Of a stretch of DNA of 64,000 nt, positions 1 through 64,000 are shown one piece after another; within the stretch, counting starts at the first letter, position 1; each line of letters opens with the position of its first letter. This DNA comes from Macrostomum lignano. Taxonomy: Eukaryota. The position numbers were made by a program, and so were the translations under genes. The DNA lies in contig NIVC01002257.1 in NCBI GenBank assembly GCA_002269645.1, positions 62,001 to 126,000 of the forward strand. Direction: 5' to 3'. The notes below the pieces were generated by a model. It worked only from the letters and a program-made list of their open reading frames with translations, was not told where the DNA came from and ran no database searches.

Positions 1-39
1 CAGGTCTGCAGCCAACTCCTACCCACCCAACCCTCGCAG

Positions 40-435
40 AAGCTGACCCGCAGGCAGAAAAGCTTCGAACTCATCGCCGGCCGTCTGAGCACCGAAGATT
101 TCGACAAATTCCGCGTCATTTTATCCCGGGATTACACATCGTCAGATGAGGAATTTGAAGATTGTTCCGCATCGGCAGCTGCCACTGCATCGGCTGGGGC
201 GCCGCTTCGCGTCCGCGAGTTGCCCTGGGAGTCGGCAGAGATGGCGGAGATGAAGCGGCAGCTGGACACGGCTTACCTGGATAGCTGCGCCACAGCTAAA
301 CAGTCCGAACAGTTGCGCCGGGTTGCCCGCGGCACCGGCTGCCTGAGCGTCCGGCCGCCGCCAGCCGACTGTCCAGATTGGGCGATTCGACGCGAAACCG
401 CTGATCCGGGCGACTTAGGCAACGCCGATTGTTAA
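40..435 (+). CDS. Terminal exon of paralog A, C14orf93-like family protein (KLTRRQKSFELIAGRLSTEDFDKFRVILSRDYTSSDEE...LRVRELPWESAEMAEMKRQLD...SVRPPPADCPDWAI...)
   Basis: Acceptor ccctcgcag|AAG at 38-39 and an open frame to TAA 433-435. Colinear and highly similar to exons 10294-10467 + 11305-11508 of the downstream gene. The motif order (SSDEE, V-x-x-LPW-x-S, LD, S-x-RPPP, P-x-WA) recalls C14orf93-like proteins, from memory rather than a search. Confidence 0.85.
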   Translation, partial: KLTRRQKSFELIAGRLSTEDFDKFRVILSRDYTSSDEEFEDCSASAAATASAGAPLRVRELPWESAEMAEMKRQLDTAYLDSCATAKQSEQLRRVARGTGCLSVRPPPADCPDWAIRRETADPGDLGNADC

Positions 436-511
436 TTTGTTGTGTGCTAATTAGATGATGAGGCTTTTTACTGATCTTTGAAATACTCGTACATTCATAG
501 TTGCTCTCGCC

Positions 512-879
512 CAATCTAGCTCAGCCAATGAGAGAGCAGTAAGGAGAGAGGACAAAGTCAGACGAACGAAACTCAGCCTAGGGGCAGGCTCAATCTAGCT
601 CAGCCAATGAGAGAGCAGTAAGGAGAGAGGACAAAGTCAGACGAACGAAACTCAGCCTAGGGGCAGGCCCAATCTAGCTCAGCCAATGAGAGAGCAGTAA
701 GGAGAGAGGTCAAAGTCAGACGAACGAAACTCAGCCTAGGGGCAGGCCCAATCTAGCTCAGCCAATGAGAGAGCAGTAAGGAGAGAGGTCAAAGTCAGAC
801 TAACGAAACTCAGCCTAGGGGCAGGCCCAATCTAGCTCAGCCAATGAGAGAGCAGTAAGGAGAGAGGACAAAGTCAGAC
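512..879. repeat. 79-bp minisatellite, about 4.7 copies (caatctagctcagccaatgagagagcagtaagg...)
   Basis: Unit starts at 512, 591, 670, 749 and 828. Confidence 0.95.
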
Positions 880-1249
880 ACAAGCTATGAAGAGTGAAGC
901 CTAACTTGTTTATCGGCCTGGCTAGGGGCCTGGGTCGCCACCCCTTTTCTCTCTTGCTCGCTATGCACACGCACTGGATTTGGGTTCTAAAGTTTTGCCG
1001 CAATTTTCAATCTTGATATTTATTAGATGTTTTAAGTATTCTCTGACTGTTATTCAACGATTTCTTTGGGGAGCCTTTTTGTAAGTGTTATAATCGTTTT
1101 ATAACATTGGTTTATTGTTGTTTGCAAGTCACGAGTGCATGCTTTTTACTTTGCCTGCTAGCTTGTTCAAAATGTTTTTTTATTATTTTTGTTATGCTAA
1201 TTGCATTGTGTTTCTTTGTATTTTTTCGTTCCATTGTGAATCTCCAGTG

Positions 1250-1712
1250 ATTTCGGAGATAGGGATTTCGGAGTGACAGTCTCTCTGGAGTGAGATTTCG
1301 GAGTTACAGTCTCTCTTGAGTGAGATGTCGGAGTGACAGTCTCTCTGGAGCGAGATGTCCGAGTAACAGTCTCTCTGGAGCGAGATGTCGGAGTGACAGT
1401 CTCTCTGGAGCGAGATGTCCGAGTAACAGTCTCTCTGGAGCGAGATGTCGGAGTGACAGTCTCTCTGGAGTGAGATGTCGGAGTGACAGTCTCTCAGGAG
1501 TTAGATGTCGGAGTGACAGTCTCTCTGGAGTGAGATGTCGGAGTGACAGTCTCTCTGGAGTGAGATGTCGGAGTGACAGTCTCTCTGGAGTGAGATGTCG
1601 GAGTGACAGTCTCTCTGGAGCGAGATGTCGGAGTAACAGTCTCTCTGGAGCGAGATGTCGGAGTGACAGTCTCTCTGGAGCGAGATATCGGAGTGACAGT
1701 CTCCAGAGTAAA
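1250..1712. repeat. 30-bp minisatellite (gtcggagtgacagtctctctggagtgagat), about 15 copies
   Basis: Direct reading; explains spurious ORFs 1304-1774 and 1320-1724. Confidence 0.95.
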
Positions 1713-2334
1713 ATTTCAGATTGAGTATGGAGTGACATTAATTTACAAGGGGAATGATATTTAAGTAACTGCAATTCTGTTTAATAGAATTATTTTAATT
1801 ACAGCATCCGATACGGAGCCCGCATTTATTTTGGTGTCACATCTGTTCAAATCGTACCCTGTTGACCCCTGTATAATAATGTACTTTATTAATAATAAAG
1901 TACCCATAGTACTCCTGTTATTAACTGTTAGTTGTGCAGGCAGCTAGCAGTTATTGAAAACTCATATGACCTTACCGTATCGCTTTCCGTTTTTTTAAAG
2001 TATTGTGTTTTTATCTCTGTGCAATGTACTGCGTTTTACATCGCGTCTAGCTTTGCCTGCAGTATTTGCACTCAGTACTACTATTGGCCTGCTGTTGCGT
2101 TTGCTTTTGAATTATCGACAAAAAATATAAAATAAATTGGTTTCCGTTATGTGGATTTCACTTATGTAATGTCGTTCCTCATTTTTCTTTATTTCGTCCG
2201 ATAGCAAAATCTTTATATTTTACTACTGTAAACACTACTAAATAGTAGATACTATGATAGGCCAATGCTTTTTTGTATTTATTCTTTCTTTTGCTTAGCA
2301 ACTCTTTTAAATCAAGTTTTTTTACGATCATTAG

Positions 2335-2520
2335 TCACTCTCGGGAGATCAGTTGAGATTCACATAGGGATTAGGAGTGATTCTCAGAAGAGATTAGGAT
2401 TTATTCCTACGGGGATCAGGAGTGATTCTCAGAGGGGATCAGGAGTGATTCTTAGGGGTTAGGAGTGATACTTAGGAGGGTCAGGAGTATTTCTTAGGGG
2501 GACTAGGAGTGATTCTTGAA
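2335..2520. repeat. Degenerate ~22-24-bp repeat (aggagtgattct...)
   Basis: About 7 recurrences of aggagtgat. Confidence 0.7.
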
Positions 2521-2713
2521 GGCGAAATAAAAATATAGGGATTACAGAGGATAATTAGCTAGGTACATTAAACTTCTTACCTCAAGAATTCGTGTTTAAT
2601 TCAGAAATCGGATTAAATTTATACAGCAAGATTCAAGCGTTGCCTACTGTCAGTAGAGTAATGGGGTCAGTCTTGTATTATTTATATTGCAATAATGTCT
2701 GATTTATCATTTC

Positions 2714-5265
2714 ATGCCACAGATGGCAGCCTGCGAGTCGGCTGCGCCGCCATTCTCGCCTCTGACTCTATTCGAGTCGACAATTACCAACGCCCAGATG
2801 CTACTGGAGTCCATGGCCGAACGAGAACTGTTCACCGCTATGCGCATTGTCGCCTGTCTGCATTCCCAGATGCTGCAAGTGATGGAGCCACGGTTTGGCC
2901 GACTGTGCGATCGAAGCGATCAGCTGGGCCTGCTGATTGACTCTGACCCATCCGCTGCTGGCCGGAGCTCTGGGCAGCAGCAGCAACAGCAGCAACCGGG
3001 TCAGACCTCTAATCAGCAGCAACAGCAGCTGCAGGGCAGTCAGCAGCATCGAACCAAGGCTGATCCAGATGCCGGCGACGGAGTTCTTGGCGCTGCCCTG
3101 TGCGCCATCAAGGTAACTTGATTAATCAGTAGAATTACCACGGGAAATGAAATAAAAAACTGAAGCTTTTTATCGCGACTAGGCAGACATTAGAAACTGC
3201 ACACTCAGTCATGCTTTAAAGCCATTAGGCGGACATTAGAAACTGCACACTCAGTCATGCTTTAGAGCCATTAGGCGGACATTAGAAACTGCACACTCAG
3301 TCATGCTTTAGAGCCATTAGGCGGACATTAGAAACTGCACACTCAGTCATGCTTTAGAGCCATTAGGCAGATATTAGAAACTGCACACTCAGTCATGCTT
3401 TAAAGCCATTAGGCAGATATTAGAAACTGCACACTCAGTCATGCTTTAGAGCCATTAGGCGGACATTAGAAACTGCACACTCAGTCATGCTTTAGAGCCA
3501 TTAGGCGGACATTAGAAACTGCACACTCAGTCATGCTTTAGAGCCATTAGGCGTACATTAGAAACTGCGCACTCAGTCATGCTTTAAAGCCATTAGGCGG
3601 CTGTATGAAAAATCTCCCCCTTTCCAGGCGGACCCGGATGATTCAACCCGCCGATCCCTGCGCCCCCTGGCCGACTCCACCGCCGCAGTCGCCGCTGGCG
3701 CCACCCCCGAGGACGCCGACGATGAAGAGGAATTAGAAGAAGAACTCGAAGAGGAAGACGAAGAGTGCGTCATCATGGCTGCCACAGCTGCCGAGGAGGC
3801 CGAGTTTGCAGCGTCGACTGCCTACGGCGGCTATCATCATTCCCAGCATCCCCAGCTTCATCATCCGCAGCAGCAGCAGCCCGTTCCCAAGATTGCCCGC
3901 TACGATTTCTCATTAGGCGCCTCCTCGTCGGCCTCCTCCCTAGCCGCCATTGGTGGCGACGTGCCAGCCGAGTGTAAAACTGTGATGCGCCGGGCCTACA
4001 AAGCTTTGAAAGGCGCCGGGCCGCATCTGTTCGATTTTAGTCAGCCGTGAGTGTCCGTCCGGTTTGAAATTTAATGCCATAATACCCAACTGTCTTCAGG
4101 GTTTTTGTATTTCTTCGAAACCGCAAGTCTCGTGTGTTTCCTGAAAACCGCAAGTCTCGTGTGTTTCCTGGAAACCGCTAGTCCCCTGTTTCCTGGAAAC
4201 CGCTAGTCTCCTGTTTCCTGGAAACCGCTAGCCTCCTGTTTCCTGGAAACCGCTAGTCTCCTGTTTCCTGGAAACCGCTAGTCTCCTGTTTCCTGGAAAC
4301 CGCTAGTCTCCTGTTTCCTGGAAACCGCTAGCCTCCTGGGTTTCCTGGAAACCGCTAGCCTCCTGGGTTTCCTGGAAACCGCTAGTCTCGTGTTTTTCTC
4401 AGTCTCATATTTTCTTGGAAACCTTTAGTCTCATGTGGTTCTTGGAAACCCCTGGTGTCATGTTTCTCAGAAACGGCTTGTCTCATGTTTATTGGAACTG
4501 TCTCATGTTTATTGGAACTGTCTCATGTTTATTGGAACTGGCTCGTTTGTTTCCTGGAAACCGCTAGTCATGTGTTTCCTGGAAACCAGTAGTCTCGTGC
4601 GTTTTCCAGTTTCATATATTTTGAAAATCTCTATAAGTTTAAAATTCTTCAATGAACCATTAAAAAGGTAGAAAGTCCCGAGTATACTCCTTAATTAATA
4701 TATTCATGCACATTATCGAACCCTTGCCGCCGCAGTTTCGGAGCCGATGTCAATCAGCGAGTTGCCGCCCAGGTGATGACCAAAGCCAAGGAGTTGGCCA
4801 TAGGCAAGGGCTGGCCAGATGACATCTGGCAAAGTGAGTGTCGCTAATATTTGTTATTCAATTTGCTTTATACTATTAGTAGCATATCCATTGTGTTTTA
4901 ACAATTGTCCTGGAAACGTCGCAAGTTCTCACCTTTTTATAGTCACTTGTGTCTCATTCTTTCACCAATTGTCCCACTTGGTCATATCTGCACTTTTCAT
5001 GCCTACCTGTAACGCTCTTGTGCGTTGTTGTTCGTTAAAAGGTTTTCAAATTATTCGTTCTCTCAAAACAACGCGATATGCTGTCAATTTTGCAGCGCAT
5101 TTGTCATTTACAGTGGCATTGACTTGTATGATCATTAATTATCTAATTAACTGATAACTATATGAATCTCTGCTATGGCTAACTTTCATATAAATTTTAA
5201 TTGATAAGCCCGTTTTTATTAGATCTTCAACATGGGTGTAGATAGATAGATATATAGATAGATAT

Positions 5266-5335
<70 letters not shown>

Positions 5336-5336
5336 G

Positions 5337-5395
<59 letters not shown>

Positions 5396-5396
5396 G

Positions 5397-5480
<84 letters not shown>

Positions 5481-5499
5481 GATAGACAGATAGATAGAC

Positions 5500-5530
<31 letters not shown>

Positions 5531-5531
5531 C

Positions 5532-5590
<59 letters not shown>

Positions 5591-8500
5591 CAGATAGATA
5601 AATAGATAGATAGATAGATAGATAGATAGACAGATAGATAGATAGAATAGATAGATAGATTCATAGAAAGCTAGATAGACAGACAGACAGATACATGGTC
5701 ATGGTATTGTCACAGATAATTGCCGTATAAATGCAGTAAACTCAACGTCGCACACCAGAGCGAGCCACGAGCGAATCCAGTGTACTTAGCTGGCCCAGTG
5801 CAAATGCTTTAAAAGTTAAATGCCGGCCTCTTCCAACTGCCCTTGCATTGTCCCTTTCTCTTTGCTATCTTTAACTGTTAAAACAGGCTTGCCAAAGAGG
5901 AGCAGACTAGACATGATCTTCCTCACCTTTAAGCACAATAATAAGCAGCGAAGTAAATTGTTCGTAAGTCCGCTCGATCTGCTTTTGTCTGCTGCGCGGG
6001 TAAAACTGCTTTTTTGACCAGCAACAATTTTTGCTCCAGAATCTTGATTTGCAATAGGCAATTTTGGTTTTGATCTTGTTTTCTTGTCGGCCTCGTGGGG
6101 CGACGATGTAAGTTTTTAATTGGTAGCTAATTGCTCAGGTAGTTTTATTTCGTAGGTAATTGCTCAGGTAGTTTTAATTGGTAGCTAATTGCTCAGGTAG
6201 TTTTAATTGGTAGCTAATTGCTCCGGTAGTTTTATTTGGTAGATAATTGCTCCAGTAGTTTTAATTGGTAGCTAATTGCTCAGGTAGTTTTAATTGGTAG
6301 ATAATTGCTCAGGTAGTTTTAATTGGTAGCTAATTGCTCCGGTAGTTTTATTTGGTAGATAATTGCTCCAGTAGTTTTAATTGGTAGCTAATTGCTCAGG
6401 TAGTTTTAATTGGTAGATAATTGCTCAGGTAGTTTTAATTGGTAGCTAATTGCTCCGGTAGTTTTAATTGGTAGCTAATTGCTCAGGTAGTTTTAATTGG
6501 TAGATAATTGCTCCGGTAGTTTTATTTGGTAGATAATTGCTCCAGTAGTTTTAATTGGTAGCTAATTGCTCAGGTAGTTTTAATTGGTAGATAATTGCTC
6601 AGGTAGTTTTAATTGGTAGCTAATTGCTCCGGTAGTTTTATTTGGTAGATAATTGCTCCAGTAGTTTTAATTGGTAGCTAATTGCTCAGGTAGTTTTAAT
6701 TGGTAGATAATTGCTCAGGTAGTTTTAATTGGTAGCTAATTGCTCCGGTAGTTTTAATTGGTAGATAATTGCTCAGGTAGTTTTATTGCCCTTGTTTTAA
6801 TTCGAGTCTAAGTTAGTTACTTATCTATAGAAGCTTGTGACGTTTCTTTAATTAATTTATAATTAATTAGATAGTTAGTAAGACCAATAAGGCAAAACGG
6901 AAGGTAAACTCGCCGTTAAACTTGCAGGCCTACCGCCTGTGTGCCGTTTGTCGACTGTATTCTCTAAATTGCGATTCGATATTCGACGGAATTATAAATT
7001 TAACGTAAGATTAATTAGGATTCAAAGCAGGGAAGATTTTCGTAATTTCCAGTCTTGAATAAACATTGTTTTAGTTCTTTATTATTTTATATTTTAATTG
7101 TTTCTCCAAGCATTAATTGCTTACAACTTGTGACGTTTCAAATCAGTTCCTGTCGAAAAAGTTCTGCATTTTAAAATGATTAACAATAATTTTTTCTATG
7201 CAATGTTTTTTTCTAGGAATTGCCTACAAATATCGTATAGATGGCATTTTTAGTCATTTTCGGACCAAGGCCAAGTCTAAATATCGGGAAATCGTAAGCC
7301 AAAATAATGCGCCTCTGCTACTACTCACAACTACGATATGTACTGTGTGTTGCGTGTACTTTTGTGTTACATTGTAAACGGCGTTTATTTGATGCTCGCC
7401 GTGTCTAAATCATAGGGTTGATATTAAGCTGTGGCCAAGTATTGGGATGAGATTAAGCCATGTTTGAAATCATAGGGGTGAGATTAAGCTGTGACCAAGT
7501 ATTGGGATGTGATTAAGCCATGTTTGAAATCATAGGGTGAGATTAAGGCATGTTTAAAATCATAAGGGGTGAGATTAAGCCATGTTTGAAATCATAGGGT
7601 GAGATTAAGCTGTGGCCAAGTATTGGGATGAGATTAAGCCATGTTTAAAATCATAGGGTGAGATTAAGCTGTGACCAAGTATTGGGATGTGATTAAGCCA
7701 TATTTGAAATCTTAGGGGTGAGATTAAGCTGTGACCAAGTATTGGGATGTGATTAAGCCATATTTGAAATCATAGGGTGAGATTAAGCTGTGACCAAGTA
7801 TTGGGACGTGATTAAGCCATATTTGAAATCATAGGGGTGAGATTAAGCTGTGACCAAGTATTGGGATGTGATTAAGCCATATTTGAAATCATAGGGGTGA
7901 GATTAAGCCATGTTTAAAATCATAGGGTGAGATTAAGCTTTGTTCAATCACACGGATAGGATCAGGCCTTGTCTTAATCCTTAGGGTTAGATTAAGCTGT
8001 GCCCAAATAGAGTGAGATTAAGCCATGCTTGAATAATTGGGATGAGATTAAGCTTTATTATTTATTTTTTTTCTGAAAAGTCTCCGACCGTGAAGGTGGG
8101 ATTGCTGGACGAGCTGGCTGGCAGAGCCAACTGCAATTTGCGACGTTTTCAAGAGCCAGTCCGAAATCCAAGAATTCCCTAATTAATCTCCTATTCAACG
8201 TATTTTCAGAGATGCCCTACACATCAAAAATAGTTTACTTATTTTCAAATTTTCGCGCTAAAATGCGCATCAAACTGAGGAACTCTGTAAGCTAATCATG
8301 TCATGCAAGTTGTTTTTTTATTTCTAGAAAAATCTCCAATCTCCTACTGACAGTAGAGTCATAAAGACACGGAGAACTCGCGCTCGTTTTTTGAGACAGT
8401 GAAATATGTACTATTATTTAATTAATAGTAATATATGTACTGTTGCTTTGCAATCAATTTAATACAAAATCTCGTAGGACTTCCTTGCGACAGTCGGATA

Positions 8501-11500
8501 AAATATTTGCACGCAAATTTTGGCGTGAAAATTCGCGCTAGACACAAGCAGAAAGTGAGTATACTTATTAGAGCGATATGGAGAGTTCAATGGTCCGAGG
8601 GAGACTGAGTGTGAGCGGGAGGGAGACTGAGTGTGAGCGGGAGGGAGACTGAGTGTGAGCGGGAGGGAGACTGAGTGTGAGCGGGAGGGAGACTGAGTGT
8701 GAGCGGGGGGGAGACTGAGTGTGAGCGGGAGGGAGACTGAGTGTGAGCGGGGGGGAGACTGAGTGTGAGCGGGAGGGAGACTGAGTGTGAGCGGGAGGGA
8801 GACTGAGTGTGAGCGGGAGGGAGACTGAGTGTGAGCGGGAGGGAGACTGAGTGTGAGCGTGAGGGAGACTGAGTGTGAGCGGGGGGAGACTGAGGGCGGG
8901 AGGGAGACTGAGGGCGGGAGGGAGACTGAGGGCGGGAGGGAGACTGAGTGTGAGCGGGAGGGAGACTGAGTGTGAGCGGGAGGGAGACTGAGTGTGAGCG
9001 GGAGGGAGACTGAGTGTGAGCGGGAGGGAGACTGAGTGTGAGCGGGAGGGAGACTGAGTGTGAGCGGGAGGGAGACTGAGTGTGAGCGGGAGGGAGACTG
9101 AGTGTGAGCGGGAGGGAGTCTGAGTGTGAGCGGGAGGGAGACTGAGTGTGAGCGGGAGGGAGACTGAGTGTGAGCGGGAGGGAGACTGAGTGTGAGCGGG
9201 AGGGAGACTGAGTGTGAGCGGGAGGGAGTCTGAGTGTGAGCGGGAGGGAGACTGAGTGTGAGCGGGAGGGAGACTGAGTGTGAGCGGGAGGGAGTCTGAG
9301 TGTGAGCGGGAGGGAGTCTGAGTGTGAGCGGGAGGGAGACTGAGTGTGAGCGGGAGGGAGACTGAGTGTGAGCGGGAGGGAGACTGAGTGTGAGCGGGAG
9401 GGAGACTGAGTGTGAGGGAGACTGAGTGTGAGCGGGAGGGAGACTGAGTGTGAGCGGGAGGGAGACTGAGTGTGAGCGGGAGGGAGACTGAGTGTGAGCG
9501 GGAGGGAGACTGAGTGTGAGCGGGAGGGAGACTGGGGTGAGAGGGAGGGAGACTGAGTGTGAGCGGGAGGGAGACTGAGTGTGAGCGGGAGGGAGACTGA
9601 GTGTGAGCGGGAGGGAGACTGAGTGTGAGCGGGAGGGAGACTGGGGTGAGAGGGAGGGAGACTGAGTGTGAGCGGGAGGGAGACTGAGTGTGAGCGGGAG
9701 GGAGACTGAGTGTGAGCGGGAGGGAGACTGAGTGTGAGCGGGAGGGAGACTGAGTGTGAGCGGGAGGGAGACTGAGTGTGAGCGGGAGGGAGACTGGGGT
9801 GAGAGGGAGGGAGACTGAGTGTGAGCGGGAGGGAGACTGAGTGTGAGCGGGAGGGAGACTGAGTGTGAGCGGGAGGGAGACTGAGTGTGAGCGGGAGGGA
9901 GACTGGGGTGAGAGGGAGACTGAGTGTGAGCGGGAGGGAGACTGGGGTGAGAGGGAGACTGAGTGTGAGCGGGAGGGAGACTGAGTGTGAGCGGGAGGGA
10001 GACTGAGTGTGAGCGGGAGGGAGACTGAGGGCGAGAGGGAGACTTGAGGACGAAAGGAAGAGGGGTATTGAAATGCATATTAAAGGTGAGGATAATAATA
10101 GTCAAGAGGAGGACAGAGAAATGAGGGAGAGATGGTAAGTGAAATGGGTTTTATTAATAAAGAGTCCCACAAGACAAACCGTTGAGTCGGTCAGAAGCGG
10201 CCGTACAGTCTTATCCAAGCTGATGGTGGTCCTAACCTGCTCATTGCCAAACTAACCGAAGAATCGCTATTCGCTTCCTCACAACTGCCACAGAAGCTCA
10301 GCCGTCGCCAGCGCAGCTTCGAACTGGTTGCCACCAGCCTCAGCACTGACGAATTGGAGAAATTCCGGGTTATTCTCACCCGGGATTACACCAGCTCGGA
10401 TGAGGAGTGCGGCTCCGGCGGCTCCGACCAGCTGCGGGTGCGCGAGCTGCCTTGGGAGTCTGATGAGGTAAACTATGCGCTATTTAGGTCTTTGTGTCTG
10501 CTCTGTAGGTCTTTGTGTCTGCTCTGTAGGTCTTTGTGCCTGCTCTGTAGGTCTCTGAGCCTGCTCTGTAGGTCCTTGTGCCTGCTCTATAGGTCTTTGT
10601 GCCTGCTCTGTAGGGTCTTTGTGCCTGCTCTGTAGGTCTTTGTGCCTGCTCTGTAGGTCTGAGCCTGCTATGTTGGTCTTTGTGCCTGCTCTGTAGGTCT
10701 TTGAGCCTGCTCTGTAGGTCCTTGTGCCTGCTCTATAGGTCTTTGTGCCTGCTCTGTAGGGTCTTTGTGCCTGCTCTGTAGGTCTTTGTGCCTGCTCTGT
10801 AGGTCTGAGCCTGCTATGTTGGTCTTTGTGCCTGCTCTGTAGGTCTTTGAGCCTACTCTGTAGGTCTTTGTGGCTGCTCTGTAGGTCTTTGAGCCTGCTC
10901 TATAGGTCTTTGTGGCTGCTCTGTAGGGTCTTTGTGCCTGCTCTATAGGTCTTTGTTGCTGCTCTGTTGGTCTTTTTGTCTGCTATGTAGGTCTTTGTGC
11001 CTGCTCTGTAGGTCTTTGAGCCTGCTATGTAGGTCTTTGTGCCTGCTCTGTAGGTCTTTGAGCCTGCTATGTAGGTCTTTGTGCCTGCTCTGTAGGTCCT
11101 TCTCTGTGTCTGCTATTAGGTCTTTGTCTGTGTCTGCTCTAGAGGTCTTTGTGCGTCTGCTCTGTAGGTCCCTGTCTGTTGGTCTATTCTCTAGCTTTTC
11201 CCTCCGTTCGTCAGTATCTGTATGTTAGTCAGTGTTTTTCTATTGATATTTACATGTCCATATTTTGTCTGACCACATCCTAATCATAATCCTAATCCCG
11301 GCAGGTAAAGCGGCTGAAGCGCCAGCTGGACCAGGTGTACGCCGACAACTGCGCCACTACCAAGCAGCGCCAGCAGCTGGCCAAGAGTATCAGAGACCCG
11401 ATGCGGGCCAGGTCGCAGCGCCCGCCGCCTGAGGGCGCGCCAGACTGGGCATTGAAACCCGCGCCGTCCTCGCCAACTGGCGCCTCGGCATCGGGAGCGC

Positions 11501-11508
11501 GTCGTTAA
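2714..11508 (+). CDS. Paralog B, C14orf93-like putative DNA-binding protein; exons 2714-3112, 3628-4046, 4736-4833, [one of five 77-nt exons], 10294-10467, 11305-11508 (~456 aa)
   Basis: All listed introns are GT..AG with consistent phases (0, 2, 1, 0, 0). N-terminal poly-Q and poly-E tracts, followed by FDFSQPFGADVNQRV...KGWPDDIWQ and the conserved C-terminal block shared with exon 40-435. AATAAA at 11515-11520. An extra short exon between the cassette and 10294 cannot be excluded. Confidence 0.8.
3180..3600. repeat. 46-bp minisatellite, about 9 copies, filling intron 1 of paralog B
   Basis: Unit taggcggacattagaaactgcacactcagtcatgctttagagccat. Confidence 0.95.
4120..4600. repeat. ~25-bp minisatellite (tttcctggaaaccgctagtctcctg) in intron 2 of paralog B
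   Basis: gaaacc recurs at 4171 and 4196; core units contain TTCCTGGAA. Confidence 0.9.
4913..4927 (+). promoter_or_regulatory. Candidate splicing docking site GAAACGTCGCAAGTT, about 80 nt downstream of the constitutive exon-3 donor
   Basis: Its reverse complement AACTTGCGACGTTTC recurs, with only G:U-compatible changes, at 6832-6846, 7125-7139 and 8135-8151, each upstream of an alternative exon. Confidence 0.75.
5240..5690. repeat. (GATA)n microsatellite
   Basis: More than 100 GATA/GACA units. Confidence 0.97.
5887..5963 (+). CDS. Alternative exon 4A, 77 nt: (S)LPKRSRLDMIFLTFKHNNKQRSKLF
   Basis: aaacag|GC...TTC|gtaagt; phase 1 to 0; no stop. Confidence 0.85.
6115..6790. repeat. 29-bp minisatellite (aattgctcaggtagttttaattggtagct), about 23 copies
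   Basis: Direct reading. Confidence 0.95.
6832..6846 (+). promoter_or_regulatory. Candidate selector for exon 4B (AGCTTGTGACGTTTC)
   Basis: 15-bp pairing with 4913-4927 including 2 G:U; ends about 80 nt before exon 4B. Confidence 0.7.
6928..7004 (+). CDS. Alternative exon 4B, 77 nt: (S)LPPVCRLSTVFSKLRFDIRRNYKFN
   Basis: cttgcag|GC...AAC|gtaaga; phase 1 to 0; no stop. Confidence 0.85.
7125..7139 (+). promoter_or_regulatory. Candidate selector for exon 4C (AACTTGTGACGTTTC)
   Basis: 15-bp pairing with 4913-4927 with 1 G:U; ends about 78 nt before exon 4C. Confidence 0.72.
7217..7293 (+). CDS. Alternative exon 4C, 77 nt: (R)IAYKYRIDGIFSHFRTKAKSKYREI
   Basis: tttttttctag|GA...ATC|gtaagc; phase 1 to 0; no stop. 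Confidence 0.85.
7405..8052. repeat. Compound ~30-bp minisatellite (gagattaagcc/gctgtg...aaatcataggg)
   Basis: About 20 recurrences of gagattaag/gtgattaag. Confidence 0.9.
8135..8151 (+). promoter_or_regulatory. Candidate selector for exon 4D (AATTTGCGACGTTTTCA)
   Basis: 17-bp pairing with 4911-4927 with 2 G:U; ends about 60 nt before exon 4D. Confidence 0.72.
8210..8286 (+). CDS. Alternative exon 4D, 77 nt: (K)MPYTSKIVYLFSNFRAKMRIKLRNS
   Basis: tattttcag|AG...TCT|gtaagc; phase 1 to 0; no stop. Confidence 0.85.
8478..8554 (+). CDS. Alternative exon 4E, 77 nt: (R)LPCDSRIKYLHANFGVKIRARHKQK
   Basis: atctcgtag|GA...AAA|gtgagt; phase 1 to 0; no stop. Confidence 0.85.
8598..10035. repeat. 22-bp minisatellite (gagactgagtgtgagcgggagg), about 65 copies
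   Basis: Direct reading; source of spurious ORF 8459-10105. Confidence 0.97.
10485..11170. repeat. 21-bp minisatellite (ctctgtaggtctttgtgcctg) filling the last intron of paralog B
   Basis: Direct reading. Confidence 0.93.
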
Positions 11509-11549
11509 AGCAAAAATAAACTCTGGTGTCATGTCACATGTGTCCCCCA

Positions 11550-12000
11550 GCCATCATAATAAACACACAGGTGTCCCCCAGCCATCATAATAATCACACA
11601 GGTGTCCCCAGCCATGATAACAAACACACAGGTGTCCCCAGCCTTCATAATAAACATACAGGTGTCCCCAGCCATCATAATAAACACACAGGTGTCCCCA
11701 GCCATGATAACAAACACACAGGTGTCCCCAGCCTTCATAATAAACACACAGGTGTCCCCCAGCCATCATAATAAACACACAGGTGTCCCCCAGCCATCAT
11801 AATAAACACACAGGTGTCCCCCAGCCATCATAATAATCACACAGGTGTCCCCAGCCATCATAATAAACACACAGGTGTCCCCAGCCATCATAATAAACAC
11901 ACAGGTGTCCCCCAGCCATCATAACAAACACACAGGTGTCACCCAGCCATCATAATAAACACACAGGTGTCACCCAGCCATCATAATAAACACACAGGTA
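11550..12000. repeat. ~30-bp minisatellite (cacaggtgtccccagccatcataataaaca)
   Basis: About 14 copies. Confidence 0.93.
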
Positions 12001-12891
12001 TTAAGTAAGTATTAAAAAGTAAGTAAAAGTCATCTATTTGAAACCAATATTCTCTTTGTATTTGTCTTATTCTGCATCAAATTTCATGTCATCATCAGTT
12101 AGCTTTTTTAAATTCAGTCCGGCAGGTGTTTCTGCAGTTCATTGTTCTTTTTTTTCTTTTTATAATTTTTCGCTATGCTTTAGTAAAAATTTCATGTTCA
12201 TTATTAACTACTGTTTAGGTTGAGTCGATATGTTTTAATTCATGCATGTGCGATCCGGTGCCAAACATCGCGCGCACACGCTCTACATATACTACTCAAT
12301 ACAGACACTTACTAGTAGCAGCTACTAATTCCCGTTCATATTTTTAATCCCGTCTGGACGTTGTACAGCCTGTGTGCATCTATCATATTTATATATTTGC
12401 TTGCTATTCATCTTTTTTGTCAGCTGCGTTCACTGTTACAATGCTTATTAATATTAATATTGATAATTATCTGTATAATTATATTAAGCTTGTGTGTCCA
12501 TGTGCAATTATATCTTACTTTCCTTTTTCTTACTATTACTATTGTTAACTACTATAATATTAAATATCTGCTGCACAACTGTGTCCAGCCTGTGTTGTTC
12601 TGATCCAATAAAACCATCTGATCTGTTTGCATAAATACACAATTGGTTGGCTACTCCGATACCGCAACTTCAATTGCCATCCATCCAATGTACTTTTAAG
12701 TTGAAAACGAAAATTTTTCCTGCATTTTTTATTTCAAAGAAAAGGCACTACTTATTTGTTATGTGTATAAGTAGTATGATGCTAGTTTTAGAAACGAGCC
12801 AGGTCTTTAAAGACTATGCAGCCTATATCCGTTGCAATTCATGCGTATCCGGCATCGCTAGACATTGGGAGCGGTGTTGCGGCAATGCGCA

Positions 12892-19203
<6,312 letters not shown>

Positions 19204-19399
19204 CAGCGGGGTTGGCTGGGTGTCGGGTGGAATTGACGGGCTGTGGGAAATTAAGAACCAATTTGATGTCAGGTGAAACCATTGGGTGTCAGGAGTGCCA
19301 GAAGTACAGGGCTTGTCGGATGGGCAAAAGAATAAGATATGATGTCAGGGACAGGTGAGGTGTCCGGGGGGAACTGGTGAAGTGTCAGATGGCGAGTGT

Positions 19400-19592
19400 C
19401 AGATGAGGGCAGGTGGGGTATCAGATGGGGCAGGTGGGGTATCAGATGGGACAGGTGGGGTATCAGATGGGGCAGGTGGGGTGTCAGATGGGGCAGGTGG
19501 GGTGTCAGATGGGGCAGGTGGGGTATCAGATGGGGCAGGTGGGGTGTCAGATGAGGCAGTTGGGGTATCAGATGGGGCAGGTGGGGTGTCAT
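19400..19592. repeat. 21-bp G-rich minisatellite (gggcaggtggggtatcagatg) in the probable STAT 3' UTR
   Basis: About 9 copies between the stop (19203) and AATAAA (19850). Confidence 0.9.
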
Positions 19593-20004
19593 AGGTACAA
19601 GTGAGGCGGCAGGGGAGTAGGTCAAGTGTCAGGGTAGTCAGTCAGTGTCAGTTCAAAATTGTCATCTAATTACTATAAGTAGTCCGCACCCAGCTTTTGC
19701 TGGCCAAATCAAGTTTATTTGGGCGGGAATTTTAAATTTCATAATCTGTAGCGACACCAAAGCAGCCACTTGACAACTCGTGTTACCTTGTGTTTTTGTT
19801 TTATGTCTATCATGCACAACGCTATTCTAGTTATCATTTTCCATTGATCAATAAAATGTATTGTTGTTACTAATCTCATCCGCTTTAGTTATGGACGATT
19901 GCCAAATTCTCAACTAAAACTTTCCTGACTGACTTACTGCAGTGCCTCTTTCTGTCTTGTACTCAGGTGCATGTATGGGCTGGAGGTCTGGGCACTGCCT
20001 CCCA

Positions 20005-20265
20005 GATCGTCTCCTCTCCCTCTCCTCTCCCTCTCCCTCTCTCCTCTGCCTCTCTCCTCTGCTTCTCCTCTCCCTCTCCCTCTCTCCTCTGCTTCTCCTC
20101 TCCCTTTCCCTCTCCCTCTCTCCTCTGACTCTCCTTTCCCTCCCTCCTCTCCCATTCTCCCTCTCCTCTCTCTCTCCTCTCTTCTTCCTCTCCCTCTCCC
20201 TCTCTCCTTCTCCCTCTCTCCTCTCCCTCTCCTCTCTTCTTCCGCTCCTCTCTCCTCTTTTATCT
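20005..20265. repeat. Pyrimidine-rich (CT/CCT) low-complexity tract
   Basis: Direct reading. Confidence 0.9.
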
Positions 20266-20533
20266 CCCTATAGCCTCTTTTCTTCAATCAATCGCCCGTC
20301 TTTATCCGTCCCCTATATCCTTCGTATCTATCCTCTACCTCTTCCATCTCCCATCTGCATCTTCCCCCTATTTTCATTTCTCATCCCCAAGCCTCGCCAA
20401 GATGGCCCGAATGAAACATCATTAGTTGGATATTGAAGTTATCCGCGGTCATATATTTCTTCTGTATATTGGGGATACATCCGTGACTACTCATATTCAT
20501 ACAGATTCCAAAACTCGGTCCAACCCAGCCAGG

Positions 20534-20801
20534 TCACCAGCGAATCGGATTCGGCCGAACCGGTAGCCGGCAGACTGGCCGGTTGCCGGCGTAGCGGCAC
20601 TCGGTGCCCGGGCAGCAGGCGCAGCGGAACATGCCGCAGGGCTGCCTGGCCTCGGTGCATTGGTCTTCGCAGAATGGCCACGATGTTTTCAGCTGCTGGG
20701 ACGACTCGTTAACGGCGGCGTCTGCTGCGCCGGCGTTGATGATGAACAGCAACATAGTCAGGGAGACCAGGGCGACTGGCAGCTGGGTTGGCTGGTTGGA
20801 G
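20534..20801 (-). CDS. Exon encoding a secreted 8-Cys knottin (ICK)-like peptide precursor: ...QLPVALVSLTMLLFIINAGAADAAVNESSQQLKTSWPFCEDQCTEARQPCGMFRCACCPGTECRYAGNRPVCRLPVRPNPIRW*
   Basis: Minus-strand acceptor taatttcag| at 20802-20803; hydrophobic signal-like stretch ending in ADA; Cys pattern C-3-C-6-C-4-C-1-CC-4-C-8-C; GC-rich codon use. No upstream start exon found. Confidence 0.7.
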
Positions 20802-20844
20802 CTGAAATTACAGCGTCGATTTGGGTGCAGACTGGTTGCCGACA

Positions 20845-21100
20845 CTCCGCTACACAGTGTCACAGAACTGACTGACAGGTGATTGATGACGGAGCTACAC
20901 AGTGTCACAGAACTGACTGACAGGTGATTGATTACGGAGCTACACAGTGTCACAGAACTGACTGACAGGTATTGCTGACGGAGCTACACAGTGTCACAGA
21001 ACTGACTGACAGGTGATTGATGACGGAGCTACACAGTGTCACAGAACTGACTGACAGGTGATTGATGACGGAGCTACAGTGTCACAGAACTGACTGACAG
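20845..21100. repeat. 45-bp minisatellite (gacaggtgattgatgacggagctacacagtgtcacagaactgact), about 5.5 copies
   Basis: Direct reading. Confidence 0.93.
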
Positions 21101-21905
21101 AGGATTGGTGACAGAGCGAGAAAGCGTCAGTAGAATCTATGAAGGATTGGTGAAGGAGCGAGAAAGCGTCAGTAGAATCTATGAAGGATTGGTGACGGAG
21201 CCAGAAAGCGTCACTAGAATCTATGAAGGATTGGTGACGGAGCGAGAAAGCGTCACTAGAATCTATGAAGGATTGGTGACGGAGCGAGAAAGCGTCAGTA
21301 GAATCTATGAAGGGTTGGTGACGGAGCGAGAAAGCGTCAGTAGAATCTATGAAGGATTGGTGACGGAGCGAGAAAGCGTCAGTAGAATCTATGAAGGATT
21401 GGTGACGGAGCGAGAAAGCGTCAGTAGAATCTATGAAGGGTTGGTGACGGAGCGAGAAAGCGTCACTAGAATCTATGAAGGATTGGTGACGGAGCGAGAA
21501 AGCGTCAGTAGAATCTATGAAGGGTTGGTGACGGAGCGAGAAAGCGTCAGTAGAATCTATGAAGGGTTGGTGACGGAGCGAGAAAGCGTCACTAGAATCT
21601 ATGAAGGATTGGTGACGGAGCGAGAAAGCGTCAGCAGAATCTATGAAGGATTGGTGACGGAGCGAGAAAGCGTCACTAGAATCTATGAAGGATTGGTGAC
21701 GGAGCGAGAAAGCGTCACTAGAATCTATGAAGGATTGGTGACGGAGCGAGAAAGCGTCAGTAGAATCTATGAAGGATCGGTGACGGAGCGAGAAAGCGTC
21801 AGTAGAATCTATGAAGGATCGGTGACGGAGCGAGAAAGCGTCAGTAGAATCTATGAAGGATTGGTGACGGAGCGAGAAAGCGTCAGCAGAATCTATGAAG
21901 GATCA
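21100..21905. repeat. 42-bp minisatellite (ggtgacggagcgagaaagcgtcagtagaatctatgaaggatt), about 19 copies
   Basis: Direct reading; spurious ORF 21105-21944. Confidence 0.95.
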
Positions 21906-24059
21906 GATATGATGCCGGGAGTGCCACTAGAATTGATTAATTAAGGATTAGTAACGGTTAATGCATATACACTGTAATGTCACGTGACTGCATGACTTCT
22001 ATCTGTGCAACGCATTCACCTTCACCCGTAGCCGAGGCAGCAGTTCAGGAAATTTTGAAAGCTTTGCATTATTTCAACTAGTATAACTTGAGTGGAATTT
22101 CTTATCAAAACAATTTGCAAACGCAGCGGCAGAGCAAGCAATTCGTTTGTTGGAAAATTTTTCCCCTAATCTGGACGCGAAAAGTAGCAAGAAGGTTGGC
22201 ATTCGCTCGCTCGAACTCCAAATGCTTGAGCTGCCCGCTATCAGTGGCGCTCAGGTCCAACTAAAATTTGCAAGTTGCTTTCATAATTGGCGCTCAGCAG
22301 GTGGAGATCAAGTAAGTAGGGGACTTGCTCTGTTCTAAACTAATTTTTTCTTATCTCAACTCCACCGACAGACTCGCAGTAACTGAGCTATGCAATTCAA
22401 TCGCAAGTCTGAAGTTGGAAGGGAAAATGTAAAAAGTTAATAAACAAAAAATCACCTCGTTTTAGCCATTTCTGGAGTTTAGCCTCAAGGATTAATTTGA
22501 TGGCTCGAAGCTTCCGAACTTTTAATCTTTGAACGCTAATTGCACTGGAATTCGTTAAGTCCTCGTTTCAATGTACATGTAGCTCACTAATAAATAAATT
22601 TATTAGTCTCAAAGGTTCAACACAGCCAGCCCTTTAGTCTTAGAGTACTTTCGTATCCTTGTGCTTTCTGCAGTCTATGGCCAGAGTGTGGGTTCTCTAA
22701 GGCCGAATTCTTCATTATCGACTCGTTCCCGGCTTGAACTTTAATTAAAAGACAGTACGAGAAAAATAAGTTTAAAAAATTGAAATGGTTTCTTAGAAAA
22801 AATAGCGATCATTCTGTCGTTTATTTTATTGTTTAAAAAAATTCAAAACAAGCAAATAAAATTTAAATAATTTTATTTAAAACTTGCGTCTTTGTTGGCG
22901 CGAATTTGAATTTAAAAGAAAATACAATCAATAAATGAGATGAGAAAATATCGAAAATGTAAAAAAATGGGTAACGGTGCTTAAAGCTCAGCGAGTGACA
23001 GCTGCGCAGACTGCTTCCAATCACATTGCTGAGTTAATGACCAAATTGTTTAATAAAGCCATTCTCCCAGTGTCTTAATAGCGATGGAAGAAATGTACAC
23101 AGCTGACAAACAGAAGCTTAAGATTGTGTTAAACTTGGATTTGAAACCTTCTTGCTGAACAAAGCGACTCAACACCAGCTGCCAGAATGGCTTTCTCTCT
23201 CTATGACAGCTCCGAAATGGCCTCTGAGGCAGGATATTTCAGCCTCATATTTGGCGAGAGAAAACGCATCCTGTACAGCTGATGCCGAACCGCCAAGAGT
23301 ACACCAGCTGGGAGCTAGAGGGTTCGATATTCGACGCGCTGCAGATCCGGCCGACCTCTCTGCAGTCCGCGAACTCGACAGCCGATTCAGATTCAGAATT
23401 CAATTTCAACAGATTACAAACGGAGAGTGCAGCGGCTGTCGGGGGGCTCCCAACGGCGGCTGTTTAAATGCTGTCGGCGCTATCAGCTGGGTAGGGTGAG
23501 GCGGGGGGGGGGGCACAGCGCCGCAGCGGGTTGCCGATAAGGCAGGGGGCGACCCGTGCCAGCGATAACTTCGCCTGCCTCTCGTGTGTCAGGCACTGTC
23601 AGGCCCTGCAGTGGCAGCCTGAGTTGCCTTCAAACCCCCGCAGAGGGGTGACACAAGCGGTGGGCGGGGGGGGTGATTATCAGGTGCAATCGGGGCCAGC
23701 TCCAAGTTCGAACCGGTTTCCATAGGAGAGTCTTCTGCTTCTGCACCAGCCTTTCCAATAGGCTGGCTTATCAGCTGAGAGAGGCGAGTGAAGTTTTGCT
23801 TGGCAATCAAGAAGCCAACAGGCTGCACCGGCTTCAAAGGCAGGTAAAAGGGTCCGGTGTCAGGGTCCACTCGGCACTGACCTTCCAGTTTTTAGGGGCC
23901 GAATTGGCTGCACTCAAATTATTGCCATCGGGTAACAGCTGAGAGCAATCAGCTGATGTGTCTGCTTGTACTTTTAAACTGCCTGAAAAATGGTTTTTTT
24001 ATACTGCTTTGTTTTACTGAATGTCATCCGGGTTGAATTACAAAAGCTGACTTAGATTT

Positions 24060-24600
24060 AGATTAGGTGAGGTGATTGGGGTAGATTCAGTGGGGTGATT
24101 GGGGTAGATTCAGTGGGGTGATTGGGGTAGATTCAGTGAGGTGATTGGGGTAGATTCAGTGGGGTGATTGGGGTAGATTCAGTGGGGTGATTGGGGTAGA
24201 TTCAGTGGGGTGATTGGGGTAGATTCAGTGGGGTGATTGGGGTAGATTCAGTGGGGTGATTGGGGTAGATTCAGTGGGGTGATTGGGGTAGATTCAGTGG
24301 GGTGATTGGGGTAGATTCAGTGGTATGATTGGGGTAGATTTACTGGCGTGATTGGGGTAGATTTAGTGGCGTGATTGGGGTAGATCCAGTGGGGTGATTG
24401 GGGTAGATTCAGTGGTTACAGAATGGGGTAGATTCAGTGGTTACAGAATGGGGTAGATTCAGTGGTTACAGATTGGGGTAGATTTAGTGGTTACAGAATG
24501 GGATAGATTTAGTGGTTACAGAATGGGATAGATTTAGTGGTTACAGAATGGGATAGATTTAGTGGGGTGATGGGGGTAGATTCAGTGGGGAGATTGTGGT
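24060..24600. repeat. 23-bp minisatellite (ggggtgattggggtagattcagt)
   Basis: About 22 copies, with a variant (ggttacagaat) block at the 3' end. Confidence 0.93.
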
Positions 24601-25519
24601 AGACTGAGGTTGGAGATTTCGATATATTCAGCACAGATGAGACTCAATAGAGTCGTCAATAAGATTTTTGTAGACTTCAAGCGCATTTTTCTGCTGCTTG
24701 ATTTTTCTAAAATTTCACTTACAATGCTTTTTCTGCTACTACTAGTAGTAGCAAATCAATGATGCATAAAATTAGATTAGTTTTTAACATTCAAAATGCA
24801 ATTTTATGACTGTTTATTTTCCTTTTGATAATCATAAGGATGATTGGAATCTAATACATTAAGACCACTCGTTTAACAACAAAGGGACAAGAGTCTCCAT
24901 CGCCGTTCCATGCTCCACATCTTCCAACATCCGTTCTTCAGACGGAACAAGGAAGCTCAGTAATGATGGACCGTCGGACCCTCAGACCTGAAACTCATTT
25001 CGTTTCGTCATCACTGTTGCAATTCCAGGATCTGCTGCCCCCAGGCTGGGGAGCACGCAGGCCCTCTGACCCGTGGCACTCTGCCTCGTCATTGCAATAA
25101 TAATGGAACAAAAGAGGTGGTCACGTGTGCCAATGAGACCTACAATAACTGGTCTTTGGGGGCGAAGAGTGTGGGAAGAATCCCCTGTTATAATACTTCC
25201 TTATTATACGCCTTTGCCGCCCGCATGCGTTCGGTTTGTGGGCGAAGCTCTATAGAGGAAGTGTCTGGAGTAGGGGAGGAAGGAGTCTGCATGCAATTTC
25301 TTTGAAATTTGATTTGAATAAGGCGCTTAATTTTGATATCTGGATGTTGTTGTTGTTGTTGCTTTTGTAGTTCATGATTGTTGTTCATGATGAACAATGG
25401 GGTTTACGAGTATGATAGATAATTGCTAACTTATTTTTTACCCTCTCTATAGTACACTCGCAAGTTGCTTTCGTAAAGCCCAAAAAGGAATGTGGAAGGA
25501 AAGAAGCCCTCTCCTCTCG

Positions 25520-27085
25520 AGAGGGGAGAGATGAGAAAGAAGATGAGATGAAAGAGAAGATGAGAGAGGAGAGGAGAGGAGAGGAGAGGAGAGGAGAGGA
25601 GAGGAGAGGAGAGGAGAGAGAGAGAGGAGAGGAGAGAGAGAGAGGAGAAGAGAGAGAGGAGAAGAGAGGAGAGGAGAAGAGAGGAGAGGAGAAGAGAGGA
25701 GAGGAGAGAGAGGAGAGAGAGAGAGGAGAAGAGAGAGAGAGGAGAAGAGAGGAGAGGAGAAGAGAGGAGAGGAGAAGAGAGGAGAGGAGAGAGAGGAGAG
25801 GAGAGAGAGAGAGAGAGAGGAGAGGAGAAGAGAGGAGAGGAGAAGAGAGGAGAGGAGAGGAGAAGAGAGGAAAGGAAAGGAGAGGAGAGGAGAGGAGAGG
25901 AGAGGAGAGGAGAGGAGAGGAGAGGAGAGGAGAGGTGAGGAGAGGAGAGGAGAGGAGAGGAGAGGAGAGGAGAGGAGAGGAGAGAGAGAGAAGGAAGAGG
26001 GAGAGAGGAGAGGAGAGGAGAGGAGAGGAGAGGAGAGGAGAGGAGAGGAGAGGAGAGGAGAGGAAAGGAGAGGAGAGGAGAGCAGAGGAGAGGAGAGGAA
26101 AGGAAAGGAAAAGAGAGGAGAGGAGAGGAGAGGAGAGGAGAGGAGAGGAGAGGAGAGGAGAGGAGAGGAGAGGAGAGGAGAGCAGAGGAGAGGAGAGGAG
26201 AGGAGAGGAGAGGAGAGGAGAGAGAGAAGGGAAGAGGGAGAGAGGAGAGGAGAGGAGAGAGAGAAGGGAAGAGGGAGAGAGGAGAGGAGAGGAGAGAGAG
26301 AAGGGAAGAGGGAGAGAGGAGAGGAGAGGAGAGAGAGAAGGGAAGAGGGAGAGAGGAGAGGAGAGGAGAGAGAGAAGAGAGGAGAGGAGAGAGAGGAGAA
26401 GAGAGAGAGGAGAAGAGAGGAGAGGAGAAGAGAGGAGAGGAGAAGAGAGGAGAGGAGAGGAGAGGAGAAGAGAGAGAGGAGAGGAGAGGAGAAGAGAGGA
26501 GAGGAGAAGAGAGGAGAGGAGAGGAGAAGAGAGGAAAGGAAAGGAGAGGAGAGGAGAGGAGAGGAGAGGAGAGGAGAGGAGAGGAGAGGAGAGGTGAGGA
26601 GAGGAGAGGAGAGGAGAGGAGAGGAGAGGAGAGGAGAGGAGAGAGAGAGAAGGGAAGAGGGAGAGAGGAGAGGAGAGGAGAGGAGAGGAGAGGAGAGGAG
26701 AGGAGAGGAGAGGAGAGGAAAGGAGAGGAGAGGAGAGCAGAGGAGAGGAGAGGAAAGGAAAGGAAAAGAGAGGAGAGGAGAGGAGAGGAGAGGAGAGGAG
26801 AGGAGAGGAGAGGAGAGGAGAGGAGAGGAGAGCAGAGGAGAGGAGAGGAGAGGAGAGGAGAGGAGAGGAGAGAGAGAAGGGAAGAGGGAGAGAGGAGAGG
26901 AGAGGAGAGAGAGAAGGGAAGAGGGAGAGAGGAGAGGAGAGGAGAGAGAGAAGGGAAGAGGGAGAGAGGAGAGGAGAGGAGAGAGAGAAGGGAAGAGGGA
27001 GAGAGGAGAGGAGAGGAGAGAGAGAAGGGAAGAGGGAGAGAGGAGAGGAGAGGAGAGAGAGAAGGGAAGAGGGAGAGAGGAGAGC
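25520..27085. repeat. ~1.55-kb (GAGAG)n-type homopurine satellite
   Basis: Almost exclusively A/G on +. Confidence 0.97.
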
Positions 27086-27737
27086 TCAGAAGAGACGCAA
27101 GCCTTGAGCGGGCCGGATTGCTATTTTGAAGTTTCAAAGGACCCAAGGGCTGGTAAGAGAGGCTTCGCGGGCCAAAGGTTGCCCCTCCTGCAGCCAGTCA
27201 AGTGTCACAAAATTTCCCAATCCAGATTGTTACGCCTTGGATCTCCTTGTCCGCGCGGTCAGATGCGGGCTGCTGTTTTAATTCAATTCGACACCTTCGC
27301 CCCAGACTCCCAAGGCCTGACTGGCCTTTCTCTGCCGTCAACACCACCGCGTGGCCTTCCTTTGCCCTGCGCCCAACCGGACCTGCGGGTCCCGCATCCT
27401 CAGCAACTTATAATTGCGGAACCAAGGCAGTGAGCGAACCAAACAGGGGGCGGGGTGATTTTGGTGTTGGAGAGATGAAGCAAGAAAAACGTCCAAAACT
27501 GAGGTGGGGGCCCGCATCTTGCCCACCCGCTGATGTCTCGATGATGAACGAACGAAAAGCCTGGGAGAAGTGAGACGAGACCGCTATGATAATTCATTTT
27601 TTGGTAAACAGTCCTATCAAAGTCTTCTGTGACTTGATTTGAAAATGCATCCAAAAATTTCTTCTGCTCTTGTGGACTCTTTCAGATATTTTAACTCGTT
27701 TCCAGATGGCATCCACGTGTAGCTTTTAAATTGCTTC

Positions 27738-27975
27738 CAGGTATCTTCCAAGTATAGCTTCCAAATATAGCTTCCAAGTAAAGCTTCCAAGCATAGCTTC
27801 CAAGTATGGCTTCCAATTAGCTTCCAAGTATAGCTTCTAAGTATAGCTTCCAAGTATAGCTTCCAAGCATAGCTTCCAAGCATAGCTTCCAAGTATAGCT
27901 TCCAAGTATAGCTTCCAAGTATAGCTTCCAAGTATAGCTTCCAAGTATAGCTTCCAAGTATAGCTTCCAAGTATA
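27738..27975. repeat. 13-bp minisatellite (gtatagcttccaa)
   Basis: About 17 copies. Confidence 0.92.
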
Positions 27976-28529
27976 GTTGTCATTGCACTACAGAATTATT
28001 TATTTTATTACTGCCTGCCTAGGGCAGAATGACAGAGGTCACCTGCCGTTCTCCTCTGCATATTAATTATCAATACGCAGTCTGGTATATCTGTTTATAT
28101 AGAGTACCGACTGACTAAATCCCAGTCAAAGGCAGGGCATTCAGCTGTTTAACCCCCACGCAAGGCTGCACCTACGTGTAATTAATTCCTAGAAATGCAA
28201 CCAAGCGATCCCACCTGGTATAATTTCGATAAATCCCCCATATTGATAAAATCGAGCCACTCAATTCAAGCTCGCGCAGCACGAAACCAAAGGCAGAGTG
28301 GAAGCTTCTCTTTGCGATGGGAAAAATCTTTTTAGTCACGAATTTCCCCCTTTTTCAGAGTCAGTTTAGTTTGGCTTAGTCAAGCAAAAATAATTGAGCC
28401 GGTTCACAGACACGCGACCAAAGGTTTAGCTCTCATGCATACCCGATACCTATTGTTGTTGGGATGAATCCCAGTGCCCCCATAATAGGGGATTTCTTTG
28501 AAAATTGATATCCTCCTAAATCTGCTTGA

Positions 28530-28730
28530 GTTCGATCATGGAGTTCTGTGCTAGAAGTGTCTGGAAAGGAAACTGCCTGTGCTGAAGACCTGACCATGGA
28601 GTTCTGTGCTAGAAGTGTCTGGACAGGAAACTGCCTATGCTGAAGACCTGACCATGGAGCTCTGCTAGTGCTAGAAGTGTCTGGAAAGGGTAACTGCCTA
28701 ATGTATGATGAAGACCTGACCATGGAAATT
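28530..28730. repeat. ~60-bp unit x3 (gacctgaccatggagttctgtgctagaagtgtctgga...)
   Basis: Direct reading. Confidence 0.85.
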
Positions 28731-29469
28731 TAGAAGCCTGAGCCCCTAGCCTGCCCGCGCTCTGCTAAAATTCGCAGTCTGTGACGCAATCAATATCTTC
28801 TAATATAGACAAGCGCGTGGCCCAGAAAGAATTCCCCTCATTGAGCGCTCATTTCGTGGAAAATTGGGCCATTGGGAATAGATTTTAGATAGACAGACGC
28901 GAGGGGGGACACCTACCCTCTTGAAAAATGAGGATTGAAACGATTTTGAAGCCATCTGCCTCATCCAGCAGTGCTCAATTGGGACCCCAACCCCCTGAGG
29001 CGCCATTGAGCAGCCCCGCCGCGGCGTCGGAATGAACAGTTGAAGTGGTCAGCCTCTCTGCCAGGGAACTTCGACTATCGGAATTCGGTGGGATGGGTTG
29101 GTGGGGCAGGGGTTACAGATATAGTTATTATTATTATTATAAATTGGGGGAAGCGAGACGAAAAATGCCACGAGCCTGCGGAGGAGGGACCTCCTGTCTG
29201 TCACACAGGCTCTGGCTGTGCTCAAAATTGTCCGCCTTATCAAGACGGCATCATCTATTTATGCAATGCCTCATCAGAAATGTCATTGTATTTCTCCCAA
29301 TGAGGGCTCTTCATCCCCCACAGCACTGCCTGTCAGTTGCAGCTGTGACTATTGCTTTTAACCTACTATTATGAAGCTTTGAGTCAGACTTTGACTTCAT
29401 CAGTTTGAGGAGCAGGTTGGCAATGCCTTTAAATTAGTCCTACTGAATTTTCTATAATGAGCTGTGAAA

Positions 29470-31304
29470 GATAGAGAAAGAGAGATGAGAAAGAGAGCTA
29501 GAAATGCGAAAGAGAGTGAGAGATGTGAGAGGTAGAGAGACGTGAAAGAGTAAGAGAGACGAGAGTGAGAAAGATGTGAAATAGAGATTGAGTGACATGT
29601 GAAAGAGAGGTAGAGAGATGTGAAAGAGAGGTAGAGAGATGTGAAAGAGAGGGGTAGAGAGATGTGAAAGAGAGAGAGAGAGATGTGAAAGAGTGAGAGA
29701 TGTGAGACAGATGTGAAAGAGAGCGAGATGTGAAAGAGAGGTAGAGAGATGTGAAAGAGAGGTAGAGAGATGTGAAAGAGAGGTAGAGAGATGTGAAAGA
29801 GAGGTAGAGAGATGTGAAAGAGAGGGGTAGAGAGATGTGAAAGAGAGAGAGAGAGAGATGTGAGACAGATGCGAAAGAGAGAGAGAGAGAGAGATGTGAA
29901 AGAGAGTGAGAGATGTGAAAGAGAGGTAGAGAGATGTGAAAGAGAGGTAGAGAGATGTGAAAGAGAGGTAGAGAGATGTGAAAGAGAGGTAGAGAGATGT
30001 GAAAGAGAGGTAGAGACGTGTGAAAGATAGGTAGAGAGATGTGAAAGAGAGAGAGAGAGAGATGTGAGACAGATGCGAAAGAGAGAGAGAGAGAGATGTG
30101 AAAGAGAGTGAGAGATGTGAGACAGATGTGAAAGAGAGCGAGATGTGAAAGAGAGGTAGAGAGATGTAAAAGAGAGGTAGAGAGATGTGAAAGAGAGGTA
30201 GAGAGATGTGAAAGAGAGGTAGAGAGATGTGAAAGAGAGGTAGATAGATGTGAAAGAGAGGTAGAGAGATGTGAAAGAGAGGGGTAGAGAGATGTGAAAG
30301 AGAGAGAGATGTGAGACAGATGCGAAAGAGAGAGAGAGAGAGAGAGATGTGAAAGAGAGAGAGATGTGAAAGAGAGTGAGAGATGTGAGACAGATGTGAA
30401 AGAGAGGTAGAGAGATGTGAAAGAGAGGTAGAGAGATGTGAAAGAGAGGTAGAGAGATGTGAAAGAGAGGTAGAGAGATGTGAAAGAGAGGTAGAAAGAT
30501 GTGAAAGAGAGGGAGGGAGATGTGAGAGAGAGAGAGATGTGAAAGAGAGGTAGAGAGATGTGAAAGAGAGGTAGAGAGATGTGAAAGAGAGGTAGAGAGA
30601 TGTGAAAGAGAGGTAGAGAGATGTGAAAGAGAGGTAGAGAGATGTGAAAGAGAGGTAGAAAGATGTGAAAGAGAGGTAGAGAGATGTGAAAGAGAGGGGT
30701 AGAGAGATGTGAAAGAGAGAGAGATGTGAGACAGATGCGAAAGAGAGAGAGAGAGAGAGAGAGATGTGAAAGAGAGAGAGAGATGTGAAAGAGAGTGAGA
30801 GATGTGAGACAGATGTGAAAGAGAGGTAGAGAGATGTGAAAGAGAGGTAGAGAGATGTGAAAGAGAGGTAGAGAGATGTGAAAGAGAGGTAGAGAGATGT
30901 GAAAGAGAGGTAGAAAGATGTGAAAGAGAGGGAGGGAGATGTGAGAGAGAGAGAGATGTGAAAGAGAGGTAGAGAGATGTGAAAGAGAGGTAGAGAGATG
31001 TGAAAGAGAGGTAGAGAGATGTGAAAGAGAGGTAGAGAGATGTGAAAGAGAGGTAGAGAGATGTGAAAGAGAGGTAGAAAGATGTGAAAGAGAGGGAGGG
31101 AGATGTGAGAGAGAGAGAGATGTGATAGAGAGGTAGAGAGATGTGAAAGAGAGGTAGAGAGATGTGAAAGAGAGGTAGAGAGATGTGAAAGAGAGGTAGA
31201 GAGATGTGAAAGAGAGGTAGAGAGATGTGAAAGAGAGGTAGATACGTGTGAAAGATAGGTAGAGAGATGTGAAAGAGAGAGAGAGAGAGATGTGAGACAG
31301 ATGC

Positions 31305-31348
<44 letters not shown>

Positions 31349-31905
31349 TGAAAGAGAGTGAGAGATGTGAGACAGATGTGAAAGAGAGCGAGATGTGAAA
31401 GAGAGGTAGAGAGATGTGAAAGAGAGGTAGAGAGATGTGAAAGAGAGGTAGAGAGATGTGAAAGAGAGGTAGAGAGATGTGAAAGAGAGGTAGAGAGATG
31501 TGAAAGAGAGGTAGAGAGATGTGAAAGAGAGGGGTAGAGAGATGTGAAAGAGAGAGAGATGTGAGACAGATGCGAAAGAGAGAGAGAGAGAGAGAGATGT
31601 GAAAGAGAGAGAGATGTGAAAGAGAGTGAGAGATGTGAGACAGATGTGAAAAAGAGGTAGAGAGATGTGAAAGAGAGGTAGAGAGATGTGAAAGAGAGTG
31701 AGAGAGATGTGAAAGAGAGGTAGAGAGATGTGAAAGAGAGGTAGAAAGATGTGAAAGAGAGGGAGGGAGATGTGAGAGAGAGAGAGATGTGAAAGAGAGG
31801 TAGAGAGATGTGAAAGAGAGGTAGAGAGATGTGAAAGAGAGGTAGAGAGATGTGAAAGAGAGGTAGAGAGATGTGAAAGAGAGGTAGAGAGATGTGAGAG
31901 TGAGT
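29470..31905. repeat. 2.4-kb compound satellite based on a 21-bp unit (gagagatgtgaaagagaggta) with (GA)n insertions and higher-order blocks
   Basis: Direct reading; spurious ORFs 29400-31958 and 29498-32320. Confidence 0.97.
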
Positions 31906-32145
31906 GAATCAATTGAATTGAATTTTGAGCCTGAATGAAACCATATAAAACTGTGCAAGTTGTATTTCGAAATTCCCCAATAGAATTTATCGGGTTTAAG
32001 AAGTTGCGCAACACACAGTGAATAAATCTAACACCCAACCGATGGACCGTCACCTTCAAGATGGCTAATAAATGAACAATCCCAACTGCAAGATGAGAAT
32101 TATAATCTTCTGCGATAGTGGTGCAGTTGCCATGGGGGTAGTCAT

Positions 32146-35100
32146 TAGGGGTGTTCGGGGTTCGGGGTCGGGTCGGGTTTCGGGTCGGGTTTTGGTACCG
32201 GGTTCGGGGTTCGGGGTAGGTGTTCCGGGTCGGGTTCGGGGTTCGGGGTAGGGGTACCGGGTTCGGGGTTCGGGTCGGGTTTGGCCACCGGGTTTTCGGG
32301 GTTTTCGGGGTTTTGAACAATTATCATTCTCAAGAGTATTTTCAAGCACTTTTTACTCCTTATGCAAAATCCACAATGCGAAAGATATGCATTGAGTTTC
32401 AGGTACAACTTAAGTTATATTTTACATACAATTTGAAACGGAAATAGCAGATAGAACCATGGATTCATTTACACTTTCTGGTAAATAACGATTGTCGTTT
32501 TTCGACCCATTCAGTCTTGCAGTTGATGATTTAAAAAATTACGTTCAGTAATAATTTTACATGTGCTACGTGTAACATGGTCTGAACTTCTGGATTGGAT
32601 GAGGTCGAGGAAGCTTAAAATTTATAAATACACTATTATTCTCCACGCATAAGTCGCCAATAATCAATTATCACAATGATTACCTACTCATATCAGCATA
32701 CAATTTTATGTAAAGACGTCACTTTAGTTTTTGCATAGCAATTCTGTTATACCACTACTGACTTACTGTTAACTATAATCAAAAGTAAAAATAAATATAT
32801 ATTTGTGATTAACTCTCCTGTTTCATTGTATCATTGTTTTATCTGTGCTATCTCTTTATCGCTCTAGTTCTATCTCTACTGATATCTACACTACAGGGTA
32901 TAATCTAATTTTATTGTACTCTATTTTTGCAGCTTAAATAGGCCTAAACTCATAGATGTAATATTACTATGAAAGCAATTTCGTTGTAAGTATAGGTACG
33001 AAATGGTCCTGATTTTAGCTGTGAACTTTCATGTATCTTACTATTAGATCTTGGGTCTTGGTATTCCTTCCATCTCAATCCCAATCCCATTCCCATTGCA
33101 AGAAGTGTTTCATATTTCTTTTCCTAGTTGTAGAGTAGCTAAGGGAAATTAAACCACAAGGCTAAGTTGTTGAAGCTGTTAAGGCACATCTCAATATATA
33201 AAACTGAACCTCCTCTGTGGCTGCATGTGTTTCTATCTACAAGCAAAGTTTCTATTGGCCTATAATCTGTTTCTTATTGGTAGTTAGTTATATATACATA
33301 TAAAATTATAGAAATGAGAAGCAAGTAATAAGTATGAAGGCATGAAGCATTTAATTTGATAGCATAAATAAGCAGTGAACTTTTGTTGTTTACTAGCAAC
33401 TAGGTAATAATTAATGAATAGAAGGGTTCATAATGGTATTATATATATGGATCAGTTTACAAGTGTATATGCCTATATATTATTGTCAGTGTCACTTGGT
33501 AATTATAATGGGCAATGTATAGTACTAAACCAGTTGACATTTCCACACAAGTGTCAAGCCATGTTATTTTATTTTGAATGCAAATAACTTTTAAGGTATT
33601 TTTTATGACTGGAATAAAACCACTCTTGTGTTTTAGAAAATATTCTAATGATTCCAATTCATAAATATTTATTTTGCTTTCTATTGAAATGAGGACATGA
33701 AGAGCAAAAAGACTGCACTGATTTAAATTTTGAATAAAGTAACAACCTTTATGTAATTTTATTGCTAAACATTTACTATAACAGATGCAAAAAGATAATT
33801 ACTTCTCCATTGAAGTGACACTAGTATTTTTCATGATATTATGTAAGCAGTCTTTCTCAATCCCATATACTTCAAACGTTATTTACATTAATGTTGAAAA
33901 ATGTGGTTAGACCCCTTACGCAGAAATACCCAGTTAGCAATTGATTTCAATCACTGTACCATTACCTACCTAACCAATTCTCATTCCAGCTATTCAACCA
34001 GGTGGCACTGAAGCATGAAGTCCAGAGTTTGGAAGTATTTTGAACAGTCTGCAGATAAAAAAAATGCTATGTGTAAGGAGTGCAATGCGCACCTCAAACT
34101 TCAAAAGGATGGATCTACAAAAGCATTGCTAAATCACCTACGAAACCAACATAAGCTTCTCTGTTCCGAATCTGAGAGCAGGTCAAGTACATCCGCACCT
34201 GCACAGGTGCCTACTGCCAATGATCCTGAAGGAAGCAGTACTGTGCGAGAACAATCTACTGTGCCAGTGCCACTAAAGCAAATGAGAATCACAGGTAGTT
34301 TTGCGCCTGTAGCAGTGAGTCCTACTTCCCAGGCCTCATCTTCTAAGGTTAAGCCATCACTTTCAAGTGCGTTAGTGTCCAGGCTCGATGAGGCTGCCAT
34401 TAAAGCCATAATTCAAGATGGCCGTTCATTTGGTGACTTCCGCAAGAAAGGAATGCAAGGGTTCTTGCAAGCAATTCTGCCAGGCTATATGGGACCCAGA
34501 CGTCAGAAAGTTACTGACCGAGTTGACTCGCTGTTTGAGGAGAAAGTGGCTATGCTGAAAGTTCGTCTGGAGGCACCAACTGTCGTCAACTTTACAACTG
34601 ACTTATGGACAGACAGAACGAACATGGCCTACATGATAATAACGTGTCACTTTGCCAATGAAAGCTTCCAAGTTGAAAGCACTACACTCGATTTCATTCA
34701 CTTCACCGAGCGCCACACAGCCGAAGCTATAGCACATGCGTTTGTCCAGTGCCTTCAGAAGTATGGGCTCTACGATAAGTTCGGAAAGTGCACCACGGAC
34801 CAGGGTAGTAACATTGTTCGTGCTGGAAAAATCTGCGATCGCATGCAACGACTGAGCTGCCTTGGGCATATTCTGCATCTGGTGGTGTGCCACGGCTCCG
34901 GGCTCTGGGAAGCAACTGACTCAAGCGCTGATGGTGTGAATGGCGACAGCAGCACAGAATGCAATGAAAGTGAAGACGAAGACGATTGCACTGAGTGGGC
35001 AGAAGAATTCAGAACACTTCCACTTTCATCGGAGGGCACCAAAAAGATTGCCAGCGCCATAACAAAAATCCGCAGGACAGCAAAGTTATTCAGGCGGTCC

Positions 35101-37154
35101 ACCAGGGCTGCAGATGCATTTCGTCGGGACGCAGAAGCAGATACCTTGCTACCGCTGGATGTGAAGACCCGGTGGAGTTCGACTTACAGCATGCTTCGCG
35201 TCTATCTACAGCGCTACCCTGATGTGGACAGAACACTTTGCCAGCTCATCCAGGACGCGACCAGCGATGCCGAAATCAAGCAACTGCGAAGCGTTTTTCT
35301 TCGCCAGGAGGAGAAAGAGGTCGCGGGTACACTTCTAGCCATTCTGAGACAATTCGCAGACGCCACAGAGATGCTATCTGGACAAAATTATCCAACGGCT
35401 AACATTGCCTACATTGTTCTTTACGGTTTGCGGCAGTTTCTCTCTGCGGAGGATGTCAATGACACTGATCGATTCCTGCGAAGGCGGCTACTGGAGCAGT
35501 TAAATAAGTATACATTTGAGTCCACAACATTCAACATTCTATTCTACAAGACCGCCGCATTCTTGGACAACACAATTATTGCTTCTCCCCACCTTAACTT
35601 GGGCGACATGCTAGACGTGCAAAATCACCTTAAGAATGAGGTTGCCTGGAGCATCGAGCAGGAGACTGAGGGGAGTGCCATCCAAGAGGCTACCTCCAAT
35701 TCCGGTGCGGGCGCTTCTTCGACAGATGAGGACGATTGTAGCAGTACTGTCTCGGCTGTTAACGAGGGATCAAAGTTTTTGAAATTCTGCCAATCGTCTG
35801 GCATAACAACGCGCGAGAGCAACTTTAATGCAATCAGGTCCAGTGCTCGGGGAGACACCACGAAGAAAGAAGCCCGGCGCAAGGCAGCAGATCAGCTTTC
35901 GCTATACCGTAGCCTGGCGCAGCAGAGTTTTAGGCTAAGCACGAGCGACTTCTGGAGCCAAAATTCTGCCAACCTTCCAGAGCTGGCCGAGCTAGCCAAG
36001 CTCTACCTCTCAGCTCCGGCGACTTCAGTACCATCTGAGTGTGCCTTCAGCGCAGCCGGATTTCTGAAGCGCAAGGAACGCTGCAGCTTGTCGAGTGCGA
36101 GTCTTGAGAAACTCATGTTTTTGCGAGATAAGTTTGATTAACAATATGACTTAAAGACATGAGTGGCTTATCAATTTTGATCACGAGTTAGTAGTACTAG
36201 TACTATAACTACTTTGGGTCGTGTGGGATAGAGGGTGCAAAAGCTGAACTTGCTGAACTGTCATGGCTTAAAATACAGTGTATTTATTATACAGTAGAAA
36301 GTTAATTCTCAGTAGCACGTCTGGGAGGTAAGGGCCATAAATCAATGCTCACACGTCCATAAGTGTACATAAAATTTATGGCCAACTGTCTGAAGGAAAT
36401 TTGCCTGCTAATGCCCAAACTATTATCGATACTACCCAATTGGCGGCTGGCCTTTGATGTCGCGCACGCGTTTCAGTTTGCCTGGAGTAATTAATTTATC
36501 ATTCAATGTACATTTGCCAAAACATGGGTGTACGTAATTTTTTTGGATTGGACAGAGTGTACTCGTTGTTCTCTTTTACATCTTATGCTTTTACCATTAC
36601 TGAATTAGTAGCTGTAGCCGGTAGTCCGAACTTGAAAGTGATGTGTTACCGTGTAGAGGCAGTAGAGTGCACAATGCTTTTTCGTATGTTGCTACGCCTG
36701 ATGCGAACTTGCAACCTGAAAAATATAGCTTTTCATGCGCCATTTTCTGCACTTGCCTTTCACTTTCTATGTTTGTAGACTTGTAATATTACTATTATTA
36801 TTCATTTACTTTGTCTATGACCCCAGTATGTAGAGTACTATCTAGCATCTACTGAAAATATATGACAAAGGACCGAACGTCGCGCCCAAAAGGCTTACAA
36901 TTGAAGTGAAGTACAATACAAATGAATACTGTACCTTTATCGGTGGAAAAAGTTTATTAATTTATTAAAATGATTGACCAAAATAAGCGTGAAAATGTTC
37001 GGGGTTACGTTCGGGGTCGGGTCGGGTTTTGGTACCGGGTTCGGGGTTCGGGGTTGGAAGAAATGTTCGGGACGGGGTTCGGGGTTCGGGGTAGGGGTAC
37101 CGGGTTCGGGGTAAACCCCGAACCCCGAAAAAATGGCCGACCCGAACACCCCTA
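32146..37154 (+). mobile_element. Full-length hAT DNA transposon (5009 bp)
   Basis: 14-bp TIRs TAGGGGTGTTCGGG (32146-32159 / 37141-37154); perfect 8-bp TSD GTAGTCAT (32138-32145 and 37155-37162); GGTTCGGG subterminal repeats at both ends; intact transposase. Confidence 0.97.
34015..36141 (+). CDS. hAT transposase, 708 aa (BED finger, DDE core, hATC dimerisation domain)
   Basis: WKYF..CKEC..HLRNQH; TTDLWTD; TTDQGSNIV; CLGHILHLVV; DVKTRWSSTYSML; PATSVPSECAFS; uninterrupted ORF. Confidence 0.97.
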   Translation: MKSRVWKYFEQSADKKNAMCKECNAHLKLQKDGSTKALLNHLRNQHKLLCSESESRSSTSAPAQVPTANDPEGSSTVREQSTVPVPLKQMRITGSFAPVAVSPTSQASSSKVKPSLSSALVSRLDEAAIKAIIQDGRSFGDFRKKGMQGFLQAILPGYMGPRRQKVTDRVDSLFEEKVAMLKVRLEAPTVVNFTTDLWTDRTNMAYMIITCHFANESFQVESTTLDFIHFTERHTAEAIAHAFVQCLQKYGLYDKFGKCTTDQGSNIVRAGKICDRMQRLSCLGHILHLVVCHGSGLWEATDSSADGVNGDSSTECNESEDEDDCTEWAEEFRTLPLSSEGTKKIASAITKIRRTAKLFRRSTRAADAFRRDAEADTLLPLDVKTRWSSTYSMLRVYLQRYPDVDRTLCQLIQDATSDAEIKQLRSVFLRQEEKEVAGTLLAILRQFADATEMLSGQNYPTANIAYIVLYGLRQFLSAEDVNDTDRFLRRRLLEQLNKYTFESTTFNILFYKTAAFLDNTIIASPHLNLGDMLDVQNHLKNEVAWSIEQETEGSAIQEATSNSGAGASSTDEDDCSSTVSAVNEGSKFLKFCQSSGITTRESNFNAIRSSARGDTTKKEARRKAADQLSLYRSLAQQSFRLSTSDFWSQNSANLPELAELAKLYLSAPATSVPSECAFSAAGFLKRKERCSLSSASLEKLMFLRDKFD

Positions 37155-37664
37155 GTAGTCATGCTCCCCCATTCAGGTGCGAAGAACACGCACACATGTT
37201 CTCACTTACACGGCTTTGCCTCTGTATACTCAGAACAGAAACCAAGCAGTGTGAAACTGGTGTTGTCAAGGTGTGTAGATAGGGTGTAATTAGGCCTTGC
37301 TGTCAACTTAGAGAAGTGTATGGGGGGGGGGGGTAGGTTAACAGTTAAAGTGAAGAAGTCAGAGTCAAAGTGATCATAAGAGCGGATTGCGTCATTAAGG
37401 GGGCCACCAGCTTCGATGCAGGAAGTCAAGCAGCGACATCAAATAGTTGCTAGGCGCAGTGTAGGTCGAGTTCCTTATGGTTTTAAGTGTCTGGAATTTT
37501 TACTCTCAGTGATTTTCTATTATGGAGAATATTTATTGAATATATGGGTGACTTTGCTTAGAAGTCTCAAGGAGATTCCTATTCAAGACGATTCTCACGG
37601 GAGATTTCTATTAAAGACGATTCTCTCAGGTGAGATTCATATTCATGATGATTCTCTTCTCTCA

Positions 37665-38300
37665 GGTAAGATTCCTATTCAATATGTTTATCTCAGGTGA
37701 GATTCCTATTCAAGATGTTTATCTCAGATGAGATTTCTATTCAATATGTTTATCTCAGGTGAGATTTCTATTCAATATGTTTATCTCAGGTGAGATTTCT
37801 ATTCAAGATGTTTATCTCAGGTGAGATTCCTATTCAAGATGTCTATCTCAGGTGAGATTCCTATTCAAAATGATTATCTCAGGTGAGATTTCTATTCAAT
37901 ATGTTTATCTCAGGTGAGATTTCTATTCAATATGTTTATCTCAGGTGAGATTTCTATTCAATATGTTTATCTCAGGTGAGATTTCTATTCAATATGTTTA
38001 TCTCAGGTGAGATTTCTATTCAATATCTTTATCTCAAGTGAGATTTCTATTCAATATGATTATCTCAGGTGAGATTTCTATTCAATATGTTTATCTCAGG
38101 TGAGATTTCTATTCAATATGTTTATCTCAGGTGAGATTTCTATTCAATATGTTTATCTCAGGTGAGATTTCTATTCAATATCTTTATCTCAAGTGAGATT
38201 TCTATTCAATATGATTATCTCATGTGAGATTTCTATTCAATATGTTTATCTCAGGTGAGATTTCTATTCAATATGTTTATCTCAGGTGAGATTTCTATTT
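37665..38300. repeat. 31-bp minisatellite (atctcaggtgagatttctattcaatatgttt), about 20 copies
   Basis: Direct reading. Confidence 0.95.
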
Positions 38301-38721
38301 CAAGATGGTTCTTCAAGTTGACGCCTTTTTTTATAGTTCAAAGGGTAATACATGTATTGCCTCAGAAAAAAATAATCAAATTCGTATACATAGAATTTAG
38401 AAACATAAGCTTCGCATATATAAACTTCAGTCAAATTTACTATAGAAAGCTAAAAAAGGTGCGAAAAATGAGGTGGACTGTGCAGGATAGAAGAATTCCC
38501 CTGATAATTATGATCTTTCCTTATTTTTTCATGTCATCGTGTTAGCGCATTGGGGTTGGGGTGAGAGACGTGGCTGTGTTTCTTAATTCTTACACTCTGC
38601 ATTGCAAGCCTCTGCAACAATTTTCAGATTTATATCAGTAGCTAATATATTTGCTGCTCAGTTTTCTGTTGGGATACTTCAATCTATTTAATCCTTTGCT
38701 ATTTTCTGGCGTTTTTTGTGG

Positions 38722-39240
38722 CGCTAATTTTTGGCGCCAATCCTGAGGCTATTTGTGGCGCCAGTTCTGAGGCTATTTGAGGTTGCAGCGCCAATCCTGA
38801 GGCTATTTGTGGCGCCAATTCTGAGACTATTTGTGGCGCCGATCCTGAGTCTTTTTGTCGCGCCAATCCTGAGTCTTTTTATGGTTATGGCGCCAATCCT
38901 GAGTCTTTTTGTCGCGCCAATCCTGAGTCTATTTGTGGCACTAATTCTAAGGCTATTTGTGACGCCAATCTTGAGGCTATTTGTGGCGCCGATCCTGAGG
39001 CTATTTGTGGTGCCAATCTTGAGGCTATTTGTGGCGCCGATCCTGAGGCTATTTGTGGCGCCGATCCTGAGGCTATTTGTGGCGCCGATCCTGAGGCTAT
39101 TTGTGGCGCCGATCCTGAGGCTATTTGTGGCGCCGATCCTGAGGCTATTTGTGGCGCCGATCCTGAGGCTATTTGTGGCGCCGATCCTGAGGCTATTTGT
39201 GGCGCCGATCCTGAGGCTATTTGCAGCCTGAGGCGATCCT
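38722..39240. repeat. 24-bp minisatellite (gcgccgatcctgaggctatttgtg), about 21 copies
   Basis: Direct reading. Confidence 0.95.
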
Positions 39241-41211
39241 GAGGCAAAGCTTTTATAAAACACTATAGGGTTTTTAAGGCCAATTACTTGAGAGATAAAG
39301 AGTGTTCACACAAAAGTCGAGCTTACTGCCTTACTTCAGTCCACTATTTAAAGTTAACATTACTAAATTTAACCGAATTTTGCAGCCTGTCTATTATTTA
39401 TCTACCGCTTTATTTAATTTGGTCCGCGCTTGCAGATAAGAAGCCGACAATATAGGCTGCCGCCTAGACATAAAGGTATATATTATTAGTAAATACCACT
39501 ACTATACCGGTATTAATATCCCCTGACTATATTCCCCACGTGCGAGCGCCTCTGCCACCTCCACGATATCAAAGGAATATTCGAGCTCGTGGGGGGAGAG
39601 GGGGATGGCAGATTGCAATGATGGCTATCTATATACGAGAGCTATAGTTCTGAATTTTTTCTCAACAAAAGGGGCTTTGAAGTGGAATTATTCGTAGTGT
39701 TTATTCCGTGCCATATTTTTCCCGAGCCACCACGTGCAGGGATTGAAGCTCCCGGAAGCGGTATTAATAGGGAATAAGGGAGGGAGGGAGGGAGGTTCGC
39801 AATCTCAGCGGGTGGCACATTGGTGGAGATGGTCTCCCAGAGCCGAGGATAAGAGCTGGCTGGCTCAAAAGATTGGGACTTTTTGAGCTTCCCTTGGAGT
39901 TGAGCCAAGGACTCCCAGAGCCAAAACTCGGATTGGTAAAATAGATGCCACAATGACCTTGACCGATTTAGTCAACATAGTTTTTGTTTCACTTTGTGCT
40001 CAACATTCAGTTCTATCGAATGTCAAGTCTCTTGACATTGTCCCACAACCATTGTCAAAGCAATTCTGCCCATTCATTCCGCTGGCTCCTGAGCTCCTAA
40101 TCTCCTGTGACCTACAGTTGGAGCTTTTCAACTCCAGATTCTAGCTGTAAAACTCCTTGGTTCAGCATATCGAAGGGCAATAAATGTAGGGGAGATTCGA
40201 CAGATGCAAAAAATGTCATCGGATTGTAACCGGGAGAGGAGCTCTCCAGTTTGCCTCGCGGGGGGGGGGGGGTCTGGGAGCGCGACACCCGGTGGCTGCG
40301 TGTGCTCGACGCTTGAGACCTCCGAGTCCCCATCTTCAGTGCGCAGTCATGCGATGCTGGGAATGCATGGAGTCCTTGGCATTATTGCATAAAGTTTAAC
40401 TCACCCAGCTGGCAAACCTTTATAAACAGTTTCGTGTTTCAACGGTCTTGGGCTGGTGCAACTAATTGAAAGATGACCAATAATCAAAGTGGCTCTGGCT
40501 AACCCCGATTGAGAAAGGAATTTAGAAAAGCATTTCAATTATTCTTCGATGGTAGCGTGGCTAGTTATAATAGTTATTTTCTAGTTTTAGTTGCTAGGCT
40601 CGGGGCCAACGGCGTGTGTGGGGGGTGTAGGGGAGCGGGGGCTCACACCTGCCTCTGCGGGTGGGTAATTTTCCCAAGAGATATTTATAGAATCCAGCTT
40701 CCGATCCAAAGGCGACACGCGACCAATTTGGAGCTAATAAGTTATGCTTATATTTTTTGCTGTGTATGCAATGTACGTTATTATTTTTGATGTAGCGTTA
40801 TACATACATTGCAGAATCTTTTAAAATTGTTGATGGAGTGTTTTTTTCGGAGAACACGTGGCCGCTGCGCGGAAGCTTCCGGTTATTCAATTGCAGTGGG
40901 ACACACAGCTCTGGTTTGCAACTGTGCTTGACAGCTGTCAGATGCCCTGCGTGTACTGGAAACGCTTTATTTTCACTGTAGTTTTGACATTTTTGCGAAG
41001 GGAACGCAAAATAAAAGAAATTATCAATGTGTGACATAAAAGATCAGCCAAAACAGCGACAAAATCATCCACAAAAAATCAACCACAACAATAACAACCT
41101 CATCATCATCAACAGCAACAACAATAACAACAGCCTCATTATCAAGAAAACAACAACAAAATCAACAACAACAACAACAACAACAACGACAACGACAACA
41201 ACAACAACAAC

Positions 41212-41410
41212 AGGCATCGCTGAAGGAGGGCCATGCCGGCTATGCAATCAACCGACTGAGCAGTTCCATATTCTCCACTGCCCTAAGCTCGAACTTACTA
41301 GACGCACCATCGGCGTCACTAGCATTGGTGACCTTGCACGAGGAGAAGTGGTGGCGCAGCTCCTGGGGGCCATCGACTGGCGGCCCCTTTGAGCTCATCT
41401 CCGCAAACAA
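41212..41410 (+). mobile_element. 5'-truncated non-LTR retrotransposon 3' end (CCHC knuckle GPCRLCNQPTEQFHILHCPKL...WRPL*) followed by an (AAC)n tail
   Basis: The C-x2-C...H-I-L-x-C-P motif is typical of LINE ORF2 C-termini; stop at 41390-41392, then about 15 nt, then (AAC)n. Confidence 0.7.
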
Positions 41411-41822
41411 CAACAACAACAACAACAGCAACAACAACAACAACAAAATCAACAACAACAACAACAACGACAACGACAACGACAACAACAACAACAACAG
41501 CCTCAACAACAACAACAACAAAAACAGCAAAAACAGCAAAAACAGTCTCAACAACAACAGCATCAACAACAACAACAACAACAACAACAACAGCAACAAC
41601 AGTCTCAACAACAACAGCATCAACAATAACAACAACAACAACAACAACAACAGCATCAACAACAACAACAACAACAACAACAGCAACAACAGTCTCAACA
41701 ACAACAGCATCAACAATAACAACAACAACAACAACAACAACAGCAGCATCAACAACAACAACAATGACAACAACAACAACAACGACAACAACAGCAACAA
41801 CAGAAACAACAACAACAACAAG
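41405..41822. repeat. (AAC)n microsatellite, with a further (AAC)-rich tract at 41085-41212
   Basis: Direct reading. Confidence 0.97.
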
Positions 41823-42589
41823 CTACCATCGAAACCGCAAATGTATTACGACGTGTCTGTAGGCTCTGTGGCTCCCAAACCAATGTCATCTTCTGCACTG
41901 CCTCGACGTCCTCCACAGGACCAACGGAGTCAATAAACAGAAACAACCACAGCATCAGCATAAAATCAACAAAAAAACATCATCAGATACCGCAGAAACA
42001 AAAGGGACAAAGGATCAGCCAACTATAATCTAGATTCCGGCTCATGCACTCCTCAAGTAGAAGCCTTTTATAATGGCAACTCTTTAAATACGAGGTTTTC
42101 CTCAACGTTATACCAGCGTACACACACACAGCTAAAGCATTGATTGAAGGCTTGCCCAGCTAACATTTCCATCTTGCAGCCTGCGGGCCAGTTGCAAAGA
42201 ATTGGCGCGCGTGTGTTAAACAAACCCGCTAATGACAGTTTTCTGAAGGAGTTCGAGTTGACAATTTTCAAATGTGATTTGAGCAGTCAGTCAGTTTTGA
42301 GGCTAAACGAAATACGCAAACACACAGAAGAAATGTGCGAATGTTAATCCCAATACAATAGGCAAGACTTTGTGCCCCTGGCTAGAGAGGTGGGAGGAAA
42401 AAAGCATCAACAACCAGATTTTCTTTTGTGCCTCATGCAGTACCCCAATTCTTACTCAAAGTGAACGTTTTGTTTGTCCATTTGCTGACTGAACACAAAT
42501 AAAATGTGCGGCGGATATTTTTCTATGGGAAGTGTATGCGTGAGTCTGATTACTCATCTCGAAAGTGAAGATTTTCTTAGGAAGATTCT

Positions 42590-43425
42590 AAGAATCTCTC
42601 TTGTCACTGATTCTTAGAAAGAGATATTCTCATTAGAGATTCTTAGAAAGAGAGATTCTCAGGGAGAGATTCTTTGCGAGATTCTTAGAATGAGAGACTC
42701 TCGGGGAGAGATTCTTAGAGAGATTCCCAGGGAGAGATTCTTTGCGAGATTCTTAGAAAGAGAGACTCTCGGGAAGAGATTCTTAGAAAGAGAGATTCTT
42801 AGGGAGGGAATGTTAAAAAGAGAGATTCTCAGGGAGAGATTCTTAGAAAGAGAGGTTCTCAGGGAGATATTCTAGGGGAGAGATTCTCAGGGAGAGATTC
42901 TTGGAAAGAGATATTCTTAGGGAAATATTCTTAGAGAGAGAGAGACTCTCAGGGCGATATTCTTAGTAAGAGAGACTTTCAGGAGAGATTCTTAGAAAGA
43001 GAGATTCTCAGTAACAGATTTTTAGAAAGAGAGATTCTCAGGGAGAGATTCTTAGAGATAGAGACTCTTAGAGATAGAGATAGGGATTCTCATGCAGGGA
43101 TTCTCAGGGAGAGATTCTCAGGGAGATAATCTTTGCGAGATTCTTAGAAAGAGAGATTCTCACGGAGAAATTCTTAGAAGGAGAGAATCTCAGGGAGGGA
43201 TTCTCGGGGAGGGATTCTCAGGGAGATATTCTTAGAAAGAGAGATTCTCAGGGAGAGATTCTTAGGGAGAGATACTTAAAAAGAGAGATTCTCAGGGAGA
43301 GATTCTCGGGGAGGGATTCTCAGGGAGAGATACTTAGAAAAAGAGAAGATTCTCATGGAGATTCTTAAAGAGATTCTAAGAGAGTGATTCTTAGAAAGAG
43401 AGATTCTCAGGGAGAGATTCTCAGG
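42590..43425. repeat. Degenerate satellite (gagagattcttagaaa / gagagattctcaggga)
   Basis: Direct reading; repeated TTCTTAGAA. Confidence 0.9.
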
Positions 43426-44081
43426 TAGGTAGAGTTGCTCAGTCTCTTGAGGATCGGTTTCTCTGACCTGGAATACGACTGTGGAAAAAAGTTCGTAGGG
43501 AAGACACTGCAAAGCTAAAAAAAGAGATTAATCGTTTCATCTGAGATTCTCTGTTGCGATGGTGAGAAGGAGAAAACAGTCATTAATCTTCTCTAAAATC
43601 TGCTCTTTCCAAAATGTTTTGAATCGCAAAGCGGGCTGAGTCTGAACAGATAACAACTGAGGTGCTCCGTTGTCACCTCAATCGATATTGATCGATCTGG
43701 CGACTGAGTTGACTTGAAGACTCTGCGATGGATTGTCTTTCGCTTCATCAACCATTGTCAGAATCGCGATATCTTCATCTGAACAGTTTATTGCCAAGGT
43801 GACAAAAAGGGGAAACGAGTGTGATGCAGTAATCAACACCTAAGATGTACCAAGGCTACAAATCCTATGCAATATTGCAACAGATTGTATTTTAATGATT
43901 ATTTCAAACACCATTATTGGGCATATGGCGGCTGCGGCTGTCTTAGTTTATAAAGCATCAAGTTACACTTTTCTTTCTTTCTCATAATCATACGTGGCTC
44001 AGTACAAGTTCGAATTTTTGAAGTTTGATTGAACCTTGAAAGATGACTAGTTTGACTTGTCACTGACAGCTGGTTCGAAGT

Positions 44082-44287
44082 GCTGAGATGTCAAGGCTCA
44101 TGGGGGGAATTGCTGAGATGTCAAGGCTCATAGGGGGAATGGCTGAGATGTCAAGGCTCATAGGGGGAATTGCTGAGATGTCAAGGCTCATAGGGGGAAT
44201 TGCTGAGATGTCAAGGCTCATAGGGGGAATTGCTGAGATGTCAAGGCTCATAGGGGGAATTGCTGAGAGGTCAAGGCTCATGGGGTT
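44082..44287. repeat. 30-bp minisatellite (gctgagatgtcaaggctcatagggggaatt), about 7 copies
   Basis: Direct reading. Confidence 0.95.
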
Positions 44288-45196
44288 TTGAAGTTACAAC
44301 TAAACTACCGAGAAATTATTCATCTTTAAAAATGAAACCAAGTTTACTTAAAAAAATAAATCACATCCACCAACCAAAGTTCCCGATATATTTTCATAAT
44401 AGACAGCGCGTCTGTTGTGTTGTAATGTAAACTGAACGATCTGCTCACAGTTCATTCAGTCTTTGGTTGTTCCGCACGCGGGCAGAGCTGGGTCATAAAA
44501 CTCAAATTTAGTTCGCATATATCAAATAGAGTAGACAGGCTCAATTGCAAACGAGCTCAATTATAGGCCGGCAATATGGCACTTCATAATATATCGTATT
44601 TACCGAACTCCAGTAGAGGCCTATATTGCTAAAGCTATCTCTTGGAAACGAACTGGCCTGGGGTTCATGACTGCACTGTTTACTCAAGGCATGCGCCACC
44701 CGGGGGGGGGTGGGGGTGGTGGGAAAGGGGAATCGGAACTCTAGCGGTTGTTGGAAAAATAGGGGAGCCCATTTCGCGAAAAAATATCCCAAGCTGCATT
44801 GAGCCGGGGCGGTGAGCAAGCGAGGACCTTGCTGTAGGGGGGAGGGGTTGCGCGGCCCCCTCTCTCCTGGTCCCTCCACTGAACCCCCGGCCTGTCTAAA
44901 AATATTTGTCACACTCTCCGAGCCTTCTGATTGGCTGGGCCGGCACACCGGCACGGGCCCCAACACCCCATCCAACGCAGGCCTATTTGGTAAAACCCCC
45001 CACCCAGGTGTCTGCCTGAAGCCCATCTATCTATATTTTACTGCCGGCATCGGTATACCTTCAGATTGATAGACAAGCGTTTTAAACACACACAGAGCTC
45101 CAGTCATAAGAAGACAGACAGACTGATTGGATCGACAGATAACTCAGTTTTTTGAGCACTTGACCAGCTGCAGCGGCGGCCACCGCAAGTACGATC

Positions 45197-46883
45197 ATGT
45201 CTGCAGCGATTCTGTGCTCAGCGAAGACCTACAGCGTCAACAGCCGCTCGCCCTGCGACAAGAAGCGAAGCCAAAGTTCGGCAGAGTGCACCTGCCGTCT
45301 GCAGCAGCCTCCGGTGTCGGCGGTGGCGGCCGCTCTGGCCGAGCAGGAGCTCCGGCTGCTTGGCATCCGGCTGCCAAATCAGCCATCGCTTCATCAGCAG
45401 AGGCCTCCTCCAGCTGCTGCCGCGTTGTCCGCTTCAGCGGCGAGTTCGTTGCTGACTTCGACGCCAACTGCAGCAGCGCCGACGACCACGGCCTGTTTTG
45501 GCCGGGCGTTGGCGGACCAGCCAAGCCGCGAGGTGCCCGGCTTCGGCCGGGTGCCCGCCCTGCTGGCCGACTGCTGCGCCTACCTGCGCTGTGGCGGCCT
45601 TCTGGACACCGAGGGCCTGTTCCGCGTTGAAGGCTCCCGACTGCGGCTGCGCGACCTTCGACAGCGTCTGGAACACGGCTGCGGTATCCGAGACGGCACG
45701 CCGCCGCAGGATGTCTGCTCAACTTTGAAGGCCTGGCTGCGCGAGCTGCCGGAGCCGCTGGTGCCGGCCAGGATGGCCCACGCCTTGGCCGAAGCTGCCG
45801 CTCAGGCGTCCCCGGAGCGCCGGGTTCGAATCCTGCGACTGTGCGGCCTGCTGCTGCCAGCTGACCAGCTGACCGCCCTGCAGTTCCTCTGTTGCTTTCT
45901 TGGCGAGGTGAGGCTCTTTTTCGAGTTTTTTATTAAACAAGAAATTGTCTGATTAGTTTTATTGATTCATCATTCTACTAAGTCGCCTGTTCAGTAGTAT
46001 CATACGCAAATTACACTAGAATTCTGGTTTAAAAAATCCATTTTTCAATGAAATTCAGGTGAGCCGCAACAGCCAGCGAAACCGCATGGACGCCTCAAAT
46101 TTGGCCACATCCCTAGGGCCCGGCCTCCTCCTCGCCCGGGCCCCATCAGCCACAGTCTGTCCGCGCGAGATGGCCCGCCTGAACAGCGGAGTCGCACTGC
46201 TGGTGGAGTTCCCCAACGAGCTGGGCCTGCACCAGCACCAGCACCTCCTGCAGCTGCAGCAGCAGGCGCGCCACATCTCCCGCCAGCACCACCAGCTCGA
46301 CAGCGGAGAAGATTCCAGCGACAGCATTCAACAGGAAGAGAATCGTCGGCGTCGTCGACGAAGCAGCGGCGCCCTCGGCGGCGCTTTGAAAGCCGTCGGC
46401 CGGGCGGTCAGTCGGCTGGCCAGCCGGTCGCGCAGCCGCAGTCCCGGTCGGAGCCGCCAGCTGCACCCGCAGCCGCCAACGCCGCAGAGACCTCCGCGAG
46501 CGTCGCCCAGCCCGCCGGCCGTCCGACGTCTGCTGCACCGCCTGAGCGCCGGCGGCTCCTCCGCGGCTTCCTCCGGCCCGACGGCTGTCCGACGCGGAGG
46601 CAGCGCCGTCGCCCCGGCTGTCGATCGCTTGCCGCCGCTGGCGCCGCCGAGGAAGCAACCGCAGCTGCCTCCTCCGCCGCCGCCGCTGCCTCCGCTGAGC
46701 ACCCTGCCGTCAGCCAGCGCCCTGCGGACTCCCCAGCTGCTGCAGCATCATCACCAGCATCATCTGCATCGGGCAGCCTCAGCGGACAGTCCGACTCATT
46801 GCTCGGCATCCAGCGGCCCTCTGAGGGCGGTGCACAGCATCCAGACAACTCCGCTACGAGTGCTGCAGTCCCCCCTGGCCTGA
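45197..46883 (+). CDS. ARHGAP11: RhoGAP, ARHGAP11-like, ~511 aa; exons 45197-45907 and 46059-46883
   Basis: FGRAL..VP.FGRVPALLADCC; TEGLFRVEGS (catalytic Arg); LKAWLRELPEPL; NRMDASNLATSLGPGLL. N-terminal ALAEQELRLLGIRL resembles ARHGAP11A. Intron gag|gtgagg...ttcag|gtg is phase 0. Confidence 0.88.
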
Positions 46884-47511
46884 AGTACCCGATGTACTTT
46901 TAAATAACCCGCTGGCAGTGTTTTATTAGCAGCCAAATTTATTAACGCTTAGCCTGTCATCATACTTATTATTAGATAAGAAATTTATTGCTGAATTTAT
47001 TTTTATTACAATCTATTTTTTCATTTCATTGATTCTTTTCATAGTGGCCGGCCTCTCAACTGCTGCCGGGTGCCTTCCCCCCTGTCGTATATTATTATTG
47101 TTTTAATCTTATAATCGGTTCGTAAACTTTTGTTTGTTCGTTTATGATTTATGAATTCTATTATATAGGTGAGAAATTGTAAATACGGGAGCTCCTCATA
47201 TGGTGAATCTTTTCGCGTTTCCCCATTGTACATTGATTGCAACTGGCTAAACTGTACTCAAAACTTGAGCTATCTGATTTGTACATAGACCTGCTGCTCT
47301 GGTTCGATCCGCGATGATTTCGTCTCGAATATTAAATTAGAATATTTGGAGTGCAAAAAGCACAGCGAAATTTTAATCAATTATCAGCACTTCCTGTAGC
47401 ATTTCCGGTGTATCTGTCAGAATAATAAGTGAGCAATTGCTAAAGTACTTTTGAGTTCATTGTTTTTTAATTACAATCAGGTTTGCATCTTTATGACCGA
47501 AAACTCAATCA

Positions 47512-47797
47512 TTATGACCAACCAAGTCAATCTTTATGACCAACCAAGTCAATCTTTATGACCAACCAAGTCAATCTTTATGACCAACCAAGTCAATCTT
47601 TATGACCAACCAAGTCAATCTTTATGACCAACCAAGTCAATCTTTATGACCAACCAAGTCAATCTTTATGACCAACCAAGTCAATCTTTATGACCAACCA
47701 AGTCAATCTTTATGACCAACCAAGTCAATCTTTATGACCAACCAAGTCAATCTTTATGACCAACCAAGTCAATCTTTATGACCAACCAAGTCAATCA
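47512..47797. repeat. 22-bp near-perfect minisatellite (atgaccaaccaagtcaatcttt), about 13 copies
   Basis: Direct reading. Confidence 0.97.
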
Positions 47798-48755
47798 TTT
47801 ATAATCGACAACCCCTGAAACTATATTTATACGTCATAATACGTCAAAGTCTATTTTTTATTATTCATAATTGTATTAAAATATGTCTCAAACTAATGAA
47901 TCCACCACGACTACTAAGTACGAATAGTATGAAACAGTCTTCTTTTAGTACATTTATTTGCAAGTTTATAATATTGCATTTAGGTGCGTAAATAGAATGA
48001 CTAATAAGTTTACTCTTCAAGTTTTGAATGCACGCATCCTGCTCTAAACTATCTCGATAAGATTGCAATCGGCATGCACAGACAGTTTACAGTTTACACT
48101 TTCTGTAGCCTGTGTACGTTCATCCACACGCAAGCTGTTATATGCCGTAAGCCCGTAATGTCTAAAATTAAATTATAAATGGCCGAACTGATTCACCCAG
48201 GTCCATAGCCACGCCAGAACCAAGGGGCGCCTAAAAGTGCTATTACGAGCGTAATAACCATTCAAGGACGCTCCTGTCTGCTAGGCCGTGGGTGGGTGGG
48301 ATTCTTTTAGTTTCTGAAGGAGCAAAATTTTAATTGGGGTGGTTAGATTTGACGAATATTGCAAATTTTGTTGATGAAAAAAAGATTTTTTTACTATCTC
48401 CGCAATGTTTTCTTTGACGGAAATCGGCCTCTAAAAAAATTACACGATCTTTGAGCATAGCGTCCTGATATCGTGCTAGTGGTCCTTGCACCTCACATCG
48501 GAATAAAAGTCTTTGATTGGCCTCGAACAAAAAATCTATCGCAAGATTTGACACATTTAGTTGTTTCTTCATGTCTGCTTGCTTACTTTCATGCACGGGT
48601 TGGGTGTTAACCTTCCTGTGAGCGCTGTACTTTTCTGGCCCTTCACTCTGCCCCCTTCTATCTTCTCGTACCATGTGCTTAAATTCGCAGGCTCGTTGCT
48701 ATTCACTGCAGCGCCTGTTGCCCAGTCCTACATGTAGTGCTCAACAGTTGAACTC

Positions 48756-49334
48756 ATGTCGGCAATCACGAGAGAGGAGCAGCAGGCCAGACGACGCGAT
48801 GACGCCTGGCAGAGCGCTCAGCATCGCTACCAAATCGTGTCTAAGGCAGCTCGAGACGCGAACAAGCAGACGAAGGATCTGCTGATCATTTTGCAAGAGA
48901 CTGAGTCCCACAGAGCTCAGCTGAGCACGGAGCAATTAAATTTGGTTCGAAGTTTGCTCACGGCTTCGAATAGTTTGAGCAGCTCCTCCAGAGCGTGCTT
49001 CAATTTGGCGGAAGATTTCGCAACGCCACTGGCTGCCGATGTGAGCGACGGAGAGTATTTTGATAGGAACTTTCTGTTGCAGAAACAGTGCCGAGAGAAA
49101 GCGCAAGCTTTTCTAAACGATCACCGGGAGCTGATTAGCGCTAAAGAGGCATTTCTAAGGTGTCTGAATAACGGTAGGCTGCTGCTCTCGCAAAACCCGC
49201 GTGACGTTTACCGAACTATTGGTGGCGTTGCACTTTTAGCTGGAGGTTGCATCGGTTTTGCTGACCGCATCATCAATGGCATTATCGCATTCACTGGCGG
49301 TTGCCTCGTGCTGAAAGATCGCTATTCTAATTAA
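48756..49334 (+). CDS. 192-aa helical protein with a C-terminal Gly-rich hydrophobic hairpin (IGGVALLAGGCIGF..IINGIIAFTGGCLVL)
   Basis: Single long non-repetitive ORF with amphipathic composition; acceptor-like ttcgcag at about 48690. Confidence 0.65.
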   Translation: MSAITREEQQARRRDDAWQSAQHRYQIVSKAARDANKQTKDLLIILQETESHRAQLSTEQLNLVRSLLTASNSLSSSSRACFNLAEDFATPLAADVSDGEYFDRNFLLQKQCREKAQAFLNDHRELISAKEAFLRCLNNGRLLLSQNPRDVYRTIGGVALLAGGCIGFADRIINGIIAFTGGCLVLKDRYSN

Positions 49335-49870
49335 ACATTTTAATATACTAATTCAACGATTTTGACAGCCAAATTTCATTTTAAAATTGTAATAAATGCA
49401 CCAGTTTCTGTAACTGCAAGACCAGGTAAGTTATGAATATATTTTTTAGCTGTTTGCATAGCATCCTGGGGAGCTTCCTATGAAAATTGTGTCCGATTTG
49501 AACAAAAACTGCGTAAGTTAACTAAATTTAAAAAGTCAAAAATTTTTAAATATAAATCAAATGAAAATGACAATATAATTTTACGATAGGCTATTTTTCT
49601 AAAAATTGTTTTTTTATTTTCATCATTTTATTAACAGCCAAATTAGCACCAAAATATAAACATGCGTATTTCTTCCCCGATACTACTGATTTTACCGACT
49701 CAGTAGTATGAACTGATTGTATGTAATATATGATCACATTATACACAACATAGTGGCATGACTATTTATAGTTCTTGTCATTTCTGCAACAAAGTTCAGT
49801 AGCTTCGGAATTGTGTAAAAAAGCTGCACACACTAGATAGACAGTTCGAATCTCAGCTTGAACATAATCG

Positions 49871-50738
<868 letters not shown>

Positions 50739-50934
50739 ATCGAATTGTGTCGAAGCTTGCGGTAAAATAGTTGAAATACGAGCCGTATAGACAAAAAGTG
50801 GTAAACGTGGTAAAATTGAAAACATTCAATAATACAATACAATTGATACAACTTACAATTGCGAAGAACAGTTCGCATTAAGAAAATCATCAGTAAGTTT
50901 AATTGCTGTCAAAATCCCATCACGATTGGAATAT

Positions 50935-51987
50935 TTAGGAGCGTCTGGAAGGACAGCAGAAGAAGCAACAGCGCCCCGATTCGAGCTCTCTATTACGCAT
51001 TTCCGCATGTTCCCGACGATGTCTTTCAAGAGCTAATTCCGCTTCCTTAACTCTTAGGTCAGCATTGTGCCGCATTTGCCTAATATCAGGTGGGTTGTTG
51101 CGTTGTTCGAAATCTTCTCGTCGCCACCTTTGTTCTTCGAAAGAATTCGGTTGGTTCAAGACAACTTGAGGATTGTTTTGAAAATTTTGTCGATGCTGCT
51201 TAACAGAATCTTTTTCCTCTTCAGTTTTTCTTGCTACAGCTTCAGTACCTTCCATCACTTTTTCGATCTGGTCTCCTAGACCGTCGAGGTCTCGCAAAGA
51301 GGTCTTCAAGTCGTTCTGTAGGTCTGCAAACTCATTGGCCAGCTTGTCCAGACTGCCTGCATGACTGCTCGTGTAGGCGCCAGTACCAGCGGCTGCGGTA
51401 CCCAGTGCCGCTGCTCCCACACCGCCCAGGACTCCTCCAGTGGCGACAGTTAAAATCAAGCCGGCCACTACTAAGAGTCCTGTTGCCGTGTAGCCGACAG
51501 CTCGAGCATTTCTAGCACTCGAACTCGCTTCCTCCGCCGCTATTCTGGATCGCTCGCTAAGATCTGTGTTTAGTCTCACCGCTTCTTTCATGTGCTCCTT
51601 AAAAAAATTGTATTCCTCGTAAATTTCCGCTGCTTTTTCTAGCATCTCTTGTAGCTGTCGAATGATCTCTTCGTATTGATTTGACTGTACTTGCCTCGCC
51701 ACAATAGGGTTCCTATCCCTGTTGAACTCGAACCGGTTCCACTTGCTCTGAAGTTCGTTGCAAAGTCGCTGGAATTTGTTGGCAGATGATTTTGTCGTTT
51801 TTAGAACGTCTTCATATTCGGCTGCTAGTGCACTTTCGATACTTGCGGCCTCTTTGCTAAGCTTCATCAGCACTTCTTGTGCCCTGCTAGTCACCTCTAC
51901 AACTGTATTAACCAGTAAATTGGCTGCTTCGACCATCTTTCCGGCTATTCCAGCAGATGTGACGAGGTTTTTGCCAAATTTCTCCAT
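50935..51987 (-). CDS. 350-aa APOL/ClyA-like helical protein 1 with a central hydrophobic hairpin and C-terminal CCFFCC
   Basis: Intronless CDS; hairpin TATGLLVVAGLILTVATGGVLGGVGAAALGTAAAGTG flanked by coiled coils; probable 5' UTR intron 52135-52297. Confidence 0.85.
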   Translation of the reverse strand: MEKFGKNLVTSAGIAGKMVEAANLLVNTVVEVTSRAQEVLMKLSKEAASIESALAAEYEDVLKTTKSSANKFQRLCNELQSKWNRFEFNRDRNPIVARQVQSNQYEEIIRQLQEMLEKAAEIYEEYNFFKEHMKEAVRLNTDLSERSRIAAEEASSSARNARAVGYTATGLLVVAGLILTVATGGVLGGVGAAALGTAAAGTGAYTSSHAGSLDKLANEFADLQNDLKTSLRDLDGLGDQIEKVMEGTEAVARKTEEEKDSVKQHRQNFQNNPQVVLNQPNSFEEQRWRREDFEQRNNPPDIRQMRHNADLRVKEAELALERHRREHAEMRNRELESGRCCFFCCPSRRS

Positions 51988-52904
51988 ATTGATGATGTGG
52001 TAAGCGGTAATATTTTTATTTCAAACGGTTCCGAATCCGATAAAATTGCTCGGCTCAGTTTTGAAAATATTTTCTTTTATAGTTTCATCGTCTTGGTCGT
52101 CAAGCATCAAATCTTCGTAAACTCGGCGTAATCGCTAAATTTAGAAGGAAACATTAGTTTTCTCTCTGTAACTAGTCTACAGTATACCTAAGCAGCTTCA
52201 AAATTTCCCTTTTTGTAAAACATTTAGACCAATTTGTTGTACTTAAAATTTAGCTCAGTACCTTATATACTGTACAGAATGGCTGGTGCGTACTTACCTG
52301 CTGATTACTTAATCTGAATTTGAAACCATCCGTACTACTGTACGAGTATAAGTAGAAAGCCTTTAGTACGTTCATTCCATGGCTGCAGAAATTTTACTTA
52401 ATCCTTTATCTTTTATTTTTCCAAGGCCATTTTCTTGATTCCCTGAGGTTCTACCCTTTAAGACCCTCGGCAGCTTTATCTTAACTTATTTTACACGGAG
52501 GTTTTTTCGATGCTTTGCTTTGCAAGCATGGTTTGGTCCTTTTTAGAGCGATAATTTTTATTCGAACAATACGCTCGTAACAGTTCGCTTTGAGTTTCCA
52601 GCAGTTTTGCTACGAAGGACTGCAGCGCTTATAGAATTCTTGGCGAAGTTCCCTTTCGTATTTACAGATTTGGACGTACAATTGAATTTGTATCTCCGTA
52701 GAGGCTTCTCGAAATATAAGCGAGAAACAAAATAATAATAAACCGAAGTGCATATGGCTGTACGGTATTGTGAGACCAGACTGATAGTGGGTTTAAGATT
52801 TCATTTCCTTAGCTCAGGTTAGCTTTCTGACGCGCGTGTATATTCGTGTCGGTTTCTTACAAACCTCTTTTTACTCACTCGGCTTTAGTGTCTTGGATAG
52901 AAAA

Positions 52905-55345
52905 AAAACAAGCGAACATCGCTTTACTATACAATACGAAATACAATAATAATTGTACAGTCTGAGTGCTTGATTTGTTGTTTACCTTGAAGTTGGTCAT
53001 TAAAATAATAAAATAATAAAAAAGTTTGTACGTTGGATAGATGAAGTTCTCTTTTTTCGTACATATGCGGCGTACGGTGGGGCACAATGCACTGAAATAT
53101 TATTCGAACTACTGCTGCAGTTTACCTAGTGTCAAAAACAAGGGAAGGCCGAATTTCAAAACTATTTTTTCTACAGATGGAACACTGTGAACTGAGTGAG
53201 CGCTTTTTAAAGATGAGAATGGATGAGCAATAAGCAATAGCCAATCAATGATTAGAAACGGAGAAGGCAGGATTTTTTAGCTCGTACAGTATATGAAGCA
53301 ACTTATCAGTTGTAAAATCTGGTCTCCGCTGATCGTTGTCTACCCATTATCTGAGACAAAATTATATACTTAGTACCAAAATCATCACTTTGAAATGGCA
53401 ATAATAAAAGTGTCTGATTGGAGCATGTTGATTCTGTTATTTTTTCACAATTAAAAAAAATGAATTCAAGAGTCCTACATTTGACAGGGAAAGGTAAAAA
53501 AAGTTGTTTTGAAATTGGGCCTTTGCTATTCTTCGACACAATACTACTTCAGCTGCAGCAGTAGTTTAGCTCGTACTTAATATTTCAGTGCATTTTATAC
53601 CTCATTGCACACCGCATATGTACGGAAAAGAGAACTTCATCTGTCGATTGTGTTTTGTCTCGCTGGTTTTGTCTCGCTGGTTTTGTCTCGCATAGAGGCG
53701 CCTAACCGCAGTACCCCTGTGAAACTTGTCTCTGCCTGGCTGAAAGCTTGTAATGAGTTAGTAGACTGGGTTTGAGGGTAATAGTGGATCAGGAAGGGCT
53801 GTGGGTAGCTATATAGGAAGGCAGGCCTATACCTGTACCAAGGTGCTCTGACGGTCCCCCTCGGAGTGCCCTCTGAGCGAACAGCCAGCGACCCTATTAA
53901 AGCTGGAGTGTGCCAAAACCAGGACTGAGTCTGACCAGGACGAGACCGTTGGCACGGTCACTATAGAAATGGTGGGTTGGCGAAGCAAAGGGTGAAACAG
54001 TCCCGGCGATTAGCCCTCCTGCCGCTTCAAAGATAAGAGACTGTCTGGCAAGAGTACCCGGGGTTTAGTTGGGGGGGAGGCTCCTTCAGGTTGCCACGGC
54101 CGTGGGGGCGGTCAAATGACCGGTTTTTTGGCTTATCTAACCCAGGAGTAGGCACGGGCTTCCCTGAATGGTTCACTGAACCCCTCAATTATAGCCCCGG
54201 GGAGGTTTTGATTTGAGCTTGGAGTAGTGTGACGTTGCTAGTTTAAGTGGTCCCGCAAAAGGGCCGTTAGACTATAGTTTCCCTCGCAATTTCTCATATT
54301 AATTTCTCCAATAGTTTATTTTAACGTTTACTTATAGTAGCGTGCAAATAATTTGTATCAATTGCTAATTCACTGTGTATTTGGTAGGCCTTGCGCTCGT
54401 CTGTGAAATTTGGCACGATCGATAATTTCAAATTCTCTCGCCAGCCAATGAAAACTCTCCGTGTTTTACGCTACCCCCTTTTGCGCTCTTTATTAACCCT
54501 CGCCTGGCGGGCTGGGGGCTTCACTTGTTTTCACTCGTCTTCTCTCGTTTTGTCTAGCCTTGTCTAGCCTTGTTTTCCTTCTCTCTGTCTGGCTGCCTCG
54601 AGCCTCCTTATCTCACGCCACGGCTGACGCCAACCTCGCCACTGCTACTCACCGCCTCCACTGTGCTCATTGCCATTGCTCATCACGTTACGTCGCCATT
54701 GCATCATTCGTCTGTCACTTGACTTCATATCCAATTTATCTTCAAAAAAACCATTGTTGCAGCCGCCAGTGCCCAGAAAGCTATAGTTTGTGTATTGACA
54801 GTAATAACCAAGCCTAATATTGACACTACCAATAAAACCAACTACGGCAGTTCCTGCCTTTATCGCCAAGTGCTCCGCTACAAAATCCGCTTTACAAGAG
54901 TTGACTTCAACTTATTTTGGGACTACGACTCACTACAACTCTCGTCAAAACGGCCCTTTTAAGGGTCATAGCCATAGTTAGCCGCTACGCCAACATCGTG
55001 ACAGTAGGCTTAACGCCCCGAAGGCAGGGGGTAGGGCCCGCCCTTTGCCCGACTGGTGTTGCCTGCTCAGCTTGTTGGCCACAGTCTCTCTCACTCTAGC
55101 CTAGAAACCTTGTGTACATTCGTACACTCCCAATTTGGAACCCAAATTTTTCTCTAGTGGCGTAAGAGCCTGTTCAATGGCTGAGGCGCCAGAATTACTT
55201 ATTAGTTAGTTAGTTAGTTAGTGTCGATTGTACAAACTTACGAGGTATTTATTATTCGTCTCAAAAATGGCATCTTTACAGTAAACAACAAACCAAGCAC
55301 TCAGACTGTACAAACAGACTGTACCATTGCTATACATATTTACGA
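52905..55345. mobile_element. Foldback/MITE-like element with ~200-bp imperfect inverted arms; right arm split by a nested insertion
   Basis: 53040-53070 vs 53612-53641, 53086-53120 vs 53553-53593, and about 52950-53035 vs 55222-55315 are reverse complements. Confidence 0.7.
53652..55221 (+). mobile_element. ~1.57-kb non-autonomous retroposed insertion with a 10-bp TSD and (TTAG)n tail
   Basis: TGTCGATTGT at 53642-53651 and 55222-55231; (TTAG)n immediately before the second copy; removing the insert restores colinearity with the left inverted arm. Confidence 0.75.
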
Positions 55346-55577
55346 AGTATTGCTCATGCTTGAATTTCTACGCTTATGCAAGTTGAGAAGAATATTTGCA
55401 GGAGGTCCGCTGCCAGTACACTACGCAGGCACGCACTCATACAGGCGCTCACACAGGGTGTACAGCGACCCTAACAGCCTTTCTAATCGTCAGGCATGTG
55501 CACTCTCTCTGAGCCAAAACACCCCAAGTGCACTTTTATCTTCTCCTAGCTGACTTGGCATTACTGATGGCTTTGCA

Positions 55578-64000: not shown

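Follow-up and report, generated by a model that had tools for sequence, protein, structure and literature searches.

The best-documented cases of exon choice through competing RNA pairings are arthropod genes, for example Dscam1. In the Dscam1 exon 6 cluster, known from insects and crustaceans, tandem homologous variable exons are served by one docking site, which lies in the intron directly after the upstream constitutive exon and is conserved far above the surrounding intron sequence. Each variable exon has a selector upstream, and all selectors are complementary to the same docking bases, so that their pairings exclude each other (PMC6071210). Competing intronic pairings also select one of several homologous exons in insect 14-3-3 zeta, Mhc, MRP1 and srp and in human ATE1 (PMC6071210, PMC4691838, PMC7797038).

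A gene of the flatworm Macrostomum lignano, found at positions 2714-11508 on the + strand of a 64,000-nucleotide window (the whole stretch of DNA that was analysed), resembles Dscam1 exon 6 in this layout, with selectors predicted for four of its five variable exons. It comprises six exons, with five homologous 77-nt cassettes, a to e, arranged in an array (Table 1). We put the probability at about 0.72 that these are tandemly duplicated, mutually exclusive exons chosen by docking/selector pairing of the Dscam exon 6 type. The predicted system differs from Dscam1 in coming from the Platyhelminthes, from an unrelated gene family and from a non-Ig protein. The flatworm clusters hold 5, 7 and 13 exons rather than 48, and at 77 nt per exon a wrong exon number also shifts the frame. 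The first flatworm cassette is without a good selector, and no hrp36-like repressor or locus control region was identified. In 14-3-3 zeta, Mhc, MRP1 and srp of insects the docking site is placed after the cluster, and pairing is in some cases two-sided; in the flatworm gene only an upstream docking site was found.

Table 1. Exons, cassettes and candidate intronic elements of the gene, numbered from the first base of the window. Distances of selectors are to the acceptor of the cassette; energies are for pairing with the putative docking site.
Feature	Position	Strand	Remarks
Exon 1	2714..3112	+	CDS start; ATG at 2714 or 2723 possible start
Exon 2	3628..4046	+	agrees with P0001
Exon 3, constitutive	4736..4833	+	ends ...GWPDDIWQ plus one base (phase 1); donor GTGAGT
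Putative docking site	4904..4932	+	core CTGGAAACGTCGCAAGT, 4910-4926 (17 nt); 77 nt 3' of exon 3 donor
Second conserved intronic element	5133..5152	+	CATTAATTATCTAATTAACT, palindromic TAATTA pair; between docking site and cassette a
Possible degenerate selector a	5756..5786	+	AGCGAATCCAG in place of AGCGTTTCCAG of the paralogue selectors
Cassette a	5887..5963	+	(S)LPKRSRLDMIFLTFKHNNKQRSKLF; closest in paralogue B: B1-B3
Candidate selector b	6829..6848	+	AGAAGCTTGTGACGTTTCTT; 79 nt 5' of acceptor; -24.5 kcal/mol
Cassette b	6928..7004	+	(S)LPPVCRLSTVFSKLRFDIRRNYKFN; closest: B4
Candidate selector c	7124..7148	+	CAACTTGTGACGTTTCAAATCAGTT; 68 nt 5' of acceptor; -23.6 kcal/mol
Cassette c	7217..7293	+	(R)IAYKYRIDGIFSHFRTKAKSKYREI; cassette found in annotated P0001 and P0013
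Candidate selector d	8123..8161	+	core TTTGCGACGTTTTCAAG, about 8136-8152; 48 nt 5' of acceptor; -25.9 kcal/mol
Cassette d	8210..8286	+	(K)MPYTSKIVYLFSNFRAKMRIKLRNS; closest: B6 and C1
Candidate selector e	8371..8401	+	GGAGAACTCGCGCTCGTTTTTTGAGACAGTG; 76 nt 5' of acceptor; -28.0 kcal/mol
Cassette e	8478..8554	+	(R)LPCDSRIKYLHANFGVKIRARHKQK; closest: B7 (52/77 nt, 16/26 aa)
Downstream constitutive exon	10294..10467	+	phase 0; KLSRRQRSFELVATS...
Last coding exon including stop codon	11305..11508	+	from gene-model assembly

The five 77-nt exons, their splice sites and the phases of the flanking exons (1 after exon 3, 0 at 10294) were already given in an initial annotation of this DNA, and we reproduced them. 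The assembled model matches the annotated proteins P0001 and P0013 exactly, the partial N-terminus aside. When the six-exon model was translated with any single cassette it gave a 456-aa open reading frame with one terminal stop, while each of the 27 other combinations (no cassette, or two to five of them) ran into a premature stop; the initial annotation had expected a frameshift with zero, two or three. Cassettes a, c, d and e are open solely in the frame set by exon 3, which leaves a spare base at 4833; cassette b is open in that frame and also in frame 0. These translations show that zero or multiple cassettes yield a non-productive product and that one is needed for an open frame. Nonsense-mediated decay would be expected to remove the mis-spliced products with none or several.

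The cassettes share their length, phase (1 in, 0 out), YAG acceptors (CAG, CAG, TAG, CAG and TAG from a to e) and GTRAG donors (GTAAG in four, GTGAG in the remaining one), and their 26-residue peptides, corresponding to residues 304-329 of P0001, can be aligned gap-free. When 26 cassettes of four paralogues are compared, a hydrophobic and basic scaffold is retained at L2, P3, R7, I/L8, I11, F12, F15, R16, R20, K/R22 and R/K24, with which the consensus peptide proposed earlier agrees, and about 13 other positions differ. A cassette profile HMM run over six frames of the 64-kb window found exactly these five (E 1e-10 to 1e-13) and no further homologue, the next best match having E>1; since the profile was built partly from the same five, their own scores are inflated and the absence of extra matches is the informative part. 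Chance alone gives four further open 77-nt frames between AG and GT within the intron that contains the cassettes, so that homology, not the splice dinucleotides, bears the weight. The cassettes are under selective constraint, with a pooled pN of 0.315 against a pS of 0.72.

Two paralogous loci carry arrays of their own, of 13 exons (L003/L007, here paralogue B) and 7 exons (L004), all of 77 nt with AG/GT borders, which brings the three array loci to 25 cassettes; a fourth paralogue, L002, has one single 77-nt exon. The order of the arrays is collinear, with the five cassettes of the window best matching B1-3, B4, B5, B6 and B7 in turn, and almost nothing can be aligned between the introns of the array-bearing genes. 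The intronic blocks that the window gene has in common with L003 and L004 are the putative docking site, the element at 5133-5152 (at 12635 in L003 and 12015 in L004) and short matches at the selector motifs, and no others. The second of these resembles a homeodomain-type DNA site and is present in upstream neighbour genes too, and is thus not specific to arrays.

The candidate docking block, by contrast with the surrounding intron, is 100% identical over 17-20 nt in the equivalent introns of all three array genes. Each array locus has a single copy, as does the 64-kb window as a whole, and single-exon L002 has none. In an unbiased pairing scan of the first intron, the docking site came out as the best of all 25-nt windows in 3/3 array loci (-24.45 in the window locus, where the background is -9.25, sd 2.7), and the same scan on the last intron gave no signal. 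The reverse complement of the docking element recurs at a distance of 48-79 nt before cassettes b to e (-23.6 to -28 kcal/mol). Judged against shuffles and 1500 real genomic windows, the energies of these four candidate selectors were equalled in 0/100 shuffles each and in 0.9% (b), 1.2% (c), 0.3% (d) and 0/1500 (e) of the random windows; the pairing of selector a, at -16.2 kcal/mol, was no better than either background. Folds of docking-linker-selector hairpins agreed, with z from -4.1 to -5.4 for b-e and of -0.8 for a. All predicted duplexes overlap around docking positions 9-25 (GGAAACGUCGCAAGUU), and although the selector sequences differ, they retain 15-18 bp of complementarity to these shared docking bases. 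The motif TTGYGACGTTTY occurs four times in the 64 kb, where 0.01 are expected: one antisense copy coincides with the docking site, and the three sense copies precede b, c and d. Over the three loci, a selector of the GACGTTTCC type precedes about 20 of the 25 cassettes, in most cases with 56-91 nt between it and the acceptor (roughly 10/13 and 7/7 in the paralogues); cassette a and, in paralogue B, the final three cassettes have no convincing one. Similarity among selectors could partly stem from common descent by tandem duplication. Because the docking sequence is invariant among the paralogues it offers no two-sided compensatory change, and the case is one of repeated complementarity plus conservation. 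What is new here is the 17-nt intronic element CTGGAAACGTCGCAAGT with selector partners in array-bearing flatworm paralogues; a search for literature mentioning selector sequences together with flatworms found no paper.

If these elements act as in the model proposed for Dscam exon 6, one duplex at a time would form per pre-mRNA, as the selectors share the same docking nucleotides, and the duplex would loop out the upstream cassettes and bring the chosen acceptor near the exon 3 donor. Cassette a, which is nearest to exon 3 and whose selector appears decayed, may be the default or a rarely used choice. We found no element explaining why the donor of the chosen cassette skips the downstream cassettes.

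The annotated products bear on whether the cassettes are used at all. For the window gene, the only direct products are annotation-derived proteins from near-identical genomic copies: P0001 and P0013 contain cassette c alone, and P0014 skips all cassettes and then meets an early stop, from a copy (L006) that retains all five; no isoform with a, b, d or e was found in the protein collection searched. Cassette c could on these grounds be the sole real, constitutive exon and the other four unused relics of old duplications, as every annotated full-length product has it and its polypyrimidine tract is the strongest of the five. We consider this improbable, because all five cassettes retain the exact length, the reading frame, both splice sites and the residues of the scaffold, each can be matched to a collinear cassette of a paralogue despite nearly unalignable introns, pN is well below pS, and four retain a selector at the expected distance. 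Moreover, the gene models of paralogue B use different cassettes, P0020 only the 9th of 13 and P0002 the 7th. No two-cassette product was found among the NCBI gene models, which we take to be transcript-based. As to the initial proposal of mutual exclusivity, then, the homologous, frame-compatible cluster built for single inclusion favours it, and the annotated products are limited to cassette c or none; the "at least five isoforms" are a potential, with one cassette seen in annotated products of the window gene. It is also conceivable, if unlikely, that the exons are mutually exclusive but chosen by proteins, or by the policing of frame through nonsense-mediated decay alone. The 17-mer would then act in splicing as a protein-bound element, or at the DNA level as an enhancer, and its complementarity to the upstream motifs would be a by-product of a duplicated ancestral intronic hairpin. 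The invariance of the docking sequence, with no compensatory change to demonstrate pairing, would suit such a view, as would the descent relationship of the selectors and the nearby 5133-5152 block, which is homeodomain-site-like and shared with array-less neighbour genes. It accounts less readily for the docking element being the top pairing partner of the sequences before the cassettes in three loci that diverged independently, for pairing to the same bases outlasting the divergence of the selectors, for the absence of the element exactly where there is a single exon, and for the silence of the last-intron scan. We prefer choice by docking/selector pairing.

What the cassettes would switch in the protein is a separate question. 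The initial annotation had read them as alternative recognition helices like homeodomain helix 3, giving each isoform a different DNA specificity. Cassette d does contain FSNFRAKMR, the segment has a strongly basic composition and is modelled as helical, and a long basic helix might bind nucleic acid to some extent. We nevertheless regard homeodomain-like helices as very improbable. FSNxRAKxR is confined to cassette d, as is any resemblance to the invariant helix-3 residues (W48, F49, N51, R53); the Asn position shows D12, N4, S3 and T2 across the 26 cassettes; and non-flatworm homologues have YFxSLRDxxxR in this segment. There was no homeodomain, BEN or other Pfam match at E<=10, nor any in ten family members at E<=1, no sequence relative in the PDB, and in Foldseek against the PDB the best E was 0.45 with TM <=0.21, the top matches being unrelated helical proteins. 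In the absence of Pfam, PDB-sequence or Foldseek matches to a homeodomain or HTH, switching of DNA specificity remains speculation. The accompanying analogy to Drosophila lola, fruitless and mod(mdg4) holds in that one gene gives many isoforms differing in a putative recognition module. Those genes exchange whole zinc-finger or FLYWCH domains by alternative 3'-terminal exon sets, partly with trans-splicing. The analogy is thus loose, because the flatworm gene swaps an internal exon, encoding a 26-residue piece of a helix in a protein with no recognisable DNA-binding domain.

In the structure model, whose confidence across the cassette is moderate (pLDDT 63-84), a short helix is separated by a break of two residues from a long one, and the cassette supplies the end of the former and the first 19 residues of the latter, which is basic. 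What differs among the isoforms may thus be a partner-recognition surface, for either nucleic acid or protein. The "C14orf93-like" label of the initial annotation was borne out when the flatworm family profile was compared by hhalign with a profile of true C14orf93 orthologues (probability 95.8%, E 6.8e-9, 173 columns), although the Pfam model DUF4616 (PF15394), which true C14orf93 matches with 707 bits, found no match in the window protein at E<=10 or in ten relatives at E<=1. The flatworm protein shares with the C-terminal region of vertebrate C14orf93/RTFC/4931414P19Rik the stretches ...YTDKELKGACVAYFLTKRREYR..., MSDEEDS, WVARxPRFR...L..LD and GPPSDRLPS, the cassette being the counterpart of the ...ACVAYFLTKRREYRN... 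segment, and their N-terminal parts are unrelated. These comparisons support a distant relative of C14orf93, not an orthologue. C14orf93 has been linked to thyroid differentiation (PMC5322522) and described as a secreted chemoattractant (PMC10163356), and none of the literature we found reports an exon array in it.

We suggest, tentatively, that a docking/selector system arose independently in flatworms and was kept in three paralogues (25 cassettes) to diversify the basic-helix surface of the metazoan-wide C14orf93/RTFC family. If so, the basic helix would be the specificity-determining element of the family, and M. lignano, which can be made transgenic, would offer a compact system for RNA-pairing-driven exon choice outside arthropods. 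The example is small and clean, with one 17-nt putative docking site and short selectors at a fixed acceptor distance, and the three paralogous arrays are natural replicates. The locus points to the one segment of the family that evolution diversifies, a concrete lead to the function of its members, including the human gene linked to thyroid cancer susceptibility. In M. lignano this segment has been diversified both by many paralogous genes and by exon duplication.

The conceptual protein built from the exons of the initial annotation matched "hypothetical protein BOX15_Mlig018137g1" of Macrostomum lignano, a free-living flatworm, along its entire length at 96% identity. All five alternative exons (cassettes a–e) were verified at their proposed positions: each is 77 nt long with a YAG acceptor and a GTRAG donor, is open in the frame set by exon 3 (phase 1) and joins the exon at 10294 in phase 0. 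Inclusion of any one cassette gives a 456-aa ORF whose only stop is terminal; when all are skipped, or when two to five are included in any combination, a premature stop follows. Steric or U12-type incompatibility was ruled out as the mechanism of exclusivity by inter-cassette introns of at least 191 nt and by splice sites that are all U2-type GT-AG. Minisatellites or microsatellites (for example TAGA x113 and a 22-mer x67) occupy nearly every intron of the gene; they lengthen the a–b and c–d introns to >900 nt, and the inter-cassette introns of the paralogues are mostly ~130–210 nt.

Features of the window, in window positions
Feature	Position	Strand	Remark
Exons of the window gene	2714-3112, 3628-4046, 4736-4833, one 77-nt cassette, 10294-10467, 11305-11508	+	assembled model
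Cassette a	5887-5963	+	
Cassette b	6928-7004	+	
Cassette c	7217-7293	+	
Cassette d	8210-8286	+	
Cassette e	8478-8554	+	
Docking element	4910-4929		CTGGAAACGTCGCAAGT(TCT)
Second conserved intronic block	5133-5152		CATTAATTATCTAATTAACT
Copy of docking-core 9-mer	5744-5752		AACGTCGCA, same sense
Acidic motif	3760-3800		EEELEEEDEECVIMAATAAEE, residues ~170-185
Intronic repeats	4110-4395, 5239-5693, 6114-6785, 7407-7908, 8597-10041, 10485-11170		minisatellites/microsatellites
Last exon (coding) of tandem upstream paralogue	1-432		equal to P0006 C-terminus
Intronless ORF	50938-52020	-	~360 aa; weak Pfam match to SctB2, 29.8 bits
Intronless ORF	58522-59625	-	~360 aa
Intronless ORF	62061-63131	-	~360 aa
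Separate ORF	57054-57632	-	sub-threshold QRICH1-domain match
Transposase fragment	63390-63998	-	mariner/Tc1-type DDE (Transposase_1, DDE_3), extends past window end

In a six-frame search of the 64 kb, a profile of the cassettes found exactly five copies and no further match below E = 1, and neither this search nor a scan for the AG-77 nt-GT pattern gave any additional cassette in the window. Chance alone produced the bare pattern with an open frame four times in the intron that holds the cassettes, so the signal that counts is the homology, together with the scaffold common to the cassettes, x-L-P-x-x-[SG]-R-[IL]-x-x-[ILMV]-F-x-[DN]-F-R-x-K-x-R-x-[KR]-x-[RK]. Hydrophobic residues at positions 8, 11, 12 and 15 and basic residues at 7, 16, 20, 22 and 24 are conserved and the intervening positions vary, which fits a fixed scaffold with a changeable surface. 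Pooled over five matched window/paralogue cassette pairs, which were picked by similarity so that the figures are rough, pN was 0.315 and pS 0.72; pN for the constitutive exon adjoining the cassettes was 0.04. By this rough measure the cassettes appear constrained, yet their protein sequence seems to change ~8 times faster than that of the neighbouring exon.

The 90%-identity cluster around the best protein match held products annotated on three near-identical genomic copies. Cassette c is present alone in two annotated products, P0001 and P0013, while in P0014 exon 3 is spliced straight to the exon at 10294, with a stop 18 codons later. The copy bearing this skipped model (L006) retains all five cassettes, so skipping is a splicing outcome and not a deletion. 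We take the NCBI annotation of this assembly to be transcriptome-built, and therefore treated P0001, P0013 and P0014 as transcript-derived models. Cassette c is thus the only one directly seen in products of the window gene (annotated proteins), and the protein collections contained no isoforms of this gene beyond the cassette-c and skipped forms.

Three paralogous genes carry one (L002), seven (L004) and 13 (L003 and its near-identical copy L007) exons at the equivalent position, all of them 77 nt long with AG/GT. Two annotated proteins of the 13-exon gene each contain a single cassette, the ninth in P0020 and the seventh in P0002. Best matches between the window cassettes and those of this gene (B1–B13) are collinear (a with B1-3, b with B4, c with B5, d with B6 and e with B7), and the array is therefore older than the gene duplication. 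The introns are alignable between paralogues in a few very short blocks only; the cassettes kept their length, frame and splice sites. The window begins within a tandem upstream paralogue, and since the same two-gene arrangement is found at L003 and L004, the two-gene block was duplicated. A related contig from another organism (L005, ENA ERZ25070786) had neither a cassette nor the docking motif within 10 kb.

Two intronic blocks proved to be conserved when the three array-bearing paralogues were compared. The first, hereafter the docking element, lies 77 nt past the exon 3 donor and is identical in L003 and L004; it has one copy per array-bearing locus and none in L002, the paralogue with a single exon. 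Ahead of the cassettes its reverse complement is found repeatedly: the sequence TTGYGACGTTTY occurs four times in the window (0.01 expected), once antisense at the docking element and three times sense, preceding cassettes b, c and d. RNAduplex energies between the docking element and the sequence upstream of the cassettes were -24.5 (b), -23.6 (c), -25.9 (d) and -28.0 kcal/mol (e), with the pairing partner, or selector, 48-79 nt upstream of the acceptor. None of 100 dinucleotide shuffles matched these values, which ranked within the best 0.9%, 1.2%, 0.3% and <0.07%, respectively, of 1500 real 200-nt windows elsewhere in the 64 kb; cassette a fell at 55% of the same windows. When docking element and selector were joined by GAAA and folded with ViennaRNA, cassettes b-e gave stems of ~15-18 bp that share their docking bases (z -4.1 to -5.4), and cassette a gave no comparable fold (z -0.8). 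Its selector has decayed, reading AGCGAATCCAG where the paralogue counterparts have AGCGTTTCCAG. The only other occurrence of the docking-core 9-mer in the 64 kb lies ~135 nt upstream of cassette a, and is perhaps a remnant, perhaps a weak second docking site.

The element also emerged from a blind scan, in which all 25-nt windows of the first intron were ranked by the median energy of their pairing to the 200-nt regions preceding the cassettes. At all three loci, taken one by one, the element came first (in the window gene, -24.45; background -9.25, sd 2.7). A selector of the GACGTTTCC type precedes about 20 of the 25 cassettes at these loci; in most cases its distance to the acceptor is 56-91 nt. 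The last three of the 13 cassettes at L003 (16702-16778, 17902-17978 and 18147-18223) have GTAAT donors and, unlike the other ten, no convincing selector; they may be differently regulated or decaying. Because the docking sequence is invariant, there is no compensatory change among the three M. lignano loci, and a pair-count test on the docking-selector alignment, with selectors chosen by best pairing, would be biased.

The complementarity, position and conservation of these elements are shown by the results above, and we infer that the docking-selector duplex would form in vivo and decide splicing, a testable mechanism for this gene. The 77-nt length is a second safeguard, because wrong products fall out of frame. 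A scan for a downstream docking site, which paired all 25-nt windows of the last intron with the 200-nt flank behind each cassette at three loci, gave no outlier and nothing conserved, and no feature found in this analysis accounts for the donor of the chosen cassette passing over later cassettes. Rfam gave no known RNA family in 2500-11700.

This arrangement of docking site and selectors was first described for exon 6 of Dscam; there, too, the docking site comes next after the constitutive exon on the upstream side (PMC6071210). The window gene differs from it in phylum, gene family and cluster size, in the frame-shifting length of its exons and in the missing selector of the first. In the structure-driven clusters of 14-3-3 zeta, Mhc and MRP1, unlike here, the docking sites lie downstream of the cluster. 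The literature searched, a limited collection, contained no paper on selector sequences together with flatworms and none on an exon array in C14orf93.

The second conserved block is a palindromic pair of TAATTA motifs. It is also found at L003 12635 and L004 12015, and at L001 5266, L003 5973 and L004 4106; a homeodomain-type enhancer and an RNA element are both possible readings.

Pfam had no match in the window protein or ten relatives. An exhaustive profile search gave 346 relatives, including a large M. lignano expansion, sea stars (Patiria, Acanthaster) and a mussel (Potamilus), the latter two groups annotated "uncharacterized", and other unnamed sequences; a word-indexed profile search for named relatives gave only six unnamed or "uncharacterized" proteins. 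The gene had been called C14orf93-like. We retrieved C14orf93 orthologues (PF15394/DUF4616) with a query fragment that matched the chimpanzee protein at 100%, and their profile matched that of the window family with a probability of 95.8% (E 6.8e-9, 173 columns). The name thus stands as distant homology by profile-profile match, but one below Pfam's own threshold. The counterpart of the cassette is ...ACVAYFLTKRREYRN... in C14orf93 and ...A..YF.SLRD...R in the invertebrate homologues.

An AlphaFold2 model of the window protein from a 32-sequence alignment had a mostly high-confidence C-terminal domain, with pLDDT 63-84 in the cassette region (residues 304-329). In it, the cassette covers the end of a short helix (299-308), the break of two residues that follows, and the start of a long basic helix (311-344). 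Foldseek against the PDB gave no match better than E 0.45, and a profile search of PDB sequences gave none. The initial annotation had read the cassettes as alternative homeodomain-like recognition helices; we rejected this reading, as only cassette d shows the likeness, which breaks down at the residues defining helix 3. Nucleic-acid binding by the predicted basic helix is a possibility. A reading as the last helix of a BEN-like domain was rejected for lack of any Pfam BEN, PDB sequence or Foldseek match. The cassette points to the segment of this uncharacterised metazoan protein family that varies and probably recognises a partner.

Many M. lignano family members (P0003, P0006, P0007, P0009, P0018, P0023 and P0168 among them) carry UniRef names unrelated to their sequences, such as Rab-GAP TBC, Exo70, Sec8, protein kinase, Ribosomal_L28e, BEN and CUT. 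These look like naming artefacts and not evidence of function, and we gave no weight to the name "BEN domain-containing protein" on one relative because it is among them. The M. lignano paralogues share a conserved acidic stretch with C-[VLI]-[IL]-[MLI] behind it (DDDCLIMEED, DDDCCILDD and others), which in the alignment gives the impression of a SUMO-interaction-type motif.

Elsewhere in the window, the intronless ORFs at 58522-59625 and 62061-63131 are ~24% identical (E 1e-11), and all three ORFs of ~360 aa otherwise encode uncharacterised helical proteins.

What the first reader, a model, noticed from the sequence alone, without database searches (positions are those of the whole stretch)
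4911..8151. Dscam-like docking-site/selector RNA pairing controlling the exon cassette
Seen: GAAACGTCGCAAGTT (4913-4927) lies about 80 nt after the upstream constitutive donor. It is complementary to AGCTTGTGACGTTTC (6832-6846), AACTTGTGACGTTTC (7125-7139) and AATTTGCGACGTTTTCA (8135-8151). These sit about 60-80 nt upstream of exons 4B, 4C and 4D, and every deviation is G:U-compatible (15-17 bp duplexes). Exon 4E has only a weak candidate (TTTGAGACAGT, ~8390-8400), and proximal exon 4A has none evident. Established: competing docking/selector pairing governs the Drosophila Dscam1 exon 6 cluster. Inference: an independently evolved version of that mechanism, spanning up to 3.2 kb and several minisatellites.
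Basis: partly seen in the sequence, partly recalled or inferred. Interest (0 to 1): 0.92.

Follow-up and report, generated by a model that had tools for sequence, protein, structure and literature searches.

The report
Flatworm docking/selector RNA pairing for exon choice
An uncharacterised gene of the flatworm Macrostomum lignano carries five interchangeable 77-base exons, and one intron sequence can base-pair with a matching sequence in front of four of them, the same exon-choosing layout known from the insect Dscam1 gene but here in a different phylum and gene family.

Summary
The window is Macrostomum lignano DNA. It holds a six-position gene whose exon 4 exists as five tandem 77-nt variants (4A-4E). 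Only one-variant transcripts keep the reading frame.

CTGGAAACGTCGCAAGTTCT (4910-4929) lies 79 nt after the exon-3 donor. It forms 15-18 bp duplexes (-21 to -25 kcal/mol) with sequences 56-84 nt upstream of 4B, 4C, 4D and also 4E. Exon 4A has only a degenerate partner.

The G:U-tolerant complement occurs three times in the window against 0.01 expected. The exact 17-mer occurs nine times in the 764-Mb genome, always after exon 3 of three paralogous genes, each in three near-identical copies. These paralogs have 5, 14 and 7 variant exons.

Docking site and selectors are almost the only long intronic words the paralogs share. Paralogs with a single cassette lack the docking site. Across 26 cassettes, 20 have a duplex of -16 kcal/mol or better (8.8% with shuffled docking sites).

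This matches the Dscam1 exon-6 architecture, arisen independently in a flatworm. Not shown: transcript-level exclusivity, compensatory covariation (the docking site is invariant), and any mutational effect.

The parts
2723..3112 (+). Exon 1 of gene B (ATG at 2723)
   Evidence: Open frame and GT donor read. It matches NCBI protein P0001 (BOX15_Mlig018137g1), which comes from a near-identical copy of the locus.
3628..4046 (+). Exon 2
   Evidence: AG acceptor, GTGAGT donor and frame read. Colinear with P0001.
4736..4833 (+). Constitutive exon 3 (ends ...GKGWPDDIWQ plus one base; donor GTGAGT at 4834)
   Evidence: Identical in P0001.
4909..4931 (+). Docking site CCTGGAAACGTCGCAAGTTCTCA. The 17-mer identical in three paralogs, CTGGAAACGTCGCAAGT, is 4910-4926.
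   Evidence: There are 9 exact genomic copies, all after exon 3 of paralogs B, P2 and P3. Flanking intron sequence is unalignable between paralogs.
5756..5781 (+). Degenerate selector-like sequence upstream of 4A (weak, -15.7 kcal/mol, ending 105 nt before the acceptor)
   Evidence: It is within the range of shuffled controls, so it is doubtful.
5887..5963 (+). Variable exon 4A (77 nt; SLPKRSRLDMIFLTFKHNNKQRSKLF)
   Evidence: Borders are AG and GTAAGT. The frame is open only in phase 1.
6830..6847 (+). Selector for 4B (core AGCTTGTGACGTTTC, 6832-6846)
   Evidence: Duplex energy -24.7 kcal/mol.
6928..7004 (+). Variable exon 4B (77 nt)
7123..7141 (+). Selector for 4C (core AACTTGTGACGTTTC, 7125-7139)
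   Evidence: Duplex energy -23.1 kcal/mol. CTTGTGACGTTTC is shared with the selector of the orthologous P2 cassette 6.
7217..7293 (+). Variable exon 4C (77 nt), the variant present in the database protein P0001
8131..8152 (+). Selector for 4D (core AATTTGCGACGTTTTCA, 8135-8151; 17 bp including 2 G:U)
   Evidence: Duplex energy -24.1 kcal/mol. GCGACGTTTTCA is shared with the selector of the orthologous P2 cassette 7.
8210..8286 (+). Variable exon 4D (77 nt)
8372..8397 (+). Selector for 4E (GAGAACTCGCGCTCGTTTTTTGAGAC; bulged duplex using both ends of the docking site)
   Evidence: Duplex energy -21.4 kcal/mol.
8478..8554 (+). Variable exon 4E (77 nt)
   Evidence: 70% identical to P2 cassette 8.
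10294..10467 (+). Constitutive exon 5 (KLSRRQRSFEL...)
   Evidence: The acceptor was set from P0001, which joins 4C directly to KLSRRQ.
11305..11508 (+). Exon 6 with TAA stop, followed by AATAAA

Best explanation
Gene B, an uncharacterised protein of Macrostomum lignano, has a cluster of five mutually exclusive 77-nt versions of exon 4.

In the pre-mRNA, one docking site lies 79 nt downstream of the exon-3 donor. It can pair with only one of several selector sequences at a time. The selectors lie about 60-100 nt upstream of the variable exons, and all of them use the docking core GGAAACG.

The duplex that forms loops out the intervening exons and minisatellites, up to 3.5 kb. It places the branch point and 3' splice site of the exon behind the chosen selector within about 150-200 nt of the exon-3 donor, so that exon is spliced to exon 3.

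Because 77 is not a multiple of 3, transcripts with no variant or with two variants are frameshifted and hit premature stops. This is a second safeguard.

The proximal exon 4A has no good selector and is probably the default or low-use choice.

Shown here: the anatomy, the complementarity, the conservation and the genomic uniqueness.

Inferred: that the duplexes form in vivo, that they decide exon choice, and that some factor keeps the exons downstream of the chosen one silent.
For: 1. Complementarity far above chance. Three perfect Watson-Crick/G:U 15-mers occur in the window against 0.01 expected. Duplexes are -21 to -25 kcal/mol for 4B-4E.

2. Gene model. Five 77-nt exons have AG and GT(A/G)AG borders. 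A 1461-nt open reading frame results only with exactly one of them. Database protein P0001 contains only 4C, and the paralog protein P0002 contains only one cassette.

3. Genomic uniqueness. The exact 17-mer CTGGAAACGTCGCAAGT occurs 9 times in 764 Mb. All copies are on the sense strand in the intron after exon 3 of three paralogs, each in three near-identical copies.

4. Conservation. The flanks of the docking site are unalignable between paralogs. An unbiased scan for shared 11-mers finds the docking site as the longest shared intronic word. Selectors are shared at -85 to -98 nt of orthologous cassettes. A few other shared words were also found, including an 18-nt AT-rich palindrome.

5. Selectors across the family. 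The paralogs have 5, 14 and 7 cassettes. Of these 26, 20 have a duplex of -16 kcal/mol or better in the -170..-40 window, against 8.8% for shuffled docking sites. Thirteen reach -19 or better, against 1.9%. Eighteen have an ungapped paired run of 9 or more, against 12%.

6. Position. Thirteen of the 15 strongest duplexes anywhere in the three clusters start 83-127 nt upstream of a cassette acceptor.

7. Negative control. Paralogs with a single cassette (P4 and the upstream paralog A) have no docking site.

8. Pairing register. 72% of cells pair in register, against 36-46% when the register is slid. In the central 10 nt, 17 transitions are G:U-compatible and 6 are incompatible.

9. Near-identical copies. 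There are 0 differences in 266 docking/selector bases, against 34 in 2324 in the neighbouring unique intron.
Against: - No RNA evidence was available. Only isoforms with 4C (gene B) and cassette 8 (paralog P2) appear in protein databases, so use of the other variants and strict exclusivity are unproven.
- The docking site is invariant, so there is no true compensatory covariation. The shuffle control is not exceeded.
- Six of 26 cassettes lack a convincing selector: B 4A and P2 cassettes 1, 5, 12, 13 and 14.
- The registers used for the G:U count were chosen by maximising pairing, which biases that count.
- Several selectors in P3 pair over only about 10 bp (-16 to -17 kcal/mol), close to the tail of the null distribution.
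- The local fold around the docking site shows nothing special (z = -0.5).
Confidence: 0.8

Rival explanations
1. The similar sequences are passive leftovers of tandem duplication. Each duplication copied the exon with a piece of upstream intron, and the complementarity to one upstream site is an inherited inverted repeat without present function.
For: Mutually exclusive exon clusters do arise by tandem duplication that can copy one arm of a stem (PMC6071210). Orthologous cassettes in B and P2 carry related selectors.
Against: The rest of each upstream intron has diverged beyond recognition, both between cassettes and between paralogs. The selector and the 17-20 nt docking site are retained, the latter better than the adjacent coding sequence (64-72% protein identity). 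Single-cassette paralogs lack the docking site. This origin story is compatible with present function and does not replace it.
Confidence: 0.06
2. The motif is a binding site for a protein (a splicing regulator or a DNA-binding factor) that marks exon 3 and each variable exon. RNA-RNA pairing is incidental.
For: The core ACGTTTCC / GGAAACGT is short and very conserved, and GTTT is invariant in 19 selectors. Protein factors are needed in Dscam1 as well (hrp36; PMC4691838).
Against: Orientation is strictly asymmetric: one sense copy after exon 3 and only antisense copies before the variable exons. Different selectors complement different, overlapping stretches of a 23-nt docking site, which fits a duplex but not one fixed protein motif. 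Deviations favour G:U-compatible transitions on the transcribed strand.
Confidence: 0.05
3. The duplexes form, but they only help splice long, minisatellite-filled introns by shortening the effective distance. Which exon is used is decided by other signals such as splice-site strength, repressors or cell type.
For: Introns here reach 1-1.7 kb and vary in length between the near-identical copies because of minisatellites. Distal cassettes in P2 and P3 have weak donors such as GTAATT and GTTGGT, which suggests further layers of control.
Against: In P2 most introns between cassettes are only 117-191 nt, yet those cassettes still carry selectors. All selectors compete for the same docking core, so at most one can be helped per transcript, and that is in effect a choice mechanism.
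Confidence: 0.08

Closest known systems
Drosophila/arthropod Dscam1 exon 6 cluster (docking site downstream of exon 5, selector upstream of each exon 6 variant; Graveley 2005, as described in PMC4691838 and PMC6071210)
   Same: Same topology. There is one docking site in the intron after the upstream constitutive exon and one selector upstream of each variable exon. All selectors compete for the same docking nucleotides. The docking site is the most conserved intronic element.
   Different: - Different phylum (Platyhelminthes).
- Unrelated, uncharacterised gene with no Ig or FN3 domains.
- 5, 14 and 7 variants rather than about 48.
- Exons of 77 nt, so frame/NMD adds a second safeguard.
- The same docking sequence is shared by three paralogous genes.
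- Proximal exons lack good selectors.
- No experimental support yet, and no known hrp36-like repressor.
Insect 14-3-3zeta, Mhc, MRP1, srp and the Dscam1 exon 4/9 clusters (docking site downstream of the cluster, or bidirectional pairing; PMC6071210, PMC4691838)
   Same: Competing intronic RNA pairings select one exon from a tandem array. The arrays arose by tandem exon duplication.
   Different: In those genes the docking site lies downstream of the cluster, or two sets of pairings act. Here the shared-11-mer scan found no conserved docking-like element after the last cassette.
Mammalian ATE1 exons 7a/7b (competing structures R1/R4 against R3; PMC7797038)
   Same: Shows that competing RNA structures for mutually exclusive exons exist outside arthropods.
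   Different: ATE1 has only two exons and additional ultra-long-range helices. The flatworm case is a multi-exon docking/selector array.

Membership tests
Docking-site/selector competing-RNA-structure control of mutually exclusive exons (Dscam1 exon-6 type) | Tandem cluster of homologous, equal-length alternative exons of which exactly one is needed | tested here: met
   Five 77-nt exons have AG/GT borders. The reading frame is open only with one of them; none or two gives premature stops. The paralogs have 14 and 7 cassettes.
Docking-site/selector competing-RNA-structure control of mutually exclusive exons (Dscam1 exon-6 type) | A single docking site in the intron next to the flanking constitutive exon | tested here: met
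   One copy at 4909-4931, 79 nt after the exon-3 donor. There is one copy per locus in paralogs P2 and P3, and 9 exact copies genome-wide.
Docking-site/selector competing-RNA-structure control of mutually exclusive exons (Dscam1 exon-6 type) | A selector complementary to the docking site next to each variable exon | tested here: inconclusive
   Met for 4B-4E and for 20 of 26 cassettes across three paralogs. Not met for 4A and for P2 cassettes 1, 5 and 12-14.
Docking-site/selector competing-RNA-structure control of mutually exclusive exons (Dscam1 exon-6 type) | Selectors overlap on the docking site, so only one duplex can form at a time | tested here: met
   All 19 aligned selectors pair with the docking core AAAC, and nearly all with GGAAACG.
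Docking-site/selector competing-RNA-structure control of mutually exclusive exons (Dscam1 exon-6 type) | Evolutionary conservation of the docking site and selectors against diverged introns | tested here: met
   Tested between paralogs, because no other species was available. The docking site is the longest shared intronic word, and selectors are shared at orthologous cassettes. A few other shared words, including an 18-nt AT-rich palindrome, were also found. The 17-mer is unique to these loci.
Docking-site/selector competing-RNA-structure control of mutually exclusive exons (Dscam1 exon-6 type) | Compensatory covariation between the docking site and selectors | tested here: inconclusive
   The docking site is invariant. 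Only 7 cells change on both sides, which is no more than in shuffles.
Docking-site/selector competing-RNA-structure control of mutually exclusive exons (Dscam1 exon-6 type) | Transcripts carry exactly one variant, and disrupting or restoring the pairing changes exon choice | not testable with these tools
   No RNA-seq data or mutants were available. The only hints are P0001 (4C alone) and P0002 (one cassette).
Dscam / Ig-superfamily gene | Ig and FN3 domains, orthology to Dscam | tested here: not met
   The protein and its paralogs have no Pfam domain. The family is an uncharacterised metazoan family. The resemblance is in mechanism only.
Downstream-docking or bidirectional type (14-3-3zeta, Mhc, srp) | Conserved docking element in the intron after the last variable exon | tested here: not met
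   The paralogs share no docking-like intronic word after the last cassette. The duplex scan finds nothing there except weak minisatellite matches.

The most novel reading that the evidence does not exclude
The identical docking site and interchangeable selectors occur in three paralogous genes, nine loci in all, of an animal that already trans-splices its mRNAs.

Pairing could therefore also occur between pre-mRNAs of different paralogs and drive trans-splicing of exon 3 of one gene to a variable exon of another. This has been reported for chelicerate sDscam (PMC9258826).

That would pool 26 or more variants into one combinatorial repertoire. Such a repertoire might serve stochastic cell-identity or recognition functions in a flatworm.
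Probability: 0.07. Interest if true: 0.85.

Novelty: new member of a known kind. Interest (0 to 1): 0.72.

Why it matters
Multi-exon docking/selector systems are documented almost entirely in arthropods. Outside them there are only two-exon cases such as mammalian ATE1.

A clean, family-wide example in a flatworm would show that this RNA-structure logic arises independently when exons duplicate in tandem, as Ivanov and Pervouchine proposed (PMC6071210).

It also offers a small test system. There are three paralogs with 5, 14 and 7 variants and one shared docking site.

It further flags that current gene models of this family are wrong at the cluster. Several models fuse two cassettes or read into the intron.

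Tried and rejected
- **Other species.** Two searches of the 5.8-billion-protein collection returned only M. lignano proteins. An exact look-up of a paralog protein found nothing. Cross-species covariation could therefore not be tested.

- **Formal covariation count.** It is uninformative because the docking site never varies.

- **Frequent-repeat idea.** Rejected. The degenerate 15-mer has 53 genomic hits against 18 for the control. The excess comes from the gene family itself and from one unrelated dispersed repeat with no flank similarity. A 1-mismatch hit of the 17-mer on contig C2412 is unrelated to the family.

- **Exon 5 acceptor.** My first acceptor (10195) was wrong. P0001 shows it is at 10294.

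- **Protein function.** There is no Pfam domain. A profile search finds 384 relatives, including a hemichordate and a mussel protein, all uncharacterised.

- **Local structure of the docking region.** Not different from shuffles.

- **Literature.** No paper in the searchable library links Macrostomum or flatworms with docking/selector splicing or with these gene identifiers.
Full report
**What the window is.** The best protein matches to the gene model are all Macrostomum lignano proteins (BOX15_Mlig018137g1 and others). The assembly has 764 Mb in 5269 contigs, and the window is C2257:62001-126000. The whole locus exists in two further copies, on C521 and C1693, that are 94-98% identical in the BLAST alignments. 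Their unique intron sequence differs by only about 1.5%. Every paralog of the family likewise appears three times. From my own knowledge, this fits the recent genome duplication described for this species.

**Gene model.** I built the model from splice sites and reading frames.

| Exon | Window coordinates | Note |
|---|---|---|
| 1 | 2723-3112 | ATG at 2723 |
| 2 | 3628-4046 | |
| 3 | 4736-4833 | donor GTGAGT at 4834 |
| 4A | 5887-5963 | 77 nt |
| 4B | 6928-7004 | 77 nt |
| 4C | 7217-7293 | 77 nt |
| 4D | 8210-8286 | 77 nt |
| 4E | 8478-8554 | 77 nt |
| 5 | 10294-10467 | acceptor corrected from P0001 |
| 6 | 11305-11508 | TAA stop, then AATAAA |

- The NCBI protein P0001, predicted from the C1693 copy, is colinear with this model. 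It contains exactly one cassette, 4C, joined directly to KLSRRQRSFEL. That corrected my first exon-5 acceptor.
- With exactly one cassette the frame is open. With none or two it shifts and hits stop codons.
- Each cassette encodes a 26-residue basic segment. Similarity between them is weak: 43% between 4C and 4D and between 4D and 4E, and 26% between 4A and 4B.

**Checking the observation.**
- The pattern that allows only Watson-Crick or G:U pairs against the docking site hits exactly those three + strand sites. The expectation for the whole 64-kb window is 0.01.
- RNAduplex gives -24.7, -23.1 and -24.1 kcal/mol for 4B, 4C and 4D.
- Exon 4E has a bulged selector at 8372-8397 (-21.4 kcal/mol). 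It pairs with both ends of the extended docking site CCTGGAAACGTCGCAAGTTCTCA.
- Exon 4A has only a degenerate match at 5756-5781 (-15.7 kcal/mol). It is not distinguishable from controls.

**Is the 15-mer a common repeat?** No.
- A degenerate form has 53 genomic hits against 18 for the reversed control.
- Clustering the flanks shows the hits fall into the gene family itself, one unrelated dispersed repeat, and a few small groups. None resembles the flanks of the window's sites.
- The longer exact word CTGGAAACGTCGCAAGT occurs exactly nine times in 764 Mb. My calculation gives about 0.1 expected by chance. The single 1-mismatch hit is unrelated to the family.

**Paralogs give the decisive evidence.** The nine exact copies are three paralogous genes in three copies each. 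They are B (this window), P2 (C127/C162/C1722) and P3 (C586/C584/C2737). In each, the word lies on the sense strand in the intron after the exon-3 homologue, at 79, 447 and about 233 nt from the donor.

| Paralog | Cassettes between exons 3 and 5 | Docking site |
|---|---|---|
| B (this window) | 5 × 77 nt | yes |
| P2 | 14 (13 of 77 nt, a proximal one of 71 nt) | yes |
| P3 | 7 × 77 nt | yes |
| P4 | 1 | no |
| A (upstream neighbour) | 1, of a different length | no |

- Exon 3 is only 72% (P2) and 64% (P3) identical to B in protein.
- The intron flanks of the docking site cannot be aligned between paralogs, yet the docking site is identical over 17-20 nt.
- An unbiased list of 11-mers shared by the intronic parts of the clusters is short. 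It contains the docking site, selector words at -85 to -98 nt of orthologous cassettes (B 4C with P2 cassette 6; B 4D with P2 cassette 7; P2 cassette 8 with P3 cassette 2), and a few AT-rich words.

**Selectors across all 26 cassettes.**
- The best duplex with the docking site in the -170..-40 window is -16 kcal/mol or better for 20 of 26 cassettes, and -19 or better for 13. With shuffled docking sites the same windows reach these values in 8.8% and 1.9% of trials.
- An ungapped Watson-Crick/G:U run of 9 or more is present for 18 of 26 cassettes, against 12% in controls.
- Thirteen of the 15 strongest duplexes (-19 or better) found anywhere in the three clusters start 83-127 nt upstream of a cassette acceptor. 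Those windows cover about 7% of the scanned sequence, so by my binomial calculation this has a chance probability of about 1e-13.
- All selectors pair with the docking core GGAAACG, so their pairings exclude one another. Some extend to the 5' side (CCAGA) and others to the 3' side (AACTTGCG).
- In the fixed register, 72% of cells pair, against 36-46% when the register is slid by 1-3 nt.
- In the central ten positions of 19 selectors, 17 transitions are G:U-compatible and 6 are not. This count is biased by how the registers were chosen.
- Among the three near-identical copies of B, there are no differences in 266 docking/selector bases, against 34 in 2324 in the adjacent unique intron. This is a weak but consistent signal.

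**What is not shown.**
- The docking site never varies, so there is no compensatory covariation. The shuffle control is not exceeded.
- Six cassettes lack a convincing selector: B 4A and P2 cassettes 1, 5, 12, 13 and 14. The proximal exon is among them in both B and P2, which suggests it is a default choice.
- There are no RNA data. Only 4C (B) and cassette 8 (P2) are seen in clean database proteins. Several UniProt models of the family join two cassettes with a frameshift or read into the intron. I take these as prediction errors, not evidence.
- The local fold around the docking site is unremarkable.

**Mechanism proposed.** The docking site can pair with one selector per transcript. The duplex loops out everything between them, up to 3.5 kb. 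In the window this includes a (TAGA)n array and 29-mer and 60-mer minisatellites, whose lengths differ between the near-identical copies without affecting the elements. The branch point and 3' splice site behind the selector then lie close to the exon-3 donor. Frameshift and nonsense-mediated decay would remove products with zero or two variants. How exons downstream of the chosen one are kept silent is unknown. In Dscam1 this needs hrp36 (PMC4691838).

**Comparison with known systems.** The topology is that of the Dscam1 exon 6 cluster: docking site after the upstream constitutive exon, and selectors before each variant (PMC4691838, PMC6071210). It differs from the downstream-docking clusters (14-3-3zeta, Mhc, MRP1), because nothing conserved lies after the last cassette. 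The gene is unrelated to Dscam. It has no Pfam domain. It belongs to an uncharacterised metazoan family with 384 profile hits, including a hemichordate and a mussel protein. Searches of the paper library found no docking/selector report for flatworms or Macrostomum.

**Verdict.** This is a new, independently evolved member of a known kind of system. It is notable for being outside arthropods, for being shared by three paralogs, and for the clarity of the comparative signal.

Noticed in passing
window 5133-5150; locus L042 (P3_C586) 1336-1353: An 18-nt AT-rich palindromic word, CATTAATTATCTAATTAA, is shared by the first cluster intron of paralogs B and P3. TTAATTAA-like words also lie between the selectors and exons 4B, 4D and 4E. 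It may be a second conserved intronic element, or chance in AT-rich sequence.
   Followed up: no
window 5745-5753: A sense-orientation 9-mer, AACGTCGCA, identical to the centre of the docking site, lies about 135 nt upstream of exon 4A, the exon that lacks a good selector. It could be a decayed second docking site, a competitor for selectors, or chance.
   Followed up: no
locus L039 (reverse complement; P2 cassette 12, oriented coordinates 5421-5446): A selector-like sequence (-21.1 kcal/mol against the docking site) lies inside cassette 12 of paralog P2, in the codons for GRMCEIF, rather than upstream of it. The distal cassettes of P2 (12-14) and P3 (3-7) also have weak donors such as GTAATT, GTTAGT and GTTGGT. 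This hints at a different control for the distal part of the clusters.
   Followed up: partly
window 1-435 and upstream (C2257 about 57,100-62,400): A tandem paralog (A; protein P0004, 472 aa) ends at window 1-435. It has a single, longer, unrelated segment in place of the 77-nt cassette and has no docking site.
   Followed up: partly
window 14197-19203 (+): The next gene downstream is a very divergent protein with an SH2 domain (Pfam SH2, 25 bits). By eye its surrounding sequence resembles the STAT SH2 region. No STAT Pfam domains were detected.
   Followed up: partly
window 50935-52020, 58519-59625, 62058-63131 (all - strand): Three single open reading frames of about 360 aa without introns. 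Each has coiled-coil segments and a glycine-rich hydrophobic hairpin. One scores above the Pfam cut-off for SctB2, a bacterial type III secretion translocon protein (29.8 bits), which suggests a pore-forming-like architecture.
   Followed up: partly
window 34012-36141 (+); 63387-63998 (-): An intact 709-aa hAT transposase ORF (BED zinc finger plus hAT dimerisation domain), and a mariner-type transposase fragment at the window's end.
   Followed up: partly
window 45164-46883 (+): A RhoGAP-domain gene (Pfam RhoGAP, 77 bits) lies downstream of the STAT-like gene.
   Followed up: no
whole window, e.g. 5239-5693, 6114-6785, 7407-7908, 8597-10041: Introns are packed with micro- and minisatellites: 82 tandem-repeat rows in 64 kb. 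Copy numbers differ between the three near-identical copies of the locus.
   Followed up: partly
database proteins P0003, P0007, P0009, P0012 (UniProt models of paralogs P2 and P3): Existing gene models of this family are wrong at the exon cluster. They contain two cassettes, frameshifts or intron read-through, and they carry misleading names such as 'Exocyst complex component Sec8' and 'Protein kinase domain-containing'.
   Followed up: partly
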